64,000 nucleotides of DNA, from the IMG/VR virus record IMGVR_UViG_3300030380_006483. The stretch is one strand, 5' to 3'. The notes beneath the pieces were generated by a model. That model saw only the letters and a list, made by a program, of their open reading frames with translations. It was not told the DNA's origin and did no database searches. Numbering within the stretch: position 1 is the stretch's first letter; the number at the start of each line of letters is the position of its first letter. The translations under genes were made by a program, and so were the position numbers. This document shows, in pieces, positions 1 to 64,000 of the stretch. The DNA comes from a virus.

Positions 1-15
1 TTTAGATGGTGGAGA

Positions 16-453
16 ATGTATGATGTAAAAAAGAAACCATTAGCGGCATATTGTTCATTACGTGATCGTATAGCAAATGGTGATTATGATTTTTCCCATT
101 ATTGGTATCAGGCAGCGTGGGTAGAACATGATATAAATGACTTAGCAATTGAATGTAAAGATGATGCTGGATTATTCTCAGAAAAGGTTCAAGTGCTGAG
201 TGCGCGCCGTAAACGTTTATATGAGGATTATGAAAAAGATGAAAAATGGAAGTTAGATGATTTAGTTAAAGAATTTTCTCGTAATTTTTATATAACAAAA
301 GATGAAGCTATGTTGGAGATGGAAGAATTTGGTGGTACATTACTTGAGTTACATGATTATATTTCAACACATTCAAAATATAAATTAAAAGCAAATAAAT
401 CCCCCAGGGTAACATTTAAAAAAAGAGGTAGACCTAAAAAAATAGTAGCATGA
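16..453 (+). CDS. hypothetical phage protein
   Basis: 145-aa acidic ORF with basic C-terminal GRPKK tail; ATGA overlap with next ORF. Confidence 0.7.
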   Translation: MYDVKKKPLAAYCSLRDRIANGDYDFSHYWYQAAWVEHDINDLAIECKDDAGLFSEKVQVLSARRKRLYEDYEKDEKWKLDDLVKEFSRNFYITKDEAMLEMEEFGGTLLELHDYISTHSKYKLKANKSPRVTFKKRGRPKKIVA

Positions 454-614
454 AAATAAATAAACACCCCGATCCAAAAAAACATTTAATAGCATCACTT
501 ATAAAATCAGTAGTTAGACTACTTGGATATTTTGCTCTTTGGTATGATATTAGTATAGCAGCTACTTTACTAATTTTATCTGAAATGATAGGTATAGGTG
601 AAGAACTAGTTTAA
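450..614 (+). CDS. small membrane protein (54 aa)
   Basis: Not in ORF track; read manually as MKINKHPDPKKHLIASLIKSVVRLLGYFALWYDISIAATLLILSEMIGIGEELV*. Fills the gap exactly (ATGA overlap upstream, abuts next ATG). Confidence 0.7.
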   Translation: MKINKHPDPKKHLIASLIKSVVRLLGYFALWYDISIAATLLILSEMIGIGEELV

Positions 615-1178
615 ATGAATAAGATCATACATCCTTTTCAATTTCCTATATATAGTAAAAAATTATCAAGTTCTAATTTTTTAAAAATAAAAAATGATGT
701 AGATATATTTCTTCAAAATAATACTTTAACAACACCTATTAATTGGGATTGCAATACTTTAAGTAGTATAAATATCCCCCCAGATAAAAATATTAATAGC
801 CCTACTTTAATAAATGAAATTCATAAATCATCATTAGAGTATTATAAAACATGGGAATTTGAAAATAATTTTAATTTAACCCTTTATCATATGTGGGTTA
901 ATATAGCCTCCCCAGGAGATTATCAAGAAGTTCATCACCATATTCCTTCACTATTTAGTGGTGTTTTATATATAGATTGTTCTGAAAAAAGTGGAAATAT
1001 TTCTTTTAGAAATCCTTTAAAATCTGAATTTGGTTTAATGGGAATTGAAAAAAATATTACAATTACCCCTGAAATGGGATTATTAATTTTATTTCCTTCT
1101 TGGTTAGAACATTCTGTATTTGAAAATAAATCAAATAAAAATAGAATATCAGTTAGTTTTAATATAAATAAAAAATGA
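615..1178 (+). CDS. putative 2OG-Fe(II) oxygenase (TIGR02466-like)
   Basis: MWVNI..PGDYQEVHHH, FSGVLYI, LILFPSWLEHSV, RISVSFN pattern. Confidence 0.8.
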   Translation: MNKIIHPFQFPIYSKKLSSSNFLKIKNDVDIFLQNNTLTTPINWDCNTLSSINIPPDKNINSPTLINEIHKSSLEYYKTWEFENNFNLTLYHMWVNIASPGDYQEVHHHIPSLFSGVLYIDCSEKSGNISFRNPLKSEFGLMGIEKNITITPEMGLLILFPSWLEHSVFENKSNKNRISVSFNINKK

Positions 1179-1420
1179 AAAAAATACTTTATTTTACAGC
1201 AGCATGGTGTGGTCCATGCCAAGCATTAGGTCCTATAATGGATTCATTACAAGGACAAATCAACTTTGATAAAATCGATGTTGATTCAAACACTGAACTA
1301 TCAGCTCAATATGGAGTTAGAGGAGTTCCTTCATTAATTCTTTTAGAAAATGAAAAAGAAATTAATAGATTAGTAGGTGTACAATCAAAAGAGAATATAC
1401 TTAAATTTTATAATGGGTAA
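1175..1420 (+). CDS. trxA: thioredoxin
   Basis: WCGPC active site, KIDVD, YGVRGVP cis-Pro motif. Confidence 0.93.
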   Translation: MKKILYFTAAWCGPCQALGPIMDSLQGQINFDKIDVDSNTELSAQYGVRGVPSLILLENEKEINRLVGVQSKENILKFYNG

Positions 1421-2081
1421 TTTAGATAAAATTTTTAAAAGTATTTATGTTGAAAAAAAATGGGGTTATAAAGATAATGATGTTTTTTACTCTGGTATGG
1501 GGTCACATTATAAAGATCTAGTAAACCCATATATAAATTCTATTAAAAATTTTACTGAAAATTTTAAAGAAAAACTTAACGTAATTGATATAGGTTGTGG
1601 TGATTTTAATGTAGGTAAACAACTATTACCTTATTTTAATAATTATACTGCTGTAGACGTTGTAGATTCTTTAATTAAATATAATAAAAATAAATTTAAA
1701 AACTTAAATGTTAATTTTCAAACCCTAAATATAACTAATCAAACTATTCCCTTTACTGATGTAATTATATTAAAACAAGTTTTGCAACATCTATCAAATC
1801 AAGATATTTTTAATATTCTAAAAAATATATATTTAAAAAGCAAATACATAATTCTTACAGAAAGTATACCTTATGATTCTTTTACTCCAAATTTAGACAT
1901 TAAATCTGGAGTTAAAACAAGAGTTGCAGAAAATAATAGTGGAGTAGATATACTTTCTTTACCATTTAATTTCCCTATTCAAGAAAAATTTATTACATTA
2001 ACATTAGAAGAAATGATTGAATCAGGAGAGGATAAATTAAAATATTTAACACAAACAATAATATATAAGCAATATGAGTAA
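1413..2081 (+). CDS. class I SAM-dependent methyltransferase
   Basis: VIDIGCGDF motif I, VDVV, LKQVLQHL; start moved from track 1377 to ATG at 1413. Confidence 0.8.
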   Translation: MGNLDKIFKSIYVEKKWGYKDNDVFYSGMGSHYKDLVNPYINSIKNFTENFKEKLNVIDIGCGDFNVGKQLLPYFNNYTAVDVVDSLIKYNKNKFKNLNVNFQTLNITNQTIPFTDVIILKQVLQHLSNQDIFNILKNIYLKSKYIILTESIPYDSFTPNLDIKSGVKTRVAENNSGVDILSLPFNFPIQEKFITLTLEEMIESGEDKLKYLTQTIIYKQYE

Positions 2082-2538
2082 ATTTATATCAACAAAAATT
2101 TTTGATGGTTTTAGTTGTGTCTTTAGACAATGGAAAGCTGAAACTACACACTGTAGATACCTTCATGGTTATGGGGTATCATTTAAATTATGGTTCGAAG
2201 GTGAACTAGATGAAAGAAATTGGGTATGGGATTTCGGAGGAATGAAAAGAGCAAAAGGTCAAATAGATGGAATGTCTCCTAAAGCATGGATGGATAATAT
2301 GTTTGATCATACCTTCTTAGTAGCAGAAGATGATCCCTTTAAGGAATCATTTATAAGAATGGATGAAGCAGGAGTAGCTCAAGTCAGAATAGTACCAGCT
2401 ACTGGGGCAGAGAAGTTTGCCGAATTTATCTTTAATAAATTAAACCCATTTATCCAGGAAGAAACAGATGGTAGAGTAAAAGTAATAAAAGTAGAATTTA
2501 GAGAGCACGGAAAAAATAGTGCAATATATGAAGATTAG
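2074..2538 (+). CDS. queD: 6-carboxy-5,6,7,8-tetrahydropterin synthase
   Basis: HCRYLHGY, WVWDFG, FDH, EHGKNSA T-fold motifs; queC/queE/folE nearby. Confidence 0.88.
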   Translation: MSKFISTKIFDGFSCVFRQWKAETTHCRYLHGYGVSFKLWFEGELDERNWVWDFGGMKRAKGQIDGMSPKAWMDNMFDHTFLVAEDDPFKESFIRMDEAGVAQVRIVPATGAEKFAEFIFNKLNPFIQEETDGRVKVIKVEFREHGKNSAIYED

Positions 2539-3292
2539 TCACGAGGTACCTAAGGTTTTATTAAATAATAGTCGAGAATGGAATGATTATGATTATTGTT
2601 TACCTCATCTTTTAGATGAAGATGAACAATATAAAAATTTTTTCTATGAATCTAAAAAACAAGGTCGTTATATTATTATGGATAATTCACTTCATGAATT
2701 AGGTAAAGCATATAATCACGAAAGATTATTACACTGGATAACAGAATTACAACCAAATGAATTTATAGTACCTGATGTTTGGATGAAACAAGCCCAAACT
2801 TGTGCTCAGGCAAAATATTGGTTACAATTTAAATATCCTAAAAATACTAAAATAGTAGCTGTAGTACAAGGTGAAGATAAAGTTAAAGCACATTTATGTG
2901 CTAGTTTAATTAGAGATTTAGGATATAATAAACTTTGTATATCTTATGGTGCGGGTTGGTATGGTGATAATCCTTTAAATAAAGCCCTAGGTAGAATAAA
3001 TTTTGTTAAAGAGTTGTTAGAAGATAAAAGATATAAAGATACTAAATTTCATTTATTAGGTTGTGCTGTACCTCAAGAGTTTGGTTGGTATAGAAATGAA
3101 TCTCAAATAGAATCAATTGATACCTCAAACCCAATAATGGCAGCTTTAGAAGGAATTTCGTACACAAAAAGTGGTTTAATAGAAAAACCAAAAGCAAATA
3201 TGAATACTCATTTTGATATTGAACCTGAAAAAATTGATTATAATAAAATATTAAAAAACGTAAAAAGATTTAGAACAATAAATGGTTTATAA
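2528..3292 (+). CDS. TGT-fold (guanine transglycosylase-like) protein, candidate DpdA-type enzyme
   Basis: Ordered motifs IMDNS, AVVQG, FHLLGC, SIDTS parallel TGT DSG / VQG / HLLG / D-x-D; lies between queD and queC; no Zn-binding CxCxxC. Confidence 0.6.
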   Translation: MKISHEVPKVLLNNSREWNDYDYCLPHLLDEDEQYKNFFYESKKQGRYIIMDNSLHELGKAYNHERLLHWITELQPNEFIVPDVWMKQAQTCAQAKYWLQFKYPKNTKIVAVVQGEDKVKAHLCASLIRDLGYNKLCISYGAGWYGDNPLNKALGRINFVKELLEDKRYKDTKFHLLGCAVPQEFGWYRNESQIESIDTSNPIMAALEGISYTKSGLIEKPKANMNTHFDIEPEKIDYNKILKNVKRFRTINGL

Positions 3293-3480
3293 TGGCAGAA
3301 ATAATTAGACATATTAGTGGAATGTGTGGTGAACATTTTCACCCAAACATTTGGCACCTTTTATTAGGTGGGGTTGGAATAACAACTATTTTATCGTATA
3401 TTAGTTTATACTTAAAATGTAAATTTAAAGCGTTTGCCTATACGCTTAATAATACCTGGCAAAAATTTAAATTAAAATAG
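3292..3480 (+). CDS. small hypothetical membrane protein
   Basis: HISGMCGEHFHP N-terminus plus one hydrophobic segment; tiles between neighbours. Confidence 0.65.
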   Translation: MAEIIRHISGMCGEHFHPNIWHLLLGGVGITTILSYISLYLKCKFKAFAYTLNNTWQKFKLK

Positions 3481-3482
3481 AA

Positions 3483-4277
3483 ATGGCAAAAAATGTCGTA
3501 GTATCCTTATCTGGAGGGATGGATTCCTCAACTTTATTACTTAGATGTTTATCTGAGTATGATAACGTAACTGCTTTATCTTTTGATTATGGTCAAAAAC
3601 ATAGAGTAGAATTAGAAAGGGCTCAATCATTAATTAACTATGTTAATGAAAATGGGCAAAATGTAAATTACCAAGTTATTAAATTAGATGGTTTAGTTAA
3701 TTTATTAGAATCAAATTTAGTAGATGGGGGTGATGATGTACCTGAAGGACATTATGAAGAAGAAAATATGGTTGCAACTGTAGTACCTAATAGAAATAAA
3801 ATATTTGCTTCTATTACCCAAGCAGTAGCATTATCTATAGCAAATAAAACAGAAGAATCTTGTGATATTGCTTTAGGTATTCATGCTGGCGACCACGCAA
3901 TTTATCCTGATTGTAGACAAGAATTTAGAGATGCTGATGATGCAGCATTTAGAGTTGGTAATTGGAACTCAGAAACTGTGGGTTACTTTACACCGTATTT
4001 AGAAACAGATAAATTTGGAATACTACAAGATGGACAAATCCTTGTTAAGAACCTTGGAATTGATTTTAATGAAGTATATAGACGTACTAATACTTCTTAT
4101 AAACCTTTCCCTAGCGGTAATAGCGATTATAAATCAGCGAGTTCAGTGGAAAGGATTGAAGCATTCATTAAATTGGGTGTCAGTGACCCTGTACAATATG
4201 AGGACGAAACTGGGCCGGTAGATTATGAAGTTGCGAGAAAACATGTTGAAAAGTTATTAGCAGAATATTCGGAATAA
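3483..4277 (+). CDS. queC: 7-cyano-7-deazaguanine synthase
   Basis: SLSGGMDS PP-loop, FDYGQKH, VPNRN, YPDCR; C-terminal Zn cysteines absent. Confidence 0.92.
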   Translation: MAKNVVVSLSGGMDSSTLLLRCLSEYDNVTALSFDYGQKHRVELERAQSLINYVNENGQNVNYQVIKLDGLVNLLESNLVDGGDDVPEGHYEEENMVATVVPNRNKIFASITQAVALSIANKTEESCDIALGIHAGDHAIYPDCRQEFRDADDAAFRVGNWNSETVGYFTPYLETDKFGILQDGQILVKNLGIDFNEVYRRTNTSYKPFPSGNSDYKSASSVERIEAFIKLGVSDPVQYEDETGPVDYEVARKHVEKLLAEYSE

Positions 4278-4313
4278 TAATATTTATGGGTTATAAAATT
4301 AGAAAGTAAAAAA

Positions 4314-4457
4314 ATGCCAAAAATAAGTAAAGAAACAGGTAACCCACAAGTTAATACAGCTCGTGATAGTTTTAATAATAATGTACAAAAATTAAGTTTA
4401 TTAGGGAAAACTAAAAAGGTGCAATGGGGTGATATGAGAAGATATCGCACCATTTAA
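4314..4457 (+). CDS. small basic hypothetical protein (47 aa)
   Basis: Read manually: MPKISKETGNPQVNTARDSFNNNVQKLSLLGKTKKVQWGDMRRYRTI*; ATATTTAT motif at 4280-4287 upstream. Confidence 0.55.
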   Translation: MPKISKETGNPQVNTARDSFNNNVQKLSLLGKTKKVQWGDMRRYRTI

Positions 4458-4461
4458 AAAT

Positions 4462-4534
4462 TGCGGGGTGGAGCAGAAGGTAGCTCGCTGGGCTCATAAC
4501 CCAGAGGTCAGAGGTTCGAATCCTCTCCCCGCCA
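4462..4534 (+). tRNA. tRNA-Met(CAT), initiator (fMet) type
   Basis: Cloverleaf near-identical to bacterial tRNA-fMet; anticodon CAT 4495-4497; GGG/CCC anticodon stem; 1:72 mismatch; TTCGAAT T-loop; followed by CTA, so no encoded CCA. Confidence 0.95.
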
Positions 4535-4541
4535 CTATTTT

Positions 4542-5060
4542 ATGGAAACAATAAATTTATTTCCCCAAATTTTAAAATCATTTAAGTATTCTAATAATAC
4601 TAATTTTCTTTTAGAAGAAATAAATAAAATTAAAGCTTTATATCCAAATAAAGCTCCTTCTTTATTTAAAGATGCAATTTATACTTCTCCAAATTTTCTT
4701 TTTCAAAGTTATAAAAATTTTAAATTTTTAGAAAATGATATAAAATCATTAGTTTTAAAAAATTATAATAAAAATTGTAAAATTACTGATTCTTGGATTA
4801 ATATATATTATAAACATGGGTATAATGATTTCCATAACCATTTTAAAAATGATCTAGCAGGGGTATTATATTTAAAGGTTCCAAAATCTCATCCTGGGAT
4901 TAATTTTCATAATAAACATAACCCTATTCAAATATTTAATTATAAACCTCCCTCTAATACAATAATCTTCTTTGATGGTGATCAATATCACAGTTCTTTT
5001 CCTAACCCTGAAAATACTGAAAAAATAATTATAGCGTTTAATATATCTTTTAAAGATTAA
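4542..5060 (+). CDS. putative 2OG-Fe(II) oxygenase
   Basis: SWINIY..HGYNDFHNH, LAGVLYL, IIFFDG..HSS, KIIIAFN. Confidence 0.72.
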   Translation: METINLFPQILKSFKYSNNTNFLLEEINKIKALYPNKAPSLFKDAIYTSPNFLFQSYKNFKFLENDIKSLVLKNYNKNCKITDSWINIYYKHGYNDFHNHFKNDLAGVLYLKVPKSHPGINFHNKHNPIQIFNYKPPSNTIIFFDGDQYHSSFPNPENTEKIIIAFNISFKD

Positions 5061-5083
5061 TATATTTAAACAAAAAGTTTACA

Positions 5084-5091
5084 ATATTTAT
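5084..5091 (+). promoter_or_regulatory. ATATTTAT motif (candidate late promoter) upstream of tail fibre
   Basis: The same octamer occurs in about ten intergenic gaps of this window; AT-only, so chance hits are expected. Confidence 0.45.
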
Positions 5092-5112
5092 AGATATAAA
5101 TTTATATATTAG

Positions 5113-6948
5113 ATGGCTACATTAACCAATAGGACTATAAGATCGACTTACGATCAACTTTTACAACTAGAAGATAATTTAATTCAAGACGGTTTTGGAA
5201 CTCATTCTTTAAGTGGTTCCTATAATCTTACTGGAAGTCAATTTATATCTGGTAATCTTCATATTAATGGTACAGCTTCTATTGATTATTTAGTTTCTTC
5301 TTATGAATCATCATCTATTATTTTTAGTTCAGGTTCAACAAAATTCGGAGATGACACTTCAGATACCCATGAATTTACGGGAAGTGTTCTAATAAGTGGT
5401 TCCGCTTTTAGTACAAATTGGAGTGGATCCTTTACTGGTTCATTTATTGGTTTAGCAGATTCTTCATCTAATGCGACAAGAGCAGTTACTGCTTCACAAG
5501 CTGATAGAGCTACAACATCTTCCCTTGCTAATAAGGCCTCTAATCTACAAATAGTTGGAGAAGATTCAAGTGCAGCCACTCATTATGTTCTTTTTGGCCC
5601 TAACTCATCAGGAGAATCTGATGTTAATGCAGATGGTAATTTAAATTATGTACCCAATACTGAAACTTTAACAGTTACTAAAGTAATAGGTAATTTAGAA
5701 GGAACAGCATCAAATGCTGATACAGCATCTGTATTATTAGGTTCTGTAATTTCGGCTTCTCATTGTGAGACCGCTTCACTAGCAATTTCAACATCAGTAG
5801 TTAATGTTACTTCAACTTCATTTGCAAACAGTGGTGATGGTCCATTTACTGGTTCATTTTCATCCAGTTTACCTTCATTATTATCCGGTTCATTTACAGG
5901 TTCCTTTACTGGCTCATTAGTTGGTAATACATCAGTTAGTAACATACTACAAACTGGTACTACTCAAACAACGGGATCTAATACTATTTCTGGGTCATTA
6001 ACAATAACAGGAAGTTCAACTTTAGCAGTAAGAATAACTGGTAGTACAGCTTTAACAGGAAGTCTATTACAAAGTGGCAGTATTGTATCAACTGGAAGTT
6101 TATTACAAAAAGGTAGTACACAAATTTCAGGTTCTACTCTTTTATCAGGTTCATTACTTTTAACAGGTAGTAGTACCCTGGCATTAAGAGTTAGCGGTAG
6201 TACAGCTTTAACGGGTAGCTTACTACATAGTGGTAGTACAGCCCTAACGGGGAGTTTATTACAAAGTGGTAGTATTGCATTAACTGGAAGTTTATTACAG
6301 ATTGGTACTACACAAACTACTGGATCTAATATTATATCTGGATCATTATTAATAACAGGTAGTTCTGCAATAGGACTTAGAATGTCTGGAAGTACGGCAT
6401 TAACGGGTAGTGTTTTCCAAACAGGATCACTTAATGTAACTGGTAGTACTAATTTATCTGGATCTTTAGTAATAGTAGGAAATATTAATACGGGACAGGG
6501 TGTTACAGAAGTATATTTACAAAACCAAAATTTAAGAACAGCTGATTCAGTACAATTTAATGGACTAGGAGTTGGAACAGCACCATCAGGAGTAGCAGGA
6601 GCTATTTTAGCTACTAATGATGTTGTAGCATTTGCTTCTTCAGATGAAAGATTAAAGGAAAATCTAGAACCAATTGGAAGTGCTACAGAAAAAATAGGAC
6701 AATTAACTGGTTATACATTTGATTGGATTCCAATGGAAGGAATTCATGTACATTCAGGACATGATGTTGGAATTATTGCTCAAGAAGTAGAAAAGGTACT
6801 TCCTGAAGTTGTAGAAACAAGAAAAAATGGTTATAAAGCTGTTAAATATGAAAAACTTACAGCATTACTTATACAAGCCCTTAACGAACAACAAAAAGAA
6901 ATTGATAACCTTAAAAGTAAGGTTGGATCGTTAGAAAATCGTTTGTAA
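5113..6948 (+). CDS. tail fibre/virion structural protein with C-terminal intramolecular chaperone (peptidase S74-like)
   Basis: Ser/Gly/Thr-rich beta-repeat body; SSDERLKEN..FDW..HDVGIIAQEVEKVLPEVV..V.YEKLTALLIQAL plus terminal coiled coil. Confidence 0.88.
   Translation: MATLTNRTIRSTYDQLLQLEDNLIQDGFGTHSLSGSYNLTGSQFISGNLHINGTASIDYLVSSYESSSIIFSSGSTKFGDDTSDTHEFTGSVLISGSAFSTNWSGSFTGSFIGLADSSSNATRAVTASQADRATTSSLANKASNLQIVGEDSSAATHYVLFGPNSSGESDVNADGNLNYVPNTETLTVTKVIGNLEGTASNADTASVLLGSVISASHCETASLAISTSVVNVTSTSFANSGDGPFTGSFSSSLPSLLSGSFTGSFTGSLVGNTSVSNILQTGTTQTTGSNTISGSLTITGSSTLAVRITGSTALTGSLLQSGSIVSTGSLLQKGSTQISGSTLLSGSLLLTGSSTLALRVSGSTALTGSLLHSGSTALTGSLLQSGSIALTGSLLQIGTTQTTGSNIISGSLLITGSSAIGLRMSGSTALTGSVFQTGSLNVTGSTNLSGSLVIVGNINTGQGVTEVYLQNQNLRTADSVQFNGLGVGTAPSGVAGAILATNDVVAFASSDERLKENLEPIGSATEKIGQLTGYTFDWIPMEGIHVHSGHDVGIIAQEVEKVLPEVVETRKNGYKAVKYEKLTALLIQALNEQQKEIDNLKSKVGSLENRL
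5956..6480 (+). repeat. nested intragenic repeat: 6-aa GSxxxT units in three 52-64-aa super-repeats
   Basis: GTTQTTGSNxISGSL at 5956 and 6304 (348-nt offset); GSTALTGSL recurs four or more times; ggtagtacagctttaac repeated at DNA level. Confidence 0.85.
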
Positions 6949-6958
6949 ATTACCTTTA

Positions 6959-8068
6959 ATGAGTTATAATATTTTAGGAATTAACAGCAGTCATAATGGC
7001 TCAGTTTGTGTTTTATGTGATGGGGAAATTGATTTTTTTGTAGAAGAAGAAAGATTTTCTAGAAATAAACATGAAGATACACCTGTAGAAATTTTAAAAT
7101 ATGTTGCTTCTAAATATAAAATTGATGAAATTGCTATTGGTGGTTTAGAAATTCTTTTTGAAGCAAATGCTTCAAAAATTTATCAAAATTATTTAAAACT
7201 TTTATTCAAAAATACTCCACTTACTAATTTATTAGGATCCCATCATCTTTGCCATGCTTTTTCTAGCTTTAGCAGTTCAGGTTTTAATAAAGCTTTATGT
7301 GTAGTTATAGATGGGTCTGGAAGTTTATTATATAGAAAAGAGGATGAAAAATTAATAGGAGTAGAAACTGAAAGTATTTTTACTTTTAAATATCCTACAA
7401 ATATAAGCACTATATATAAATCTTATAAAACTTTTAATCCTAATGATGATAAAAGTACAGATAGTAAATTAATGAATTTTAATATTACTTTAGGAAAATT
7501 ATATGAAAGTATTACTACTAAATTATTTGGACATTGGGTGTATGCCGGTAAGACTATGGGTTTATCTTCTTATGGAAAATATGACAAAAATATTCCTTCA
7601 TTAATAATAAACCAAAGAGCTAATCCTAAATTTTTAGCAGGAAAAACTACAACTAATATTAAAATGGATCTTAATGATGTTGAAGGTACCATAAATACAA
7701 AGTATGATTATTTATTTAAAGAAGAATTAAAGTCTAATATATGTTATCATTTACAAAATGAGATACAAGAAGTTGTAGGAGATATAATAGAAAAATATGT
7801 AAAAAAAACAGGATTAAAAAAAGTTTGTGGCTCCGGAGGTTATTTTTTAAACTGTGTATCAAACTATTATTTAAAAAAAAGATTTCCTGATATAGATTTT
7901 TATTTTGACCCAATATCAAATGATGCAGGTATAGCATTAGGTGCTGCTAAATTATTGTGGCATATGAGAAAAAATGATACAACCATAAGACCTCAAAAAA
8001 CATTATATAATGGGCCAAAATATACTAATAAAGAAATTTATAAAAAAATTCAAGAATATTTGGATTAG
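6959..8068 (+). CDS. carbamoyltransferase N-terminal (Kae1-like) domain only, paralog 1
   Basis: EEERFSR, HHLCHA, VIDGSG, GKTMGLSSYG, GGYFLNC, NDAG; stops at the interdomain linker. Confidence 0.88.
   Translation: MSYNILGINSSHNGSVCVLCDGEIDFFVEEERFSRNKHEDTPVEILKYVASKYKIDEIAIGGLEILFEANASKIYQNYLKLLFKNTPLTNLLGSHHLCHAFSSFSSSGFNKALCVVIDGSGSLLYRKEDEKLIGVETESIFTFKYPTNISTIYKSYKTFNPNDDKSTDSKLMNFNITLGKLYESITTKLFGHWVYAGKTMGLSSYGKYDKNIPSLIINQRANPKFLAGKTTTNIKMDLNDVEGTINTKYDYLFKEELKSNICYHLQNEIQEVVGDIIEKYVKKTGLKKVCGSGGYFLNCVSNYYLKKRFPDIDFYFDPISNDAGIALGAAKLLWHMRKNDTTIRPQKTLYNGPKYTNKEIYKKIQEYLD
7835..7917 (+). repeat. 83-bp direct repeat shared with 10991-11073 (one mismatch)
   Basis: ggaggttattttttaaactgtgtatcaaac...tattttgacccaatatc is identical except gatttt/gatttc. 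Confidence 0.9.
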
Positions 8069-8079
8069 TTATATAGTTA

Positions 8080-8105
8080 TATTATATTGGGACTAATATT
8101 AGTCC
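8080..8105. promoter_or_regulatory. TATTATATT motif followed by perfect 16-bp palindrome GGACTAATATTAGTCC upstream of queE
   Basis: Palindrome at 8090-8105 read directly; TATTATATT also at 14560 and 27552 upstream of nucleotide/replication genes. Confidence 0.5.
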
Positions 8106-8139
8106 AAGTGACAGTAAAACCACTATAAAAAATTAACAT

Positions 8140-8913
8140 ATGCTTAAAAGAATAGACGATTATTCTAAACGTCTCCCAGTATTAGAATTATACACAGCAG
8201 TACAATCGGAGGGATCCAGACAAGGATATCCTACTATTGTAGTTAGAACAACAGGCTGTACACACAGATGTTATTTTGGAGAAGGTGGATGGTGTGATAG
8301 CTGGTATACATCAATACATCCTGAAAAAGGAAAATATAATTTTCAAGATATTATTGATATGTACGATAAACATCCCCATATAAAGGAGATGATGTTAACA
8401 GGAGGATCACCAACAATGCATCCTGCTTTAGTAAATGAATTAACACACCTAGCAAATGAAAGAAATATTTTCATTACCATCGAAACTGAGGGATCTCATT
8501 TCCTTCCCACTGACTTTCCTATTGGTCTCCTTAGTATTAGCCCTAAATTCAGTAATTCAGTTCCTACTCTCGGTGCTACAACTCCTCAAGGACATACTGT
8601 GGAGCAGAAGATGATTGATAGACATAACAAGTATAGATTAAATAAAGAAGCTATAAAAAAGTCTATTGAATATCATAATGATTACCATATTAAACCCGTA
8701 TTAGATAAAGATTTAACTATGGTAGGTGAAGTAGAAGAATTCATTAAAGAACTAGACATTCCAGATCATAAAATTTGGGCAATGCCAGCAGGTGATGATA
8801 GGGAATCATTATTTGAAAGTTATGGTCCTGTAATGAACTTTGTAAGGGATAGAGGTTGGAGATATACCGGTAGATCCCATATAATGGCCTTTGATACAGA
8901 AAGAGAGGTTTAA
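8140..8913 (+). CDS. queE: 7-carboxy-7-deazaguanine synthase (radical SAM)
   Basis: SEGSRQG.PTIVVRTTGCTHRC(x7)CDS, MLTGGSP, TIETEG, LSISPK. Confidence 0.9.
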   Translation: MLKRIDDYSKRLPVLELYTAVQSEGSRQGYPTIVVRTTGCTHRCYFGEGGWCDSWYTSIHPEKGKYNFQDIIDMYDKHPHIKEMMLTGGSPTMHPALVNELTHLANERNIFITIETEGSHFLPTDFPIGLLSISPKFSNSVPTLGATTPQGHTVEQKMIDRHNKYRLNKEAIKKSIEYHNDYHIKPVLDKDLTMVGEVEEFIKELDIPDHKIWAMPAGDDRESLFESYGPVMNFVRDRGWRYTGRSHIMAFDTEREV

Positions 8914-9048
8914 ATGGATAAGGAAGAAGCACTCCAAATTTTAGAAGAAATAAAAGAAAATGTAAATGTCTGCTGTGCCGTTACTATGGAACCAGAAGAT
9001 GTATTAGAATTAATAGATAAATTAGAAAGTTATATAAATGAACAATAG
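8914..9048 (+). CDS. small acidic hypothetical protein (44 aa)
   Basis: Read manually: MDKEEALQILEEIKENVNVCCAVTMEPEDVLELIDKLESYINEQ*; fills the queE-folE gap. Confidence 0.65.
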   Translation: MDKEEALQILEEIKENVNVCCAVTMEPEDVLELIDKLESYINEQ

Positions 9049-9730
9049 AAAACAACAACACACAGATTTAGAATCTGTACCAGTAGGTTACGCAAATGGT
9101 GTAGCACCTGGATTTCCTTTAACAGATAAGGAAAAACAAAAAATGATAGATCGTGCTGCAAAAGCATATGGTAAATTCTTAACTGAATTAAAATGTGATT
9201 GGGAAAATGATCCTAATTCGGCTGATACACCAAGACGTGTAGCTAAAGCCTATGTAAATGATTTATGGGAAGGTAGATATACTGCTATGAGTGAAGTAAC
9301 ATCTTTCCCAAGTGATGGTTATGATGGTATAGTAATAGAAAGAAATATACCAATTACATCAATGTGTTCTCACCACCACCAAACTATAAAAGGTTTAGTA
9401 CATATAGGTTATATCGCAGATGAAGATGGTAGAGTAGTTGGATTATCTAAATTAAATAGGATAGTAGAATTATTTGGTAGAAGAGGAGCAATACAAGAAC
9501 AATTAACATCAGCGATTCACAATGCTGTAAACACTATTTGTACGAATAATAAAGGTGTTATTGTTACAGTAGTAGCTACACATAATTGTGTTAGTTGTAG
9601 AGGAGTAAAACATCATGGAGCTTCAATGGTTACAACAAAAGCATCTGGTGTATTTATGCAAAATGAAAACTTAGCTAGAAAGGAGTTTTTTGATTCAATT
9701 AAAGTTAATAATGGAAATCATCCTGTATAA
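9038..9730 (+). CDS. folE: GTP cyclohydrolase I
   Basis: DTPRRVAK, SMCSHHH, VGLSKLNRIV, IQEQLT, HNCVSCRG. Confidence 0.95.
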   Translation: MNNRKQQHTDLESVPVGYANGVAPGFPLTDKEKQKMIDRAAKAYGKFLTELKCDWENDPNSADTPRRVAKAYVNDLWEGRYTAMSEVTSFPSDGYDGIVIERNIPITSMCSHHHQTIKGLVHIGYIADEDGRVVGLSKLNRIVELFGRRGAIQEQLTSAIHNAVNTICTNNKGVIVTVVATHNCVSCRGVKHHGASMVTTKASGVFMQNENLARKEFFDSIKVNNGNHPV

Positions 9731-10167
9731 TGGTAATAGAATTAAATGATAAAGCATTCCTATCATGGGATGACATAGAAAAACAAGTTGATAAACTTGT
9801 AGAACAAATAAATAAAATGGATAAAAAACCATTTTACATTTATGGTGTGCCTCGTGGAGGAGCCATTCCAGCTGTATGGTTATCTCATAAAACTGGTATA
9901 AAATATCAACAAATTAATTCATCCCAAATATCAAAATCAGCAGATTTATCTCATGTATTGATAGTAGATGATATTTGTGATTCAGGAGAAACAATACAAA
10001 AACTTAAAGAAGATTTCCCTAAGTGTTTAACTGCAACTTTATATCATAAAGAATCAGCAATTGATAAACCAGATATTTATGGAGAAATATCCACGTATAA
10101 TTGGTTATATTTTCCTTGGGAAAACCAACAATCCTCAGAAGTAAGAGATAACACATATGGGTTATAA
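9730..10167 (+). CDS. type I phosphoribosyltransferase (Gpt-like)
   Basis: GVPRGG, LIVDDICDSGET PRPP-binding loop, WLYFPWE. Confidence 0.88.
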   Translation: MVIELNDKAFLSWDDIEKQVDKLVEQINKMDKKPFYIYGVPRGGAIPAVWLSHKTGIKYQQINSSQISKSADLSHVLIVDDICDSGETIQKLKEDFPKCLTATLYHKESAIDKPDIYGEISTYNWLYFPWENQQSSEVRDNTYGL

Positions 10168-11221
10168 TATTCTAGGAGTTACTCCTGGTCATAATGGTTC
10201 TATAGCTTTAGTTTCAAACGGAAAATTAGTTTTTTATTTAGAAGAAGAAAGATTATCTAAGGTAAAAAAAGATGCTAATCCATTAAAGACACTTTATTTT
10301 TCATTACAAAAATATAAGATAGATGAAGTAGTATTATGTGGTGCCGGACGTCAATCACCAAACTTAGTCCGTAAAGGAGAGGATTTATATTATTCTATAT
10401 CTAGAAAATTTTATCCTAAAGTAAAATTCACTAGTTATGAAGATCATCATCATCTAACACATGCAGCTTCTTCATTTTATACTTCTGGTTTTCAAAAATC
10501 TTTAGGAGTAGTAATTGATGCCCAAGGATCCAATTTTAATTATAAAGGAGAAAAAATATTTGAAAATGATTCTTTATTTTATTGTGAATATCCTAATAAT
10601 ATTAATCCAATCCATAAAATATATCTTTCTGATTCTATTAGTCATTCAACTAAACAAGAAAAAATTACACCCTTTTTTTCAACAGCAAAGGTTTATGAAG
10701 CAGTAAGTGAATATTTAAATTTTCATGAAGAAGAGGGTAAAACTATGGGTTTATCTTCTTATGGTAAGTCTAATTCTTTTATTTTAGATTTTTTAAAGGA
10801 TGGAATAATAAACCCTAAATATTATACACATGAAAAAACTTATGGTTCTATATACCCAAAAATGAAGTTCCCTAAAAATATCCCTCCTAAAGATATAGCA
10901 TGGGAAATTCAAAATAAATCCCAACAAATAGTAGGTGATTATATAGAAAAAGGAATTAAAGAAACAGGATTAAAACAAGTTTGTTGCGCTGGAGGTTATT
11001 TTTTAAACTGTGTATCAAACTATTATTTAAAAAAAAGATTTCCTGATATAGATTTCTATTTTGACCCAATATCCCATGATGGTGGAACCTCAATTGGAGC
11101 AGCTTTATATAGATGGTACAACCACTCTCAGGATAAGAGTATAAGACCTAGAAAAAATTTGTATAATGGTTTTAAATATTCTAAAAAAGAATTAAAAAAA
11201 ATAATTAAAAAATATTTATAA
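10157..11221 (+). CDS. carbamoyltransferase N-terminal domain only, paralog 2
   Basis: GHNGS, EEERLSK, HHLTHA, VIDAQG, GKTMGLSSYG, HDGG; ends at the linker. Confidence 0.88.
   Translation: MGYNILGVTPGHNGSIALVSNGKLVFYLEEERLSKVKKDANPLKTLYFSLQKYKIDEVVLCGAGRQSPNLVRKGEDLYYSISRKFYPKVKFTSYEDHHHLTHAASSFYTSGFQKSLGVVIDAQGSNFNYKGEKIFENDSLFYCEYPNNINPIHKIYLSDSISHSTKQEKITPFFSTAKVYEAVSEYLNFHEEEGKTMGLSSYGKSNSFILDFLKDGIINPKYYTHEKTYGSIYPKMKFPKNIPPKDIAWEIQNKSQQIVGDYIEKGIKETGLKQVCCAGGYFLNCVSNYYLKKRFPDIDFYFDPISHDGGTSIGAALYRWYNHSQDKSIRPRKNLYNGFKYSKKELKKIIKKYL
10943..11073 (+). repeat. mosaic repeat: 10943-10986 identical to 14267-14310; 10991-11073 matches 7835-7917
   Basis: Direct nucleotide comparison of paralog 3' regions. 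Confidence 0.88.
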
Positions 11222-11223
11222 TT

Positions 11224-11610
11224 ATGAAAGACTTTAATTCAAAAGATAAATCTAAAGGGTTAGGAGATACAATAGCAAAAATTACTAATGCTACTGGTTT
11301 AGATAAAATAGCCGATGCTGTAGCTAAAGCAGCAGGCGCCGAAGATTGTGGTTGTAATAAAAGGAGAAAAACATTAAATGAACTTTTTCCTTACACTAAA
11401 AAAACAGAAATTAAAAAACCACATATTAATACTAAACCTTTAGATAAAATTACTGGAAAATATGAGGTTATTCAAAAAATTCATTGTACCTTACCAGAAT
11501 TAGGAAGGATAACTTTTAATAAAGGTTCTGTTTTATTAATAGATAAAAAACACCCTTTATATAAAGATATTTCTTTTTACTATAAAAAAAATATTATTAA
11601 AAAAATATAA
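11224..11610 (+). CDS. hypothetical phage protein
   Basis: SKGLGDTIAKIT..DCGCNKRR..LNELFPY motif typical of small phage proteins; function unknown. Confidence 0.7.
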   Translation: MKDFNSKDKSKGLGDTIAKITNATGLDKIADAVAKAAGAEDCGCNKRRKTLNELFPYTKKTEIKKPHINTKPLDKITGKYEVIQKIHCTLPELGRITFNKGSVLLIDKKHPLYKDISFYYKKNIIKKI

Positions 11611-13350
11611 ATGGCATATAATATTCTAGGAATTAATCCTGGCCATAATGGTTCTGCCGCCGTAATTTCAGATGGTAAGTTAGTTTATTATTTAGAAGAA
11701 GAAAGATTAACAAAAGAAAAAAGAGATGGAAATCCTTTTAAAACTATAATCGATATTTGTTCTAAGTTTTCTATTAACGAACTAATAATAGGGGGAACAA
11801 ACACCCCAGCTGAAAGGTCAACTTTATCTTATACTAAAGAAAATCCCTATTTTTCTCTTGTAAGAAAATTAAATTTAGGAATAGAAGACTATACAAATTT
11901 ATCCAGCAGCCACCATTTATTGCATGCTTTTAGTAGCTTACATAATTCCCCATTTCAATCTGCTGCTGTTATAGTAGTAGATGGATGTGGGTCTTGGCTA
12001 CACTATAATGATATTGCTCCTTTTTCTTCACTTGCAATAGAAGAAGGTAAAAATAATAATGTTCATGAAGCTGAAAGTATATATGAGATAAATACAAATA
12101 AATTTCCAATTGAAGAGGGGATAGAAAAACATTATGTTAATTATATTAGTAATAATATTAATGTTGAAACTAAATTTATTAATAGAAATCCTGGAATAGT
12201 TAAAGTATATGAAGGTATAACCGATTATTTAGGTTTTCATCCTTTAGATGCAGGAAAAGTAATGGGTTTATCTTCTTATGGTAAGTCAAATCCAAACATT
12301 CCTCCTTTATTTGTAAATCATAAAGGTAATTTAGATATATTTAAACCATCATACCCAGCAAAATGTGAATTATTAACTAACAACACCCCAGTACTACATG
12401 GTAATCAAAAAACCAAAGACTTTCATCATGATAAATCAAAACTTAATATGGTTTATGCTGATTTAGCTTATGAAGTACAAACCCAAACAGAAAAAGAAAT
12501 ACATCACTTAATTGAAAAAGCTATAAATTTAACAGGTAATAATAATATTTGTATTACTGGAGGGTATGGGTTAAATTGTGTAGCTAATTATAACATGAAA
12601 AAAAAATTCCCTAAGATAAACTTTTTTCATGATCCTGTATCTTTTGATGGGGGAATATCAATAGGTGCAGCATACTTAGGATGGTTAATAAAAAAAGAGA
12701 AAAACGATAAATCAAAATCATTTTCACTTTATTTAGGCCCTAAATATTCTTTAAAAAAATATAAAAAACAAATTAAAAATTATTCAAAAATGTTTAACAC
12801 TTATAAAGTAAATTATAAAGATGTAGCTAAAATAATTTCAGAAAGAAATATAGTTACAATATTCCAAGGCAGATCAGAGGCTGGTCCTCGTGCTTTAGGA
12901 AATAGGTCCATTTTATACGATCCAACAGACCCTAATGGTAAGGATTTTGTAAATAAAGTTAAAAAAAGAGAATGGTTTAGACCATTTGCTGGTACTGTTT
13001 TATTAGAAAAAGCTAATGAATATTTTGATATGGCTGGTTTAAAAGAATCTCCGTTTATGATGTATGCAATGGATGTTTGGCCTGATAAACAAGATAAAAT
13101 TCCTTGTATTACCCACGTAGATGGTACTTGTAGAATCCAAACATTAACCGAAGAACAAAATCCACATTATTATAAATTAATTCAAGAATTTGAAAAAATA
13201 ACAGGTGTACCTATTTTATTTAATACTTCATTTAATTTAGCAGGTGATCCACTTGTAGAGACAATTGAAGATGCATTAGAAACAATGCTTAAAAGTGAAA
13301 TGAAATATATGTATGTTCCTGAATTAGAAATGCTTTTAGAGAAAAAATAA
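11611..13350 (+). CDS. full-length carbamoyltransferase (NodU/CmcH/TobZ family)
   Basis: N-domain HHLLHA/VVDGCG/FDGG plus C-domain GRSEAGPRALGNRS, KKREWFRPFA, HVDGTCRIQT, NTSFN. Confidence 0.95.
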   Translation: MAYNILGINPGHNGSAAVISDGKLVYYLEEERLTKEKRDGNPFKTIIDICSKFSINELIIGGTNTPAERSTLSYTKENPYFSLVRKLNLGIEDYTNLSSSHHLLHAFSSLHNSPFQSAAVIVVDGCGSWLHYNDIAPFSSLAIEEGKNNNVHEAESIYEINTNKFPIEEGIEKHYVNYISNNINVETKFINRNPGIVKVYEGITDYLGFHPLDAGKVMGLSSYGKSNPNIPPLFVNHKGNLDIFKPSYPAKCELLTNNTPVLHGNQKTKDFHHDKSKLNMVYADLAYEVQTQTEKEIHHLIEKAINLTGNNNICITGGYGLNCVANYNMKKKFPKINFFHDPVSFDGGISIGAAYLGWLIKKEKNDKSKSFSLYLGPKYSLKKYKKQIKNYSKMFNTYKVNYKDVAKIISERNIVTIFQGRSEAGPRALGNRSILYDPTDPNGKDFVNKVKKREWFRPFAGTVLLEKANEYFDMAGLKESPFMMYAMDVWPDKQDKIPCITHVDGTCRIQTLTEEQNPHYYKLIQEFEKITGVPILFNTSFNLAGDPLVETIEDALETMLKSEMKYMYVPELEMLLEKK

Positions 13351-13354
13351 AATT

Positions 13355-14551
13355 ATGAAAATATTAGGATTTAATCCTTCTCATCATAGCTCTACTTGTA
13401 TAGTAAATAATGGTGAAATAGAATACTTCATCCAAGAAGAAAGAATAAATAAAATGAAATATGTTTCTTTCCCAATGGAATCTTTTATAGAACTCCTAAA
13501 AAACAGAACCCCAGATGTAGTATGTTTCGCTGGTGCTAGTATATCTTTTCCACTTTGTGGCCAATCAGATGACAACCTTTGGCATGTAATAACTGATATT
13601 TACTTAAAAGAAAATTATGAATTTTTTGATTTTTCTTTTAGTTATGATCAAAAGAATAAACCTAATGATGGAGGATTCCATCATATTGCACATGCTTCTA
13701 GTGCTTTTTACAATTCAGGCTTTAAAGAAGCTTTATGTTTAGTAGCAGATGGATTAGGATCTATTATTTTAAATAGTGGTACTGAAACTGAAACTCTTTT
13801 TAAATTTTCATATCCATCTTTTTTTGAAATACTACATAAAAAACTATATATGGACAACTTTCCTAAACATGTATCAGAATCTCTCCCAGATAATATGACA
13901 ATAACAACAAAAGTAAACCTAAGTAGAGTTTATGAAACTGTAACAATGTGGTTAGGGTTTAGTAGGAATGATGCTGGTAAAACTATGGGTTTATCTTCTT
14001 ATGGAAAATATAATAAAAATATTCCTAATTTTTTAGATAAAGAAGGAGATGGAGACCCCAATGTAATTATTGTTGACCGTGATAGAAAAGGAGAATATGA
14101 AATTGAAAAAGGATATCAGTGTACTTTTATAGATAAAGAAAAGAATCCTTATTTAAAAAACCAAGATGCAACAAAATGGCACCATAATAAATCAAATATA
14201 ACAGACTTAGAAAAAGACGTAGCTTGGAAAGTTCAAGATGAAACACAAAAAAGAATAGGTGATATAATAGAAAAAGGAATTAAAGAAACAGGATTAAAAC
14301 AAGTTTGTTGTAGTGGGGGTTATTTTTTAAATTGTGTTGCAAACTATTATCTTGTAAAAAGATTTCCTGATATAGATTTTTATTTTGACCCAATAGCTAA
14401 TGATGCTGGTACAGCTATGGGAATAGCTCAATTAGTTTATCATCACAAAACTAGAGATACTACTATAAGACCTTTAAAATCTTTATATTTAGGTCCAAAA
14501 TATCCAAAAGAAGAACTATTAAAAGAAATTAAAAAATATGTGGATAACTAA
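13355..14551 (+). CDS. carbamoyltransferase N-terminal domain only, paralog 4
   Basis: QEERINK, HHIAHA, VADGLG, AGKTMGLSSYG, NDAG; ends at the linker. Confidence 0.88.
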   Translation: MKILGFNPSHHSSTCIVNNGEIEYFIQEERINKMKYVSFPMESFIELLKNRTPDVVCFAGASISFPLCGQSDDNLWHVITDIYLKENYEFFDFSFSYDQKNKPNDGGFHHIAHASSAFYNSGFKEALCLVADGLGSIILNSGTETETLFKFSYPSFFEILHKKLYMDNFPKHVSESLPDNMTITTKVNLSRVYETVTMWLGFSRNDAGKTMGLSSYGKYNKNIPNFLDKEGDGDPNVIIVDRDRKGEYEIEKGYQCTFIDKEKNPYLKNQDATKWHHNKSNITDLEKDVAWKVQDETQKRIGDIIEKGIKETGLKQVCCSGGYFLNCVANYYLVKRFPDIDFYFDPIANDAGTAMGIAQLVYHHKTRDTTIRPLKSLYLGPKYPKEELLKEIKKYVDN

Positions 14552-14574
14552 TTTAAAAATATTATATTATCAAT

Positions 14575-15078
14575 ATGAAAAAATCAAACGTACCTTTTGT
14601 AAATGAAGTAGAAGATTTTAATAATTTAATGTCTAAACCAAATAATTATACACCTACTATTCCTGAAAAAAAAGAATGGCAATTTGTATATGACTTTGTT
14701 TTAGAAGAATTAGAAGAATATAAAGAAGCATGTGAAAAGGGAGACATTGTAGAAATATTAGATGCTTTATGTGATATAGCTTATGTATCTTTAGGAAATG
14801 GTACTATGCTTCATGGCCTAAAAGATAAAATATGGCCAGCTTATCAGGAAGTTCAGGCATCAAATATGTCAAAGGCATGTAAAACTGTAAACGAAGCTAT
14901 TGAAACTACTCTTAAAAGATCTGAGGAACAAGGGGAACCTTGTCATTGGGAACAAGTAGGCGATATGTATATTGTGTATAGAACACGTGATCGTAAAGTA
15001 ATGAAATCACTTACTTACTTTAGACCCGATCTAAAACAATTCTTTACCGATGAAGAAATTACTAACAGTACTAAGTAA
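14575..15078 (+). CDS. all-alpha NTP pyrophosphohydrolase (MazG-like, DR2231/PRA-PH-like)
   Basis: LEELEEY..DIVEILDALCDIAYV, EVQASNMSK, KVMKS..YFRPDL. Confidence 0.82.
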   Translation: MKKSNVPFVNEVEDFNNLMSKPNNYTPTIPEKKEWQFVYDFVLEELEEYKEACEKGDIVEILDALCDIAYVSLGNGTMLHGLKDKIWPAYQEVQASNMSKACKTVNEAIETTLKRSEEQGEPCHWEQVGDMYIVYRTRDRKVMKSLTYFRPDLKQFFTDEEITNSTK

Positions 15079-16360
15079 AGGAACCCTCCCCTTTATTATT
15101 GCATTCTCTGCCCTGTCAGTTAGTGCTTCAGCCGCTTTCTATTCAGTTAGCGGTTTAAGTAAACTATTTGCTGGGGCTTCATTTGAAGTAATTATTATGG
15201 CTGGTTCATTAGAAGTAGCTAAATTAGTTACTGCCTCATTATTATATCAATATTGGGACAAGATAAATAAAATTCTTAGAACCTATTTAATTATAGCAAC
15301 TATTATACTTGTATTAGTAACTAGTATGGGTATTTATGGTTTTTTAAGTGCTGCTTATCAGGAGACATACCAAAAATTATCTATTAATGAAAATAGAATA
15401 GAATTTTTAGACCAAAAAAGAGAATTTTACCAACAAGATGTAACTAGATATGATGATGAGTTAGCAAGAATATCTGGAAATATCTCAACTCTATCTAATG
15501 CTAGAGCAACCTCAATCCAAGTTAGAGATACTACTTCATCTACAGGGGTTAGAAATACTATTTCAACTGCCGAGCTAAGATTAGCTCAAAGTAGAATAGA
15601 AGTTGAAGAAAAAAATAGAAATGATGTTCAAGCTAGAAGAGAAATAGCAGCTGATAGTTTGCAAAAATATCAACTTGAAATATTAGACCTAGAAAATGAT
15701 ACCGAAATAACAGGTGAGTTAGGTCCATTACAATATCTATCAGGTTTAACTGGTACCCCAATGGATAAAATAATTAACTGGTTATTATTAGTAATTATTT
15801 TTGTATTTGACCCATTAGCTATATCTTTAGTAGTTGCTGCTAACTTTGCGTTTGCTCAGGCTTTTCCTAAAAAAGAAGAAGATTTAATTTTAGATTTACC
15901 TGATTTTGATCCTTTTCCTAGTGATTCGGAAGCAGAACTTTATCCCGAAGAAGAAGAAGAAAAAAAAGTAAATATAAATGATTGGGATATAGAAGAAGCA
16001 GAAAAAAGAATGGATATTATAGGTCAAAATGGTAATGAAGGATTACATTATGATGATACGGAAATAAAAGAATATATTGCAACTGCAGAAGATAAAATTA
16101 TGGCTGCTACTAAATCTATTATTGAAAAACAAAAAATAGAAGATAATAAATTAAAAGATAAATTGGATGCTGCTAATAAAGAAATAAATGAATTAGATAG
16201 ATCTAGTTTAAAAATAATTGATTCTATAAAACATATTAATGATTATTTAAAAATTCATGCACCTTATTATGATAATCAAGGAATAGCTCTTGATAATATA
16301 AAACTTGGCTTTGCCGAAGAGGATGATTATATTGACGATGATAATAGTAAAATATATTAA
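15050..16360 (+). CDS. membrane-anchored coiled-coil protein
   Basis: Three N-terminal hydrophobic segments, long charged helix, another TM (LLLVIIFVFDPLA), acidic tail. Confidence 0.7.
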   Translation: MKKLLTVLSKGTLPFIIAFSALSVSASAAFYSVSGLSKLFAGASFEVIIMAGSLEVAKLVTASLLYQYWDKINKILRTYLIIATIILVLVTSMGIYGFLSAAYQETYQKLSINENRIEFLDQKREFYQQDVTRYDDELARISGNISTLSNARATSIQVRDTTSSTGVRNTISTAELRLAQSRIEVEEKNRNDVQARREIAADSLQKYQLEILDLENDTEITGELGPLQYLSGLTGTPMDKIINWLLLVIIFVFDPLAISLVVAANFAFAQAFPKKEEDLILDLPDFDPFPSDSEAELYPEEEEEKKVNINDWDIEEAEKRMDIIGQNGNEGLHYDDTEIKEYIATAEDKIMAATKSIIEKQKIEDNKLKDKLDAANKEINELDRSSLKIIDSIKHINDYLKIHAPYYDNQGIALDNIKLGFAEEDDYIDDDNSKIY

Positions 16361-16362
16361 AA

Positions 16363-16953
16363 ATGATTGGTTTTCCTGAGTTTCAATTTACAAAACCTAC
16401 ATATATTCATCAAGAAGAAAATTTTTTTACTGGTGAAGAAGTAGATAAAATATTAAATGATTTAAAAGATGTATCTTATGAAAGGGGTGCAACAGGTGAT
16501 TTTAATTCAAATAAAGATTCTTTATCACTTCAGATACGAAAAAGTAATATAAAGTGGATTCCACATGAAGAAAAATTTCATTGGTTATATGATAAACTAT
16601 CAGCCCAAATTCATTTAATAAATTCTTTTACTTGGAAATTTAATCTTAATAATAGTTTTGAACACATTCAATACACTGAATATGATTCAAAAGAAAAAGG
16701 ACAATATAATTGGCATGTAGATGTAGGAGAAGGAATGTCTTGTTTTAGAAAAATTTCAATTTCAATTCAACTTTCAAATGCTAGTGAATATGATGGGGGA
16801 GAATTTAGAATTTTTAACCAAAAAGGTCCAAGTCCTAAATCTAGAGGAACTGCAATTATTTTTCCTTCTTTTATTCCCCATAAAGTTACACCCGTAACTA
16901 GAGGAAATAGGAAATCTTTAGTATTGTGGGTTGGTGGTAGTCCTTATAAATAA
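16363..16953 (+). CDS. 2OG-Fe(II) oxygenase (PKHD/prolyl-hydroxylase type)
   Basis: YNWHVD, RKISISIQL, EYDGGEF, IFPSFIPHKVTPVTRGNRKSLVLW. Confidence 0.88.
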   Translation: MIGFPEFQFTKPTYIHQEENFFTGEEVDKILNDLKDVSYERGATGDFNSNKDSLSLQIRKSNIKWIPHEEKFHWLYDKLSAQIHLINSFTWKFNLNNSFEHIQYTEYDSKEKGQYNWHVDVGEGMSCFRKISISIQLSNASEYDGGEFRIFNQKGPSPKSRGTAIIFPSFIPHKVTPVTRGNRKSLVLWVGGSPYK

Positions 16954-16956
16954 TTT

Positions 16957-18708
16957 ATGTATAAAAAAATATACGAGCAAGGTAGAGGAGAAAATAAACA
17001 TTTAATACATCTTTGGACAGACGAGGGTTACGAAAAGATTGAATGGAACAACTATGCTTATAAAGAATGTTCGCCTAATGATGCAGAATTTAAAGGTTTG
17101 AAAGGTGAACCACTTCGTAAAACACACACTTGGGATAGAAAAACCCCTAAACTCCACTTTAGTGATATCTCAGCTCACCAAAAATTCCTTATAGAAAAAT
17201 ATGGTATTGACGATGAACCTTCTACTTCACATAAGGAGGTTTTTTTTGATATCGAGTGTGAGATGGGAGGAGCATTGACAGAAGAATATATTTCTAATGC
17301 ACCTAAGCCAATTACTTCTATTGCTTGGTATGATAAACAAGCAGATTGGTGGTCAATCGTTATTTTAGATAAAAAAGGTCAATTAAAACATACTAAAACT
17401 AAAAATAAAGAAATTATACCTTTACCACATGAGGCAGATCTATTAGATACATTTTTAAATAAAATGGAAGAAATTCAACCAGATATGTTAATTGGGTATA
17501 ATAGTGACTATTTTGATATTCCTTATTTATACTATAGAATGTGTAATGTGTTGGGAGAAACAGATGCAAAAAGATTATCCCCTATAGGAATAGTTAAATA
17601 CAAAAAGAATAATCAATATTGGTATAAAAAAGACCAATTTGTAGATATAGCAGGTGTTGAATCTCTTGATTATATGAGATTACATAAAAAATATAGTTGG
17701 GAGGATGAACCAAGTTGGAAGTTAGATTCTATTGGAGAAAAATATGCTGGTATAAATAAAATTGAATATGATGGTTCTTTAGATAGATTATTTGAAGAGG
17801 ATATACATAAATTTATTCAATATAACTTTGTTGATGTTGAAATATTAGTTGAATTAGATAAAAAATTACAATATATAGCTTTAACAAAAAATTTAGCCCA
17901 TAAAGGTAAAGTAAAATATAGTGAAGTGTATGCTTCATCTAAAATCCATGATGGTGCTATCTCAGCTTACCTATTATCTCAGGGAATAATACCCCCAGGA
18001 CGCCCTAAGGGGGAAAGTAAATTAAATTATGCTGGTGGTTACTTATTTTGCCCTAAAGCAGGGTTATACAAATATATGTTTGATGAAGATTTAACATCAC
18101 TATATCCTTCTATTATAATGACTTTAAATATAGGTAGAGAAACTATTATAGGAAAAATAATTACAGATACATTACCCGAAAAATTAGAAGATTTTGGTCC
18201 TTATGGTGGTAAATCTGATCGAAATAACTATCTAGGTTTAGGTGATTTAAAAGAAATGGATCCAGATGATGAAATTAGAGTTATGGATCCTAATGAAAAT
18301 ATTCAAAACACAACTGTAGGTAAAGTAATTGAAGTAATAGAAAAGAATAATTTTTCAATAGCGGCAAATGGAACCTTTTTTAGAACTGATAAACAATCAG
18401 TATTATCTACTATTTTAAATAAATGGTTTGATGAAAGGGTCATTTATAAAAATAGAATGAAGCACTGTTACCAAAAGGGTGATAATGAAGGTGGTGCTAA
18501 AAATCATTTACTACAATATACAATGAAAATTTTACTGAATTCTTTATATGGAGCTACTGCCTTACCATCATTTAGATATGGTTTACCAAAATCTATACTA
18601 AGTGAAGCAATTACATTATCAGGGTGGAGAATCATACAAGAATCTGCATTAGTTGCTAATACACATATGAATAAAGTTTTAAGGAATGAAATAAAGTTAG
18701 CATTATAA
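16957..18708 (+). CDS. family B DNA polymerase, N-terminal subunit (exonuclease + motifs A and B)
   Basis: FDIECE (ExoI), GYNSDYFD (ExoII), YNFVD (ExoIII), YAGGY, DLTSLYPSII, KILLNSLYG; motif C absent. Confidence 0.93.
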   Translation: MYKKIYEQGRGENKHLIHLWTDEGYEKIEWNNYAYKECSPNDAEFKGLKGEPLRKTHTWDRKTPKLHFSDISAHQKFLIEKYGIDDEPSTSHKEVFFDIECEMGGALTEEYISNAPKPITSIAWYDKQADWWSIVILDKKGQLKHTKTKNKEIIPLPHEADLLDTFLNKMEEIQPDMLIGYNSDYFDIPYLYYRMCNVLGETDAKRLSPIGIVKYKKNNQYWYKKDQFVDIAGVESLDYMRLHKKYSWEDEPSWKLDSIGEKYAGINKIEYDGSLDRLFEEDIHKFIQYNFVDVEILVELDKKLQYIALTKNLAHKGKVKYSEVYASSKIHDGAISAYLLSQGIIPPGRPKGESKLNYAGGYLFCPKAGLYKYMFDEDLTSLYPSIIMTLNIGRETIIGKIITDTLPEKLEDFGPYGGKSDRNNYLGLGDLKEMDPDDEIRVMDPNENIQNTTVGKVIEVIEKNNFSIAANGTFFRTDKQSVLSTILNKWFDERVIYKNRMKHCYQKGDNEGGAKNHLLQYTMKILLNSLYGATALPSFRYGLPKSILSEAITLSGWRIIQESALVANTHMNKVLRNEIKLAL

Positions 18709-18736
18709 TATTTACAATCACAATAATTTTAAAAAT

Positions 18737-20266
18737 ATGAATATATCAATTATAGGAGGAGGTACAGCAGGTTGGTTATCTGCTCTTCATCTAAATAAAA
18801 TAAATCCAACAGCTGATATTTCTTTAATTGAATCTAAAGATATAGGAATAGTAGGAGTTGGTGAAGGAGCAGTTCCTCTTTTTGGGGATATGTTATTAGA
18901 TCTTAATATAGACATTATTGATTTTGTTAATAGTGTTGACGGTACTTTTAAATTAGGGATTTCTTTTGAAGGTTGGAAAAATTTAGATCATAAATTTTTA
19001 TATGGGTTTCCTAATTTTAATAGTAATGATGTAGCTAATTTTGAAAAAACTAAATTTGGTTCACAGAAATATGATATATATCCTATTTTTGCAAATATGA
19101 TAGCTAATTCTCAAGATTGTAATATAATGCAAAATTCAATTTTAAGTTACTTAAATAAAGTTCCTTTTACTTTTGATGAAGAATCTAAAAATGGTATCAC
19201 CCAAGATGGAATTTCTCACGTATCTTTCCATTTTGATGCCTACAAAGCAGCTCAGTATTTTAGAAAAATTTCAGAATCTAGAGGTATAAAAAGAATTGAA
19301 GGAAAAGTTATTGATTTTAAATCTTCTAAAGACCAAAATATAAAAAGTATTATTACTGAAGATAAAAAAGAACATAAATGTGATTTTGTTTTTGATTGTA
19401 CAGGGTTTGCTAAATTAATTATAGGTAAGCACTTTAAATCAAAATGGACTAGCTATAAAAGCCACTTAACTACTAATGAAGTTATAAGTTTTAGATTAAA
19501 GTATAAAGAAAATGAAGAAGTATTTCCTTATACTAAGTCGATTACAATGAAAAATGGTTGGATGTGGCAGATTCCATTACAAAGTAGAATTGGGGCTGGG
19601 TATGTTTATGATAATAGATACATTACTGAATCTCAAGCTAAAGAAGAAGTTGAAGAATTTTTAGGTGAAGAGATAGAAATATTAAAAAAAATTAATTTTG
19701 AACCTGGAATTTTTGAAGAGGGATGGATTAAAAATTGTGTATCAATAGGTCTTTCTAGTGCCTTTGTAGAACCTTTAGAATCTACTTCTATAATGTTTAC
19801 TATTTTGCAATTAAGATTTTTTAAAAGTAAAGATTTATTAGAACCAAATGAATTACTTCAAAAAAGATATAATAAATATCAAACAAAATCATTTAAATCA
19901 ATAATTGATTTAATTCAATTACATTATTTGTGTGATAGAAATGATACTAAATTTTGGAAAGATAGAAAAAAATTACCTATAACAACTCCTTTACAAAAAC
20001 GTTTAAATGATTTTAAAAAATATCCTCTATCAGATTCAACATTTTTTGATGGTGTATGGGGGGCTTTAGGGTTTTTTGTAGTAGGATATGAAAGTAGTGT
20101 TAAAAATTTTCCTAAAAAACTCTACCAATTTTATAATAAAAAGCATAATTTTGATGGATTATTAAAAAATTGGATTAAAGATTATAAACAATATTTTGAT
20201 AATAAACTACCTAAATACTTTAAACATAAAGATTTATTAGATTATTTTAAAACAATAAAACCATGA
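18737..20266 (+). CDS. flavin-dependent (tryptophan halogenase family) enzyme
   Basis: IIGGGTAG, VGVGEG, TFKLGI (catalytic Lys position), FDCTGF, WMWQIP, FVEPLESTSI. Confidence 0.88.
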   Translation: MNISIIGGGTAGWLSALHLNKINPTADISLIESKDIGIVGVGEGAVPLFGDMLLDLNIDIIDFVNSVDGTFKLGISFEGWKNLDHKFLYGFPNFNSNDVANFEKTKFGSQKYDIYPIFANMIANSQDCNIMQNSILSYLNKVPFTFDEESKNGITQDGISHVSFHFDAYKAAQYFRKISESRGIKRIEGKVIDFKSSKDQNIKSIITEDKKEHKCDFVFDCTGFAKLIIGKHFKSKWTSYKSHLTTNEVISFRLKYKENEEVFPYTKSITMKNGWMWQIPLQSRIGAGYVYDNRYITESQAKEEVEEFLGEEIEILKKINFEPGIFEEGWIKNCVSIGLSSAFVEPLESTSIMFTILQLRFFKSKDLLEPNELLQKRYNKYQTKSFKSIIDLIQLHYLCDRNDTKFWKDRKKLPITTPLQKRLNDFKKYPLSDSTFFDGVWGALGFFVVGYESSVKNFPKKLYQFYNKKHNFDGLLKNWIKDYKQYFDNKLPKYFKHKDLLDYFKTIKP

Positions 20267-20610
20267 AATACGAAGCAGAAAGTAGACCTTGGGGAATGTA
20301 TGAAGTTTTATTAGATTCAGATGAATGTAAAGTAAAAAGAATTACAGTTGCTCCAGATTCAAAACTATCATATCAATATCACCATAAAAGACAAGAACAA
20401 TGGACGGTAATTAAAGGAAATTTAACTATCATTTTAGATGATGAAAAAGTTTTTAGATCACCTGGAGAATCAATAAAAATTCCATTAGGAGCTAGACATA
20501 GAGCTTGGAATGAAACAGATGAATTAGTACAATTTATAGAAGTTCAAACCGGAACCTATTTTGGTGAGGATGATATAGTAAGAATAGAAGACGATTATAA
20601 TAGAAAATAA
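20263..20610 (+). CDS. cupin, mannose-6-phosphate isomerase type II C-terminal-like
   Basis: RPWG.YEVL, KVKRITV, LSYQYHHKRQEQW, HRAWN, IEVQTG.YFGEDDIVR. Confidence 0.9.
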   Translation: MKYEAESRPWGMYEVLLDSDECKVKRITVAPDSKLSYQYHHKRQEQWTVIKGNLTIILDDEKVFRSPGESIKIPLGARHRAWNETDELVQFIEVQTGTYFGEDDIVRIEDDYNRK

Positions 20611-20612
20611 AT

Positions 20613-20876
20613 ATGGCATTAAAAAAACAATCAATAAGACAAGGAGTTTATGTTTTAATAGATGGAGTTAACGCTTCTAAAGAAGAACTTATTACATTAA
20701 GCGAAACATGGACCGAAAAAAAAGAAGTATTTTTTAGAAAAATGCTTCAACAAGGAGGTAATTTTAGAATGGATGGAAAAGATTTTATAGTTAAAATTAG
20801 AGAAAATCTTCAACTTAGATCAGATGGAACTAAAGATGGGGGAGTAGTTACAATCCCAGGAGGAAGAAGTTTTTAA
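20613..20876 (+). CDS. hypothetical protein
   Basis: 87-aa ORF tiled between cupin and polymerase C-part (TAATG overlap). Confidence 0.7.
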   Translation: MALKKQSIRQGVYVLIDGVNASKEELITLSETWTEKKEVFFRKMLQQGGNFRMDGKDFIVKIRENLQLRSDGTKDGGVVTIPGGRSF

Positions 20877-21799
20877 TGAAACACTTAGAGAACACCCCTT
20901 GGTATATTTGTAATGAAAATGATGAGAATCTATGTGCTTATGTAGATACTGATTCAAATTATTTTAATGCAGAACCATTACTTAATCATTTGTATCCTAA
21001 CTTTGAAGAATTATCTGATGAAGAAAAAGATTTAAAATTAGAACAAATTGCTTTAAAATACCAGGATATCATTACTGATCATTATAATTTATTAGCTAAA
21101 GAATGTTTTAATGTTGATAAACATAGATTAGAAATGAAAACCGAGTGTGTTATTCGTTCAGCTTATTTTAGAGCCAATAGACGTTATGCCCAATGGATTA
21201 CAAAACAAGAAGGTATAACTAAAGAAACATTAGATGTTAAGGGTTTAGAATATAAAAAATCTAATTTTCCAAAATTATTTGGTACATTTTTTAAAAATAT
21301 ATTAGAAGATGTTTTAAAGGGTACTGAGCAGGATGAAATTGATACCCGTATTTTAAATTTTAAGAAAAAGATATTAACAGAAATACCTATTGAACAATTA
21401 GGTAATCCAACAGGTGTAAAAACATTAAATAAATACACCGAACGTAAACCAGTTGGGGGAGAGGCATTTACTGTTATAAAAAAAGGTGCACCCGCTGCTG
21501 TTAGAGCAACAATTAAGTATAATGATTTACTTAGATATTGGAAATTAGATAGTAAACATTCACCAATTGTTCAAGGTGATAAAGTTAAATGGATCTATTT
21601 AAAGAAAAATCCATACAATATTGAGGCATTAGCTTATCTTGATTTTGATATGCCTGATAAAATTAAAGAATTTTTAGATAAATTCGCAGACAAAGAAAAA
21701 GTTTTTGATACTATATTATTAAATAAATTAGAAGGATTTTATGATGATTTAGGTTGGAGCTTAAATACAAACCCTTATGTAAACCAATTTTTTATATGA
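20876..21799 (+). CDS. family B DNA polymerase, C-terminal subunit (motif C + thumb)
   Basis: YVDTDSNY, LEMKTE, RRYA, VKGLEYKKS, QGDKVKWIYL. Confidence 0.9.
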   Translation: MKHLENTPWYICNENDENLCAYVDTDSNYFNAEPLLNHLYPNFEELSDEEKDLKLEQIALKYQDIITDHYNLLAKECFNVDKHRLEMKTECVIRSAYFRANRRYAQWITKQEGITKETLDVKGLEYKKSNFPKLFGTFFKNILEDVLKGTEQDEIDTRILNFKKKILTEIPIEQLGNPTGVKTLNKYTERKPVGGEAFTVIKKGAPAAVRATIKYNDLLRYWKLDSKHSPIVQGDKVKWIYLKKNPYNIEALAYLDFDMPDKIKEFLDKFADKEKVFDTILLNKLEGFYDDLGWSLNTNPYVNQFFI

Positions 21800-22518
21800 T
21801 TTATATTTTTGATATAGATGGGACACTAACCCCCAGTAGAAACAAAATGGATAAAAATTTCCATGATTTTTTTATGGACTTTGTTAAGATCCATAGAGTA
21901 TGGCTAATCTCAGGTAGTGACCATACTAAAACAATAGAACAAATAGGTGTTGACTTATGGACAAATGTAGAAAAAGCTTATCAATGTTCTGGTAATCAAC
22001 TTTTTCAAAGAGGTTCTTTAATTAGAACTAGTGATTGGGAATTACCTATAGCAACTAAATGGTGTTTAGAAAAATTCTTAGAACAGTCTAAATACCCACA
22101 TAGATATGGAAACCATATCGAAACTAGACCAGGTATGGTTAATTTCTCCATTGTGGGAAGACAATGTACTCAAGAACAAAGAGAAGAATACTTTAAATGG
22201 GATAATGAACATAAAGAAAGAGTTGAATTTACTAAAGAATTAAAAGAAAGATATCTTGGTTTAGATGCTGTAGTAGGTGGTGAAATTAGTATTGACATTT
22301 ATCCAAGAGGTAAAGATAAAGGACAAATCGTAGAAGAATTAGATGATAATTTTATGTTTTTTGGAGATAAATTATCACTAGGTGGCAATGATTATCCTAT
22401 TAAACATGCTTCACAACTTAAACAACTAGAAGGAAATGAATTTTTCCATGTTAGAGGTTGGAAAGACACAAGAAATATATTAACTTCCATAATACAAACA
22501 AACGCAGGAGTAGTATGA
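21796..22518 (+). CDS. HAD-IIB phosphomannomutase (eukaryote-type PMM)
   Basis: FDIDGTLT, SGSD, IETRPGMVNFSIVGR, GGEISIDIYP, FFGDK..GGNDYPI; start at 21796 by ATGA overlap. Confidence 0.85.
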   Translation: MIYIFDIDGTLTPSRNKMDKNFHDFFMDFVKIHRVWLISGSDHTKTIEQIGVDLWTNVEKAYQCSGNQLFQRGSLIRTSDWELPIATKWCLEKFLEQSKYPHRYGNHIETRPGMVNFSIVGRQCTQEQREEYFKWDNEHKERVEFTKELKERYLGLDAVVGGEISIDIYPRGKDKGQIVEELDDNFMFFGDKLSLGGNDYPIKHASQLKQLEGNEFFHVRGWKDTRNILTSIIQTNAGVV

Positions 22519-23234
22519 AAAAAAGTCATATAGTAAGTAATATACAAAAATATTTTTTAGGTGGTTTATCTAAAGGAGTTATTTGGAAAATACAAAATAA
22601 CCAAGCAGTTATTGAATTTACTACAGAAACAAAAGATACTGTAGGAAAATTATTTTTTAATATAGATCTAGATGAGTGTGAAATTGGTATAAATAATACT
22701 GATGCTTTATTACGTTTACTAAGTATAACAGATGAAGAGTTACAATTAGAATTAGATACCAAAGAAACAGGATTACCTACTAAATTAAGAATTCAAGATA
22801 AAAAATATGATTTAGATTATAATTTAAGTGATCCTAAGATTATTGAAAAAGTACCTAATGTACAAGAAATAGATTATGATTTTACTTTTAAACTAAATGA
22901 TGAATTTATTAGTAGCTTTTTAAAAGCACACAATGCATTAGAAAAAACAAATGAATTCACTTTAAATACAGCTACTACTCCACAAGGGGAAAATGTTGTA
23001 GAACTAGTAATAGGAGAGAGAGAAAGACACGCTAATAAGATTAAATTCACTGAACCTGCTGAATTTGAAACAGCAAGTGATTTATTACCATTTTCAGCAA
23101 TTGTAATTAGAGAAATACTTTCAGCTAATAAGGGTAGTGAAGGTTCGGCATCTGTAAGTAATAAAGGATTATTAAAAATTTCATTTAATACAGATGAAAG
23201 TTTAGTAGAATATTTTGTTGTAAGACAGCAATGA
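22515..23234 (+). CDS. DNA sliding clamp (T4 gp45-like)
   Basis: About 240 aa, acidic, two-domain pattern; located in the replisome block; start at 22515 by ATGA overlap. Confidence 0.65.
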   Translation: MKKSHIVSNIQKYFLGGLSKGVIWKIQNNQAVIEFTTETKDTVGKLFFNIDLDECEIGINNTDALLRLLSITDEELQLELDTKETGLPTKLRIQDKKYDLDYNLSDPKIIEKVPNVQEIDYDFTFKLNDEFISSFLKAHNALEKTNEFTLNTATTPQGENVVELVIGERERHANKIKFTEPAEFETASDLLPFSAIVIREILSANKGSEGSASVSNKGLLKISFNTDESLVEYFVVRQQ

Positions 23235-23788
23235 TAGAAAAACGTATAAAAGTTTATGATAATTTATTTTCTAGTCAATTAGAAGATATTATTGAAAAAT
23301 TATGTTTAACTCAACTTCCTTATTATTATACCCCTAATATTGCTACTGAACAACACACTATATTATCTCCTGGTTTTTCCCATTTTTTTATTAATTCCTT
23401 ATCAAAACCCCATTCTGAAAAATATACTCCCTTTTTTAATAATATATTATATACTTTATCAAATAAATTATCTATTGTAGTAGAACAAATAATAGCAGGT
23501 AGAGTATTCATGCATTTACCTTCTCCTAATCCCGGAGCTGATACTATTCATACAGATTTAGACACTCCTCATTGGGTAGCACTTTATTATATCAATGATA
23601 GTGATGGTGATACTATATTTTTTGATAATAATGAAAATGAAATTAAAAGAGTATCTCCTAAAAAAGGTAGAATTGCTTTTTTTGATGGCTCCATCCCACA
23701 TTGTAGTTCTAGACCTTCTAAAAGTACACGAGTTATAGTTAATTTTGATTTTAATGGTACATTTTTTGGAGAGGAAAAAAAGAATTAG
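23231..23788 (+). CDS. 2OG-Fe(II) oxygenase
   Basis: IHTD, ALYYINDSDGDTIFF, PKKGRIAFFDG..HCSS.P, RVIVNF. Confidence 0.82.
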   Translation: MIEKRIKVYDNLFSSQLEDIIEKLCLTQLPYYYTPNIATEQHTILSPGFSHFFINSLSKPHSEKYTPFFNNILYTLSNKLSIVVEQIIAGRVFMHLPSPNPGADTIHTDLDTPHWVALYYINDSDGDTIFFDNNENEIKRVSPKKGRIAFFDGSIPHCSSRPSKSTRVIVNFDFNGTFFGEEKKN

Positions 23789-23812
23789 TATATTTATGAT
23801 AAATAACTGAGA

Positions 23813-24310
23813 CTCTAGGGCGAGCAGTTATAGTTTTATGTTTAACCGAGTAGCTAAGGCACTCACAAATTTAATGATATGAATACATTTATTTATGAAC
23901 GTACACCGTTCGACATTTTAATTAGAAATTTTTTCCAAGACGCAAGCACATATTCTCCGCTTGCAGAAACCAAAGTTCCACATCCAGTAGATATTTACAC
24001 TTCAGATAAAGGATTATCCTTTGATATCGCTTGTACGGGAATTAGTAAAAAAGATATTGAATTAAACATTCAAGACAATCTTTTAAAAATCAATTATAAT
24101 AAACCAGAAGAAGATAAAGATGATAAAGACTATATCCATAGGGGTATTGCTAAAAGATCATTTAATCTAGGATGGAAAATTGATAATAAATTTGATTTAT
24201 CTAAAGCTACAGCTAGCTATAATGATGGGTTATTATCAATTATTATACCATTCTCAAAGGGATCAGAATTAAAAACTCTGCAAATTAAGTAAAAAAAGTT
24301 CGCCCTAGAG
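23813..24310. repeat. 11-bp GC-rich inverted repeat bracketing hsp20 (CTCTAGGGCGA 23813-23823 / TCGCCCTAGAG 24300-24310)
   Basis: Exact reverse complements; both copies are intergenic. Confidence 0.85.
23879..24292 (+). CDS. small heat-shock protein (Hsp20/alpha-crystallin)
   Basis: PVDIY, ACTGISKKDI, YIHRGIAKRSF, A.YNDGLL.I.IP. Confidence 0.92.
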   Translation: MNTFIYERTPFDILIRNFFQDASTYSPLAETKVPHPVDIYTSDKGLSFDIACTGISKKDIELNIQDNLLKINYNKPEEDKDDKDYIHRGIAKRSFNLGWKIDNKFDLSKATASYNDGLLSIIIPFSKGSELKTLQIK

Positions 24311-24311
24311 C

Positions 24312-24345
24312 TTGGTTTTTACGTGTATTTTTCGTATATTTACGG
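24312..24345 (+). promoter_or_regulatory. phage promoter TTGG-N16-TCGTATATTTACGG, copy 1
   Basis: Identical 14-mer and spacing at 56811 and 57130; resembles the Bacteroidota -33/-7 promoter. Confidence 0.8.
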
Positions 24346-24370
24346 CAATAATCAGTTATAAAACACACAT

Positions 24371-24652
24371 ATGGCAAATCCAAATTTTAAAGGTAGACCT
24401 GTTGGATCAGGTAAAAATACATTTATAGAAGACCCATTATTAGGGGATTTTAAAATAGTAATTGATGAATACAGTTATAATGTATTTGATATTACTAAAA
24501 ATAAAACTATAGGTTTTTATTCAACATTAGAACAATCAGTTTTAGCAATTGCTAGTAAACAAATGTTAGAAGATAGAACTTATAGTTTAACAGAATTCGC
24601 TAAAGAATTTAAAGAAACACATTTAAAACTTAAAGAAGCAATTTTAAAATAA
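24371..24652 (+). CDS. hypothetical protein
   Basis: 93-aa ORF after promoter; TAATG overlap with groES. Confidence 0.7.
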   Translation: MANPNFKGRPVGSGKNTFIEDPLLGDFKIVIDEYSYNVFDITKNKTIGFYSTLEQSVLAIASKQMLEDRTYSLTEFAKEFKETHLKLKEAILK

Positions 24653-24942
24653 TGAGTAAATTAAGACCAGTTAATGGAAACGTTATCCTTAGACCTATAG
24701 AGGAAGAGGAGCAAATGGCGGGAAATATTATTATTCCTGACATGGGTAAAGAAAGACCCGAAATGGGAGAAATTATAGCAATTTCAAATGTTTATAATTT
24801 TAATAAAGGTGAATATGCACCTTCAACATTAGAAGTTGGAATGAAAGTCTTAATCCCAAAAATGGGTGCACAGGCTATAACCATTGAAGGAGAAGAATAT
24901 TATATAACAGCACAAAATTCAGTGCTATCAATCGTAGAATAA
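24652..24942 (+). CDS. groES: co-chaperonin GroES
   Basis: LRPVNGNVIL, GNIIIPD mobile loop, KERPEMGEI, VGMKVL, GEEYYI. Confidence 0.92.
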   Translation: MSKLRPVNGNVILRPIEEEEQMAGNIIIPDMGKERPEMGEIIAISNVYNFNKGEYAPSTLEVGMKVLIPKMGAQAITIEGEEYYITAQNSVLSIVE

Positions 24943-26582
24943 TGACAGAAACAAGTTTCGGAACAGATTTAAAAAATAAGCTTTTAGAGGGAGTTCAAAA
25001 GTTAAATAATAGTGTAGCGTCAACATTAGGACCTGCAGGTAGAACAGTATTAATTAAAGAAGATACTGGTGAAATTAAAGTAACTAAAGATGGTGTTACT
25101 GTAGCTAAAGCATTTAAGGAATTAGAAGATCAAACTGAATCTATAGGTGCAGAATTAGCTAAAAAAGTCTCTACTAAATGTGCTAATGAGGTAGGAGATG
25201 GTACAACAACTTCAACAGTATTAGCTACTGCTATTTTAGAAGAGGGAATTAGACAAATTAATGATGGTTCTAATCCTGTTAATATTAAAAAAGGTATAGA
25301 TGAAGCTGTCACAACAGTAGTAAATAGACTAAAAGAAATGTCCACTGAAATTACTGAAGATACCCAAATTAAAGAAGTAGCAACTATATCAGGTAATAAT
25401 GATGTTGAAATAGGTAATTTAATTTCTACTGCTTTAGATAAAGTTGGTAGAGATGGAATTGTTACTATTGAAGAATCTAAAACAGGTGAAACTTCATTAG
25501 AGATAGTTGAAGGTATGCAATTTGATAGAGGTTTTAAATCTCCTTATTTTGTCACGGATAATAATACAATGCAAGCTGTATTAGATGATCCTTATGTATT
25601 AATTTTTGATGGAAGAATTACACAAGCATCAGAATTAATTAATGTATTAAATAAAGCAAGTGGTGAATCTAAACCTATTTTAATTGTAGCCGAAGATATT
25701 GATGGTGAGGCATTAGCAACATTAATTGTTAATAAAATGAGAGGTACTGTTAAAGCAGTAGCTGTTAAAGCACCAGAATTTGGAGACAGAAGAACTATGG
25801 CTTTAGAAGATTTAGCTACAGTTACAGGTGGACAAGTTTTATCTAAAAATAAAGGACATAAACTTGATAAAATGTCTCCTGTTCAATTTAATGAACTATT
25901 AGGTACAGCTAGAAAAGTAACAGTAGAAAAAGAAACTACTACTATTATAGACGGTAAAGGTGGAGAAGAAGCTATTACTTCTAGAGCTGAAGAAATTAAA
26001 ACACAACTTGATAATGCTAATTCTGCATTTGAAAAAGAAAAACTACAAGAAAGATTAGGTAAGCTAATTGGTGGTGTAGCAATTATTAATGTTGGTGGCA
26101 ATTCAGAAATTGAAATTAGAGAAAAAAAAGATAGAGTAGAGGACGCATTATTTGCTACTAAAGCTGCTTTAGATGAAGGTATTATAATAGGTGGAGGTAC
26201 TGCTTTATTATATGCTGCAAATACTATTAATGTAATTTCTGAAAACAAAGATATAGCCATTGGTAGAAGAATTGTTAAATCAGCTATACAAGAGCCATTT
26301 TTAAAGATTTTAAATAATGCTGGTCATGAAACAAATGATGTTAGATTTGCATCTTACGGATTAAGTAGTGCCGATCCTAATTTTTGGTTAGGATTAGATT
26401 ATAAAAATCTAGAAATGGTTAATTTTAAAGAATTAGGTATAATTGACCCTAAAAAAGTAACTAGAATTGCATTAGAAAATGCTGCCTCAATAGCGGGTAC
26501 TATTCTTACTACTGAATCTGTTGTTTATGAAAAAAGAACAGATAAAGAAGAAGAACCTAACCCAATGATGGGAATGATGTAA
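24942..26582 (+). CDS. groEL: chaperonin GroEL
   Basis: TLGPAGR, TKDGVTVA, GDGTTT, EGMQFDRG, KAPEFGDRR, LQERLGKLIGGVA, GM-rich tail. Confidence 0.97.
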   Translation: MTETSFGTDLKNKLLEGVQKLNNSVASTLGPAGRTVLIKEDTGEIKVTKDGVTVAKAFKELEDQTESIGAELAKKVSTKCANEVGDGTTTSTVLATAILEEGIRQINDGSNPVNIKKGIDEAVTTVVNRLKEMSTEITEDTQIKEVATISGNNDVEIGNLISTALDKVGRDGIVTIEESKTGETSLEIVEGMQFDRGFKSPYFVTDNNTMQAVLDDPYVLIFDGRITQASELINVLNKASGESKPILIVAEDIDGEALATLIVNKMRGTVKAVAVKAPEFGDRRTMALEDLATVTGGQVLSKNKGHKLDKMSPVQFNELLGTARKVTVEKETTTIIDGKGGEEAITSRAEEIKTQLDNANSAFEKEKLQERLGKLIGGVAIINVGGNSEIEIREKKDRVEDALFATKAALDEGIIIGGGTALLYAANTINVISENKDIAIGRRIVKSAIQEPFLKILNNAGHETNDVRFASYGLSSADPNFWLGLDYKNLEMVNFKELGIIDPKKVTRIALENAASIAGTILTTESVVYEKRTDKEEEPNPMMGMM

Positions 26583-26600
26583 TAATATTTATCAGTAATT

Positions 26601-27512
26601 ATGAATAAATTAATTTATGTAATATCGTTTATGCTCATAGGAATGAGTGTAAGCTGTGAGAAACAAGATTGGTTCTCACCTGAAGATGTTGACGCGATAA
26701 AGGCACAACACCAAGCTCAATTAAATGAGTTAACGTTTGCTAATAACACATTAACAACTTCAGCTGCGGATCTTACTACTCAAGTAGCGACTTTAACTAC
26801 CACAGTTGAAACGTTACAAGCAGAAGTAACATCTTTGACAACATCAAACACTACATTATCTACTGAGAATACAGCGTTAACAGCTACTAATACAGCTAAT
26901 ACAACGACTATTGCAGGTTTAAATGATGATGTAACTGCTTTGACTGCACAAGTAGATAGTTTAACAACTAATATTGCTACTTTGGATGCACAGATTGTAA
27001 CTTTAAACACTACAATAACAAACTCTGGGGCTACTAATACAGATCTAACAGCTCAAATAACAACACTAACAACTAGTGTTACTACTTTGACTGCTCAAGT
27101 TACTACATTAGAAGCTGCGGCAGATGTTTTAGAGGCTGATATATTAGCGCTTAAAAACTTTAAATCAATTAGAGATAAATTAGATGTTATGGTTGCTGCA
27201 ACTATTGCAGATACTAACCTTAATAAAGCTATTGATTCTTTATCTATTGGTTTAACTTCTACAAGCATTACCCCATCAGTATTAAAAGGATTAGTTACTA
27301 CAGAAGCTAATTGGTTATTTAATAACGCAATTACAACTGGTACTGTATCTATGACAACTTCAGCTACTACTTTTTATAACACATCTACAGATACAAATGT
27401 AGTTAATTATAAAACACTAGTTACTGAATTGACAGCTGCATGGAATGCTGCTAAAGAACCTACTTTACTTTTATGGTTTATTGAATTCGTTAAAGAATAC
27501 GAAAATCTATAA
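26601..27512 (+). CDS. lipoprotein with long Thr-rich heptad coiled-coil stalk
   Basis: Signal peptide ending SVS-C; about 19 consecutive heptads LxxxVxx/LxxxNxx. Confidence 0.8.
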   Translation: MNKLIYVISFMLIGMSVSCEKQDWFSPEDVDAIKAQHQAQLNELTFANNTLTTSAADLTTQVATLTTTVETLQAEVTSLTTSNTTLSTENTALTATNTANTTTIAGLNDDVTALTAQVDSLTTNIATLDAQIVTLNTTITNSGATNTDLTAQITTLTTSVTTLTAQVTTLEAAADVLEADILALKNFKSIRDKLDVMVAATIADTNLNKAIDSLSIGLTSTSITPSVLKGLVTTEANWLFNNAITTGTVSMTTSATTFYNTSTDTNVVNYKTLVTELTAAWNAAKEPTLLLWFIEFVKEYENL

Positions 27513-27521
27513 AAATATATT

Positions 27522-27552
27522 ATAGGGGGGCTTTGCTCCCCTATTTTATTTT
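27522..27552 (+). terminator. intrinsic terminator
   Basis: ATAGGGGGGC-TTT-GCTCCCCTAT hairpin followed by T-rich tract. Confidence 0.85.
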
Positions 27553-27569
27553 ATTATATTAATGGTTAT

Positions 27570-28490
27570 ATGATTAAAGATCACACTTTATTTACTGAAA
27601 AATTTCGACCAACTAATCCTAAAGATTATATTGGAAACGAAGTATTTAAATCAAGTTTAAACCAATGGATAGAACAACAAGATATTCCACATATCTTATT
27701 GTATGGTCCCGCAGGTACAGGTAAAACTACAGCAGCTAAATTAATTATAACTAACCTAGATTGTGATTCAATTTATATCAATTGTTCAGATGAAAATGGT
27801 ATAGATACAATTAGAGAAAAAGTTAAATCATTTGCTTCTGCTGCAACATTCCGCGAATTAAAAGTGGTTATAATGGATGAAGCAGATTTCTTAACGATTA
27901 ACGCACAAGCAGCATTACGTAATGTTATTGAAACATATTCTAAAACAACACGTTTTGTATTTACTTGTAATTATATTGAACGTATAATTGATCCTATACA
28001 ATCTAGAACATCAGTATTTGAAGTATTACCTCCTTCTAAATTAGAAGTGGCTAAACGTTGTGCTACTATTTTAGATGCAGAAGGCTGTAACCGTGCAACT
28101 GATGATATTGTAGAAATTGTAAATAAAACTTACCCTGATATTAGAAAAACATTAAACTTATTACAATCGTGTATAGTTTATGATGTTGCAGGAACATTTT
28201 TACAATTAAATAAAGATATTGTTAATCAAAAACAATATACAGATCAAATTATTGATTTAATTAAATTAAAAGATGCTAAGGCATTTAATCAAATTAGACA
28301 AATTGTAGCTGATTCAAATATAAGAGACTACAATGAATTATATAGAGCCTTATTCGAAAACCTAGATTCATTCCACAACCCAGTGTTAGGTACAATTATT
28401 ATTGCCGAATCACAATATCAGTCTGTTATGGCTCCTGATAAAGAAATCACTTTCATGGGATGTATCGCAAATTTATTAAAAAATGGATAG
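27570..28490 (+). CDS. clamp loader large ATPase subunit (RFC/gp44-like)
   Basis: EKFRP, GPAGTGKTT, NCSDENGID, MDEAD, QAALR, SRT, YPDIRK. Confidence 0.92.
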   Translation: MIKDHTLFTEKFRPTNPKDYIGNEVFKSSLNQWIEQQDIPHILLYGPAGTGKTTAAKLIITNLDCDSIYINCSDENGIDTIREKVKSFASAATFRELKVVIMDEADFLTINAQAALRNVIETYSKTTRFVFTCNYIERIIDPIQSRTSVFEVLPPSKLEVAKRCATILDAEGCNRATDDIVEIVNKTYPDIRKTLNLLQSCIVYDVAGTFLQLNKDIVNQKQYTDQIIDLIKLKDAKAFNQIRQIVADSNIRDYNELYRALFENLDSFHNPVLGTIIIAESQYQSVMAPDKEITFMGCIANLLKNG

Positions 28491-28743
28491 TACACAACAA
28501 CCACAGATGAATCTAGATTTATCTAAAACAACCCCTATTGATACACCTTCAGGTGGAAAAATATGGCACACAGGGATGGTACTTAGAAAAGTATCTAAGT
28601 TCATAACTGGAACTCAAGAAGATGCTATTGTACCAATTACAATATTTTATGATCCTGAAACTAATGAAATATTAGAAGATACTTTACCTCAAGATTTAAG
28701 AGAAGAGTATGCAGGCACAAAATATAGAAAGATGCAAGATTAA
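28483..28743 (+). CDS. hypothetical protein
   Basis: 86-aa ORF between clamp-loader genes. Confidence 0.7.
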   Translation: MDSTQQPQMNLDLSKTTPIDTPSGGKIWHTGMVLRKVSKFITGTQEDAIVPITIFYDPETNEILEDTLPQDLREEYAGTKYRKMQD

Positions 28744-29150
28744 TGACAATATTTGATTGGCTTAATGAAATAAGTTATAATAAAAGACCATGGTCTTCAT
28801 TTAATAATGAGGATCGTGAATCTTTTAATTCATATATGATCAATCGATTTATATCAATGAAAAAGGATTATATTGATTTTGTTAATACAATTCAAAAATA
28901 TCCTATTAATAAAGAAACACTTTATAATTTTTATTGTAAAATAGTACCAAAAAGAAAAACATTTTTTAGATATATTAAACCTAAAAAAAGTACTTTAAAT
29001 TCAAATTTAATTACTATTTTAGCTAAACATTTTGAATTAAGTGAAAGAGAGATAAAGGATAATTATCAATTAATAGGAAAAGACTTATCAAAAATTATAC
29101 TTCAAAATATAGGTATAGATGATAAACAAATTAAAAAATTATTAAAATGA
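28743..29150 (+). CDS. clamp loader small subunit (gp62-like)
   Basis: TIFDWLNEI..K, FNSYMINRFISM, Y.FY..VPK..F.RYIK pattern. Confidence 0.7.
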   Translation: MTIFDWLNEISYNKRPWSSFNNEDRESFNSYMINRFISMKKDYIDFVNTIQKYPINKETLYNFYCKIVPKRKTFFRYIKPKKSTLNSNLITILAKHFELSEREIKDNYQLIGKDLSKIILQNIGIDDKQIKKLLK

Positions 29151-29368
29151 AACAAGAACTTTACGAAATGCTAAAAGCAGAAGCTATAGCAGATAAAAAT
29201 AAAGCTTTATTAAGCTTAAATCTACTTACTAATCACCCCGCTGGAATTGGAGATCATTCTACAAAAGACTATTGGGATAATGCTACAGAATCACTTAAAT
29301 TATTGGCTTCAGCAGAAGAAAGATTAGAAACGTTAGAAAAATATTTCGATACTAAGGAAATTATATAG
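29147..29368 (+). CDS. hypothetical protein
   Basis: 73-aa helical hairpin with PAGIGDHS; tiles operon. Confidence 0.7.
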   Translation: MKQELYEMLKAEAIADKNKALLSLNLLTNHPAGIGDHSTKDYWDNATESLKLLASAEERLETLEKYFDTKEII

Positions 29369-29994
29369 TGAAAGAAATTTACAGGGATTTTATTGGTATT
29401 TATGAAAATGCTTTTTCAAAAGAATATTGTCAATATTTAATAAATCTTGGTAAAAAAAACATATCAAATGCAAAAAGTAGAGCTAAGTCTCCTGACAATT
29501 TACCTCTTTTAATTTTTGATGATTTATCTTTTAATCTATCAGAGTATATTGATCAAAATACTAAAGAACATTTTTATAATACAGTTTCAAATCTTATAAA
29601 AACTTATATAGAAAAATATAAATGTCTTGAATATATTACTAGTTCGGGATATAATATAACAGATTTCAAATATCAAATAACTAAACCATCACAAGGATAT
29701 CATACTTGGCATTGTGAATATGATGCTTCAATCCCTAAAACGAATTTAAGATGGGGTGTATGGACTTTTTATTTAAATGATGTTGAAGAAGGGGGTGAAA
29801 CTGAATTTTTATATCAAAGTTATAGATTAAAACCTAAAACTGGAACTTTTAGTATATTTCCTGCATATTATACCCACACACATAGAGGAAACCCCCCTAT
29901 ATCTAATACTAAACATATTATAACCGGGTGGATTGAATACCCACCAGAATTTGTTAATAAAAATGAAAAAAATGACAGCAAAAGAAATACTTAA
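29368..29994 (+). CDS. 2OG-Fe(II) oxygenase (prolyl 4-hydroxylase-like)
   Basis: GYHTWHCE, FYLNDVEEGGETEF, FPAYYTHTHRGNPP, KHIITGW; GTG start. Confidence 0.88.
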   Translation: MKEIYRDFIGIYENAFSKEYCQYLINLGKKNISNAKSRAKSPDNLPLLIFDDLSFNLSEYIDQNTKEHFYNTVSNLIKTYIEKYKCLEYITSSGYNITDFKYQITKPSQGYHTWHCEYDASIPKTNLRWGVWTFYLNDVEEGGETEFLYQSYRLKPKTGTFSIFPAYYTHTHRGNPPISNTKHIITGWIEYPPEFVNKNEKNDSKRNT

Positions 29995-30301
29995 AAAAGA
30001 ATATCCATTAATCTATAAAACTTACGTAGAAGTAATGGATGAGCAATTTGAATTATTTGCTAAAAAACATCTTGATTATGGAATGGGTAATGTATCAGCA
30101 GGTACACAACTCGCTAATGATGAAGAAAAAGATTTTGCTATGACTGGTTTATGGTATAGACTATCTGATAAAATAAACAGATGGAAAAATATGATATTAA
30201 CAGATAGAAAATGCCAAAACGAGACATTAATAGATACATTCCAGGATATAACCAATTATGGTATTATTTGCCAAATGGTTTCTAAGGATAAATGGAAATA
30301 A
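29963..30301 (+). CDS. Nmad1/DUF1599-like alpha-helical nucleotide-modification-associated protein
   Basis: FAKKHLDYG..N, RLSDKINR, ETLIDTFQDITNYGII; start uncertain (29963 or 29972). Confidence 0.75.
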   Translation: MKKMTAKEILKKEYPLIYKTYVEVMDEQFELFAKKHLDYGMGNVSAGTQLANDEEKDFAMTGLWYRLSDKINRWKNMILTDRKCQNETLIDTFQDITNYGIICQMVSKDKWK

Positions 30302-31230
30302 ATTACGCTACAGATAAAGTTGTATCATTTTCACAATATTCTACTTATAAATCTTGCCCCCATAAATGGTATTTAGAATATGTAAAAGGTCATAGGGATA
30401 CAAAACCTAACATGTATTTTGTGTTTGGGACCGCTATACATGAAGCATTACAACATTATCTTCAAACTATGTTTGATACATCAGCTAAAAAAGCTGATGA
30501 TTTTAATTTAAATTTATTCTTCAAAGAAAAAATGATTGAAGAGTATACTAAATATAAGAAAAAACATGGTCATTTCGCTACACCAGAATTATTAAATGAA
30601 TTTTATTCAGATGGTGTAGGAATATTAGATTGGTTTAAAAAACATAAGCGTGGTCGAAGAAATTATTTTTCACCTCGTAAACATGAATTAAAAGGTATAG
30701 AGGTTCCTTTAATAACTAATCCAATTAAAGAAAGACCAAATATTAAGTATATGGGTTATATAGATTTAGTAATCTATAATAAAAAACTAGATGAATATAC
30801 TATATTTGATATTAAAACATCTACTAAAGGATGGAGTAAATGGGAAAAAGGAGATAAAACAAAACATAACCAACTTTATCTTTACAAACAATATTATTCT
30901 GAATTATTTAAAGTACCATTAAGTAAAATAAATGTAGAATTTTATATTGTTAAACGTAAAGTATTAGATTTTGATGATGAAAATTTAAAATCACCCCATC
31001 AAGCATACCGTGTCCAAAATTTTAAACCAGTTGATAATAAAAAACGTTTAAAAGATGCAAAAGAAGATTTTATTTCCTTTATAAAAGAATGTTATACTGA
31101 TACTGGTAATCCTATAGATAAAGAATTTGAAAAGAAAATTGATAAACCTTGTGATTGGTGTGACTTTGGAAAAAACAAAGATTTATGCGGAGCTTCACTA
31201 ACTCCCGATGAAAAGTTTTTTAGTTTTTAA
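30292..31230 (+). CDS. PD-(D/E)XK exonuclease, Cas4/RecB-like
   Basis: SFSQ..CP, GTAIH, GYIDL..FDIKT, QLYLY, CDWC..C (four-Cys Fe-S staple pattern). Confidence 0.85.
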   Translation: MEINYATDKVVSFSQYSTYKSCPHKWYLEYVKGHRDTKPNMYFVFGTAIHEALQHYLQTMFDTSAKKADDFNLNLFFKEKMIEEYTKYKKKHGHFATPELLNEFYSDGVGILDWFKKHKRGRRNYFSPRKHELKGIEVPLITNPIKERPNIKYMGYIDLVIYNKKLDEYTIFDIKTSTKGWSKWEKGDKTKHNQLYLYKQYYSELFKVPLSKINVEFYIVKRKVLDFDDENLKSPHQAYRVQNFKPVDNKKRLKDAKEDFISFIKECYTDTGNPIDKEFEKKIDKPCDWCDFGKNKDLCGASLTPDEKFFSF

Positions 31231-31263
31231 GAATCCATATATTTATATATATAAAAATAGATT

Positions 31264-31455
31264 ATGACAAAAAAAGAGTTACAACTAACAAGTGTTAAAG
31301 TTCATAAACACTTATTCGAAGAGTTTAAAATAGAGTGCGTTAAAACAAAATTTTCATTCCAAAAGCTTGCAGACCGGGCTATTTGTTTGTATCTTACAGA
31401 CGAAGATTTTAGAAAAGAAATTCATAATAAAACAAACTTAACACTAGACAATTAA
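31264..31455 (+). CDS. small DNA-binding protein, ribbon-helix-helix-like
   Basis: LTSVKV strand followed by two helices; own upstream ATATTTAT. Confidence 0.55.
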   Translation: MTKKELQLTSVKVHKHLFEEFKIECVKTKFSFQKLADRAICLYLTDEDFRKEIHNKTNLTLDN

Positions 31456-31461
31456 AATTTT

Positions 31462-32898
31462 ATGAGAGAGGGTTATTTACCAAAAGATCAAAGGAAAAAA
31501 ATCCTGTTCCTTTGTGATGATATTCGTATGCATTCAGGTGTTGCTACAATGGCAAGAGAAATTGTAATAGGAACCTGCCACAGGTATAATTGGGTTAACG
31601 TAGGAGCCGCAATTAATCATCCGGAAGTAGGAAAAAAATTAGATTTAAGCCAGGATACTGGTAATAGAGCAGGCGTTGAAGATGCTTCAGTATTTCTATA
31701 TCCACAAAATGGGTATGGTGATACTACAATATTAAGACATTTTTTAGACCTTGAAAAACCAGATGCTGTATTTATTTTTACTGATCCAAGATATTGGGAA
31801 TGGTTATTCCAAATTGAAAATGAAGTTAGAGCAAAATGTCCATTAGCTTATTTAAATATTTGGGATGATCTACCCGCACCTTTATATAATGAATCCTATT
31901 ATGATTCATGTGATATGTTGTTAGGTATTTCAAAACAAACAGAAAATATTAATAGGCTAGTTTTAGGAGATAAAGCAAAAGATAAAATTATATCTTATGT
32001 ACCTCATGGTATAAATGAAGAACAATTTTATCCAATTGATGAAAATCACGAAAAATGGAATGATCTTCAAACAGCTAAAAAACAACTATTTGGAGATGAA
32101 GAATATAAACATGTATTTTTCTTTAATTCAAGAAATATTAGAAGAAAAATGCCTTCTGATTTATTAGCTGCTTATAAAATATTTAAAGAAAATTTACCCG
32201 AAGAAGAAAAAGATGATGTATGTTTAGTATTACATACCGCTCCAATAGATGGTAATGGTACTGATTTATATGCTGTTAGAGATTTATTATTAGGTCATGA
32301 TAATAGTGTTAAATTCTCTACATCTAAATTATCTACAGAAGGTATGAATTATCTTTATAATTTAGCAGATGTAACAGTCTTACCTTCTTCAAATGAAGGT
32401 TGGGGATTATCATTAACTGAATCAATGATGGCAGGAACTATGATAATTGCTAATGTTACAGGTGGAATGCAAGATCAAATGAGATTTGAAGATGAAAATG
32501 GAGATTGGATTAAATTTGATGAAAATTTTCCTTCTAACCACTTTGGAACTTATAAAAAATGTGGAAAATGGGCTTTACCTATATTCCCATCCAACACAGC
32601 AATGGTAGGTTCACCTAAAACACCATACATTTGGGATGACAGATTAGATTTTAGAGAACTAGCAGATACATTAATGCAGTCTTATAAAATGTCTAAAAAA
32701 GAAATTAAAGAAAGAGGATTAGCAGGAAGAGAATGGGTTACATCAGATGAATCTATGGCTTCAGCTAAAAATATGAATAAAAATATTGTTAGTAATTTTG
32801 ATAAATTATTTAAAACATGGAAACCACGTCCTAATTTTCACTTTAGTAAAATAGATGAATTACCAATAAAAACATTAACACATAAATTAGTATATTAG
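31462..32898 (+). CDS. GT-B glycosyltransferase (GT4-like)
   Basis: SGVA N-motif, NSRNIRRK, PSSNEGWGLSLTESM..G..IIA..TGGM. Confidence 0.88.
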   Translation: MREGYLPKDQRKKILFLCDDIRMHSGVATMAREIVIGTCHRYNWVNVGAAINHPEVGKKLDLSQDTGNRAGVEDASVFLYPQNGYGDTTILRHFLDLEKPDAVFIFTDPRYWEWLFQIENEVRAKCPLAYLNIWDDLPAPLYNESYYDSCDMLLGISKQTENINRLVLGDKAKDKIISYVPHGINEEQFYPIDENHEKWNDLQTAKKQLFGDEEYKHVFFFNSRNIRRKMPSDLLAAYKIFKENLPEEEKDDVCLVLHTAPIDGNGTDLYAVRDLLLGHDNSVKFSTSKLSTEGMNYLYNLADVTVLPSSNEGWGLSLTESMMAGTMIIANVTGGMQDQMRFEDENGDWIKFDENFPSNHFGTYKKCGKWALPIFPSNTAMVGSPKTPYIWDDRLDFRELADTLMQSYKMSKKEIKERGLAGREWVTSDESMASAKNMNKNIVSNFDKLFKTWKPRPNFHFSKIDELPIKTLTHKLVY

Positions 32899-32900
32899 TT

Positions 32901-34196
32901 ATGAGTAAACCTTATATAGTAGTAAGTTGTCCAATTGATACTTATTCTGGTTATGGATCAAGAGCCAGAGATGTAGTCAGAGCATTAATGAGATCTGACA
33001 AATATGATGTAAAAATTTTATCACAAAGATGGGGTAACACACCTTATGGATTTTTAAATGAAGATAATCCTGAGGAGAAAAAAATGAAGGATGCTATCAT
33101 CCCCCCTCAACTTCAAAGGCAACCTGATGTTTGGATCCAAATAACAGTTCCAGATGAATTTCAAAAATTAGGTAAATTTAATATTGGTATTACAGCCGGT
33201 ATTGAAACTGATTTATGTGATGTAAGATTTATACAGGGAGCTAATAAGATGGATTTAATATTGGGTTCTTCAAATCATAGTTTATATGCATTAAAAAACT
33301 CGCAGTATGAACAAAAGGATAAGGCAGGCCAAGTAGTAGGTATAATTAAATTAGAAGCACCTACAGATATTTTATTTGAAGGGGTTGATTTAGAAAAATA
33401 TTTTCCTATTGAACCAAAAGATCTACCTAAAACAGAATTGGTAAAATCTTTAGATACAGTTGAAGAAGATTTTAGTTTTTTATATGTAGGACATTGGTTA
33501 AGAGGTGCTATCGGTGAAGATAGAAAAAATACTGGTTTACTAGTTAAAACTTTTCTTGAAACATTTAAAAATAGAAAAAAAGCACCTGCATTAATTATGA
33601 AAACTATGACAGGTCCTGCTTCTATTATGGATAGAGATGCAATATTAAAGAAGATTGATGCTATTAGAAAAAGTGTAGAAGGTAGATTACCTAATATATA
33701 CCTTATCCATGGAGATATAGAAGATTCAGATGTAAATCATTTATATAACCATCCTAAAGTTAAAGCAATGATTAATTTAACAAAAGGTGAAGGATTTGGT
33801 AGACCATTACTTGAATTTACCAGAAGTAAAAAACCAGTAATAGCATCAAACTGGAGTGGACATTTAGATTTTTTAAATGCTGAATTTGCAAGTTTAGTCC
33901 CTGGTGAAATAAAACCAGTTCATGAATCAGTAGTTCAAGATAGGTTAATACTAAAAGAATCCAAATGGTTCGCACCGGATGCAAGTTTTGCATCTTTATT
34001 GATGAAAGATTATGTTAATAGCTATAAAGGGTATGAAATTAAAGGTAAACGTTTAGCCCATTATTGTAAAGAAAACTTTTCATTTGAAAAAATGCAAGAA
34101 AAATTAGAGGAAATTATGGATAAAAATGCTCCTAAAAAAGTAGAAATTAAACTACCAAATATTAAGAAAATTTCATTACCTAAAAAAGATGACTAA
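32901..34196 (+). CDS. GT-B glycosyltransferase
   Basis: SGYG, FLYVGHW..DRKN, KGEGFGRPLLE, SNWSGHLDF. Confidence 0.85.
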   Translation: MSKPYIVVSCPIDTYSGYGSRARDVVRALMRSDKYDVKILSQRWGNTPYGFLNEDNPEEKKMKDAIIPPQLQRQPDVWIQITVPDEFQKLGKFNIGITAGIETDLCDVRFIQGANKMDLILGSSNHSLYALKNSQYEQKDKAGQVVGIIKLEAPTDILFEGVDLEKYFPIEPKDLPKTELVKSLDTVEEDFSFLYVGHWLRGAIGEDRKNTGLLVKTFLETFKNRKKAPALIMKTMTGPASIMDRDAILKKIDAIRKSVEGRLPNIYLIHGDIEDSDVNHLYNHPKVKAMINLTKGEGFGRPLLEFTRSKKPVIASNWSGHLDFLNAEFASLVPGEIKPVHESVVQDRLILKESKWFAPDASFASLLMKDYVNSYKGYEIKGKRLAHYCKENFSFEKMQEKLEEIMDKNAPKKVEIKLPNIKKISLPKKDD

Positions 34197-34647
34197 AGAT
34201 AATTTAACAATATGTCCTAAATGTGGTGGTGACGCATGTTATGTAACACCCCTGAACGCTGAAAAAAATAACTATTTTTGTTTTGGTTGTGGTTTTCAAA
34301 CTAACGATTTAATGGTTATGGGTGAATTCGATTTTGAACAATACGAAGAAACACTACCAGAGCTTTATAAGGATATTAAAGTAAATGATTCATCAGATAG
34401 GGTATGGTATCCCATTACAGTTAATATAGAAAATAAAGGTACTGTATTTGCTAAAGGTACAAGTTTATTAAATTGGCAGTGGGCTGGTGTTAAAGTGAAA
34501 GAAGTTAGTAAAAAAGAACAGGATAAATTTAAAATACCTGGAACAAATAAATCATACAAATATAAAACTGATATGAAAACTATGAAAGAATTTCCAAAAG
34601 GAGGTTTTATGGATTCATTAGAATATATTGGTTTTTTTAAAGGATAA
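34189..34647 (+). CDS. hypothetical Zn-ribbon protein
   Basis: CPKC..C and CFGC. Confidence 0.65.
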   Translation: MTKDNLTICPKCGGDACYVTPLNAEKNNYFCFGCGFQTNDLMVMGEFDFEQYEETLPELYKDIKVNDSSDRVWYPITVNIENKGTVFAKGTSLLNWQWAGVKVKEVSKKEQDKFKIPGTNKSYKYKTDMKTMKEFPKGGFMDSLEYIGFFKG

Positions 34648-34650
34648 ATT

Positions 34651-35286
34651 ATGGGAATAAGTTTTTTAGTTACAGCATATAACGAATACGAAGATTTAAA
34701 AAAATTACTAGCTCAACTTTTACAAGTTATAAAATCAACAGATGAATTAGTAATCCAATTAGATAATAAAGCAACAATTGAAGTTATTCAATTAGTAGAT
34801 AATTTTATAAAACAAAACAAAGATACAATTGAAATTAAAAAATGTCATTTTGATTTAAATAAAGACTTTTCATCATTTAAAAATAATGCTAAGGGCTATT
34901 GTACTAAAGATTGGGTATTTCAAATAGATGCTGATGAGACTTTAAGTGAAACATTTTGTAGAATATTACACGAAGTATTAGAGACAAATGAAGAAATTGA
35001 TTTAATAGCTGTACCAAGAGTTAATATAGTAAATGGTTTAACACAAGAAGATGTTACACAATGGGGGTGGCAATTAAATAATCAAGGTTGGGTTAATTGG
35101 CCAGATAGCCAACATAGAATTTTTAGAAACAAACCAGAAATTAAATGGGTAAATAAAGTACATGAAAAAATAGTAGGATGGAGAACATATGCTGAACTAC
35201 CATCTGAAGATGATTCATATGCTTTATATCATATAAAAGATATAGATAGACAAAGGGCACAAAACAAATTTTATTCAACAATATGA
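34651..35286 (+). CDS. GT-A glycosyltransferase (GT2-like)
   Basis: VTAYNE, FSSFKN, FQIDADE (DxD), WPD.QHRIF, VHE, YHIK. Confidence 0.85.
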   Translation: MGISFLVTAYNEYEDLKKLLAQLLQVIKSTDELVIQLDNKATIEVIQLVDNFIKQNKDTIEIKKCHFDLNKDFSSFKNNAKGYCTKDWVFQIDADETLSETFCRILHEVLETNEEIDLIAVPRVNIVNGLTQEDVTQWGWQLNNQGWVNWPDSQHRIFRNKPEIKWVNKVHEKIVGWRTYAELPSEDDSYALYHIKDIDRQRAQNKFYSTI

Positions 35287-36188
35287 AAAAGGTATTAATT
35301 ACGGGGGGTTATGGTATGGTAGGTTCCGCTATGGAATCTCAAATTAAATTATCAAGGGAAACTTGTGATTTAACAAATTCCAAACAAACACATAAATTAT
35401 TCCAATTAATTAAACCAGATGGTGTAATACATTGTGCTGGTAAAGTTGGAGGTATAGGGGGAAATTCAAATTATAAAGGTGAATACTTTTATGATAATTT
35501 AATGATTAATACTAATGTAATTGAATCTGCAAGAAAATCAGGTGTAAAAAATTTAGTAGCATTTTTATCAACATGTGTATTTCCTGATAAAGTAAAATAT
35601 CCACTTACAGTTGATCAAATACAATTAGGTGAACCACATGAATCAAATTATCCATATGCTTATGCTAAAAGAATGGCGGATGTTCAAATTAGAGCTTATA
35701 GAGAACAATATGGTATAAATTATACATCAATAATTCCATCTAACATTTATGGTCCTAATGATAACTTTTCATTAGAGCATGGCCATGTAATGCCCATGTT
35801 GATTCATAAATTATATTTAGCTAAGAAAAATAAAACAGACTTTACTGTATGGGGAAGTGGGAAACCATTAAGAGAGTTCATATATTCCAAGGATATAGCT
35901 AAAATAGCAGAATGGGCTTTATTTAACTATGAGGGTACAGATCCTTTAATTATAAGTGGTGATGAAGAAATATCAATTAAAGATTTAGTTGGTTTATTAG
36001 TTGATGAGTTTAAATTTAAAGGTAAAGTTATATTTGATAAAACAAAACCAGATGGACAATTAAGAAAACCATCAGATAACTCTAAAATAAAAGAACTGAT
36101 GCCTGATTTTGAATATACTCCATTTGAACAAGGTATAAAAGAAACAGTTAATTGGTTTATAGAAAACTATGATGAGGCAAGAAAATAA
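35283..36188 (+). CDS. fcl: GDP-4-keto-6-deoxyhexose epimerase/reductase (GDP-L-fucose synthase family)
   Basis: ITGG.GMVG, HCAGKVGGI, STCVFP, YAYAK, HVMP, WGSGKPLREF. Confidence 0.9.
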   Translation: MKKVLITGGYGMVGSAMESQIKLSRETCDLTNSKQTHKLFQLIKPDGVIHCAGKVGGIGGNSNYKGEYFYDNLMINTNVIESARKSGVKNLVAFLSTCVFPDKVKYPLTVDQIQLGEPHESNYPYAYAKRMADVQIRAYREQYGINYTSIIPSNIYGPNDNFSLEHGHVMPMLIHKLYLAKKNKTDFTVWGSGKPLREFIYSKDIAKIAEWALFNYEGTDPLIISGDEEISIKDLVGLLVDEFKFKGKVIFDKTKPDGQLRKPSDNSKIKELMPDFEYTPFEQGIKETVNWFIENYDEARK

Positions 36189-36726
36189 TAATTATACTTA
36201 TCATTCTATATTAAATTTAGGTTATTGGAGTAATATTTTAGAAGATGTAAATGTTAATTACTGGGTTGATAAATGTTACCAAATAAAAAATCATATCCCT
36301 TCTAGTAAAAAAAGTAATATAGAAGGGTATCAATCTCCTAATATTTTTACTCACCCTGATTTTTTTGATCTAATTTCTGTTCTTTCAAAACATATAAAAA
36401 AGTTTAAAAAAACTCCAAATTTAATAATACAATCAATGTGGGTAAATATATCTTCTTATGGTCATGCTAATTCTTTACATGTCCATAACAAATATAAAGA
36501 TGAAGATGGAGTTAAAGTAGAATCTGGAGTGTTTTATCTAAAAACAAATAGTAAAAGTGGACAACTTAGATTTTATAATCCTATAGATCTAAGTATCCAA
36601 TATGGTTTATCTCCTAAACCTTCCCAAATAGTACTATTTAACTCAGACATTTTACATAGTGTGGATCCTAATTTATCAAAAGAAGATAGAATATCAATAG
36701 CTTTTAATTACAAAATATATGGTTAA
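36169..36726 (+). CDS. putative 2OG-Fe(II) oxygenase
   Basis: MWVNI..GHANSLHVH, SGVFYL, VLFNS.ILHSV.PN, RISIAFN; sits between fcl and gmd. Confidence 0.8.
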   Translation: MMRQENNNYTYHSILNLGYWSNILEDVNVNYWVDKCYQIKNHIPSSKKSNIEGYQSPNIFTHPDFFDLISVLSKHIKKFKKTPNLIIQSMWVNISSYGHANSLHVHNKYKDEDGVKVESGVFYLKTNSKSGQLRFYNPIDLSIQYGLSPKPSQIVLFNSDILHSVDPNLSKEDRISIAFNYKIYG

Positions 36727-37693
36727 AAAAACAGCACTTATAACCGGTATAAATGGTCAAGATGGATCATATTTAGCCGAATTTTTATTAAAAAAAGGAT
36801 ATGAAGTATGGGGTACAATTAAACGTAATTCTGTAGCTGAAAATCAAACATCTAGACTAGATAAAATTTACCCTCAATTATTAGGTAAATTACAATATGC
36901 TGATCTAACCGATCTAGCATCATTGATTTCAATAATACAACAATGTCAACCCGATGAAATTTATAATTTAGCTGCGCAAAGCCACGTTAGAATTTCATTT
37001 GACCAACCTATATACACAGCACAAGCTACAGGTATAGGAACATTAAATTTATTAGAGGCAATTAGATTAACTAAACCTGATGTTAAAATGTATCAAGCAT
37101 CAAGTAGTGAAATGTTTGGTAATAATATAGATAAAGATGGTTTTCAAAGAGAAACTACCCCTTTATCCCCAGTATCTCCCTATGGTTGTGCTAAAGTATA
37201 TTCTTATAATATTTGTAACAATTATAAAAATTCATATAATTTATTTATTTCAAATGGTATTTTATTTAATCATGAATCACCAAGAAGAGGAACTAATTTT
37301 GTAACTAATAAAGTAGTTAAAACAGCGGTTGAAATTAAAAAAGGATTACGCAATGAATTAGTATTAGGTAACTTACAAGCTACTAGAGATTGGGGACATG
37401 CAAAAGATTATGTTAAAGCAATGTGGTTAATGTTACAACAAGATAAACCAGATAATTTTGTATGTGCAACAGGCATTTCCCATTCAGTGCAAGATTTAGT
37501 AGAGTATACTTTTAATAAATTAGATTTAGATTGGAATCAATATGTTAAAACAGATGCTAAATACTTACGTCCTGAAGAATTAAAAGATTTAAAAGGTGAT
37601 TCAACAAAATTAAGAGAATTAGGTTGGACAGCTGATTATACATTTGAAACAATGATAGATGAAATGATTAATTATTGGATGGAAAAATTATGA
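36719..37693 (+). CDS. gmd: GDP-mannose 4,6-dehydratase
   Basis: TGINGQDGSYLA, YNLAAQSHV, QASSSEMFG, SPYG.AK, LFNHESPRRG.NFVT, RDWGHA. Confidence 0.96.
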   Translation: MVKKTALITGINGQDGSYLAEFLLKKGYEVWGTIKRNSVAENQTSRLDKIYPQLLGKLQYADLTDLASLISIIQQCQPDEIYNLAAQSHVRISFDQPIYTAQATGIGTLNLLEAIRLTKPDVKMYQASSSEMFGNNIDKDGFQRETTPLSPVSPYGCAKVYSYNICNNYKNSYNLFISNGILFNHESPRRGTNFVTNKVVKTAVEIKKGLRNELVLGNLQATRDWGHAKDYVKAMWLMLQQDKPDNFVCATGISHSVQDLVEYTFNKLDLDWNQYVKTDAKYLRPEELKDLKGDSTKLRELGWTADYTFETMIDEMINYWMEKL

Positions 37694-38502
37694 GATTAAA
37701 AATAAAACATTTTGATAAAAAAGTATTTGAATCTAAAATGCAACATCTTAAAGATATTGATTTTACACTATTTGTAGATGATATACCACAGTCCGAAAGT
37801 GAATTAACTGATTTAAATTTTTTAGTACTACAAGAACCAAATGAATATTTTGGTTTACATGATTGGGCAATCAAAAACGAACATTTATTCTCAGCAATAT
37901 TAACTTGGGATAATAAAGTAATTAGTAGCTGTGAGCAAGCTGTATTATTGCCTTTTGGACATACTTGGATGACACCACACTTTTGGAATAAATCTTATGA
38001 TAAAAAATTTCAAGTGTCTCACTTAGCAGGTAAATTAAATAAAACATATGGTCATAGTTTAAGACATGAACTATTAGCTAGGAAAAATGAAATTAATATA
38101 GATAAAATATTTCACCACACTTATGGTAATAGACATGATATAGAAAATGCTAGGGCAGGTAAAGTAGAAATATTCGGTAATAGTCAATATGGTGTTGCAA
38201 TTGAAAATACATCACATAGAGGATATTTTACAGAAAAAATATTAGATTTATTGTTATTAAAAACAATTCCCGTATATTGGGGTTGTTCAAATATAGAAAA
38301 ATATTTTAATACAAAAGGAATTATACGTGTTGAAAATGTAGATGATATAATATACCAGGTTAATGATTTAAATCCTATATTATATGATTCTATGTCAGAT
38401 GTAATAGAAGAAAACTTTCAAACAGCATTAAAATATGTTGATTATGAACAAAGAATAGTAGATTATATAACTAAAGTTTTTAAAGAAAATAATATAATAT
38501 GA
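37690..38502 (+). CDS. fucosyltransferase-like (GT10 C-terminal motif)
   Basis: QYGVAIEN..GYFTEKILD..IPVYWG; adjacent to gmd; start at 37690 by ATGA overlap. Confidence 0.72.
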   Translation: MRLKIKHFDKKVFESKMQHLKDIDFTLFVDDIPQSESELTDLNFLVLQEPNEYFGLHDWAIKNEHLFSAILTWDNKVISSCEQAVLLPFGHTWMTPHFWNKSYDKKFQVSHLAGKLNKTYGHSLRHELLARKNEINIDKIFHHTYGNRHDIENARAGKVEIFGNSQYGVAIENTSHRGYFTEKILDLLLLKTIPVYWGCSNIEKYFNTKGIIRVENVDDIIYQVNDLNPILYDSMSDVIEENFQTALKYVDYEQRIVDYITKVFKENNII

Positions 38503-39650
38503 GAAGAAAAGTTTGGTATGCCCCCCATAGACACGAATCATTTGGAGAAGCAGAAATTAAAGCAGTTGAAGAATCACTTAGAGATGGGTGGTTAGCAGGT
38601 TTTGGTCCTAAATCTGTTGAATTTGAACAAAAAATTGCCAAAGAATTTGGTAAAAAATATGGTGTTTTTGTAAATTCGGGCTCATCAGCATGTTTATTAG
38701 CAATAGCAGCATTAGATTTAGAACCCGGAAGTGAAATTATTACTCCTGCTCTTACATTTTCAACTACATTAGCTCCTATTTTACAATTAGGATATAAACC
38801 TAAATTTATAGATTCACAATTAAATACTTATGTTCCAAGTGTAGAACAAATACTTGAAGCAGTTACTAATAAAACAAAAGCTATCATGGTGCCTAATTTA
38901 ATTGGTAATAAACCAAATTGGTCTATGTTACGAACTCAATTAAATAGAATAGATAGAAACGATATTATTATAATTGAAGATTCAGCTGATACAGTTACTG
39001 AAACATTACAATCAGATGTATCAACAACAAGTTTTTATGCCTCACACGTTATTACAGCCGGTGGAATGGGTGGTATGGTAATGTTTAATGATGAAAAATA
39101 TGTTAAACGTGCTTTAATGTATAGAGATTGGGGTAGAATTGGTGATAATAGTGAAAATATGGATGAACGATTTGCACATAATGTAGATGGAATACCTTAT
39201 GATTATAAATTCTTATATGGTGTTTTAGGTTATAATATGAAATGTACTGAACATTCAGCAGCATTTGGCCTAGTTCAATTAGATAAATTCCAAACATATA
39301 AAGATATAAGACGTAAAAACATAGAACGTTATTTAGATAATTTATATAATGTTAGAGAAATACTACTACCTGATGATAGTATTAAACCAAATTGGTTAGC
39401 AATACCACTTCAAACAGAACGTAGATTAGAATTATTAACATTTTTAGAAGAACAAAATATACAAACAAGAGTTACATTTGCTGGTAACGTTACTAGACAC
39501 CCAGCATATAGAGAATATTTACAAGATTTCCCCGTTGCTGATGAAGTAATGAAGAATGGATTCTTATTAGGTGCTCATCATGGTATGAATACTGATGATG
39601 TAGATTATGTTTGTGATAAAATAAAAGAATTTTTTGGATATGATAAATAA
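38499..39650 (+). CDS. PLP-dependent sugar 3-dehydratase-like (DegT/ColD/RfbH family; His replaces Lys)
   Basis: VNSGSSA, TPALTFSTT, IEDSAD, SFYASHVIT (H at the Schiff-base Lys position), GYNMK. Confidence 0.82.
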   Translation: MRRKVWYAPHRHESFGEAEIKAVEESLRDGWLAGFGPKSVEFEQKIAKEFGKKYGVFVNSGSSACLLAIAALDLEPGSEIITPALTFSTTLAPILQLGYKPKFIDSQLNTYVPSVEQILEAVTNKTKAIMVPNLIGNKPNWSMLRTQLNRIDRNDIIIIEDSADTVTETLQSDVSTTSFYASHVITAGGMGGMVMFNDEKYVKRALMYRDWGRIGDNSENMDERFAHNVDGIPYDYKFLYGVLGYNMKCTEHSAAFGLVQLDKFQTYKDIRRKNIERYLDNLYNVREILLPDDSIKPNWLAIPLQTERRLELLTFLEEQNIQTRVTFAGNVTRHPAYREYLQDFPVADEVMKNGFLLGAHHGMNTDDVDYVCDKIKEFFGYDK

Positions 39651-40644
39651 AACAGTTTATATAACAGGTTGTTTAGGTTTTATAGGTAGTTATGTAACTA
39701 GAGCTTGTTTAAAAAAAGGTTGGTACGTAAGAGGTATTGATAAAATAACTTATGCTGCTAATGAAAATTTATTACATGAATTTAGTAAATATGATAATTT
39801 CTTTTTTGAAAAAAAAGATATTAATGATATAGATTTTTTATATGAATGTGATTATATAATTAATACTGCTGCTGAAACACATGTAGGTAATTCTATAGTT
39901 AAAAGTGAAGATTTTGTACATTCAAATATAGATGGAGTACATAATTTACTTGAATTAATTAGAAATTATAGAGCAGAAGGTAAAGCTAAACCTACGTTAT
40001 TACATTTTTCAACTGATGAAGTATACGGTGATATTACAGAAGGTGAACATATTGAAACAGATTGTTTAAAACCATCTAATCCTTACTCTGCAACTAAATC
40101 AGCTGCAGATCAATTAATAATAGGTTGGGGTCGTACTTATGATTTACCTTATATAATATTAAGACCAACTAATAATTATGGAATTGGTCAATATGTAGAA
40201 AAATTAATCCCTAAATCTACTAAATATCTTTCTTTAGGTAAAAAAATACCATTACATAATGGTGGAACTCCTATTAGAAACTGGTTACATGCTAAAGATA
40301 CAGCCGAGGCCGTTATAGTATTAATTGAAAATAATGCCCAAGATATAATAGACGATAATAATATTTACAATATTTGTGGTGGTTATGAACAAACTAATTT
40401 GGATACAGTAAATAAAATTATTAGATTATATTATCCTCAAGATACAGCTCTTGAAAGAGATTTTCCAATGTATGATAGCAACATAAATGAATATTTAGAT
40501 TTATCTTATTCTAGACAAGGCCAAGATGTTAGATATGCTTTAAATGATGATAAATTAAGAGCTTTAGGATGGGAACCAAAAACTAAATTTGATGAAGAGT
40601 TACCTGCTATAGTTGGGTATTATAAAAATAATTTTATATGGTAA
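39640..40644 (+). CDS. NDP-glucose 4,6-dehydratase (RfbB/RmlB-like)
   Basis: TGCLGFIG, AAETHV, STDEVYG, PSNPYSATK, RPTNNYG.GQ..EKLIP, RNWLH. Confidence 0.88.
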   Translation: MINKTVYITGCLGFIGSYVTRACLKKGWYVRGIDKITYAANENLLHEFSKYDNFFFEKKDINDIDFLYECDYIINTAAETHVGNSIVKSEDFVHSNIDGVHNLLELIRNYRAEGKAKPTLLHFSTDEVYGDITEGEHIETDCLKPSNPYSATKSAADQLIIGWGRTYDLPYIILRPTNNYGIGQYVEKLIPKSTKYLSLGKKIPLHNGGTPIRNWLHAKDTAEAVIVLIENNAQDIIDDNNIYNICGGYEQTNLDTVNKIIRLYYPQDTALERDFPMYDSNINEYLDLSYSRQGQDVRYALNDDKLRALGWEPKTKFDEELPAIVGYYKNNFIW

Positions 40645-42431
40645 AGAAAAAGGTTTTAGAACATTTAGTAGATTATTTAGTAGATAACCATTTTGATACA
40701 TTTTTTCTAGTTACAGGGGGGGCAATTGTACCCACTGTAGATTACATAGGTAGAAAAAAAGGAGCTACATACTACTGTTTTCAACATGAACAATCGGCCG
40801 CCATGGCAGCTGAAAGTTTTTATAGAACATCGGGAAAAATGGGTGTAGTATTAACTACAAGCGGCCCAGGTGCCCAAAATCTACTAAATGGTATTTGTGG
40901 GTGCTGGTATGAATCAGTTCCTTGTCTTTTTATCACAGGTCAAGTTAGTACTTATGAATCACTTGATTCAATTCAAACTAAACCCAGACAAGTAGGTTTT
41001 CAGGAAATGCCCGTAGCCGAATCATTTAAACATTTTACTAAATATTCTACTAAAGTTACTAAAGCTGAACTATTTAATAATATACTTAAGGAAGCTATAA
41101 CATCTAGTTTAACAGGTAGGCCTGGCCCTTCTTTAATTGATTTACCAGTTGATATTCAAAATTCAACTATAGACAATTATTCAACGGATAAATTACTTTG
41201 GTGGAAGAAAAATCCAAAAAATTACATGTATCCTCATGAATATAGAGATATTGTAGATAAAATTAAACAAAGTAAAAGACCACTTTTATTATTAGGTCAA
41301 GGAGTAAAATTAGCTGGGGGGCAAAAGGAAGCTAAAGATTTAATTGATTCATTACAAATACCTTTTGTAGTATCTTGGGGTGGTTTTGATACTATATCCC
41401 ATGATCATCCTTTATTTATAGGTGACATAGGAGTATATGGTAGTAGAGGTGGAAATTATGCTATACAAAATTGTGATTTACTACTATCAATAGGATCCAG
41501 ATTAGATACTAGACAAACTGGGGGACAATTAGAATTATTTTCTAGAGATTCATATAAAATAATGGTTGATATAGATGCTAATGAAGTTTATAAAGATAGA
41601 GGTATTAAAATTGATCTTCCAATTATTAAGGATGCCCAAGAATTTTTGGAAAGCATGCTTAGTTTTACTGAAAAAATAGAATTGGATAAAGAATGGTTAG
41701 GATATATCACTCAATGGAAAAATTTAAAAGAAAAACGTAAAACACAAGATAATATTTTAACATCCTATGAGTTTTTAGAAGAATTAGATAATCATTTACC
41801 CGGTAATAGTATTATTATACCTGATGAGGGAGGTAATTTAGTTTGGACTATGCAGTCCATTAAAATAAAAGATAAACAAAAATTATATTCTAATTTTGGA
41901 AATTCATCTATGGGATATGGTTTACCCTCAGCTATAGGAGCTTGTATGGCAAATGAGGGACCTGTAGTGTGTATTGATGGTGATGGTGGTTTTCAAATGA
42001 ATATACAAGAATTACAAACAGTTAAACATTATAATTTACCTTTAAAGATTTTTATAATGAATAATAATTGTTATGGAATTATAAAACAATTCCAAGATTC
42101 ATATTTTGATAAAAGATATATAGCAACTGAATCTCAGGATTATACTGCACCCGATTTTGTAAAGGTAGCTGAAGCTTACGGTATCAAAGCATTACGAGCT
42201 ACTAAAGAAAATTATAAGGAAGTAATTAATTTGGCAATGCATGAAGAGGGTAGTATATTAGTAGATGTTATTATAGATAAGGAACAAAAACTTATTCCAA
42301 AATTAGAATATGGAAATCCATTAGAAGATATGTCACCATATCAAACTGATGATGAAATTAAAAATAATATGATAATAGAAATGGTCCCTAGAAGAGATAA
42401 TACACAGGGATGGGTAACTTTAAATAAATAA
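40638..42431 (+). CDS. thiamine diphosphate-dependent enzyme (acetolactate synthase/YerE-like)
   Basis: HEQSAAMAA, TSGPG, ITGQV, PGPSLIDLP, GDGGFQMN..NNNCYGII. Confidence 0.9.
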   Translation: MVKKKVLEHLVDYLVDNHFDTFFLVTGGAIVPTVDYIGRKKGATYYCFQHEQSAAMAAESFYRTSGKMGVVLTTSGPGAQNLLNGICGCWYESVPCLFITGQVSTYESLDSIQTKPRQVGFQEMPVAESFKHFTKYSTKVTKAELFNNILKEAITSSLTGRPGPSLIDLPVDIQNSTIDNYSTDKLLWWKKNPKNYMYPHEYRDIVDKIKQSKRPLLLLGQGVKLAGGQKEAKDLIDSLQIPFVVSWGGFDTISHDHPLFIGDIGVYGSRGGNYAIQNCDLLLSIGSRLDTRQTGGQLELFSRDSYKIMVDIDANEVYKDRGIKIDLPIIKDAQEFLESMLSFTEKIELDKEWLGYITQWKNLKEKRKTQDNILTSYEFLEELDNHLPGNSIIIPDEGGNLVWTMQSIKIKDKQKLYSNFGNSSMGYGLPSAIGACMANEGPVVCIDGDGGFQMNIQELQTVKHYNLPLKIFIMNNNCYGIIKQFQDSYFDKRYIATESQDYTAPDFVKVAEAYGIKALRATKENYKEVINLAMHEEGSILVDVIIDKEQKLIPKLEYGNPLEDMSPYQTDDEIKNNMIIEMVPRRDNTQGWVTLNK

Positions 42432-42434
42432 AAA

Positions 42435-43370
42435 ATGGCAGCAGATAGTAAAACTAAAAAAACAATTTTAACATTAAATAAAAATAAGCAGGATGGTAAC
42501 ACATCAGTTATGGTTACTGCTTATGATTATCCACAATCTAGGATAGCAGATGGATCTGGAGTAGATTGTATATTAGTAGGTGATTCTTTAGGGATGACTA
42601 CTTTAGGACATAAAACAACAATTCCTGTTACAATGGATGATATGATTAGATCATGTGAAGCAGTAAGTAGAGGAGCAGACGACGCATTATTAATTGGAGA
42701 TATGCCATATATGTCTTATCAACCTTCAAATCAAGTAGCAGTTGAAAATGCCGGAAGATTTATTAGATCAGGTATGGATATGGTTAAAGTAGAAGGTGCA
42801 ATGACTGATAGAATTAAAGCAATTTGCGATTCAGGTATATTAGTAATGAGCCATTTAGGTTTAACTCCACATACGAGAGCTAAATTAGGTGGTTATAAAG
42901 TACAAGGTAAAACTGCAGAACAAGCTGAAGTAGTGTTAAAACAAGCTTTACAATTACAAGAAGCAGGTTGTTCAGCATTATTGTTAGAGGCAATGCCTAA
43001 AGAACCAGCAGGTATGATTGCTAGAGAATTAGACATTCCAGTATTTGGTATTGGGGCTGGTGATCAAGTAGATGGACAACTAGTTATATACCATGATTTA
43101 ATGGGATTATTTTGGGAATTTAAATCTAAATTTGTAAAAAGATATTGTGAAGCAGGGCAGATAATGTCTGATGCATTAAAAGATTATGTTAGAGAAGTAA
43201 AAGAAGGAATATTTCCTGCTCAAGAAAATTTTTATGAAATTAAAGATGAGGAATTAGAAAAGTTATTAGGTGATAAAAAATGGAAATATGAATTAGATAA
43301 CGATTACTATAATAATCGTAATCATAGTGCAACACCAATTACTCAGAAAAAGACAGTGATTAAAAGATGA
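42435..43370 (+). CDS. panB: ketopantoate hydroxymethyltransferase homolog
   Basis: TAYD, LVGDSLGM, GDMPYMSY, VKVEG, HLGLTP, LLE, GIGAG, GQLV..HD. Confidence 0.93.
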   Translation: MAADSKTKKTILTLNKNKQDGNTSVMVTAYDYPQSRIADGSGVDCILVGDSLGMTTLGHKTTIPVTMDDMIRSCEAVSRGADDALLIGDMPYMSYQPSNQVAVENAGRFIRSGMDMVKVEGAMTDRIKAICDSGILVMSHLGLTPHTRAKLGGYKVQGKTAEQAEVVLKQALQLQEAGCSALLLEAMPKEPAGMIARELDIPVFGIGAGDQVDGQLVIYHDLMGLFWEFKSKFVKRYCEAGQIMSDALKDYVREVKEGIFPAQENFYEIKDEELEKLLGDKKWKYELDNDYYNNRNHSATPITQKKTVIKR

Positions 43371-44191
43371 AAATCCTTATTACAGGTGGGAGTGGTTTTG
43401 TAGGAAGAAACATTTCAAAATTTTTGGGCCCTGACTATGACATATATACTCCTACCTCATCACAATTAGATTTTACTGATAGTAAAGAAGTAGAAAAATA
43501 TTTTCAAAATAAATTTTTTGATGTAGTAATACATTGTGCTATTACAGGTGGAAGAAGAAATGAACAAGATTCAGCCTTTACCCTTCATGAAAATCTAAAA
43601 ATGTTTTTTAATTTAATGAATAATAGAGATAGATTTGATAGATTCATTAATTTTTCTTCTGGTGCTGATTTTGATAAAACTAAACATATAAACATTAATA
43701 ATCATAATTTAGAAAAAAGTTATCCAATTCGACCTTATGATATGTCTAAAAATATAATTAGTAGAGTACTTAAAAATAGTCCTCGTTGTTATAATTTTAG
43801 AATTTATGGTGTATTTGGTATAGATGAAGCTGAGGATAGATTTGTAACTTCAAATATTAAAAGATATAAAGAACATAATCCTATAGAAATACATCAAAAT
43901 AGATATTGGGACTTTTTTTATATAAAAGATCTTGTAAATATAATTAAATATTATATTGATAATCCTAAATATGATTTAGATAATGAGATGGATCTAGTGT
44001 ATCAAGATCTTTTATCTTTAAAAGATGTAGCTAATTTAATTAATGATTTAGACTATAATAAAGTTGAAATAAAAATAGATAATAATACTAGGGATTTAGA
44101 TTATTTAGGTAATAAAAGTTATGGGGTTAATTTACCTATTGAATTAATAGGATTAAAAAAAGGATTAGAAGAGATATATAATGCATTATAA
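43367..44191 (+). CDS. NAD-dependent epimerase/dehydratase/reductase (SDR)
   Basis: ITGGSGFVG, SSGA, YDMSK, RIYGVFG, DFFY..D. Confidence 0.85.
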   Translation: MKILITGGSGFVGRNISKFLGPDYDIYTPTSSQLDFTDSKEVEKYFQNKFFDVVIHCAITGGRRNEQDSAFTLHENLKMFFNLMNNRDRFDRFINFSSGADFDKTKHININNHNLEKSYPIRPYDMSKNIISRVLKNSPRCYNFRIYGVFGIDEAEDRFVTSNIKRYKEHNPIEIHQNRYWDFFYIKDLVNIIKYYIDNPKYDLDNEMDLVYQDLLSLKDVANLINDLDYNKVEIKIDNNTRDLDYLGNKSYGVNLPIELIGLKKGLEEIYNAL

Positions 44192-45095
44192 AATTACATA
44201 TCCATGTATGCCATGGGAGCTTGACTATGCTCTCCTTTCTTTTACCCAATTTAAAAAATCTAAATATTATTTAGATGAGAAGGATACTATAGAAATAAAC
44301 CCATCATTAAATTTATCTTCATATATAGTTAATTGGGAAAAAAGTAAAATATCTAAAGATTTACTAATAAGTAGATTTAATCAATATTTAAAATTATTAG
44401 AAGGTTATAAGGTAACTCCTATTATCTATGAAGGAGATGAATTATATGGACATTTAGACCACCAAAGGGATGCTATGTCTTCTGAAGTAGACTTTTATAT
44501 TAGTGTTTGCCCAGACATGTATTTTAGTGAACATTTATTACCTTTACTAATTAATAGTTCGAAACAAATAGATACTAAATATTTTGTATTAACTCCTGAA
44601 ATATATAAAATGTGGGATAATACCTGGGATGAAATCACAAATCAGGATTATTTAGGTGTACCTTATGAGGAATGGAATAAGGGAGATATTTTTGATATAA
44701 GATCTAATATGAAAAATTCAGAAAAAGGTGTTACATTAGAAACTACTATGAGAAGTAAGTGGGCGGGTTGGTTTGATTTATTTAATAAAGAAATGTATGA
44801 AAATTTAGTACCCATACAAAAGGATTGGAATGGATATGGTCCTTGGGATTGGTATTCCTTAATGATAACTGAAGCTTGTAAAAAGAACGGAGTTGATTTT
44901 CAACAGTATATTTTAAGAGGACAAACCATATTTGAATATCCTATTGGTCCTTTATTAGATGGTGGTTATACTAAAATGTATAAGGACTTACTATATTTAA
45001 ATGAAATACCAGATCAAAGAAAAACATTTGAATTTAATATGCCACAATATGTTAGTGATGGGGTTAAAAGATTAAAAGAAAAAGGAATATTATGA
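44181..45095 (+). CDS. hypothetical, possible GT-A glycosyltransferase
   Basis: CPDMYF, GWFDLF, GYGPWD; position in glyco island. Confidence 0.45.
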   Translation: MHYKITYPCMPWELDYALLSFTQFKKSKYYLDEKDTIEINPSLNLSSYIVNWEKSKISKDLLISRFNQYLKLLEGYKVTPIIYEGDELYGHLDHQRDAMSSEVDFYISVCPDMYFSEHLLPLLINSSKQIDTKYFVLTPEIYKMWDNTWDEITNQDYLGVPYEEWNKGDIFDIRSNMKNSEKGVTLETTMRSKWAGWFDLFNKEMYENLVPIQKDWNGYGPWDWYSLMITEACKKNGVDFQQYILRGQTIFEYPIGPLLDGGYTKMYKDLLYLNEIPDQRKTFEFNMPQYVSDGVKRLKEKGIL

Positions 45096-45910
45096 AACAC
45101 CTAGTTTTAGGTTCTAGCGGTCAAATAGGAGCTCACCTTGTTAATTATTTACAAAGTAAAGGAGAACAAGTATATGAATTTGATTTAGTAAATAAAGACT
45201 ATCAAGATTTAAGAGTAATTTCTAATGCTCATTTAGACTATATTATGGATACTTGTGATATAGTTCATTTTTTAGCCTTTGATGTTGGGGGGGCTAAATA
45301 TTTAGAAAAATATCAAGATACTTATAGTTTTATTTTTAACAACATGATGATATTAACTAATACATTTGAAAAAATTAAATCATTTAAAAAACCTTTTATA
45401 TTTGCTTCATCTCAAATGGCAGAAATGGGCTATTCAAGTTACGGGATGTTAAAATCATTAGGTGAAAAAATGACCCATGATATGGGAGGAATTGTAGCTA
45501 GATTTTGGAATGTTTATGGCTATGAAACAAACCCAGAAAAATCTCATGTAATAACTGATTTTATTAAAATGGCTAAAAATGACGGGGTTATTAAAATGAG
45601 AACAGATGGTACTGAATCAAGACAATTTTTATATGCTGATGATGCTTCTGAGGCATTATTAACATTGGCTAAAAACTATGATAAAATTAATAAGAATAAA
45701 AATTATAGTATTACTAGTTTTGAATGGACTAAAATTTATGAGATAGCTAATATATTAGATGTACTATCTAGTTGTAAAGTATTTCCTGGAGATAAAAAGG
45801 ATCAAACTCAACTTAATGCTATGAATAAACCCAATGATAATATTAAAAAATATTGGCAACCTAAAACTAGTTTAGAAGAAGGAATAATGAAATTATATAA
45901 TTTATATTAA
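45092..45910 (+). CDS. NAD-dependent epimerase/dehydratase (SDR)
   Basis: LGSSGQIG, FASSQM, YGMLK, RFWNVYG, RQFLYADD. Confidence 0.85.
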   Translation: MKHLVLGSSGQIGAHLVNYLQSKGEQVYEFDLVNKDYQDLRVISNAHLDYIMDTCDIVHFLAFDVGGAKYLEKYQDTYSFIFNNMMILTNTFEKIKSFKKPFIFASSQMAEMGYSSYGMLKSLGEKMTHDMGGIVARFWNVYGYETNPEKSHVITDFIKMAKNDGVIKMRTDGTESRQFLYADDASEALLTLAKNYDKINKNKNYSITSFEWTKIYEIANILDVLSSCKVFPGDKKDQTQLNAMNKPNDNIKKYWQPKTSLEEGIMKLYNLY

Positions 45911-46596
45911 TGAAACAAGGTATTATTATACAAGGGCCAACTGAGTATTATAAAGAATTAGCAGATTATTATTCACAATTTAATAATGTTGTATGGGCTA
46001 CATGGAATGATGAATCCATTGTTAGATTAGATTATATTCGTAACAAAGGTATAGAAGTTGTACTTGTAGAAAAACCAGAAGTATTTGGTTATATGAATGT
46101 TAATATGCAAGTTAAATCATCATTTGAAGGTGCAAATTACTTGGAAGGTAAAGTTGATGAAGCATTAAAAGTTAGAAGTGATACTATAGTAACTAATTTA
46201 GATAAATTATTACCTAGATTAGAAAATAGACAATTAGCATTTATGGCTACTTGTAAAACTGGTGTTAGAAAAGATTTAGGATATGAATTGGTTTACTACC
46301 ATAATAGTCATGATTACCCAGCTGATAATGTTATATATGGAAAAATTTATGATTTAAAATTAATGTTTGATTTTCAAATACATGAATTAATACCTATACC
46401 ACCTGAGGCACTTATAGCTTGGAATTATATGACTAATAAAGGAATAAAGTTTAAATTAGATTATCAATCTATGGTGGATGGTGGAATTGGTTTCTTTTTA
46501 CAAGAATGTTTAGATGAAGGAGTTGAAGTAAATTGGTTAAAACGAGAAGCAAATTTAGTAGATTGGTATAAAGATAAAACAGTATATGACTGGTAA
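45910..46596 (+). CDS. WavE-like putative glycosyltransferase
   Basis: IIIQGP, WATW, N.NMQVKS, KVRSD, D.VIYG, PE. Confidence 0.6.
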   Translation: MKQGIIIQGPTEYYKELADYYSQFNNVVWATWNDESIVRLDYIRNKGIEVVLVEKPEVFGYMNVNMQVKSSFEGANYLEGKVDEALKVRSDTIVTNLDKLLPRLENRQLAFMATCKTGVRKDLGYELVYYHNSHDYPADNVIYGKIYDLKLMFDFQIHELIPIPPEALIAWNYMTNKGIKFKLDYQSMVDGGIGFFLQECLDEGVEVNWLKREANLVDWYKDKTVYDW

Positions 46597-47344
46597 AAAA
46601 ATAAAAGTAGCTTTATGTTTATCTGGAGAACCTAGAAATTCTATGTTTTCTTTTCCTTATATATATGAATCAATACTTTCTCTAAATAATGATTCAAATT
46701 TTGAAGTTGATACTTATATTCATTTTTCTAAAACGTTTAGAGCTTTTAATTTATATAACTCTAAAAAGTATTTATTTGAACCTTTTTTAATAGCTGATAT
46801 CATACCTTATATATTAAAACTAAAATATCCCCCTGAATTAAAATCTATATTTTCATATGATCTTTTTAACACTACTAACTCTAATAACCTTATTAATCAA
46901 GTTAGAATGTTAAAAAATGTTCAAACTTGTTTTAATTTAGCAAAATCTTATTCTAAATATGATGTCGTAATTAGATGTAGACCTGACATATATTTTAATA
47001 AAAAAATTAACTTAAAACATATTATTCAAAATATTATTATGCTTGAAAAATATGATATTTTTATTCCTAAAAAAGATACTATTGATAAAACACCACACAA
47101 TGAATATAGTGATCAGTTTGCTGTTGGTAATTTTAAAAGTATGGAAATATATTCAAATATGTTTGATAATATAGAATCTTTATTATTTGAAACTAAAAAT
47201 TTAAAAGCAGAAATTTGGTATAAAAATTATTTAGATAATAAAAATTTGAGAATACATGAAGAAATTTTAGATTCAAATTTAGTTAGAGATATACATGTTT
47301 GTAATGAAAAACGTTGTCCTGATACAAACTTTTTAAGTGAATAA
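46586..47344 (+). CDS. putative glycosyltransferase, ALCLSGEPR family, paralog 1
   Basis: KVALCLSGEPR, YIH, YDVVIRCRPD, SDQFAVG, AE. Confidence 0.6.
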   Translation: MTGKKIKVALCLSGEPRNSMFSFPYIYESILSLNNDSNFEVDTYIHFSKTFRAFNLYNSKKYLFEPFLIADIIPYILKLKYPPELKSIFSYDLFNTTNSNNLINQVRMLKNVQTCFNLAKSYSKYDVVIRCRPDIYFNKKINLKHIIQNIIMLEKYDIFIPKKDTIDKTPHNEYSDQFAVGNFKSMEIYSNMFDNIESLLFETKNLKAEIWYKNYLDNKNLRIHEEILDSNLVRDIHVCNEKRCPDTNFLSE

Positions 47345-47347
47345 ATT

Positions 47348-48082
47348 ATGAATTTAAAAATAGCTTTATGTTTATCTGGGGAACCTAGGAGTACTATGTT
47401 TTGTTATCCTTATATTTATGAAAATTTAATACAAAAATATTCTACAGACGTTTATATCCATTCTTGGAGACCTTTCAGAGCCCTAGATTTATATAATCCA
47501 ATAAAATTTTCTATTGAACCTGAAGAAGAATTTTTATCTCTTGAATATTTTAAATCATTTCCTTATCCTGATAAAATTAAAGAATTTAAAAATGAAGTAC
47601 ATGAATATAGTAAAAGTTCTAACTTATTTTTAAATTGTTTTAAAATGCTTCTTTCTATCGAAAAGTGTTTTAAATTAATTGAAAATCCTTCTAAATATGA
47701 TGTTATAATTAGGTGTAGACTTGATGTAATGTTTAGACACCCCGGATGGTTTGATAATCTATTAAAAAATATTGTAGAAAATAAAAATGATATTATTCTT
47801 CCTTGGGGAGGATTAGACCCATATCAGTATGGTGATACTTTTGCAGTAGGTAATTCAAAAAGTATGGGTTTATATTCTAAAATGATGACTAACTTACCTA
47901 CAATTGCCGAAAGTTTAGAAATTTGGCATGGTGAACATATACTAGGAAAAACTTTAGAATTCCATAAACTTAAAGTTGATGCTAATATAGGCATTCCTAT
48001 TCAAATAGTTAGACACAGTAATATAATAACGGATGGAAGTCCTTCATTTAAAACTAATAAATTTAAATTTTATAACGAATGA
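47348..48082 (+). CDS. putative glycosyltransferase, ALCLSGEPR family, paralog 2
   Basis: KIALCLSGEPR, YIHSW, YDVIIRCRLD, GDTFAVG, GE. Confidence 0.6.
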   Translation: MNLKIALCLSGEPRSTMFCYPYIYENLIQKYSTDVYIHSWRPFRALDLYNPIKFSIEPEEEFLSLEYFKSFPYPDKIKEFKNEVHEYSKSSNLFLNCFKMLLSIEKCFKLIENPSKYDVIIRCRLDVMFRHPGWFDNLLKNIVENKNDIILPWGGLDPYQYGDTFAVGNSKSMGLYSKMMTNLPTIAESLEIWHGEHILGKTLEFHKLKVDANIGIPIQIVRHSNIITDGSPSFKTNKFKFYNE

Positions 48083-49437
48083 TAAAATTAATTATATTTG
48101 ATCTAGATGGAGTTTTAGTTGAAGCTAAAAATATCCATTACGAAGCGCTTAATAAAGCATTAGGTGATTATGCTATTAGTTGGAATGAACATCTGTCAAC
48201 TTATGATGGATTAAAAACAGTTCAAAAACTAAATATGTTGACTAAACAAAAAGGTTTACCAACTAAAGAACATAATCGTATTTGGGAAGATAAACAAAAA
48301 AATACTTTAGATATGTTAAGCGATTTAGAAATAAATCCTAGTTTACTTTATACAATATCTAAACTATCAGATGAGGGATATAAAATAGTATGTTGTTCTA
48401 ATTCTATAAGAAAAACGGTATTAACTGTACTTGCTAAATTAGGTTTAATTGAATATATGGATTTAATTTTATCTAATGAAGACGTTGATAATAGTAAACC
48501 ACATCCTGAAATGTATTGGAATGCAATTTCAAAGATGAAATGTTTACCAGAGGAAACTTTAATTATTGAAGATTCCCCTTATGGGTTACTTGCGGCAGCA
48601 AGAAGTAAGTCGTATATTTTACGAGTAAAAAATCCACAAGAAGTAACTTACGAAAATATTATAAATAAAATAAATAAAGTACAAATGGGAGATAAACAAA
48701 CAACTCCAGCTTGGAGAGATGAAACATTAAATGTATTAATACCAATGGCGGGTGCCGGTTCTAGATTTGAGAAAGCTGGCTATACATTTCCAAAACCTCT
48801 TATTGAGGTAAGAAAAAAACCAATGATACAAGTGGTAGTAGAAAATTTAAATATAAAAGCTAATTATATCTATGTAGTACAAAAACAACATAGAGAAAAA
48901 TATAACTTAGATGCTTTATTATCATTAATTACTCCCGGTTGTAAAATAGTTGAAACAGAAGGTATGACAGAAGGAGCTGCCTGTACAGCACTATTAGCCA
49001 AAGAATATATTAATTCAAATTCACCCTTGTTTTTTGCTAATTCAGATCAATTTGTAGAATGGGATTCAAATGAATTTTTATATAAAATGAATGAAACAAA
49101 CGCTGATGGTGGTATTGTAACATTTGAAGCAACACATCCTAAATGGTCGTTTGCTAAAGTAAATGAACAAGGTTTAGTAACTGAAGTAGCAGAAAAAAAT
49201 CCTATATCCAATATAGCAACTATAGGTTTTTATTATTGGAAAAATGGTAGTGATTTTGTTAAGTATGCAGAACAAATGATAAATAAAAATATTCGCGTAA
49301 ATAACGAATTTTACGTATGTCCAGTATTTAATGAAGCTATCGAAGATGGAAAAGCGATAAGGACTTTTGATGTTAAAGAAATGTGGGGATTAGGTACACC
49401 TGAAGATTTAAATTATTATTTAGAAAATTATAAATAA
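48079..49437 (+). CDS. HAD phosphatase fused to sugar-phosphate nucleotidyltransferase
   Basis: N: FDLDGVL, KPHPE, IEDSPYG; C: IPMAGAGSRF..YTFPKPLI, TEGAACT, NSDQ, NNEFYV.PV, WGLGTPEDL. Confidence 0.88.
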   Translation: MIKLIIFDLDGVLVEAKNIHYEALNKALGDYAISWNEHLSTYDGLKTVQKLNMLTKQKGLPTKEHNRIWEDKQKNTLDMLSDLEINPSLLYTISKLSDEGYKIVCCSNSIRKTVLTVLAKLGLIEYMDLILSNEDVDNSKPHPEMYWNAISKMKCLPEETLIIEDSPYGLLAAARSKSYILRVKNPQEVTYENIINKINKVQMGDKQTTPAWRDETLNVLIPMAGAGSRFEKAGYTFPKPLIEVRKKPMIQVVVENLNIKANYIYVVQKQHREKYNLDALLSLITPGCKIVETEGMTEGAACTALLAKEYINSNSPLFFANSDQFVEWDSNEFLYKMNETNADGGIVTFEATHPKWSFAKVNEQGLVTEVAEKNPISNIATIGFYYWKNGSDFVKYAEQMINKNIRVNNEFYVCPVFNEAIEDGKAIRTFDVKEMWGLGTPEDLNYYLENYK

Positions 49438-49449
49438 TTAATAAAAATT

Positions 49450-50190
49450 ATGGATAAGAAGATAAAAATAGCAATATGTTTATCGGGGGAACCAAGAAAT
49501 ACTATGGCTAGTTTTCCTTATATTTATGAAAATTTTTTAAACTTAGATCCTAATTTATATCAAATAGATACTTATTCTTATAGTTTTAATAGCTTTAGAG
49601 CATTACCAATGTATAATTTTAAAAAACATATTATTGATACTGAAGCAGAAGCCGATGTATTTAATAAATGGTTTTTTCCTATTGAAAAAAAATTCACCCC
49701 AGAATGCTTGAATCAAATAGTTAATACTTCTAATAGAGTAATAACTAACCAGAGTATGATACAAAATATATTTTTAATGTGGTATAATATAAAAAATTGT
49801 TGGGATTTAATTCAAGAAAAGTATGATATATATATTAGATTAAGATATGATTTAGTATTCCCACATCCTATCCCTACAGAATATTTTATTCAACAAATAT
49901 TAAATAATAAAACAGATATAATCATACCAGGGGATGAAATAGAATACTCTAATAAATTTTGTGATTTTTTAGCTATAGGAAATTATAAAAGTATGTCTTA
50001 TTATTCTAATATGATAAATAATTTATTAAATTTAATGAATAAATATAATAATTTTTATCCTGAATATTTGCTCCAAAAACATTTAAATTCTTATGGTGAT
50101 TTAAAAATTAATTTATATCCTTTTTCTTTAAGTATTTTAAGAAAAAGTTATATCCATGCTTTTCCGAAATTTAATTTTTTAAATGAATAA
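49450..50190 (+). CDS. putative glycosyltransferase, ALCLSGEPR family, paralog 3
   Basis: KIAICLSGEPR, YDIYIRLRYD, CDFLAIG, YPE. Confidence 0.6.
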   Translation: MDKKIKIAICLSGEPRNTMASFPYIYENFLNLDPNLYQIDTYSYSFNSFRALPMYNFKKHIIDTEAEADVFNKWFFPIEKKFTPECLNQIVNTSNRVITNQSMIQNIFLMWYNIKNCWDLIQEKYDIYIRLRYDLVFPHPIPTEYFIQQILNNKTDIIIPGDEIEYSNKFCDFLAIGNYKSMSYYSNMINNLLNLMNKYNNFYPEYLLQKHLNSYGDLKINLYPFSLSILRKSYIHAFPKFNFLNE

Positions 50191-50639
50191 TGATTTTAAT
50201 ATCCCATAGAGGCAATATCAATGGTAAAAAACCTAAATACGAAAACAAACCAGAATATATTTGGGAAGCTTTACGTAAAGGATATCATTGTGAAATTGAT
50301 GTTTGGTTTATAGAAGGTAAATTCAAATTAGGACATGATGGTCCTACATATGATTTCCCACATGAATTAATAGAATACCATCATAAAAGGTTATGGCTTC
50401 ATTGTAAAAATTTGGAAGCTATAACTCAATTTAATACATTGGATAATATTGGATCCAAATTTAATTATTTTTGGCACCAAAAAGATGATGTAACATTAAC
50501 ATCACAAGGTTACATTTGGGCTTACCCAGGTAAACAACCATTAAAAAATAGTATAGCCGTACTACCAGAAATAAATGATGATGATGTATCTAAATGTAGT
50601 GGAATTTGTAGTGATATTATAGAAAAATATAAAATATGA
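50190..50639 (+). CDS. GDPD/PI-PLC-like phosphodiesterase
   Basis: ISHRGN, EIDVW, LGHD, LWLHCKN, FWHQ.DD, GICSD. Confidence 0.78.
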   Translation: MILISHRGNINGKKPKYENKPEYIWEALRKGYHCEIDVWFIEGKFKLGHDGPTYDFPHELIEYHHKRLWLHCKNLEAITQFNTLDNIGSKFNYFWHQKDDVTLTSQGYIWAYPGKQPLKNSIAVLPEINDDDVSKCSGICSDIIEKYKI

Positions 50640-51238
50640 AAACTTTAGAACTTTTCCCTACTTTAATAGACATAGATGTATTAGATAATATTCCTGATGA
50701 TTATATAAAACAATGTAAAAATATAATTTTAGATGAGAAAAGACTAGGATATGCTTCAGACAGTGTAACTTCAGACCAGTATATATTAGATAGATTCCCT
50801 CCTTTAAAAGATGTAATTACAAAATATATTAACCAATACGTTGCAAAACTTTCACATACACTCGTTAATTATAAAATTAGTTCTTCTTGGGGATATGTAA
50901 CTAGATTTAATAATGCAAAAGAAAATTTGCACCATCATAATAATAGTAATATAAGTGGTGTATTTTATTTAACTAAAGGGGCTTCCATAGCATTTTCAAA
51001 TAATTTTTTAAATGATAAATTTCCATTTAAAACAGGTTTAACATTCAAAACTTTAGATAATAGGCCTAATGGAGTAATAGAATTAGAAATTAAAGAAAAA
51101 CAGTTAATTATATTTCCTTCTTATCTTCCCCATTGTGTATTAGAAAATAAAGATGATTCTTATAGAGTTTCTATAGCTTTTAACTCTATTCCTTCGGGGG
51201 AATTTGGAGACATAACTAGTAAATTAAATATAAAATGA
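50636..51238 (+). CDS. putative 2OG-Fe(II) oxygenase (TIGR02466-like)
   Basis: SSWG, HHHNNSNISGVFYL, IIFPSYLPHCV..N, RVSIAFN. Confidence 0.82.
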   Translation: MKTLELFPTLIDIDVLDNIPDDYIKQCKNIILDEKRLGYASDSVTSDQYILDRFPPLKDVITKYINQYVAKLSHTLVNYKISSSWGYVTRFNNAKENLHHHNNSNISGVFYLTKGASIAFSNNFLNDKFPFKTGLTFKTLDNRPNGVIELEIKEKQLIIFPSYLPHCVLENKDDSYRVSIAFNSIPSGEFGDITSKLNIK

Positions 51239-52110
51239 AATTAAGTGCAGTAGTAGTAACAAGAAATGATGATTATGGTGGCAATTTAAATGATAGAGCT
51301 ATTTATTGTTTAAATTCATTAGTAAATACTTTTGATGAAATAATATTAGTTGATTGGAATTCACCTGATAATAAGCCACAATTATGGGATATTCAAGATA
51401 GAATAGATTTTAAAGGTAATTTAAAACATATAGTAATTACTCCTGAAATAGCTTCTATGTTAACCAATAATGATCCACACGCTCAAGTGTGTTGTGAAAC
51501 ATTAGCTCGTAATATAGGAATTAGAAGAGCTACTGGAGATTATATTGTATCAACTAATATAGATGTAATTGCACCACGCAGGGATCAGTTAGAACAAACG
51601 ATTAAAAACGAGTTAAACGATAACACATTTTATACTATATCTAGAAGATATACCGATTGGGAACAAATTGAAAAATTTCACGGTGGGGAAAGAAAATATA
51701 GTGATTGGGAATCCCTTAGAGAGCATTTAATTGAAAACAGTGAAGAAAGAACAACTGGTGAATCAGTAGTTGAAGGTGATAATTATAGTATTATAAATTG
51801 TTGTGGTGATTTTCAATTAGCACATAGAAACATTTGGCATGAAATACGTGGATTTGAGGAAGAACTTATTTATGTTTTATATAGTGATACAAATGTTCAA
51901 AAGAAGGCTATTATACATGGATTTGAATTAAAAGCCATTTACTCACCAGCTTTATTCCATATATTCCATGGTAAAGGAGGGGGTGGATTTTTAGATGGTA
52001 TTAATAGAAAAGTAAATGACATGTATAGGGCAGTTACAGCTCAAGAAAAAACTGAAAATGCTGATACATGGGGGTTTGAACCTATTGAAATGGAGTATGA
52101 ATTACTCTAA
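51235..52110 (+). CDS. GT-A glycosyltransferase (GT2-like)
   Basis: TRNDDYG, ILVDWNS, ARNIGIRRA.GDYIVSTNID, GDFQL, GFEE. Confidence 0.78.
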   Translation: MKLSAVVVTRNDDYGGNLNDRAIYCLNSLVNTFDEIILVDWNSPDNKPQLWDIQDRIDFKGNLKHIVITPEIASMLTNNDPHAQVCCETLARNIGIRRATGDYIVSTNIDVIAPRRDQLEQTIKNELNDNTFYTISRRYTDWEQIEKFHGGERKYSDWESLREHLIENSEERTTGESVVEGDNYSIINCCGDFQLAHRNIWHEIRGFEEELIYVLYSDTNVQKKAIIHGFELKAIYSPALFHIFHGKGGGGFLDGINRKVNDMYRAVTAQEKTENADTWGFEPIEMEYELL

Positions 52111-52131
52111 TATTTATAATAAATTATTCTA

Positions 52132-52563
52132 ATGGAAAAAGTAAAATTAACAGATATTTTAGAAGGAGATTACTCAAAAAATGTCAATTACACTGACGAT
52201 ACAGCTATGTACGATCCTTTACATGAAGATGGTGATGATCAACAAGGAATGTTAAAGTATACTACTACTATAGATGGTAGAAAATATAAAGTTAACTTTG
52301 ATGTAAATAAAAACCCAACTAAAAAAGGAATTAAAGTTAAATTTTTCCCGTTAGATGATAGTGGAATCGAAATACCAAACCCTTCACCTGAACAATTAGC
52401 TCAACTCCAAAATGATGTTGCTACAAAGTTAGCACCAAAGTTTAACGACTTCAGATTAGAATTTGATGAAGATGAAGATGCTCCTGAAAAAAATGTAGCT
52501 GCTTTCCAAGTACCCCTATCTTCATTTGTCTCATTTGTAGCAAATGTAGTATTTAAAAAATAA
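52132..52563 (+). CDS. hypothetical protein
   Basis: 143-aa acidic ORF after ATATTTAT at 52110. Confidence 0.65.
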   Translation: MEKVKLTDILEGDYSKNVNYTDDTAMYDPLHEDGDDQQGMLKYTTTIDGRKYKVNFDVNKNPTKKGIKVKFFPLDDSGIEIPNPSPEQLAQLQNDVATKLAPKFNDFRLEFDEDEDAPEKNVAAFQVPLSSFVSFVANVVFKK

Positions 52564-52916
52564 TGGGTAAAAGAAAATTACTAAATTTAAAAGTTATAGG
52601 ACATTCTCCTAAATTATTAAACGAATTTATTAACGATAACAAATCTAATATCTTCAAAGAAACGTTTAGTGGTATTAAACATGCTATTAGACAAAATAAA
52701 GATACAGCTGAAATATGTAGTGTTAACACTGATATTGCTATAGCAACTATAGCTAAAAAAGACTGGGAAAATGCTCTTAGCTCATCCCTAGGTTATTTTG
52801 AATCAATGGATCAATATGAAATGTGTGGAGATATAAATTATACACTTAAACTGTTACGCAATGCCAGATCCACTAAACAACCTAAAACAATCTCTGGATC
52901 AGCTACTACAAGCTGA
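52563..52916 (+). CDS. hypothetical protein
   Basis: 117 aa; C-terminal YFESMDQYEMC helix. Confidence 0.65.
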   Translation: MGKRKLLNLKVIGHSPKLLNEFINDNKSNIFKETFSGIKHAIRQNKDTAEICSVNTDIAIATIAKKDWENALSSSLGYFESMDQYEMCGDINYTLKLLRNARSTKQPKTISGSATTS

Positions 52917-53280
52917 TACTTCGATAAAGAGGAAAAATAGAAAAATTTACGACCAAAAGAAGGAATTATTTATTAATTTAATAAATCAATTTGAAACTTC
53001 TATTACAAGATCTTATTTAATGGAAAAAGATTTTAAAGTAGATTTATCTAAATATGAAGAAAATTTTTATCAAGTAATTGATTCTTTAATTTTACTTGCT
53101 TTTGGTAAACAAATATATGAAATACTTTCATTTTATTTTTATGATAGATATAACCCAGATGGAACAAAAAATTCAATTGTAATTCAAGAAACAGATGAAG
53201 AAGTTCAATTAGATAATGTAGAAGATCTTTGGGATATAGTAGTAAGTATTAACCCAGATATATTCAATGAAAAAAGGTAG
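52861..53280 (+). CDS. hypothetical protein
   Basis: 139-aa ORF tiled in operon. Confidence 0.65.
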   Translation: MPDPLNNLKQSLDQLLQADTSIKRKNRKIYDQKKELFINLINQFETSITRSYLMEKDFKVDLSKYEENFYQVIDSLILLAFGKQIYEILSFYFYDRYNPDGTKNSIVIQETDEEVQLDNVEDLWDIVVSINPDIFNEKR

Positions 53281-53899
53281 ACCCGCAAAAATAATAACTA
53301 AGGAGCAATTATTAAATGCTCAAAAAATGACTAAATCTAATATGAGTGCGGCTCGTTTTTTAGGTATTAGTTATGAGCATTATAAACGTTATGCTAAAAG
53401 TTATTTTGATAAAGAAACAGGTAAAACCCTATTTGACAAACATCTTAACCCAATGGGTAAAGGTATTAGAAAACATTTAGGTGGTAAAGATCCTGATTTA
53501 AAATCATTAATGAATGGAGAATTATTTGTTAAATCTTATAATTTGAATAAGTATAAAGATAGATTAATACAAGAAGGATATATAGAAGAAAAATGTAATA
53601 GTTGTGGGTTTAATGAGCAACGTGTAAATGATTATAAAGCTCCACTTTTAGTTCATTTTAAGGATAAAAATAAAATGAATTGGAAAATAGAAAACTTAGA
53701 ATTATTATGTTATAACTGTTATTTTTTGTATATTGGGGATGTATTTAACGAAAAACAGGTGAAACATATAGAAGAAGATGCCCCTGTTACAAAGAATGAT
53801 CAAGTAGATTGGGAAATGGATGAGAATATGTTACAACATTTTAAAGATATTGGATTAGTAAATAATGATGAAGAAGATGATTTTATTGCGCGTATATAA
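53267..53899 (+). CDS. HTH + HNH-like Zn-binding protein
   Basis: SAARFLGISY helix-turn-helix; CxxC..VHFKD..N..ENLELLCYNC. Confidence 0.65.
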   Translation: MKKGRPAKIITKEQLLNAQKMTKSNMSAARFLGISYEHYKRYAKSYFDKETGKTLFDKHLNPMGKGIRKHLGGKDPDLKSLMNGELFVKSYNLNKYKDRLIQEGYIEEKCNSCGFNEQRVNDYKAPLLVHFKDKNKMNWKIENLELLCYNCYFLYIGDVFNEKQVKHIEEDAPVTKNDQVDWEMDENMLQHFKDIGLVNNDEEDDFIARI

Positions 53900-53965
53900 T
53901 ATATTTATCAAAAAAACGATTATAGGAAGGGTTATGTTAATGTTTAATTTTAAATTCATGCTTAC

Positions 53966-56482
53966 ATGAGAAATTTACTTAGCTTACTGCTTGTATTAGT
54001 AGTAGGTAGTATGGGCTTTGCCCAAGAAACAGATGTGGATGAGAAAGAAATCTTAGTCACAAATCTTGAAGAAGTAACAGTATCTTCAGGTGTAATTGAT
54101 GTCGCTGTAGAAAGAAAGACACCAATTGCCTTAAGTATAATTACTTCTCAAGAAGTCCAACTTAAAGTTGGTAACCTAGAATTTCCAGAGATCATGAACA
54201 AAACACCTGGTGTTTATGCTACAAAACAAGGTGGTGGGTATGGTGATAGCCGTATTTCATTACGTGGTTTTGATCAGCGAAACACTTCATTCCTAATTAA
54301 CGGTCAACCTGTTAATGATATGGAAAATGGATGGGTGTATTGGTCAAACTGGGCTGGATTAACTGATGTTGCATCAGGAATTCAAATTCAAAGAGGATTA
54401 GGTGCCTCAAAACTAGCAGTTCCCTCAGTAGGTGGAACTGTATCAATTTTTACTAAAAGTGCTGAAAAAGCAAGAGGTGGATCCTTTACTCAATTAATGG
54501 GTAATGATGGTTATTCTAAATCCACTATTGCTTATAACACTGGTGTAAATGATAATGGATGGGCTACTTCATTCTTATTAACTAAATGGCAAGGTGATGG
54601 ATATATTTACAACACCAGCGGAGAGGGTTTAACATACTTCGCAGCATTAGGATACTCACCAGAAGGTTCAGCACATAGTTTGAACCTTTCTCTTTTAGGT
54701 GCTGGACAATGGCATCATCAAAGAGACGTTTGGGTTTCTATTAGGGATTATCAAAACTTCGGAGAAGAAGGAATTGATCCAAGATGGAATTCAAATGGTG
54801 GTACATTAGATGGAGAAGAATTCTCAATGAGAAGAAACTTCTATAACAAACCATTAGCTACTTTAAACTGGGATTGGGAAATTAATTCTAATATAGAATT
54901 AAATACATCTCTATACGGTTCAGCTGGTAGAGGTGGTGGTACAGGTCCAAGAGGTAGAAATTACTACAACTCGGAAACTGATATTTTACCATTTAGAAAG
55001 GATTTAACTGAACACTACCTAGAAAATGGTAGAGGTTCAAGAGATGCTAATGGATTTATTGATTACAATGCTTTAATAGATTATAATCAAGCAAACACAA
55101 ATGCATATACAGGTGATATTTCTAGATACCAAGGTCTAAAATTAGGATCTAATGGATTTAGAGATGATGGTGTAAATAGAGCTGCTTTAATTAGAAGAGC
55201 TTCTATGAACTCACATGACTGGGTAGGTGCTATTTCAAACCTTAATATTACTAAAGGTAAAATGAAATACTCTCTAGGAGTTGATCTTAGAAACTATACA
55301 GGATATCACTATAGAGCTTTAAATAACCTAATGGGATTAGATGGATACTACTCAACTGGAAATAAAAATTCAGCTGGACAAGTTATTGAATCTACTATTG
55401 AAGCATCCCCATTCAAAGATACTGGAATTAGAGGTCCTAAAATTGACTACTACAACGTAGGTAAAGTAGGATGGCAAGGTTTAAACTCATTAATTGAATA
55501 TAGTGGTGATAAAGTTACTGCTGTATTACAAATGGGTACTTCAAATCAATCATTCCAAAGAATAGATTATTTTGACCAACCAGGTAATTTTGAATCAGAA
55601 ACTAAAAACATAACTGGTGGTTATGTTAAAGGTGGTGCTAACTGGAACTTTAATGATTATTCAAATGCATTCTTTAACGTAGGTATTATTGATAGACAAC
55701 CAAATTTTGATGGTGTATTCCCTAACTACGCTAACGCTATTAACCCAGATTTACAAAATGAAGAAATTCGTTCAGTAGAATTAGGATATGGTTTTAGAAA
55801 AGGTGCTTGGAAATTAAACGTTAACTTATACTCTACAACATGGGGTAACAGATTCGTTACAAGAAGTTTATCTAACCAACAAGGTGTAGATGGATTTGCT
55901 CAATTCAAAGACATAGATGTACTACATAATGGTTTAGAGATAGAAGGTCAATGGAGACCTACTATGGCTACTAAAATTAGAGGTATGCTTTCAATCGGTG
56001 ATTGGAGATATACTAAAGATTTTGAAGCAGCATTATTTGATGATACTCAAACTCAAATCGGTACAGGTACATTATACCTAAAAGATGCTAAAGTAGGTGA
56101 TGCAGCACAATTTGTTGCTTACTTAGGTTTAGATCAAAAATTAGGTAAAAAATTAAACTTTGATGTTGATTACAGATTTGTAGATGGCTTATACGCTGAT
56201 TATTCAATTACTGATTCTGAATTTACAACTGCAGGGAACAAAGGTGCCTTAAAACTACCATCTTATGGTTTAGTTGATATGGGTGCTACTTGGTACTTAG
56301 GTAATAAATTAAGTCTAAGAGTAAATGTTAATAACGTATTTGATGCTTTATACATTGCTGAATCAAATAGTAACATCCACACATCTGCGGATTCAGTTAC
56401 TTGGAACGGAATTGATAATAGAAACTCAGTTTGGTTCGGATTTGGTAGAACTTGGAATGCTAGTTTAAAATATAGGTTTTAA
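53966..56482 (+). CDS. TonB-dependent outer-membrane receptor
   Basis: Signal peptide, LEEVTVSS TonB-box-like, plug (PGVY..ISLRGF..LINGQP..IQIQRG..GGTVSI), amphipathic beta-strands, C-terminal ASLKYRF. Confidence 0.93.
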   Translation: MRNLLSLLLVLVVGSMGFAQETDVDEKEILVTNLEEVTVSSGVIDVAVERKTPIALSIITSQEVQLKVGNLEFPEIMNKTPGVYATKQGGGYGDSRISLRGFDQRNTSFLINGQPVNDMENGWVYWSNWAGLTDVASGIQIQRGLGASKLAVPSVGGTVSIFTKSAEKARGGSFTQLMGNDGYSKSTIAYNTGVNDNGWATSFLLTKWQGDGYIYNTSGEGLTYFAALGYSPEGSAHSLNLSLLGAGQWHHQRDVWVSIRDYQNFGEEGIDPRWNSNGGTLDGEEFSMRRNFYNKPLATLNWDWEINSNIELNTSLYGSAGRGGGTGPRGRNYYNSETDILPFRKDLTEHYLENGRGSRDANGFIDYNALIDYNQANTNAYTGDISRYQGLKLGSNGFRDDGVNRAALIRRASMNSHDWVGAISNLNITKGKMKYSLGVDLRNYTGYHYRALNNLMGLDGYYSTGNKNSAGQVIESTIEASPFKDTGIRGPKIDYYNVGKVGWQGLNSLIEYSGDKVTAVLQMGTSNQSFQRIDYFDQPGNFESETKNITGGYVKGGANWNFNDYSNAFFNVGIIDRQPNFDGVFPNYANAINPDLQNEEIRSVELGYGFRKGAWKLNVNLYSTTWGNRFVTRSLSNQQGVDGFAQFKDIDVLHNGLEIEGQWRPTMATKIRGMLSIGDWRYTKDFEAALFDDTQTQIGTGTLYLKDAKVGDAAQFVAYLGLDQKLGKKLNFDVDYRFVDGLYADYSITDSEFTTAGNKGALKLPSYGLVDMGATWYLGNKLSLRVNVNNVFDALYIAESNSNIHTSADSVTWNGIDNRNSVWFGFGRTWNASLKYRF

Positions 56483-56507
56483 TTTAGTAAATTCCTGGTA
56501 ATATAAT

Positions 56508-56535
56508 AATGGGTGGCTTTGCCACCCATTTTTTA
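56508..56535 (+). terminator. intrinsic terminator after TonB receptor
   Basis: AATGGGTGGC-TTT-GCCACCCATT + TTTT. Confidence 0.92.
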
Positions 56536-56547
56536 TTTATTACTGAT

Positions 56548-56667
56548 ATGAAAAAAGGATTTTTTGTAGATAATTTTGTTTTATTTGTTCTAGTAATTAC
56601 CTTAACAGTTATGAGTGTAGCAATAGCAACACAACCAGGTGGGATGGATTTCCCATTTATAGGTTAA
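56548..56667 (+). CDS. small membrane peptide (39 aa)
   Basis: Read manually: MKKGFFVDNFVLFVLVITLTVMSVAIATQPGGMDFPFIG*. Confidence 0.55.
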   Translation: MKKGFFVDNFVLFVLVITLTVMSVAIATQPGGMDFPFIG

Positions 56668-56750
56668 ATTAAACTCATCATAAACCCTAAAACAAGAATC
56701 ATAATCAATTGTAACATTCTAATATTGAATTTTATTTTTTTAGTCATCAT
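56664..56750 (-). CDS. small hydrophobic peptide (28 aa), minus strand
   Basis: MMTKKIKFNIRMLQLIMILVLGFMMSLI*; ATATTTAT on minus strand at 56753-56760; stop overlaps the stop of the + peptide. Confidence 0.4.
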   Translation of the reverse strand: MMTKKIKFNIRMLQLIMILVLGFMMSLI

Positions 56751-56810
56751 CCATAAATATGTTAGTAATAATTTAGTCATATGACGCTTTAAAGGTTTCT
56801 GCGAGAAAAT

Positions 56811-56844
56811 TTGGCTACCCCGGCTATCTGTCGTATATTTACGG
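56811..56844 (+). promoter_or_regulatory. phage promoter TTGG-N16-TCGTATATTTACGG, copy 2
   Basis: Exact motif and spacing repeat. Confidence 0.8.
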
Positions 56845-56867
56845 AGTAAATAAATAAAATCGTAAGT

Positions 56868-57104
56868 ATGAGAAATTTAATCCAAGATTGTAAAAAAGAG
56901 TTGCATGAATATTATACAACTGAATTATTAAACAAATTAAATAATAAACAAGTATTTCAATTACATGATTATCATTTTGATTCTGTTTGTAATTTACAAC
57001 CTGATCAAATGATCTGTGATGAAAATGAGTTTGAAAGATTTTTAAATGATCTCGTTTGTGAGTATTCAGTTATAAGATTTTACAAACCTAGCTTGTCTGC
57101 ATAA
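56868..57104 (+). CDS. hypothetical (probable early) protein
   Basis: 78-aa ORF directly after promoter copy 2. Confidence 0.7.
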   Translation: MRNLIQDCKKELHEYYTTELLNKLNNKQVFQLHDYHFDSVCNLQPDQMICDENEFERFLNDLVCEYSVIRFYKPSLSA

Positions 57105-57129
57105 GACAAGAAAGTAATGCACCGGAGAT

Positions 57130-57163
57130 TTGGTTACCTGAATTTCCTTTCGTATATTTACGG
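57130..57163 (+). promoter_or_regulatory. phage promoter TTGG-N16-TCGTATATTTACGG, copy 3
   Basis: Exact motif and spacing repeat. Confidence 0.8.
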
Positions 57164-57194
57164 TATAAATAAATAATTAATTAAAACAAAGGTT

Positions 57195-58031
57195 ATGACA
57201 CATTTAGAAAGTTTAAATTTAAGATACAATCAATTAGATCAAGAATTAAAAGCTCTTGAATCAAGGGAAAATAGATTATACTACAGAGGTGAAAATCAGA
57301 AAAAGTTAATGTTAAAAAAAGCATTTGAATCTTTTTCTCATGATAAATTTCAAATTAATGTAACATCAGTTGAAAGAGTTACTCTTTCACCTAAAGGTGA
57401 TAATTACAATGGTTTAGTAGAATATTCACTTGATACAAGATGGAGATCAGATGAAGCAGAAAGAATTCAAAGATCTAGATTAAACCACAACGGTAGTTAT
57501 TTTTATAATAATGAAGATAATAATTTCAATCAAGCATTAGTTGAATCTGAAGCTAGAATGGAATTTATGAAATTAGTTACTGAAAAGGATGAGCAAATCC
57601 AATCTGATTGGTTAGCAATTGATGAAAAATATTCTAATTTAAGAATGAAGTTTTGGGATAATTTAAGAGATCTTAGAAGTGCTTTAAATGATGCTTCAAG
57701 AGATATTCGCAATGTAGAAGAACAAGCTGAAATGGATCAGCTTGAAGGTAAAAATGGTATTTCATTTCAAGAAAAAGAAAATATATCATTACCAAGATTA
57801 GATGTTAGATTTGATTGGCAAATTGGTCAAATTAAAAACTTAAGGGTTGTTGGTAAAACTCCAACTGGAAAATCAGTTGATCTTGAAGTTATTAGAAAAT
57901 GGAGAAGATGGGATGATAAAAACGAGCAATATGTTAATGAAGATAAAGTTGAAGTGTTTCCAAAAGTTAGATTTGATAAAGTCAAAAAATTAATAAGAAA
58001 CGCAAGATACAACCAATTAATAGTAGAATAA
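57195..58031 (+). CDS. hypothetical coiled-coil (probable early) protein
   Basis: 278-aa charged ORF with own promoter and terminator. Confidence 0.75.
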   Translation: MTHLESLNLRYNQLDQELKALESRENRLYYRGENQKKLMLKKAFESFSHDKFQINVTSVERVTLSPKGDNYNGLVEYSLDTRWRSDEAERIQRSRLNHNGSYFYNNEDNNFNQALVESEARMEFMKLVTEKDEQIQSDWLAIDEKYSNLRMKFWDNLRDLRSALNDASRDIRNVEEQAEMDQLEGKNGISFQEKENISLPRLDVRFDWQIGQIKNLRVVGKTPTGKSVDLEVIRKWRRWDDKNEQYVNEDKVEVFPKVRFDKVKKLIRNARYNQLIVE

Positions 58032-58060
58032 GTTATTTATTAGTTAATTATTTTGTTTAT

Positions 58061-58087
58061 AAAGGGCACGTAAGTGCCCTTTTTTTA
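58061..58087 (+). terminator. intrinsic terminator
   Basis: AAAGGGCAC-GTAA-GTGCCCTTT (GNRA loop) + T tract. Confidence 0.92.
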
Positions 58088-58160
58088 TTCTAAATTATAT
58101 TTATGATCGGTACCCTTCAAGTCAAGACAGTTTTGTTTTGTATAATTAATCAAAATTATT

Positions 58161-58400
58161 ATGGATTTTTTAAAAACAATGAACAATTGGGTTAACACCC
58201 TAACTACAACTGGTGTTGGATTAGTAGCACTAGGAGTTGTTTTAGAAGTACTTTTTAAAGGTGCAGTTATCCCATTTTGGCCTGAAGTATCTGTGGTAGA
58301 TAATATCATGGGCATTTTAGGTTCCTTAAGCAATGAAGGACTATTAGGATTAGTTGGTGCGTTTGTTCTGTACCATATCCTAAAGAACAAAAATGTATAA
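58161..58400 (+). CDS. small two-TM membrane protein
   Basis: GVGLVALGVVLEVLF and GLLGLVGAFVLYHIL segments; monocistronic. Confidence 0.75.
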   Translation: MDFLKTMNNWVNTLTTTGVGLVALGVVLEVLFKGAVIPFWPEVSVVDNIMGILGSLSNEGLLGLVGAFVLYHILKNKNV

Positions 58401-58424
58401 TTTAGTAATATAAATTTTACAAGG

Positions 58425-58449
58425 AAGGGCGCTTAGGCGCCCTTTTTTT
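58425..58449 (+). terminator. intrinsic terminator
   Basis: AAGGGCGC-TTAG-GCGCCCTT + T tract. Confidence 0.92.
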
Positions 58450-58473
58450 ATATTTATTTCCGAAGCGGAAAGT

Positions 58474-58947
58474 ATGTCTAAATTAATTTTATTTACATTA
58501 ATGACATTGCCCTGCTTTATAGTAGGGCAAAATTCTATTAGCATTGAACCAGTTACAAATGACATCGTAATTGGTGATTTAGCTGGTAATAGAGATTTAG
58601 CTTTTGGTGTTCAAAATATATTAGAAGAAGTAGTACAGGATAAAGACTATGATTTAAATCCTAATGCTGAATTAAAATTAAAGGTTAGTTTATTATTCTT
58701 TGATATTAAGAAAACCAATTTACAAATAGCTGTTTATTCAAAAAAGACAGACATTTACCAAATCTCAGCTAGGGCAACTTTATATAAAGGTAAGAAAAAG
58801 AAAAAATCAGTAACTGCTACTGGTGAGGCAAGTGAGGTATCTACAGCAACATTATTAATAGATGAAGGCGGACAATTTTCCCAGGCAAATGTTTCAACAG
58901 CATTAAAAAAAGTTGTAGAACAATTAATTAATAAACTAAAACTATGA
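58474..58947 (+). CDS. secreted protein, CsgG/TolB-N-like fold suspected
   Basis: Signal peptide; alpha-beta-beta-beta-alpha pattern like 62874 ORF. Confidence 0.5.
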   Translation: MSKLILFTLMTLPCFIVGQNSISIEPVTNDIVIGDLAGNRDLAFGVQNILEEVVQDKDYDLNPNAELKLKVSLLFFDIKKTNLQIAVYSKKTDIYQISARATLYKGKKKKKSVTATGEASEVSTATLLIDEGGQFSQANVSTALKKVVEQLINKLKL

Positions 58948-59048
58948 AAAAATTCTTAAGTATGATAATTAATTTTTTTGATAAAATTGATGATGATTTA
59001 AGAGAGATGTATGGAATTAGTAATAAAAATTTAGGAAAAAAGAAATGA
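58944..59048 (+). CDS. small hypothetical protein (34 aa)
   Basis: MKKFLSMIINFFDKIDDDLREMYGISNKNLGKKK*; ATGA overlaps on both sides. Confidence 0.55.
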   Translation: MKKFLSMIINFFDKIDDDLREMYGISNKNLGKKK

Positions 59049-60844
59049 GAAAACTCATAACATTATTATTATTAGTGCCTTTTTTAACATTTAGTCAATC
59101 ATCTGGCGATGGACTAGATATTGATTTAGTATATAAAGGTATAGTTGGGAATACTAATCAACCCTTATCTAAAGTACAAGTAAATGATACTATTATATTA
59201 GCATTAAAACTAAACAATCTAGATTCAATCCATCAAATCACTTATATTCATACTGATGTACAATATAATTCAGCAGCTTATGCTTTAATTAGTACTGAAT
59301 GGAATACCCCAACTGATGCTCAAAATTCTGTTGGTAACTGGAGTGGTAATGGAATGAAAATGGTATTTACAGACCAGTATGATAAAAATGCTGTATGGGC
59401 TCAATGGCAACATGGTAGTTATACAGGAGATTCTTCGGCTGCAGGATGGCAAGTAGACCATTTCCAATCAGTAGCTCCTACAGATATTGGTTCAGTTGAA
59501 TATGCTACTATGAAATATTTAGTAAAAGATGCTGGTGCAAATAATGATTATACCGAAAATATAATTATAACAATGGCAAGAGCTGCAGATAATATTCTTA
59601 CAGATAATGCAGATATTGATGGTAATGGAACTAACGATGAACATGTTTATCCCACTGGTAAAGTAAGAGCACATGATACCCAATTTATTACTCATATACC
59701 ACTTGAAGATTTAGATTCAAACATTTATGTTAAATTAGATGCGGGTGGAGAAATAGATTTAACTAAAATAAAAGTTAAAGTAATAGAGGATGGAACTGAA
59801 GTAGCTGATTTAGCATTTGATACAGGTGGAGAAGTCAATATAACAGACTATATTATTTCATCTACAAAAACATATAAACTACAATTTCATACAACTTATA
59901 CAGAAACAGAATGGAAAACAATTACTGAAAATGCTGTAACAATATCAGATGCAGTATTAACTTTAAAAGAAGTAGGTAAGTTTGGACATGGGGGATCAGT
60001 ACATGAATTTGATTACGGTATTCAATACCCACTTGCTGATACAGATCAAAGTAACACAATTAACCCTCAGGATGCTTATAATTTATTAGGTCATGTAATT
60101 GGATCATTTACTTATTATGCAGGTGGATCTTATGCTTTTGCTACTACTTTTCCTATAGTAAAAACTTCGGTAGGTGAAGGATATACTAAACAAAATTTCT
60201 TAGGTGGTATTGCTTTAAATGAAGGTCATGAAAAAACTATTCAATCATCTGAAGTATCAGATGAAATAAATTGGTCGGCTGCTAGCAATACTATTAATTA
60301 TTCATCAGCAATATTAGGAGATGTAAATTTATCTTATTCATCAACCCCACCATCAGACGCATCAGGAGTAATGTCAATAAGTAATTCATCATCACCAACA
60401 CAAAAAGTGGCTATGAATCCATTATATATAGGTAATTCAAATAGAAGTGAAATATTTGGAGTTGGAGTAGCTAAACAAGAAGTAAATCAAGCATTTATAG
60501 ATGTAAATACTGCTATTGTAGATGGAGAAGTAGTAACAACATTACAATTAACCTCAGAACAGGTAGCTGGTTTTCAATTAAAATTAAATTATGATACTAC
60601 AAGATTAACATTTGATAAAGTAGAATTTAATACAGGACAAACTGTAACTAATTTTGCCCAACAAGCAGACGATGGTAGAATAAATTTAGGTAGTATACAA
60701 CAGGAAGCTAATGCTATAGCGAATGGTTCAACAGTAAAAATTTACTTTACAGGTCAAGTAACATCACCTGTAGGTACAGTTACCATATTCAATACTGATG
60801 CCGTAAATACAGAAGGAAAAAGATTAATACTAAACTTACAATAA
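59045..60844 (+). CDS. secreted modular protein with cohesin-like and dockerin/EF-hand-like segments
   Basis: Signal peptide; ADIDGNG; ISDAVLTLK..ADTDQSNTINPQDAYNLL; C-terminal VAGFQLKLNYDTTRLTF. Confidence 0.6.
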   Translation: MRKLITLLLLVPFLTFSQSSGDGLDIDLVYKGIVGNTNQPLSKVQVNDTIILALKLNNLDSIHQITYIHTDVQYNSAAYALISTEWNTPTDAQNSVGNWSGNGMKMVFTDQYDKNAVWAQWQHGSYTGDSSAAGWQVDHFQSVAPTDIGSVEYATMKYLVKDAGANNDYTENIIITMARAADNILTDNADIDGNGTNDEHVYPTGKVRAHDTQFITHIPLEDLDSNIYVKLDAGGEIDLTKIKVKVIEDGTEVADLAFDTGGEVNITDYIISSTKTYKLQFHTTYTETEWKTITENAVTISDAVLTLKEVGKFGHGGSVHEFDYGIQYPLADTDQSNTINPQDAYNLLGHVIGSFTYYAGGSYAFATTFPIVKTSVGEGYTKQNFLGGIALNEGHEKTIQSSEVSDEINWSAASNTINYSSAILGDVNLSYSSTPPSDASGVMSISNSSSPTQKVAMNPLYIGNSNRSEIFGVGVAKQEVNQAFIDVNTAIVDGEVVTTLQLTSEQVAGFQLKLNYDTTRLTFDKVEFNTGQTVTNFAQQADDGRINLGSIQQEANAIANGSTVKIYFTGQVTSPVGTVTIFNTDAVNTEGKRLILNLQ

Positions 60845-61200
60845 TGAAAAGAATATTACTTGCTTTATTAATACTAACAGGTTGTGCTAAAGATTATTCA
60901 CTTGATAATACTGAATCGATCATACCAGATCTTCAAGTAGAAGGTGATATTGGACTAAGTTTTTATAATAGTACTATAACAGATACTGATTTATTTAATA
61001 TTAAAAGTCCTATTAATACAACTTATACTTTAGAAGTAAAAGATGTTTTTAATAATTTAATAACAAAAAGCACATTAGAAGCAAAGGTAGGTAATAATGT
61101 ATATGCTTTTTATACTAATGCATTTAAAGCAGGTCATTATACAATATCAGTTTACCATAGAGGCCAATTAATAGCAGAAACAAACCAAACTATTTTATGA
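60844..61200 (+). CDS. lipoprotein with Ig-like, T9SS-CTD-like domain
   Basis: LTG-C lipobox; YTLEVKD..GNN..KAGHYTISV pattern; lacks YPNP. Confidence 0.55.
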   Translation: MKRILLALLILTGCAKDYSLDNTESIIPDLQVEGDIGLSFYNSTITDTDLFNIKSPINTTYTLEVKDVFNNLITKSTLEAKVGNNVYAFYTNAFKAGHYTISVYHRGQLIAETNQTIL

Positions 61201-61793
61201 AAAAATTTATAGTTTTATTTTTTCTTACTTTATCAATAAGTTGTATTAATCCATCTATGGAAAATGGTTTTGCTAGATTAATTGAATCTCTTGAACAATT
61301 AACTGCTTCATTTCAAGCTCTTAATGTTGATCAAATTACAACTGATATGGAATCTATTGTAACTGATTTAGAGTATATAGCCCAAGATTTAGATGCTTAT
61401 ATGAATGCTATGATAGAATATCAAGTAACTATGGATGAATATCATGTAGCAACTGTAGCATATACTGAAGCAATGGATGCCGCAGCAGCAGCCTCAGCAG
61501 GAACTTTATATGAATTAGAAGCATTAGTAGAAAGTGGCAACCAGTGGGCTGGTCTATATTTACAAATAATGAGAATAAGCCAGTCATTTTCAGAAATTCA
61601 AACAGCAGTAGATAGTATGGCTACATCAGCACAAGTAGAAGCAATATCACAACAATTACAGGGAATGCATAATGACCTAGTTCTATCAATTCAAGGTAGT
61701 GATGTTGATGGGGACGGTATTATTCATATGAATGATAAATGTCCTACATTAGCAGGCCCCGAATCAAATAATGGATGTCCATTAGATAATTAA
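61197..61793 (+). CDS. helical lipoprotein with C-terminal TSP3-like repeat
   Basis: SIS-C; long amphipathic helices; DVDGDGI..NDKCPTLAGPESNNGCP as in Bacteroidota OmpA linkers. Confidence 0.72.
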   Translation: MKKFIVLFFLTLSISCINPSMENGFARLIESLEQLTASFQALNVDQITTDMESIVTDLEYIAQDLDAYMNAMIEYQVTMDEYHVATVAYTEAMDAAAAASAGTLYELEALVESGNQWAGLYLQIMRISQSFSEIQTAVDSMATSAQVEAISQQLQGMHNDLVLSIQGSDVDGDGIIHMNDKCPTLAGPESNNGCPLDN

Positions 61794-61804
61794 AAATAAA
61801 AAAA

Positions 61805-62092
61805 ATGAAAGATTTACTTAAAAATGTTAAAGCTCAAATAACTGCAGGTGTAGGAATTGTATTAGCAACTCTTGGCACTGTATTTTCTGATAAAGTTGAG
61901 GAATTTTTTGGAGTAGAGGACGATGCAGCTATAGCTGTAGAACAAAAACAAGAAGTTAATGTTGAAGGTCCTACTATTAATATAACAATTCCTGAACAAC
62001 AAAAAGATACTGTAGTTAAAAAGGTTTACGTTAAACCTAAAGAGAAATTAACTGAAACTGAAAAACGTAAAAAAGAAGGTATTGACTGGTAG
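61805..62092 (+). CDS. small membrane-anchored protein
   Basis: One N-terminal TM, charged tail ending DW. Confidence 0.7.
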   Translation: MKDLLKNVKAQITAGVGIVLATLGTVFSDKVEEFFGVEDDAAIAVEQKQEVNVEGPTINITIPEQQKDTVVKKVYVKPKEKLTETEKRKKEGIDW

Positions 62093-62122
62093 TTAATATT
62101 TATAATAAATAAAAAGGAAAAT

Positions 62123-62389
62123 ATGAAAGATTTATTTAAAGACACTAATGACATCAACGAAAAATCAGTAGTTGGTTTCGCATCATTTGTAATAATGGTA
62201 TTGTTTGCTGTATTAGATTTAGTTACTGGATACTTTGGAAAGGATCTAGTTATTAATGAATTTATATATGATTCATTTGTATGGGTTGTATTAGGTTCAT
62301 TTGGTATTTCTGAGATAGGTAAAACATTTGGTGGTAAAAAAGAATCAACACCACCACCTGCTAAGGACAGTACAAAAGGATTTATGTAA
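62123..62389 (+). CDS. two-TM membrane protein, holin-like candidate
   Basis: Two TM segments; immediately upstream of amidase (TAATG overlap). Confidence 0.55.
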   Translation: MKDLFKDTNDINEKSVVGFASFVIMVLFAVLDLVTGYFGKDLVINEFIYDSFVWVVLGSFGISEIGKTFGGKKESTPPPAKDSTKGFM

Positions 62390-62874
62390 TGGCTATAATA
62401 CCTAAAGGAATAATAATCCATTCAATGGCTGAGTACCTAAAAATGGATGATGGACCAATGCCTGCACATGATTTTTTAAAATCAATAAAACTATCAGTAC
62501 ATGGTTTTATTAAACCAGATGGTACTTATGAAAAAATGGTTCAAACACCAAATAAAGCATTTCATGCTGGTAAATCTAAATTTGGGAATTTAGAAAATTT
62601 AAATTCTCATTTTTTGGGATTTGAATTATTAGTTCCTGGGACACATGATTTTGGAACATTTAGTAAGGCAATACAAACACCAGGAACTTATACTGAAGAA
62701 CAATTTAAAACATCATTAGAAGTCTGTCAGTATTGGATGCAACAATATAACATACCAGCTAATGCTGTAGTACGCCATTCAGATGTAAGTGGTGATGATG
62801 TAAGAGGTAAAGGACAAGGTAAAACTGATCCAGGTTCAGCATTTGATTGGAATAGATTTAAAAAAGAATTATAA
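62389..62874 (+). CDS. N-acetylmuramoyl-L-alanine amidase (Amidase_2/AmpD-like), probable endolysin
   Basis: IIIHS, AFHAG, LGFEL, HSDV, KTDPG..FDW. Confidence 0.88.
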   Translation: MAIIPKGIIIHSMAEYLKMDDGPMPAHDFLKSIKLSVHGFIKPDGTYEKMVQTPNKAFHAGKSKFGNLENLNSHFLGFELLVPGTHDFGTFSKAIQTPGTYTEEQFKTSLEVCQYWMQQYNIPANAVVRHSDVSGDDVRGKGQGKTDPGSAFDWNRFKKEL

Positions 62875-63593
62875 TGTTTAAAAAATATTTAGCATTTTTA
62901 TTTTTATTTTTCACCCCATTTTTGTTTAATCAAACAATAGGTAAAACAACAACTGAAGATTACCAAGCAGAATTTGAAAAAAGAGCATCAATATATTCAA
63001 TACCGGAGTATAATGGTGATCCAGTACCAGTAGCATTACTTAATATAGGTGTTACTGAAGATGTTTTAAGTATGTATCCTGAATTAAGAGACTATAGAGT
63101 TGGTTTAGGATTAACAAATATAACTGTTGCATTTTTAGACGAAACATTTAGATTTGAGTTTGTTGAAACTAGAGATGAGATTAAAGATAGAATGGTAAAC
63201 CAATATAAGGCATCCCAAAAAGGATTTACAGCAAATGATGTAAATATAATGGGTAAAATTACCTTAGCTAAATATTTCATTTATATTGAAATATATGATT
63301 TTTCTATCTCTGAAGATGAAACTATCAATTTAAAAGATGGTATAAAAAATACTTTAGTAACACGTTTAGGAATGCAAGTAAGAGCAGTTGATGCTGAAAC
63401 AGGATTATATATGACTGGTTCTGGATTAGGTAAAGCAACAACAACTAGAGAATTAACTTTTCTTAATGATGACAACTTAGAAGAAGTTGCATTTAATCAA
63501 TCATCAATAGGTGTAAGTACAAGAAAAGCTCTAGAAACAGCTGTAGCAAAAATTGTTAAACGAATGTTACGTAAAGGTATTTTTGACCATTAA
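62874..63593 (+). CDS. CsgG/HfaB-like secreted protein
   Basis: Signal peptide; GLGLTN..FRFEFVE..R, YDFS, VRAVDAETG, RKALETAVAKIV. Confidence 0.65.
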   Translation: MFKKYLAFLFLFFTPFLFNQTIGKTTTEDYQAEFEKRASIYSIPEYNGDPVPVALLNIGVTEDVLSMYPELRDYRVGLGLTNITVAFLDETFRFEFVETRDEIKDRMVNQYKASQKGFTANDVNIMGKITLAKYFIYIEIYDFSISEDETINLKDGIKNTLVTRLGMQVRAVDAETGLYMTGSGLGKATTTRELTFLNDDNLEEVAFNQSSIGVSTRKALETAVAKIVKRMLRKGIFDH

Positions 63594-64000
63594 TGAAAAA
63601 ACTATTAGTTGTATTATTTTTATTTTTGGGAAATTTTATATATTCCCAAAACTTAATCCAAACCTATGTTGATAGGTGTACTGGTGCTGTAACGGTATTT
63701 TCAGTACCAATGAATGGACAAACTGCAGTTTCATTCTATAATAAATCAAGAGTATTTAGTGCTGCCGAATTTCAAAACGGAACATTACAAGCATGGTTAG
63801 AGGAAACTTGGCTATGGTGGAATGCTTTAAGTCCTTGTTCTAATACAGCTACAACTACAGTTACTACAACAACCCAAACACAGGAAACAGTTAATCAAGC
63901 TACAGAAGCAGCCACAAATGCTACTAATATAGCAAATCAAGTTAATGTACCTGATACTTCTGTTACCACAAGTATACCTGACACTACAATACCAGATACT
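63593..64000 (+). CDS. secreted Thr-rich protein, 3'-truncated by window end
   Basis: MKKLLVVLFLFLGNFIYSQ..DRC..PCSNTATTTVTTT..; open to position 64000. Confidence 0.8.
   Translation, partial: MKKLLVVLFLFLGNFIYSQNLIQTYVDRCTGAVTVFSVPMNGQTAVSFYNKSRVFSAAEFQNGTLQAWLEETWLWWNALSPCSNTATTTVTTTTQTQETVNQATEAATNATNIANQVNVPDTSVTTSIPDTTIPDT

Follow-up and report, generated by a model that had tools for sequence, protein, structure and literature searches.

A modular carbamoyltransferase gene array with one activating domain in a marine T4-like phage

The question raised by the locus

To our knowledge, every solved or characterised carbamoyltransferase of the TobZ type is one polypeptide in which both domains are fused and the adenylate moves between them by way of an internal chamber. 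The stretch of DNA analysed here (64,000 nucleotides, called the window below) belongs to a marine T4-like phage and carries four genes of this family between positions 6959 and 14551, three of which encode the Kae1-like transferase half without the YrdC-like activating half. How could transferase domains encoded in this way (N-only proteins) obtain carbamoyl-AMP, and are they functional at all? The initial annotation had proposed that one activating domain feeds several acceptor domains in trans, and we examined the array, its genomic setting and its counterparts in related phages with respect to that proposal.

Four paralogs and one activating domain

Pfam analysis indicated that all four proteins match Carbam_trans_N, with E values of 1e-21 to 1e-24. 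The N-only paralogs, all on the plus strand, occupy three slots: paralog 1 in slot A (6959..8068, 369 aa; PF02543 E 1.6e-24) starts 10 nt 3' of a fibre gene, paralog 2 in slot B (10157..11221, 354 aa; PF02543 E 1.1e-22) shares 11 nt at its start with the end of a PRTase gene, and paralog 3 in slot C (13355..14551, 398 aa; PF02543 E 1.4e-21) ends 23 nt upstream of a MazG-like gene. The full-length enzyme (11611..13350, plus strand, 579 aa) matches both PF02543 and PF16861. It consists of a Kae1-like N domain (residues about 1-385) and a YrdC-like C domain (residues about 386-579, DNA 12766-13347), and it alone of the four matches Carbam_trans_C (PF16861; E 9.5e-62, 208 bits). Its sequence matches in the PDB are VtdB, GdmN, NovN and TobZ, at E 3e-55 to 4e-44.

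In the alignment of the four paralogs, the ends of the three short proteins fall within 0-2 residues of one another, just past a conserved LYxGxKY...I..Y block, and the 11611 protein alone extends beyond this block, into the C domain. The short proteins thus stop in the linker, and C-domain coding sequence was not found downstream of the 6959, 10157 and 13355 genes. A tblastn search with the C domain detected one copy and no second one within the 64-kb window. The architecture described in the initial annotation, with a common stop position in three paralogs and a C domain in the 11611 protein only, is therefore confirmed.

The array lies within a 7-deazaguanine DNA-modification cluster encoded on the plus strand, recognised by Pfam and PHROGs, and by identity in the case of DpdA: QueD (2074-2538; Pfam PTPS), a DpdA-like DNA transglycosylase (2519-3292; E 1.6e-43 and 34% identity with the protein annotated as DpdA in Flavobacterium phage immuto), QueC (3483-4277; Pfam QueC), a QueE-like radical SAM protein (8140-8913) and GTP cyclohydrolase I, FolE (9038-9730); the four genes other than DpdA are those of the preQ0 pathway. 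Also on the plus strand are a fibre protein (5113..6948; S74 chaperone domain, PF13884 E 1.3e-16), a Gpt-like purine PRTase (9730-10167) and a MazG-like NTP pyrophosphohydrolase (14575..15078; Pfam PRA-PH, 74% identity with the NTP pyrophosphohydrolase of immuto), which is a conserved member of the cluster. The order of a fibre gene followed by an N-only gene is conserved in relatives. Between slots B and C lies a conserved 128-aa protein (11224..11610, plus strand) with no Pfam or NCBIfam match; it is present in relatives with and without carbamoyltransferases and belongs to the backbone of the cluster, outside the carbamoyltransferase set. The carbamoyltransferase genes themselves are accessory insertions and not core members of the DpdA/QueCDE/FolE cluster, since all of them are absent from many relatives.

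The N-only genes are intact

Residues H101/H102/H105, D124 and D346 (11611 numbering) are invariant across the four paralogs of the window. Alignment to the TobZ chains placed H12, H95, H99, D118 and D322 of the 6959 protein at TobZ H14, H114, H118, D137 and D338, of which we take H14 to be the catalytic base and the others the metal ligands, the numbering and roles being reportedly those given by Parthier in 2012. Among 24 diverged N-only proteins, H12, H95, H99 and D118 are invariant (24/24) and D322 is nearly so (90% or more), its equivalent being invariant in the four paralogs of the window. The AF2 model of the 6959 protein (pLDDT 87) has TobZ, GdmN, NovN and VtdB as its best PDB structure matches (E 1e-14 to 1e-16), and the entry of the TobZ H14N variant is present among the matches; for GdmN, a passage of PMC9633730 names H27 as the catalytic base. 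TsaD/Kae1 form the next tier, weaker than TobZ at E about 1e-10. By sequence, membership in TsaD/Kae1/Qri7 was not found, and Pfam and NCBIfam gave only Carbam_trans_N, HypF_C_2, NodU and HypF at the thresholds used.

Selection and distribution agree with these observations. The dN/dS of the N-only genes is 0.26-0.5, which indicates purifying selection, with 0.26 for the 6959 gene against a 95%-identical homolog. This 369-aa relative was found on 14 independent metagenome contigs, and N-only proteins of 345-399 aa make up 116 of the 120 best database matches in a large marine family with 1327 matches at E<=1e-10. The stops are therefore real and not assembly errors. In the tree, the lengths and C-terminal ends of the N-only proteins are kept over branches of 0.2-1.4 changes per site. 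We conclude that the three N-only genes are intact, as the initial annotation had suggested from the metal ligands.

Modules are mixed freely among related phages

The clusters of relatives contain the same two modules in several combinations. Two of them (L088 and L092) have two N-only genes and, in slot C, a stand-alone C-only gene of 186-187 aa; in another pair (L091/L174) a C-only gene precedes an N-MazG fusion, and L093 has a fused N+C gene alone. The fusion is in frame and involves the N-only gene at the slot C position. The 166-kb contig of L091 (CheckV 100% complete) contains no N or C domain beyond the C-only gene and the N-MazG fusion. Four N-only genes and one fused N+C gene were found on a 157,933-bp contig, and three and one on a 142,222-bp contig, the fused gene lying in both cases elsewhere than in the cluster; the link of a 92,864-bp contig to its N-only cluster is indirect, unlike these two. 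The ratios of N-only genes to C domains are 2:1, 3:1 and 4:1 on relatives' contigs of 116-158 kb.

At least one C domain was detected in 10 of 10 tested genomes or contigs that bear N-only genes, a count that includes the cultured cyanophages S-SSM7, Sf-FS3 and S-RIM44 and omits N-only-bearing contigs of 95,842 and 131,401 bp. In four lineages, two or three N-only genes lie in the cluster and no C domain was found within +/-10 kb.

The C domain of the window is 90-91% identical to the stand-alone C-only proteins of relatives and 87% identical to a fused one, and N-only orthologs are merely 50-60% identical to one another. This fits a conserved donor module combined with divergent acceptor modules. 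In the phylogenetic tree, the N-only proteins are placed in a clade of their own, separate from the fused forms, and are no recent offshoot of the neighbouring fused gene. The 10157 paralog clusters with its slot-B counterparts in L088, L086 and L083, its sister being the L088 copy (support 100/98).

A proposed shared donor of carbamoyl-AMP

We consider it probable that the array is a modular, split class III (TobZ/NodU/CmcH-type) carbamoyltransferase system, in which the N-only proteins are active, obtain carbamoyl-AMP in trans and each serve their own acceptor. In this scheme the YrdC-like domain of the full-length 11611 enzyme would convert carbamoyl phosphate and ATP to carbamoyl-AMP, which would be received by the three stand-alone Kae1-like proteins, acting as transferases. 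They could dock on the C domain through their conserved C-terminal tail and the neighbouring surface, or pick up released adenylate as TsaD does with the threonylcarbamoyl-AMP made by TsaC. Each N module would then carbamoylate a separate acceptor, and the modules would behave as fast-evolving accessory cassettes at three fixed slots of the cluster. The same imbalance in related phages suggests that one activating module supplies several enzymes that carbamoylate different targets. Of the original proposal, the architecture, the intactness and the pattern of one donor with several acceptors are thus supported by the data; the transfer in trans, the physical docking, the difference between acceptors and their nature (a nucleotide or a DNA base, or else a glycan on the fibre or the cell surface) are what we infer from them.

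Modelling of a complex between N-only paralog 1 and the 11611 C domain, a check suggested in the initial annotation, gave a score of 0.92, against 0.00 for the best of three controls; among solved complexes, 58 of 80 attain this mark, and among mismatched pairs 2 of 110 do so. Agreement between runs covered at least 97% of contacts, and the partner pLDDT was at least 90. The high score may reflect likeness to known structures, since fused enzymes of this family have been solved. The predicted interface includes the tail 346-368, which is retained in all N-only proteins as far as the stop codon, and the interface residues are far more conserved than the remainder (0.84 vs 0.55; Mann-Whitney p 8e-12). 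This conservation may reflect catalysis rather than docking, because the predicted interface overlaps the active-site chamber.

Two points speak against a simple form of the scheme. The only C domain of the window is covalently joined to an N domain that should already fill the docking surface, so that free N proteins would have to compete for it or use leaked carbamoyl-AMP; this adenylate is labile and in TobZ passes through an internal chamber. In addition, exactly one donor is not a general rule, since cyanophages with N-only genes carry two or three full-length enzymes.

Alternative explanations

The N-only proteins might be independent of the phage C domain and use another adenylate (threonylcarbamoyl-AMP from host TsaC/Sua5, the product of a host carbamoyltransferase or an acyl-adenylate from the neighbouring pathway), the 11611 enzyme being an unrelated, self-sufficient paralog. 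The four lineages lacking a nearby C domain, the separate N-only clade, the fusion of one N-only lineage to MazG and not to a C domain, and the second-tier match to TsaD/Kae1, whose donor comes from a separate protein, are consistent with this. We nevertheless regard it as unlikely: a C domain occurs somewhere in every N-only genome that could be checked, the stand-alone C-only gene has no obvious use unless there is a separate transferase, the N-only sequences belong to Carbam_trans_N and not to TsaD, and they retain the tail and surface predicted to touch the C domain.

That the four genes are independent paralogs in a hyperplastic region, with N-only copies acting as non-catalytic partner or regulatory subunits (as TsaB does for TsaD) or slowly decaying as duplicates of the fused gene, appears very unlikely given the (nearly) invariant catalytic histidine and metal ligands, which TsaB-type partners have lost, the conserved lengths and ends, and the position of the N-only clade in the tree. 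It would account for a dN/dS 5-10 times as high as in the neighbouring QueE and FolE genes, for the third N-only gene of L084, which is broken in two, and for the dispensability of the set implied by its absence from many relatives. Equally improbable is an ordinary split gene, in which each N-only gene has its own C-domain gene elsewhere in this genome. Pairs of one C-only and one N-only gene do exist (S-RIM44, L091/L174), and our search covered the 64-kb window, so that further C domains could lie in the rest of the genome; yet one C gene per N gene, the finding that the initial annotation had named as fatal to its proposal, was seen in no relative with several N-only genes, where the unequal ratios given above prevail.

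Comparison with known systems and possible acceptors

With TobZ, GdmN, NovN and VtdB the 11611 protein shares the same two Pfam domains, and the N-only proteins share the fold, the catalytic histidine and the Fe/Zn ligands; the expected common chemistry is the conversion of carbamoyl phosphate and ATP to carbamoyl-AMP, followed by transfer to a nucleophile. The phage system differs in that three of its four transferase domains are separate proteins and in that relatives also encode a separate activating domain of 186 aa. In this phage and its marine relatives, the two enzyme halves are encoded separately and not in equal number, with 1-4 transferases per activating domain. If one activator truly serves several transferases, this would be a natural plug-in system that diversifies carbamoylation by combining a conserved donor with rapidly swapped acceptors.

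A precedent for supply in trans is t6A synthesis, in which the YrdC-fold TsaC/Sua5 makes threonylcarbamoyl-AMP and a separate Kae1-fold metalloenzyme (TsaD/Kae1/Qri7) transfers it to a nucleobase. There, one donor serves one acceptor enzyme and the sole substrate is tRNA A37, whereas the proteins described here fall in the carbamoyltransferase branch by sequence. Relatives encode a stand-alone YrdC-like C-only protein, which might be such a separate donor, and docking is predicted by the model. If the proposed transfer is true, it would add to tRNA t6A synthesis a second case in which an adenylate passes between YrdC-fold and Kae1-fold proteins.

As the initial annotation correctly stated, a phage carbamoyltransferase acts on 5-hydroxymethylcytosine, modifying ssDNA, 5hmdCTP and RNA with carbamoyl phosphate and ATP; that enzyme is, however, a fused protein of 63 kDa found together with a dCMP hydroxymethylase (Yang et al. 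2021, eLife, PMC8670742). Nucleotides and DNA bases are realistic acceptors, since this member of the same family modifies nucleic acid. The neighbours here are instead 7-deazaguanine genes, a hydroxymethylase was not seen, and in the relative L220 the ThyA adjoining an N-only gene is, by its score, a genuine thymidylate synthase. It is conceivable, though doubtful, that the N-only proteins modify nucleotides or DNA bases and share one carbamoyl-AMP synthase as their donor. Every paralog would then have its own base or nucleotide as target, which could be a derivative of 7-deazaguanine, and would act on (d)NMPs or (d)NTPs in conjunction with the MazG-like pyrophosphohydrolase, the fusion partner in one lineage. 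Abundant marine phages would in that case gain new, swappable carbamoylated DNA bases for restriction evasion. The alleles of the N-only genes are replaced far more quickly than those of their neighbours, and this turnover and the setting of the N-only genes (DNA-modification cluster, fibre gene, pyrophosphatase fusion) are typical of phage-host arms-race functions such as DNA hypermodification and virion or cell-surface glycan decoration. Identifying the acceptors might uncover modified bases or glycans that are new, and provide enzymes useful for labelling nucleic acids or sugars.

Similar genes occur in cultured T4-like cyanophages, where S-SSM7 (371 aa) and Sf-FS3 (391 aa) have N-only genes beside full-length ones, and S-RIM44 has a split pair of C-only and N-only genes. 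They are annotated merely as carbamoyltransferase/Nol ('Nol' in S-SSM7; PHROGs phrog_1601 and phrog_20469), and a cyanophage genome comparison lists carbamoyltransferases as sporadic genes and does not discuss the split. The cyanophage genes differ in lying in heptose/LPS-type sugar clusters, in forming a separate clade and in having no single donor. A YrdC-like domain that makes carbamoyl-AMP and a Kae1-like domain that transfers it are also described for HypF-HypE in a passage of PMC9633730. HypF was a weak structural and HMM match, and it differs in being a single fused polypeptide that also has acylphosphatase and zinc-finger domains, and in having a protein thiol as its acceptor.

Domain architecture of the carbamoyltransferase paralogs

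All four plus-strand paralogs at 6959–14551 match Pfam Carbam_trans_N, the Kae1-like domain: N-only paralog 1 (6959–8068, 369 aa), N-only paralog 2 (10157–11221, 354 aa), the fused N+C enzyme (11611–13350, 579 aa) and N-only paralog 3 (13355–14551, 398 aa). The 579-aa protein alone also matches Carbam_trans_C (208 bits), the YrdC-like domain. The short paralogs are 34–40% identical to it, and in the alignment they end at most two residues apart, directly past a conserved LYxGxKY...I..Y block beyond which the 579-aa protein extends into its YrdC-like domain. Pfam and alignment thus agree on what the initial annotation had described, namely four paralogs of which three stop at a common linker position and only 11611 carries a C domain.

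Alignment to the TobZ chains showed that H12, H95, H99, D118 and D322 of the 6959 protein (N-only paralog 1) correspond to TobZ H14, H114, H118, D137 and D338, which we take to be the catalytic base (H14) and the metal ligands (the other four; Parthier 2012). In GdmN, another fused carbamoyltransferase, the base equivalent to TobZ H14 is H27 (PMC9633730). The AlphaFold model of the 6959 protein (pLDDT 87) best matched the Kae1-like domains of TobZ, GdmN, NovN and VtdB, followed by TsaD/Kae1.

At the DNA level, the N-only paralogs have blocks of 56–300 nt in common (7542–7597 with 13971–14026; 7754–8053 with 10910–11209 and 14234–14533) at 70–93% identity, against 61–73% to the fused gene. These blocks span the GKTMGLSSYG motif and the domain's conserved C-terminal stretch. 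Constraint on this stretch can explain blocks of 61–93% identity, and no clear sign of gene conversion among the paralogs was seen.

Insertion slots in a 7-deazaguanine cluster

The phage is T4-like, marine and low in GC (~28%), and its four carbamoyltransferase genes are interspersed among those of a 7-deazaguanine DNA-modification cluster. QueD (starting at 2074), a DpdA-like transglycosylase (2519), QueC (3483) and a fibre gene (5113) are followed by N-only paralog 1 (slot A), QueE (8140), FolE (9038), a Gpt-like PRTase (9730), N-only paralog 2 (slot B), a 128-aa protein with function unassigned (11224), the fused enzyme and then N-only paralog 3 (slot C), a MazG-like pyrophosphohydrolase (14575–15078), a 436-aa protein (15050–16360) and a split PolB (16957). 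Among the 87 related metagenome and IMG/VR loci that we classified, 48 had at least three Que-cluster genes beside the query gene, and most of these 48 were without any carbamoyltransferase gene. The carbamoyltransferase genes are therefore accessory insertions, placed at three fixed slots, one past the fibre gene, another past the PRTase and the third between the 128-aa gene and MazG. They are dispensable for the deazaguanine pathway itself, since many relatives have the full cluster without them.

The DpdA/QueD/QueC/QueE/FolE cluster was always accompanied by the Gpt-like purine PRTase and the MazG-like pyrophosphohydrolase (window 2074–15078, loci L090–L169), and the 128-aa protein occurred in one of the two gene orders of related contigs showing the cluster. 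QueF was not found in the window. A possible role of the PRTase is salvage of the guanine released by DpdA; alternatively, it may be a sign of a nucleotide-level route. The 436-aa protein was considered as a modification enzyme and rejected: it has no family match, is membrane/coiled-coil-like (its N-terminal part is hydrophobic, its C-terminal part charged, rich in Glu/Lys and coiled-coil-like) and lies outside the Que cluster in the Flavobacterium phage immuto, whose homologue aligns over residues 4–258 at 67% identity. It is conserved very widely in the phage group, in more than 560 IMG/VR stretches.

The module set varies among the related loci. Slot C holds one N-only gene in L085/L086 and L223/L224, a broken N-only gene in L084 and nothing in L083. 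L093 has only a fused enzyme, L088 and L092 combine a C-only gene (186–187 aa) with two N-only genes at other places of the cluster, and L091 (166 kb, CheckV 100% complete) and L174–L177 have a C-only gene followed by an in-frame fusion of an N-only domain with MazG (546 aa). This fusion lies directly 3' of the C-only gene (L174:6570–8210, L091:6992–8683, also L175–L177) in a widespread related lineage; 24 contigs were read for the C-only gene of L174–L177, and the fusion was present at four of the four places shown. Its counterparts in the window (13355–14551 and 14575–15078) are 23 nt apart.

The stand-alone Kae1-like family

With the 6959 protein as query, 1327 database matches were obtained at E<=1e-10; the best 120 of these comprised 116 proteins with Carbam_trans_N only (345–399 aa, full coverage) and four fused enzymes. 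A 369-aa protein 95% identical to the query occurs on 14 contigs from independent samples, so the stops are genuine and not assembly errors. Stand-alone C-only proteins are also common (PHROGs family phrog_20469). Nearly all carbamoyltransferases in IMG/VR are full-length, and single N-only proteins used as queries there found no close relatives, returning either nothing or distant fused forms only; a megablast of the region gave zero matches to cultured phages.

In the N-domain tree, the N-only proteins of the window's phage group all fall into one clade (support 85/93) apart from the fused enzymes, with sub-clades that mostly track the insertion slots, and the fused gene of the window has that of L093 as its sister. 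Between L083 and L088, QueE and FolE are 98–99% identical in protein (dS 0.16–0.29), whereas identity falls to 67% (dS 0.90) for the N-only gene directly upstream. Likewise, the slot A and B alleles of L083, L086 and L088 show dS of ~0.9 (57–67% aa identity) beside QueE and FolE at dS 0.16–0.34 (97–99% identity). This far greater divergence than in the adjacent genes suggests that N-only alleles were replaced in a cassette-like manner, by recombination.

The component families are already known, and N-only and C-only genes are already present, unremarked, in cultured cyanophage genomes; a cyanophage genome comparison listed the carbamoyltransferase just as a sporadic gene, and no publication on the split architecture turned up in our literature searches. 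The new elements recognised here are a large stand-alone Kae1-like family that pairs in unequal numbers with one YrdC-like module, fused and split states that interconvert freely between close relatives, the fusion to MazG, and insertion slots at fixed places within a DNA-modification cluster.

Predicted docking of the 6959 protein and the C domain

The initial annotation had proposed complex modelling of each N-only protein with the 11611 C domain. In a controlled prediction with one alignment per chain, the best of three controls scored 0.00 and the 6959 protein with this domain 0.92, a mark attained by 58 of 80 solved complexes but by just 2 of 110 mismatched pairs. Contacts agreed to at least 97% between runs, and the pLDDT of the partners did not fall below 90. 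Docking is thus predicted for this pair, and the pass may reflect mere likeness to the family and not binding by these copies, since fused enzymes of the family have solved structures. The predicted interface includes residues 296–324 and the entire C-terminal tail 346–368, the segment that all N-only proteins keep up to the shared stop. Across 24 N-only proteins, conservation was 0.84 in the predicted interface vs 0.55 in the rest (p 8e-12), part of which catalysis could account for, because the interface borders the active-site chamber. Group-specific residues between N-only and fused proteins were found at three positions, two of them in the interface, too few for an argument.

Supply of the activated carbamoyl group

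The array is probably a split multi-acceptor carbamoyltransferase, in which the YrdC-like module would make carbamoyl-AMP, the free Kae1-like paralogs would receive it in trans, and these would move the carbamoyl group onto different acceptors. The window C domain is 91% identical to the C-only protein of L092, 90% to that of L088 and 87% to the fused C domain of L093, whereas N-only orthologs in the same genomes are just 50–60% identical; a conserved C and divergent N would be the pattern expected for a generic activating module with interchangeable, specificity-bearing transferase modules. In genomes where the C-only gene and the N genes are separate, non-covalent cooperation appears almost unavoidable. 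Trans supply in the window itself faces a difficulty: its one C domain is part of the same protein as an N domain, and the free paralogs would need either to compete with that N domain or to draw on adenylate that has been released. The second route would have an analogue in the tRNA t6A system, where TsaD uses threonylcarbamoyl-AMP made by TsaC.

Alongside this difficulty stands the alternative that an independent donor serves the N-only proteins, which we consider unlikely. At least one C domain was present in ten of ten N-only-bearing genomes or contigs checked, a count that leaves out contigs of 95,842 and 131,401 bp. The complete cultured cyanophages S-SSM7, Sf-FS3 and S-RIM44 each carry one N-only gene, together with three fused enzymes, two fused enzymes and one C-only gene, respectively. 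Candidates for N-only genomes devoid of any C domain were ruled out for the 157,933-bp contig of L086 and the 142,222-bp contig of L083, where a fused enzyme lies ~50–60 kb away: the former encodes a fused 554-aa enzyme, then a fourth N-only gene, near 125 kb, and the latter a fused 559-aa enzyme, then a third N-only gene. A 92,864-bp contig has a candidate fused enzyme too. One-to-one C genes hidden elsewhere in the genome are an explanation we regard as improbable; tblastn with the 11611 C domain found no second copy in the 64-kb window, and the C-domain count was always one in the genomes and contigs checked of the window's own phage group. We give as little credence to the N-only proteins being non-catalytic or decaying copies. 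The third N-only gene of L084 (14675–15629) is in two pieces of 232 and 87 aa and is whole (373 aa) in L085 and L086, which have identical flanks; the broken gene illustrates how an accessory paralog is still being lost. The dN/dS ratio is 0.26–0.5 for N-only orthologs vs 0.02–0.09 for the flanking QueE and FolE of close relatives. The N-only genes are under purifying selection, much weaker than that on their neighbours.

Candidate acceptors

Pointers to nucleotide or DNA acceptors are the insertion in the DpdA/Que cluster and the recurrent N-MazG fusion in one lineage. A phage enzyme of the same family carbamoylates 5hmC in ssDNA, 5hmdCTP and RNA (PMC8670742), which points the same way. An N-only gene (L220) beside a thymidylate-synthase homolog was considered as a mark of a hydroxymethyl-pyrimidine pathway and rejected, the neighbour being a true ThyA (344 bits vs the 325-bit NCBIfam thymidylate synthase equivalog cut-off; best alignment to true ThyA structures).

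Glycan acceptors are pointed to by the conserved order of fibre gene and N-only gene, by pairs of fused enzyme plus N-only among glycosyltransferase and cupin genes in relatives, by such pairs within heptose clusters in cyanophages, and by a 20-kb sugar-pathway island in the window. This island (31462–52110) contains several glycosyltransferases, a GDP-mannose dehydratase, epimerases, a DegT-type aminotransferase, a ThDP enzyme followed by PanB, and a HAD-nucleotidyltransferase fusion. Genes for 2OG-Fe(II) oxygenases are dispersed over the island and the rest of the window (615, 4542, 16363, 23231, 29368, 36169 and 50636).

Other features and host

The family B DNA polymerase is encoded in two genes (16957–18708 and 20876–21799), between which lie a tryptophan-halogenase-like gene (18737–20266) and a cupin/mannose-6-phosphate-isomerase-like gene (20263–20610); PolB is split in relatives too, with the gap filled by other small genes. 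The phage carries a TonB-dependent receptor gene (53966–56482, 838 aa, Plug and beta-barrel), which in L084 and L086 adjoins ribonucleotide reductase, and several window proteins are 67–74% identical to those of immuto. The receptor and these identities hint at a Bacteroidota host.

Follow-up and report, generated by a model that had tools for sequence, protein, structure and literature searches.

Viral genes annotated as "pantoate transferase" have been read as auxiliary genes for vitamin B5 synthesis in at least one virome study, and in one oxygen-minimum-zone survey this was the most abundant of the vitamin-related viral genes (PMC8940887). A gene of this kind, encoding a PanB protein, lies among genes for deoxy-sugar synthesis in the window analysed here (the whole 64,000-nucleotide stretch of DNA). 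This arrangement raises the question of whether the viral PanB serves a vitamin or a sugar. Our analysis indicates that the most likely role of PanB is to supply the side-chain building block for a rare carbon-branched deoxy sugar, so that the "pantothenate" gene so often described in ocean viruses probably belongs to sugar synthesis.

Gene content of the interval and its phage carrier

The carrier sequence is that of an uncultured, low-GC marine T4-like phage. PHROGs in the window include tail fibre and baseplate proteins, a DNA polymerase, GroEL and a carbamoyltransferase, and all genes run in the same direction; the context is thus that of a phage and not of a bacterium. The interval from 38499 to 45910 holds seven overlapping or nearly touching genes as judged from ORF coordinates (Table 1). 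Neighbouring genes overlap by 1-17 nt, with the sole gap being the 3 nt that separate the ThDP enzyme from PanB (42431/42435). The tightly coupled run and the 3-nt spacing of an intact PanB behind the ThDP enzyme had both been described before, and the observation is confirmed as real. The earlier gene inventory was nevertheless incomplete, since a seventh gene, coding for a GT-A glycosyltransferase, lies between the two short-chain reductase (SDR) genes.

Table 1. Coordinates and family evidence for the genes of the interval and its flanks
Feature	Position	Strand	Evidence
Neighbouring GDP-fucose module (four genes)	35283-38502	+	
fcl	35283-36188	+	NF047922 Fcl, 239 bits
2OG oxygenase	36169-36726	+	
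gmd	36719-37693	+	TIGR01472 gmd, 399 bits
GT10-like transferase	37675-38502	+	PF00852 match
Predicted PMP-dependent NDP-4-keto-6-deoxyhexose 3-dehydratase ("type A")	38499-39650	+	PF01041 DegT, 249 bits
NDP-hexose 4,6-dehydratase, dTDP-glucose type	39634-40644	+	TIGR01181, 276 bits (below cut-off 365)
YerE-like ThDP-dependent carboligase, putative C4-branching enzyme	40638-42431	+	three TPP domains
PanB (ketopantoate hydroxymethyltransferase family), proposed maker of a 4-hydroxy-2-oxoacid donor	42435-43370	+	PF02548, 326 bits
RmlD-like short-chain reductase, proposed side-chain ketoreductase (YerF/ErwF role)	43367-44191	+	PF01370, PF04321
GT-A-fold glycosyltransferase, proposed branched-sugar transferase	44181-45095	+	AlphaFold model and Foldseek
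Second extended SDR (epimerase/reductase-like)	45092-45910	+	PF01370
HAD (beta-phosphoglucomutase-like) and sugar-1-phosphate nucleotidyltransferase fusion	48079-49437	+	PF13419 and PF00483

The glycosyltransferase ORF matched no Pfam or NCBIfam family. Its AlphaFold model (pLDDT 90.5) retrieves the GT-A enzymes LARGE1, GalNAc-T2, K4CP and TarS in Foldseek with E values of 1e-8 to 1e-6. Among the IMG/VR loci this gene occurs only where the ThDP enzyme is of the window type (64-84% identity), and in the metagenome locus L178 it is found together with a 60%-identical ThDP enzyme. The first SDR has dTDP-4-dehydrorhamnose reductases as remote PDB matches, and a homolog lies no more than 300 bp from PanB in half (40/80) of the viral loci. 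The second SDR has NDP-sugar epimerases as remote PDB matches and weakly matches GDP-fucose synthase over the C-terminal half of that enzyme; it is poorly conserved across related loci.

Conserved pairing of PanB with a YerE-like carboligase

The ThDP enzyme contains the domains PF02776, PF00205 and PF02775 and scores 408.5 bits against the acetolactate synthase (AHAS) model TIGR00118, below the equivalog cut-off of 538.35. As its scores against the specific AHAS models are all far under the respective cut-offs, the protein is not identified as an acetolactate synthase large subunit. Its best PDB matches are instead JanthE 8rph (316 bits) and 5ahk, which we take to be PpYerE (312 bits), with the best AHAS structure at 253 bits. 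JanthE 8rph has been identified as YerE-like (PMC12188165). The activating Glu51, G448-D449-G450 and N475-N476 (the GDG...NN motif) are invariant in 79 ThDP homologs. The viral enzymes form three divergent subtypes that share a mutual identity of only 29-37%, and JanthE 8rph is the best match, ahead of AHAS, for all of them.

In the IMG/VR loci a ThDP gene lies within 300 bp of the PanB relative in 78 of 80 cases, on the upstream side in 49 of them and on the downstream side in 29. Both remaining sequences are cut off, 40 and 812 bp after PanB, which leaves the pairing at 78/78 judgeable loci. Adjacency thus holds in both gene orders and across the three ThDP subtypes, and the pairing recurs in marine metagenome contigs. 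As a control we took 77 housekeeping loci from cells, and in none of them is PanB next to a ThDP gene. Three other cellular PanB records depart from this. Two of them, from a Pelagibacter MAG and a Prochlorococcus single-cell genome, are phage-like contigs; the third, from a Chloroflexi MAG, has the order ThDP-PanB-DegT(His)-SDR. The panB-TPP-DegT linkage, whose loss the preliminary description had named as speaking against its reading, is therefore strikingly conserved. This linkage supports the earlier proposal that PanB is a working part of a yersiniose-like pathway to a C4-branched 3,6-dideoxy sugar, and it argues that the viral "pantoate transferase" is a glycan-pathway gene.

The PanB protein itself shares much with the housekeeping enzyme. 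It scores above the equivalog cut-off of TIGR00222 (276.2 versus 207.55 bits) and above that of NF001452 (318.7 bits, cut-off 272), and its alignment with E. coli PanB 1m3u shows the catalytic residues retained. The window protein has D50, S51, D89, K118, E120, H140 and E185, and the full set recurs in 74 of 74 viral A/B sequences; the E. coli equivalents D45, S46, D84, K112, E114, H136 and E181 presumably constitute the Mg2+ ligands and the acid/base set. Ser51 and Lys118 align to E. coli Ser46 and Lys112, which we take to be the carboxylate ligands, and the alkyl-pocket positions equivalent to E. coli I202 and I212 are also unchanged. In contrast to these similarities, the viral PanBs form a clade of their own (SH-aLRT 96) marked by eight fixed substitutions relative to housekeeping PanB. 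The clade-specific changes L119V, G122A, G139S and Q146H lie beside catalytic residues, and a C-terminal extension of ~40 aa that is absent from cellular PanBs is conserved throughout the clade. These substitutions and the extension could reflect a different, larger substrate.

The canonical active site and the equivalog score would also be expected of an ordinary pantothenate/CoA auxiliary metabolic gene that happens to sit in a glycan island, with the ThDP enzyme making a yersiniose-type acetyl branch, and the vitamin reading has been adopted for such genes in virome studies (PMC8940887). We consider this quite improbable given the invariant adjacency to the ThDP gene in viral loci and its absence from the cellular controls. 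Additionally, PanC, IlvD, KARI (KARI_C) and ApbA (ApbA_C) were all missing from PanB-bearing relatives with estimated completeness of 100% and 90%. The absence of ilvC, ilvD, panC and panE claimed earlier for the window stands for the ORFs scanned between 30 and 56 kb, where no such family was found; over that range nothing (panC, panE or ilvCD) places the window PanB in pantothenate synthesis.

Enzymes predicted to act on the sugar ring

By sequence, the DegT protein has an E1/RfbH-like backbone with a histidine at the position of the PLP lysine and without the iron-sulfur cysteines. It scores 256 bits against NF011936 RfbH, below the cut-off of 423, and its best PDB match is E1 3bcx (190 bits), ahead of ColD 3gr9 (142 bits). 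Alignment with 3bcx and with 3bb8, the structure of the E1 H220K mutant, places the His of the window motif FYASHVIT at E1 His220, the position changed in 3bb8. At the positions of the E1 cysteines (EDCCD and DCYC..C..C) the window protein has S, A, I, N and other non-Cys residues. Both features had been recognized in the preliminary description, and the 3bcx alignment agrees with them. The protein thus shares the His-for-Lys exchange of the E1 / RfbH / AscC family (CDP-6-deoxy-L-threo-D-glycero-4-hexulose 3-dehydrase) and lacks its [2Fe-2S] cysteine motif. This type-A pattern is common to 18 sequences, and a 90%-complete type-A relative contains no Fer2 / NAD_binding_1 protein that could be an E3 reductase partner.

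ColD is the GDP-4-keto-6-deoxymannose 3-dehydratase of the colitose pathway. The window protein resembles ColD in carrying a His at the PLP-lysine position and in its predicted lack of an iron-sulfur cluster, and a reductase-independent mechanism is therefore expected. It is nevertheless closer to E1 in sequence, and its genomic link is with a dTDP-glucose-type dehydratase and not with gmd. DegT homologs in the related IMG/VR loci have His in the lysine column in all 71 cases. Three subtypes can be told apart: a window-like one that lacks the Cys residues, an E1-like one that has the Cys motif, and a ColD-like one. It follows that the keto-sugar acceptor chemistry would have been kept while the enzyme lineage was exchanged. 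These three interchangeable His-type 3-dehydratases, one of them E1-like without an iron-sulfur cluster, represent a natural series that offers a route to studying the gain or loss of reductase dependence.

The 4,6-dehydratase is assigned to the dTDP-glucose type by its TIGR01181 score, whereas the CDP-type model reaches 58 bits and the gmd-type model 53 bits. Homologs with 55-76% identity occur in related loci, usually adjoining the DegT gene. Four window-type loci lack an adjacent 4,6-dehydratase, which counts against the pathway that we propose below.

Directly upstream of the interval is a GDP-fucose module. The gmd, fcl and GT10-like genes of this module bear on a further explanation, in which the joint product of PanB and the ThDP enzyme is a small acyloin or acid, not a sugar, that is attached to the glycan, for example as an acyl substituent. 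The 3-dehydratase would then serve an unbranched 3,6-dideoxy sugar such as colitose (via gmd and an fcl-like SDR), an alternative also raised earlier. The resemblance of the second SDR to GDP-fucose synthase, weak as it is, would fit such a scheme, as would the ColD-like DegT found between fcl and gmd in some metagenome loci. However, several loci have DegT, the 4,6-dehydratase, the ThDP enzyme and PanB but not this module, which is a separate pathway. The window-type DegT stays beside these partners where gmd and fcl are lacking, the ThDP enzymes resemble YerE-like enzymes that accept ketones most closely, and the ORFs scanned include no gene for acyl activation or acyl transfer. The colitose alternative is consequently weak, and we regard it as very unlikely.

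A proposed route to a C4-branched deoxy sugar

A "unifying scheme" for acyl-branched sugars covers the erwiniose, caryophyllose and gastriose clusters (ErwI/ErwJ-ErwE-ErwF, MMAR_2331/2332 and MygI/MyGE/MygF; PMC9306805). These clusters and the phage locus have in common genes for a 3,6-dideoxy-4-keto nucleotide sugar, for a C-C-forming enzyme able to produce a functionalised 2-oxoacid, for a carboligase of the YerE-like ThDP kind, for a reductase and for a glycosyltransferase, and candidate genes for all five roles lie between 38499 and 45910. The phage cassette is a PanB-using variation on this known scheme. It differs from erwiniose-type clusters in that the C-C enzyme is PanB, a folate-dependent member of the PEP-mutase/isocitrate-lyase superfamily, and not a pyruvate aldolase. 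Additional differences are a predicted 3-dehydratase without an iron-sulfur cluster, a 4,6-dehydratase of the dTDP-glucose and not the CDP type, and a marine phage rather than a bacterium as carrier.

The yersiniose A pathway of Yersinia pseudotuberculosis uses a CDP-glucose 4,6-dehydratase, E1/E3, YerE and YerF. The phage cassette appears to follow the same sequence of 4,6-dehydration, His-type PMP 3-deoxygenation, ThDP branching at C4 and side-chain reduction. In contrast to yersiniose A, it has neither the E3 reductase nor the Fe-S cysteines, its nucleotide is probably not CDP, and it carries an extra PanB that is strictly linked to the ThDP enzyme, a linkage that implies a donor other than pyruvate.

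On balance we favor the interval as the core of a phage pathway to an NDP-3,6-dideoxy-4-C-branched hexose whose donor is prepared by PanB first, with a predicted side chain longer than the acetyl-derived branch of yersiniose. From its family assignment, the 4,6-dehydratase would yield an NDP-4-keto-6-deoxyhexose. The His-for-Lys exchange and the missing cysteines suggest that DegT would then remove the 3-hydroxyl by a ColD-like PMP mechanism without E3, giving an NDP-3,6-dideoxy-4-ketohexose. In parallel, PanB would use methylene-tetrahydrofolate to hydroxymethylate a free 2-oxoacid to a 4-hydroxy-2-oxoacid, the substrate most likely being 2-ketoisovalerate, which would give ketopantoate, or else pyruvate or 2-oxobutyrate. 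By analogy with ErwE, the ThDP enzyme would decarboxylate this acid and transfer its acyl unit to C4 of the keto sugar, a role to which only its gene linkage to the 4,6-dehydratase and the His-type 3-dehydratase points. The RmlD-like SDR may subsequently reduce the side-chain carbonyl, and the GT-A enzyme may move the sugar onto a phage or host glycan.

Placing PanB before the ThDP enzyme, and the choice of keto acid, are inferred. Erwiniose is the only tested precedent for longer branches, and there the functionalised 2-oxoacid is built first: a 4-hydroxy-2-oxoacid from an aldolase is joined to the 3,6-dideoxy-4-keto sugar by ErwE, an enzyme that rejects pyruvate, and ErwF acts last (PMC9306805). 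E. coli PanB in turn converts many 2-oxoacids to 3-substituted 4-hydroxy-2-oxoacids (PMC7611260). The "PanB first" order draws on this erwiniose analogy together with the conserved 2-oxoacid-binding residues. The preliminary description had reversed the order, with a pyruvate-derived acetyl unit added at C4 and its methyl group hydroxymethylated by PanB before SDR reduction. In a C4-acetyl branch the alpha-hydroxy-ketone could act as a Mg2+ chelator similar to a 2-oxoacid, and the changes flanking K118/E120 and H140, together with the C-terminal extension, possibly provide room for a larger substrate. Nevertheless, the viral PanB retains the full set of residues for binding and enolising a free 2-oxoacid, Ser51, Lys118 and the pocket positions are invariant, and erwiniose, the one tested analogue, starts with the aldol step and has a ThDP enzyme that refuses pyruvate. 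PanB acting on a branch already attached to the sugar is accordingly not favored and appears unlikely; the earlier interpretation is supported for the involvement of PanB in a branched-sugar pathway but not for its step order.

Within the PanB-first pathway, a tentative structure for the branch is a ketopantoate-derived 1,3-dihydroxy-2,2-dimethylpropyl (neopentyl-type) group at C4 of a 3,6-dideoxyhexose, formed with a third kind of 3-dehydratase (E1 backbone, iron-sulfur cluster lost). We know of no described glycan that carries a quaternary-carbon group of this kind. In ketopantoate the carbon beside the carbonyl is quaternary, which makes the compound a hindered donor; our search found no ThDP carboligase precedent for such a donor, which counts against this explanation. 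If the neopentyl reading is true, then the abundant viral "pantoate transferase" of ocean viromes marks a widespread, undescribed phage glycan instead of vitamin B5 synthesis. With PanB in the proposed pathway, a folate-dependent hydroxymethyltransferase would join the known builders of acyl-branched sugar side chains. The sugar structure predicted is new, and four or five soluble enzymes should be enough for its reconstitution. More generally, large marine phages appear to put effort into elaborate surface or virion glycans.

Beyond the reported interval, the HAD-nucleotidyltransferase fusion is a candidate sugar-activation enzyme. It matches TIGR02009 and, at a low score, TIGR01208 rmlA_long, and homologs with 74-89% identity are present in several window-type loci.

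The PanB cassette and the conservation of its linkage

The cassette spans 38499-45910 and consists of seven + strand genes that overlap their neighbors by 1-17 nt, the only exception being a 3-nt gap between the ThDP enzyme and PanB (see table). These ORF coordinates agree with the preliminary description of a tightly coupled run in which PanB follows the ThDP enzyme by 3 nt. The six families named in that description also stand, but it left one gene unnamed, an ORF whose predicted structure matches LARGE1, GalNAc-T2, K4CP and TarS (E 1e-8 to 1e-6) and whose product would be a likely transferase. For both SDRs, sequence searches of the PDB gave remote matches only.

Genes of the cassette with window coordinates and assignments
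Gene product	Position	Assignment
DegT-family enzyme	38499-39650	nearest solved relative E1 (CDP-sugar 3-dehydrase), 190 bits vs ColD 142 bits
4,6-dehydratase	39634-40644	dTDP-glucose type, TIGR01181 276 bits
ThDP enzyme	40638-42431	three TPP domains; under every acetolactate-synthase cut-off
PanB	42435-43370	passes PanB equivalog model, 276 bits vs cut-off 207.5
SDR	43367-44191	RmlD-like
Unnamed ORF	44181-45095	no family match; GT-A fold, pLDDT 90.5
SDR (second)	45092-45910	extended SDR, epimerase-like

An IMG/VR scan with the window PanB protein identified 90 relatives, 80 of which were fetched (53-99% identity). Conservation of the panB-TPP-DegT linkage, on which the preliminary description had staked its proposal, was examined in these loci and the linkage is kept, with a ThDP gene no more than 300 bp from PanB in 78 of 80 loci (upstream in 49 and downstream in 29) and a DegT homolog in 68. 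The two exceptional loci end 40 and 812 bp past PanB and belong to the group with the ThDP gene downstream. Frequent gene orders are TPP-PanB-SDR-DegT-4,6DH, DegT-4,6DH-TPP-PanB-SDR(-GT-A) and PanB-TPP...DegT, and an RmlD-like SDR follows PanB in half of the loci (40/80). The viral pattern recurs in marine metagenome contigs and is not shown by high-GC contigs with a housekeeping PanB. As a control we used the best 80 cellular PanB loci, taking one genome per species, and a ThDP neighbor is absent from 77 of these. Of the three loci that do have one, two are on phage-like contigs, binned with a Pelagibacter MAG and a Prochlorococcus single-cell genome, and the third is in a Chloroflexi MAG with the gene order ThDP-PanB-DegT(His)-SDR-NUDIX-B12 radical SAM. 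The phage-type PanB-ThDP pairs on the first two contigs (L081 and L082) may be a host hint or a binning artefact.

In one virome study the viral gene is assigned to pantothenate synthesis as an auxiliary gene (PMC8940887). That PanB is a bystander vitamin gene is quite improbable, as this idea is weakened by its strict adjacency to the ThDP gene across three ThDP subtypes and in both gene orders. Gene content for the pantothenate pathway was read from near-complete relatives, and no PanC, IlvD, KARI or ApbA was found in PanB-bearing relatives judged 100% and 90% complete. A separate control, in which ORFs around cellular PanB served as panC-like queries on the window, was discarded; both representatives checked are spurious high-GC ORFs without a Pfam family.

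Features of the DegT, ThDP and PanB enzymes

Alignment of the window DegT to E1 places the His of FYASHVIT on E1 His220 and other residues at the iron-sulfur Cys positions, as anticipated by the earlier claim that this enzyme has His for the catalytic Lys and lacks the E1 Cys motifs. His occupies the lysine column in 71 of 71 DegT sequences of the IMG/VR loci. Three subtypes are present: a window-like type without Cys (17 sequences and the window), an E1-like type carrying the motif EDCC...CxC...C (37) and a ColD-like type (18, including that of the Chloroflexi locus L084). Since the window DegT lacks the iron-sulfur Cys and no E3-like protein was found in a 90%-complete relative with the window-like type, its residues and genomic setting suggest that it should work like ColD, free of a reductase. 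Presence or absence of E3 fails as a discriminator of DegT subtypes, since searches found no E3-type reductase in any of them; one of the genomes covered has the iron-sulfur type and is 60% complete.

The best solved relatives of the ThDP enzyme are 5ahk (312 bits), which we take to be PpYerE, and JanthE 8rph (316 bits), versus 253 bits for plant AHAS. JanthE is a YerE-like enzyme (PMC12188165). ThDP enzymes of the viral loci split into subtypes so divergent that their identity to the window enzyme is only 29-37%; for two further subtypes, each searched with one representative, JanthE and 5ahk were again the best matches. All 79 ThDP sequences have the activating Glu and the GDG...NN motif.

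Window PanB is intact as first described, given its equivalog score and an alignment to E. coli PanB in which the catalytic residues are all in place. In viral PanB the metal ligands and the catalytic Glu are kept, as are the residues that match E. coli Ser46 and Lys112, presumably the carboxylate binders. Also retained are the positions equivalent to I202 and I212, which were mutated in E. coli PanB to alter its 2-oxoacid range (PMC7611260). Additionally, viral PanBs form a single clade (SH-aLRT 96) that differs from cellular PanBs by fixed substitutions that flank catalytic residues (L119V, G122A, G139S and Q146H), by further changes (E175Q, A179C, L217V and P231S) and by a conserved C-terminal extension (about residues 270-311 of the window protein) that cellular PanBs are without. 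W283 and K284 of this extension are nearly universal among viral sequences, and H297, T300, P301 and T303 occur in ~90% of the main viral clade. To judge from these sequence differences, the substrate may have changed, possibly to a larger one. This keeps alive the order of the preliminary description, in which PanB hydroxymethylates an acyl branch already on the sugar, which we nevertheless consider rather unlikely.

A proposed route to an acyl-branched sugar

What stays constant in these loci is the combination of PanB with a YerE-like carboligase and a His-type 3-dehydratase; a reductase and a 4,6-dehydratase usually accompany the three. Yersiniose logic likewise involves a 3-dehydratase, carboligase, 4,6-dehydratase and reductase, whereas PanB is an addition in the phage cassette. 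Steitz et al. (PMC9306805) described sugars with branches of more than two carbons. In the case of erwiniose, an aldolase first builds a 4-hydroxy-2-oxoacid, as deduced from the gene cluster and the donor range of ErwE, and the ThDP enzyme ErwE takes this as donor, accepting 4-hydroxy-2-oxobutanoate and rejecting pyruvate; the ErwF reductase that finishes the branch is the authors' proposal (PMC9306805). E. coli PanB is also promiscuous, converting many 2-oxoacids to 3-substituted 4-hydroxy-2-oxoacids (PMC7611260). Based on the erwiniose precedent, this promiscuity and the kept PanB residues, we propose by analogy that PanB would act on a free 2-oxoacid and that its product would be the donor for the ThDP enzyme. 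The RmlD-like SDR would fit the role of YerF/ErwF. As the pocket is unchanged, the simplest guess for the PanB substrate is 2-ketoisovalerate, giving ketopantoate, which would be a hindered donor; pyruvate or 2-oxobutyrate is possible. In its logic the cassette varies the published scheme for acyl-branched sugars, and we found no link between PanB and branched sugars in the literature searched.

It is very improbable that the genes make a non-sugar product alongside colitose, the latter being the alternative originally offered. Both gmd and fcl are present in the window, but loci with neither gene still combine the window-type DegT with PanB, the ThDP enzyme and a dTDP-glucose-type dehydratase, which makes colitose less likely.

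Some related loci carry additional genes. For example, a B12-binding radical SAM protein directly adjoins PanB in viral loci with PanB ahead of ThDP (L027:8446-9999) and is present in the Chloroflexi MAG cluster (L084:6014-7528), so the side chain may be further modified or C-methylated there. L027 also contains a radical SAM/SPASM protein, a GT47-like protein and an RmlC-like epimerase. Genes for an MptE-like protein, NeuB, a CMP-sugar cytidylyltransferase and a class-III aminotransferase come after the cassette in a viral locus of the E1 type (L047:14059-17801), and this set looks like a nonulosonic-acid pathway beside the branched-sugar pathway.

The phage and its glycan island

The 64-kb window has a G+C content of ~28% and bears almost all of its ORFs on the + strand. 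It encodes a tail-fibre/baseplate protein, GroEL and a family-B DNA polymerase that is at most 34% identical to that of any cultured phage, and is therefore from an uncultured marine T4-like phage. Among cultured phages, neither DNA nor protein searches turned up a close homolog of the cassette; most matches were to contaminating host sequence or to unrelated dehydratases, and one was to a PanB in Microcystis phage MaAM05. The cassette sits within a ~20 kb glycan island containing GT1, GT2 and GT10-like transferases, gmd, fcl, two 2OG oxygenases and a HAD-nucleotidyltransferase fusion. Between the cassette and this fusion are three consecutive small ORFs (45910-48082), two matching DUF7796 weakly and one without a family, that are probably further transferases. 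Elsewhere, the three NodU/CmcH-like carbamoyltransferase paralogs (phrog_1601; 6959-8068, 11611-13350 and 13355-14551) suggest carbamoylated glycans. In 16957-21799, a tryptophan-halogenase-like gene (18737-20266) comes after the polymerase ORF. The phage also encodes a full-length TonB-dependent receptor of 838 aa with a Plug domain and beta-barrel (53966-56482), in a region whose G+C of 0.35 is above that of the surrounding sequence.
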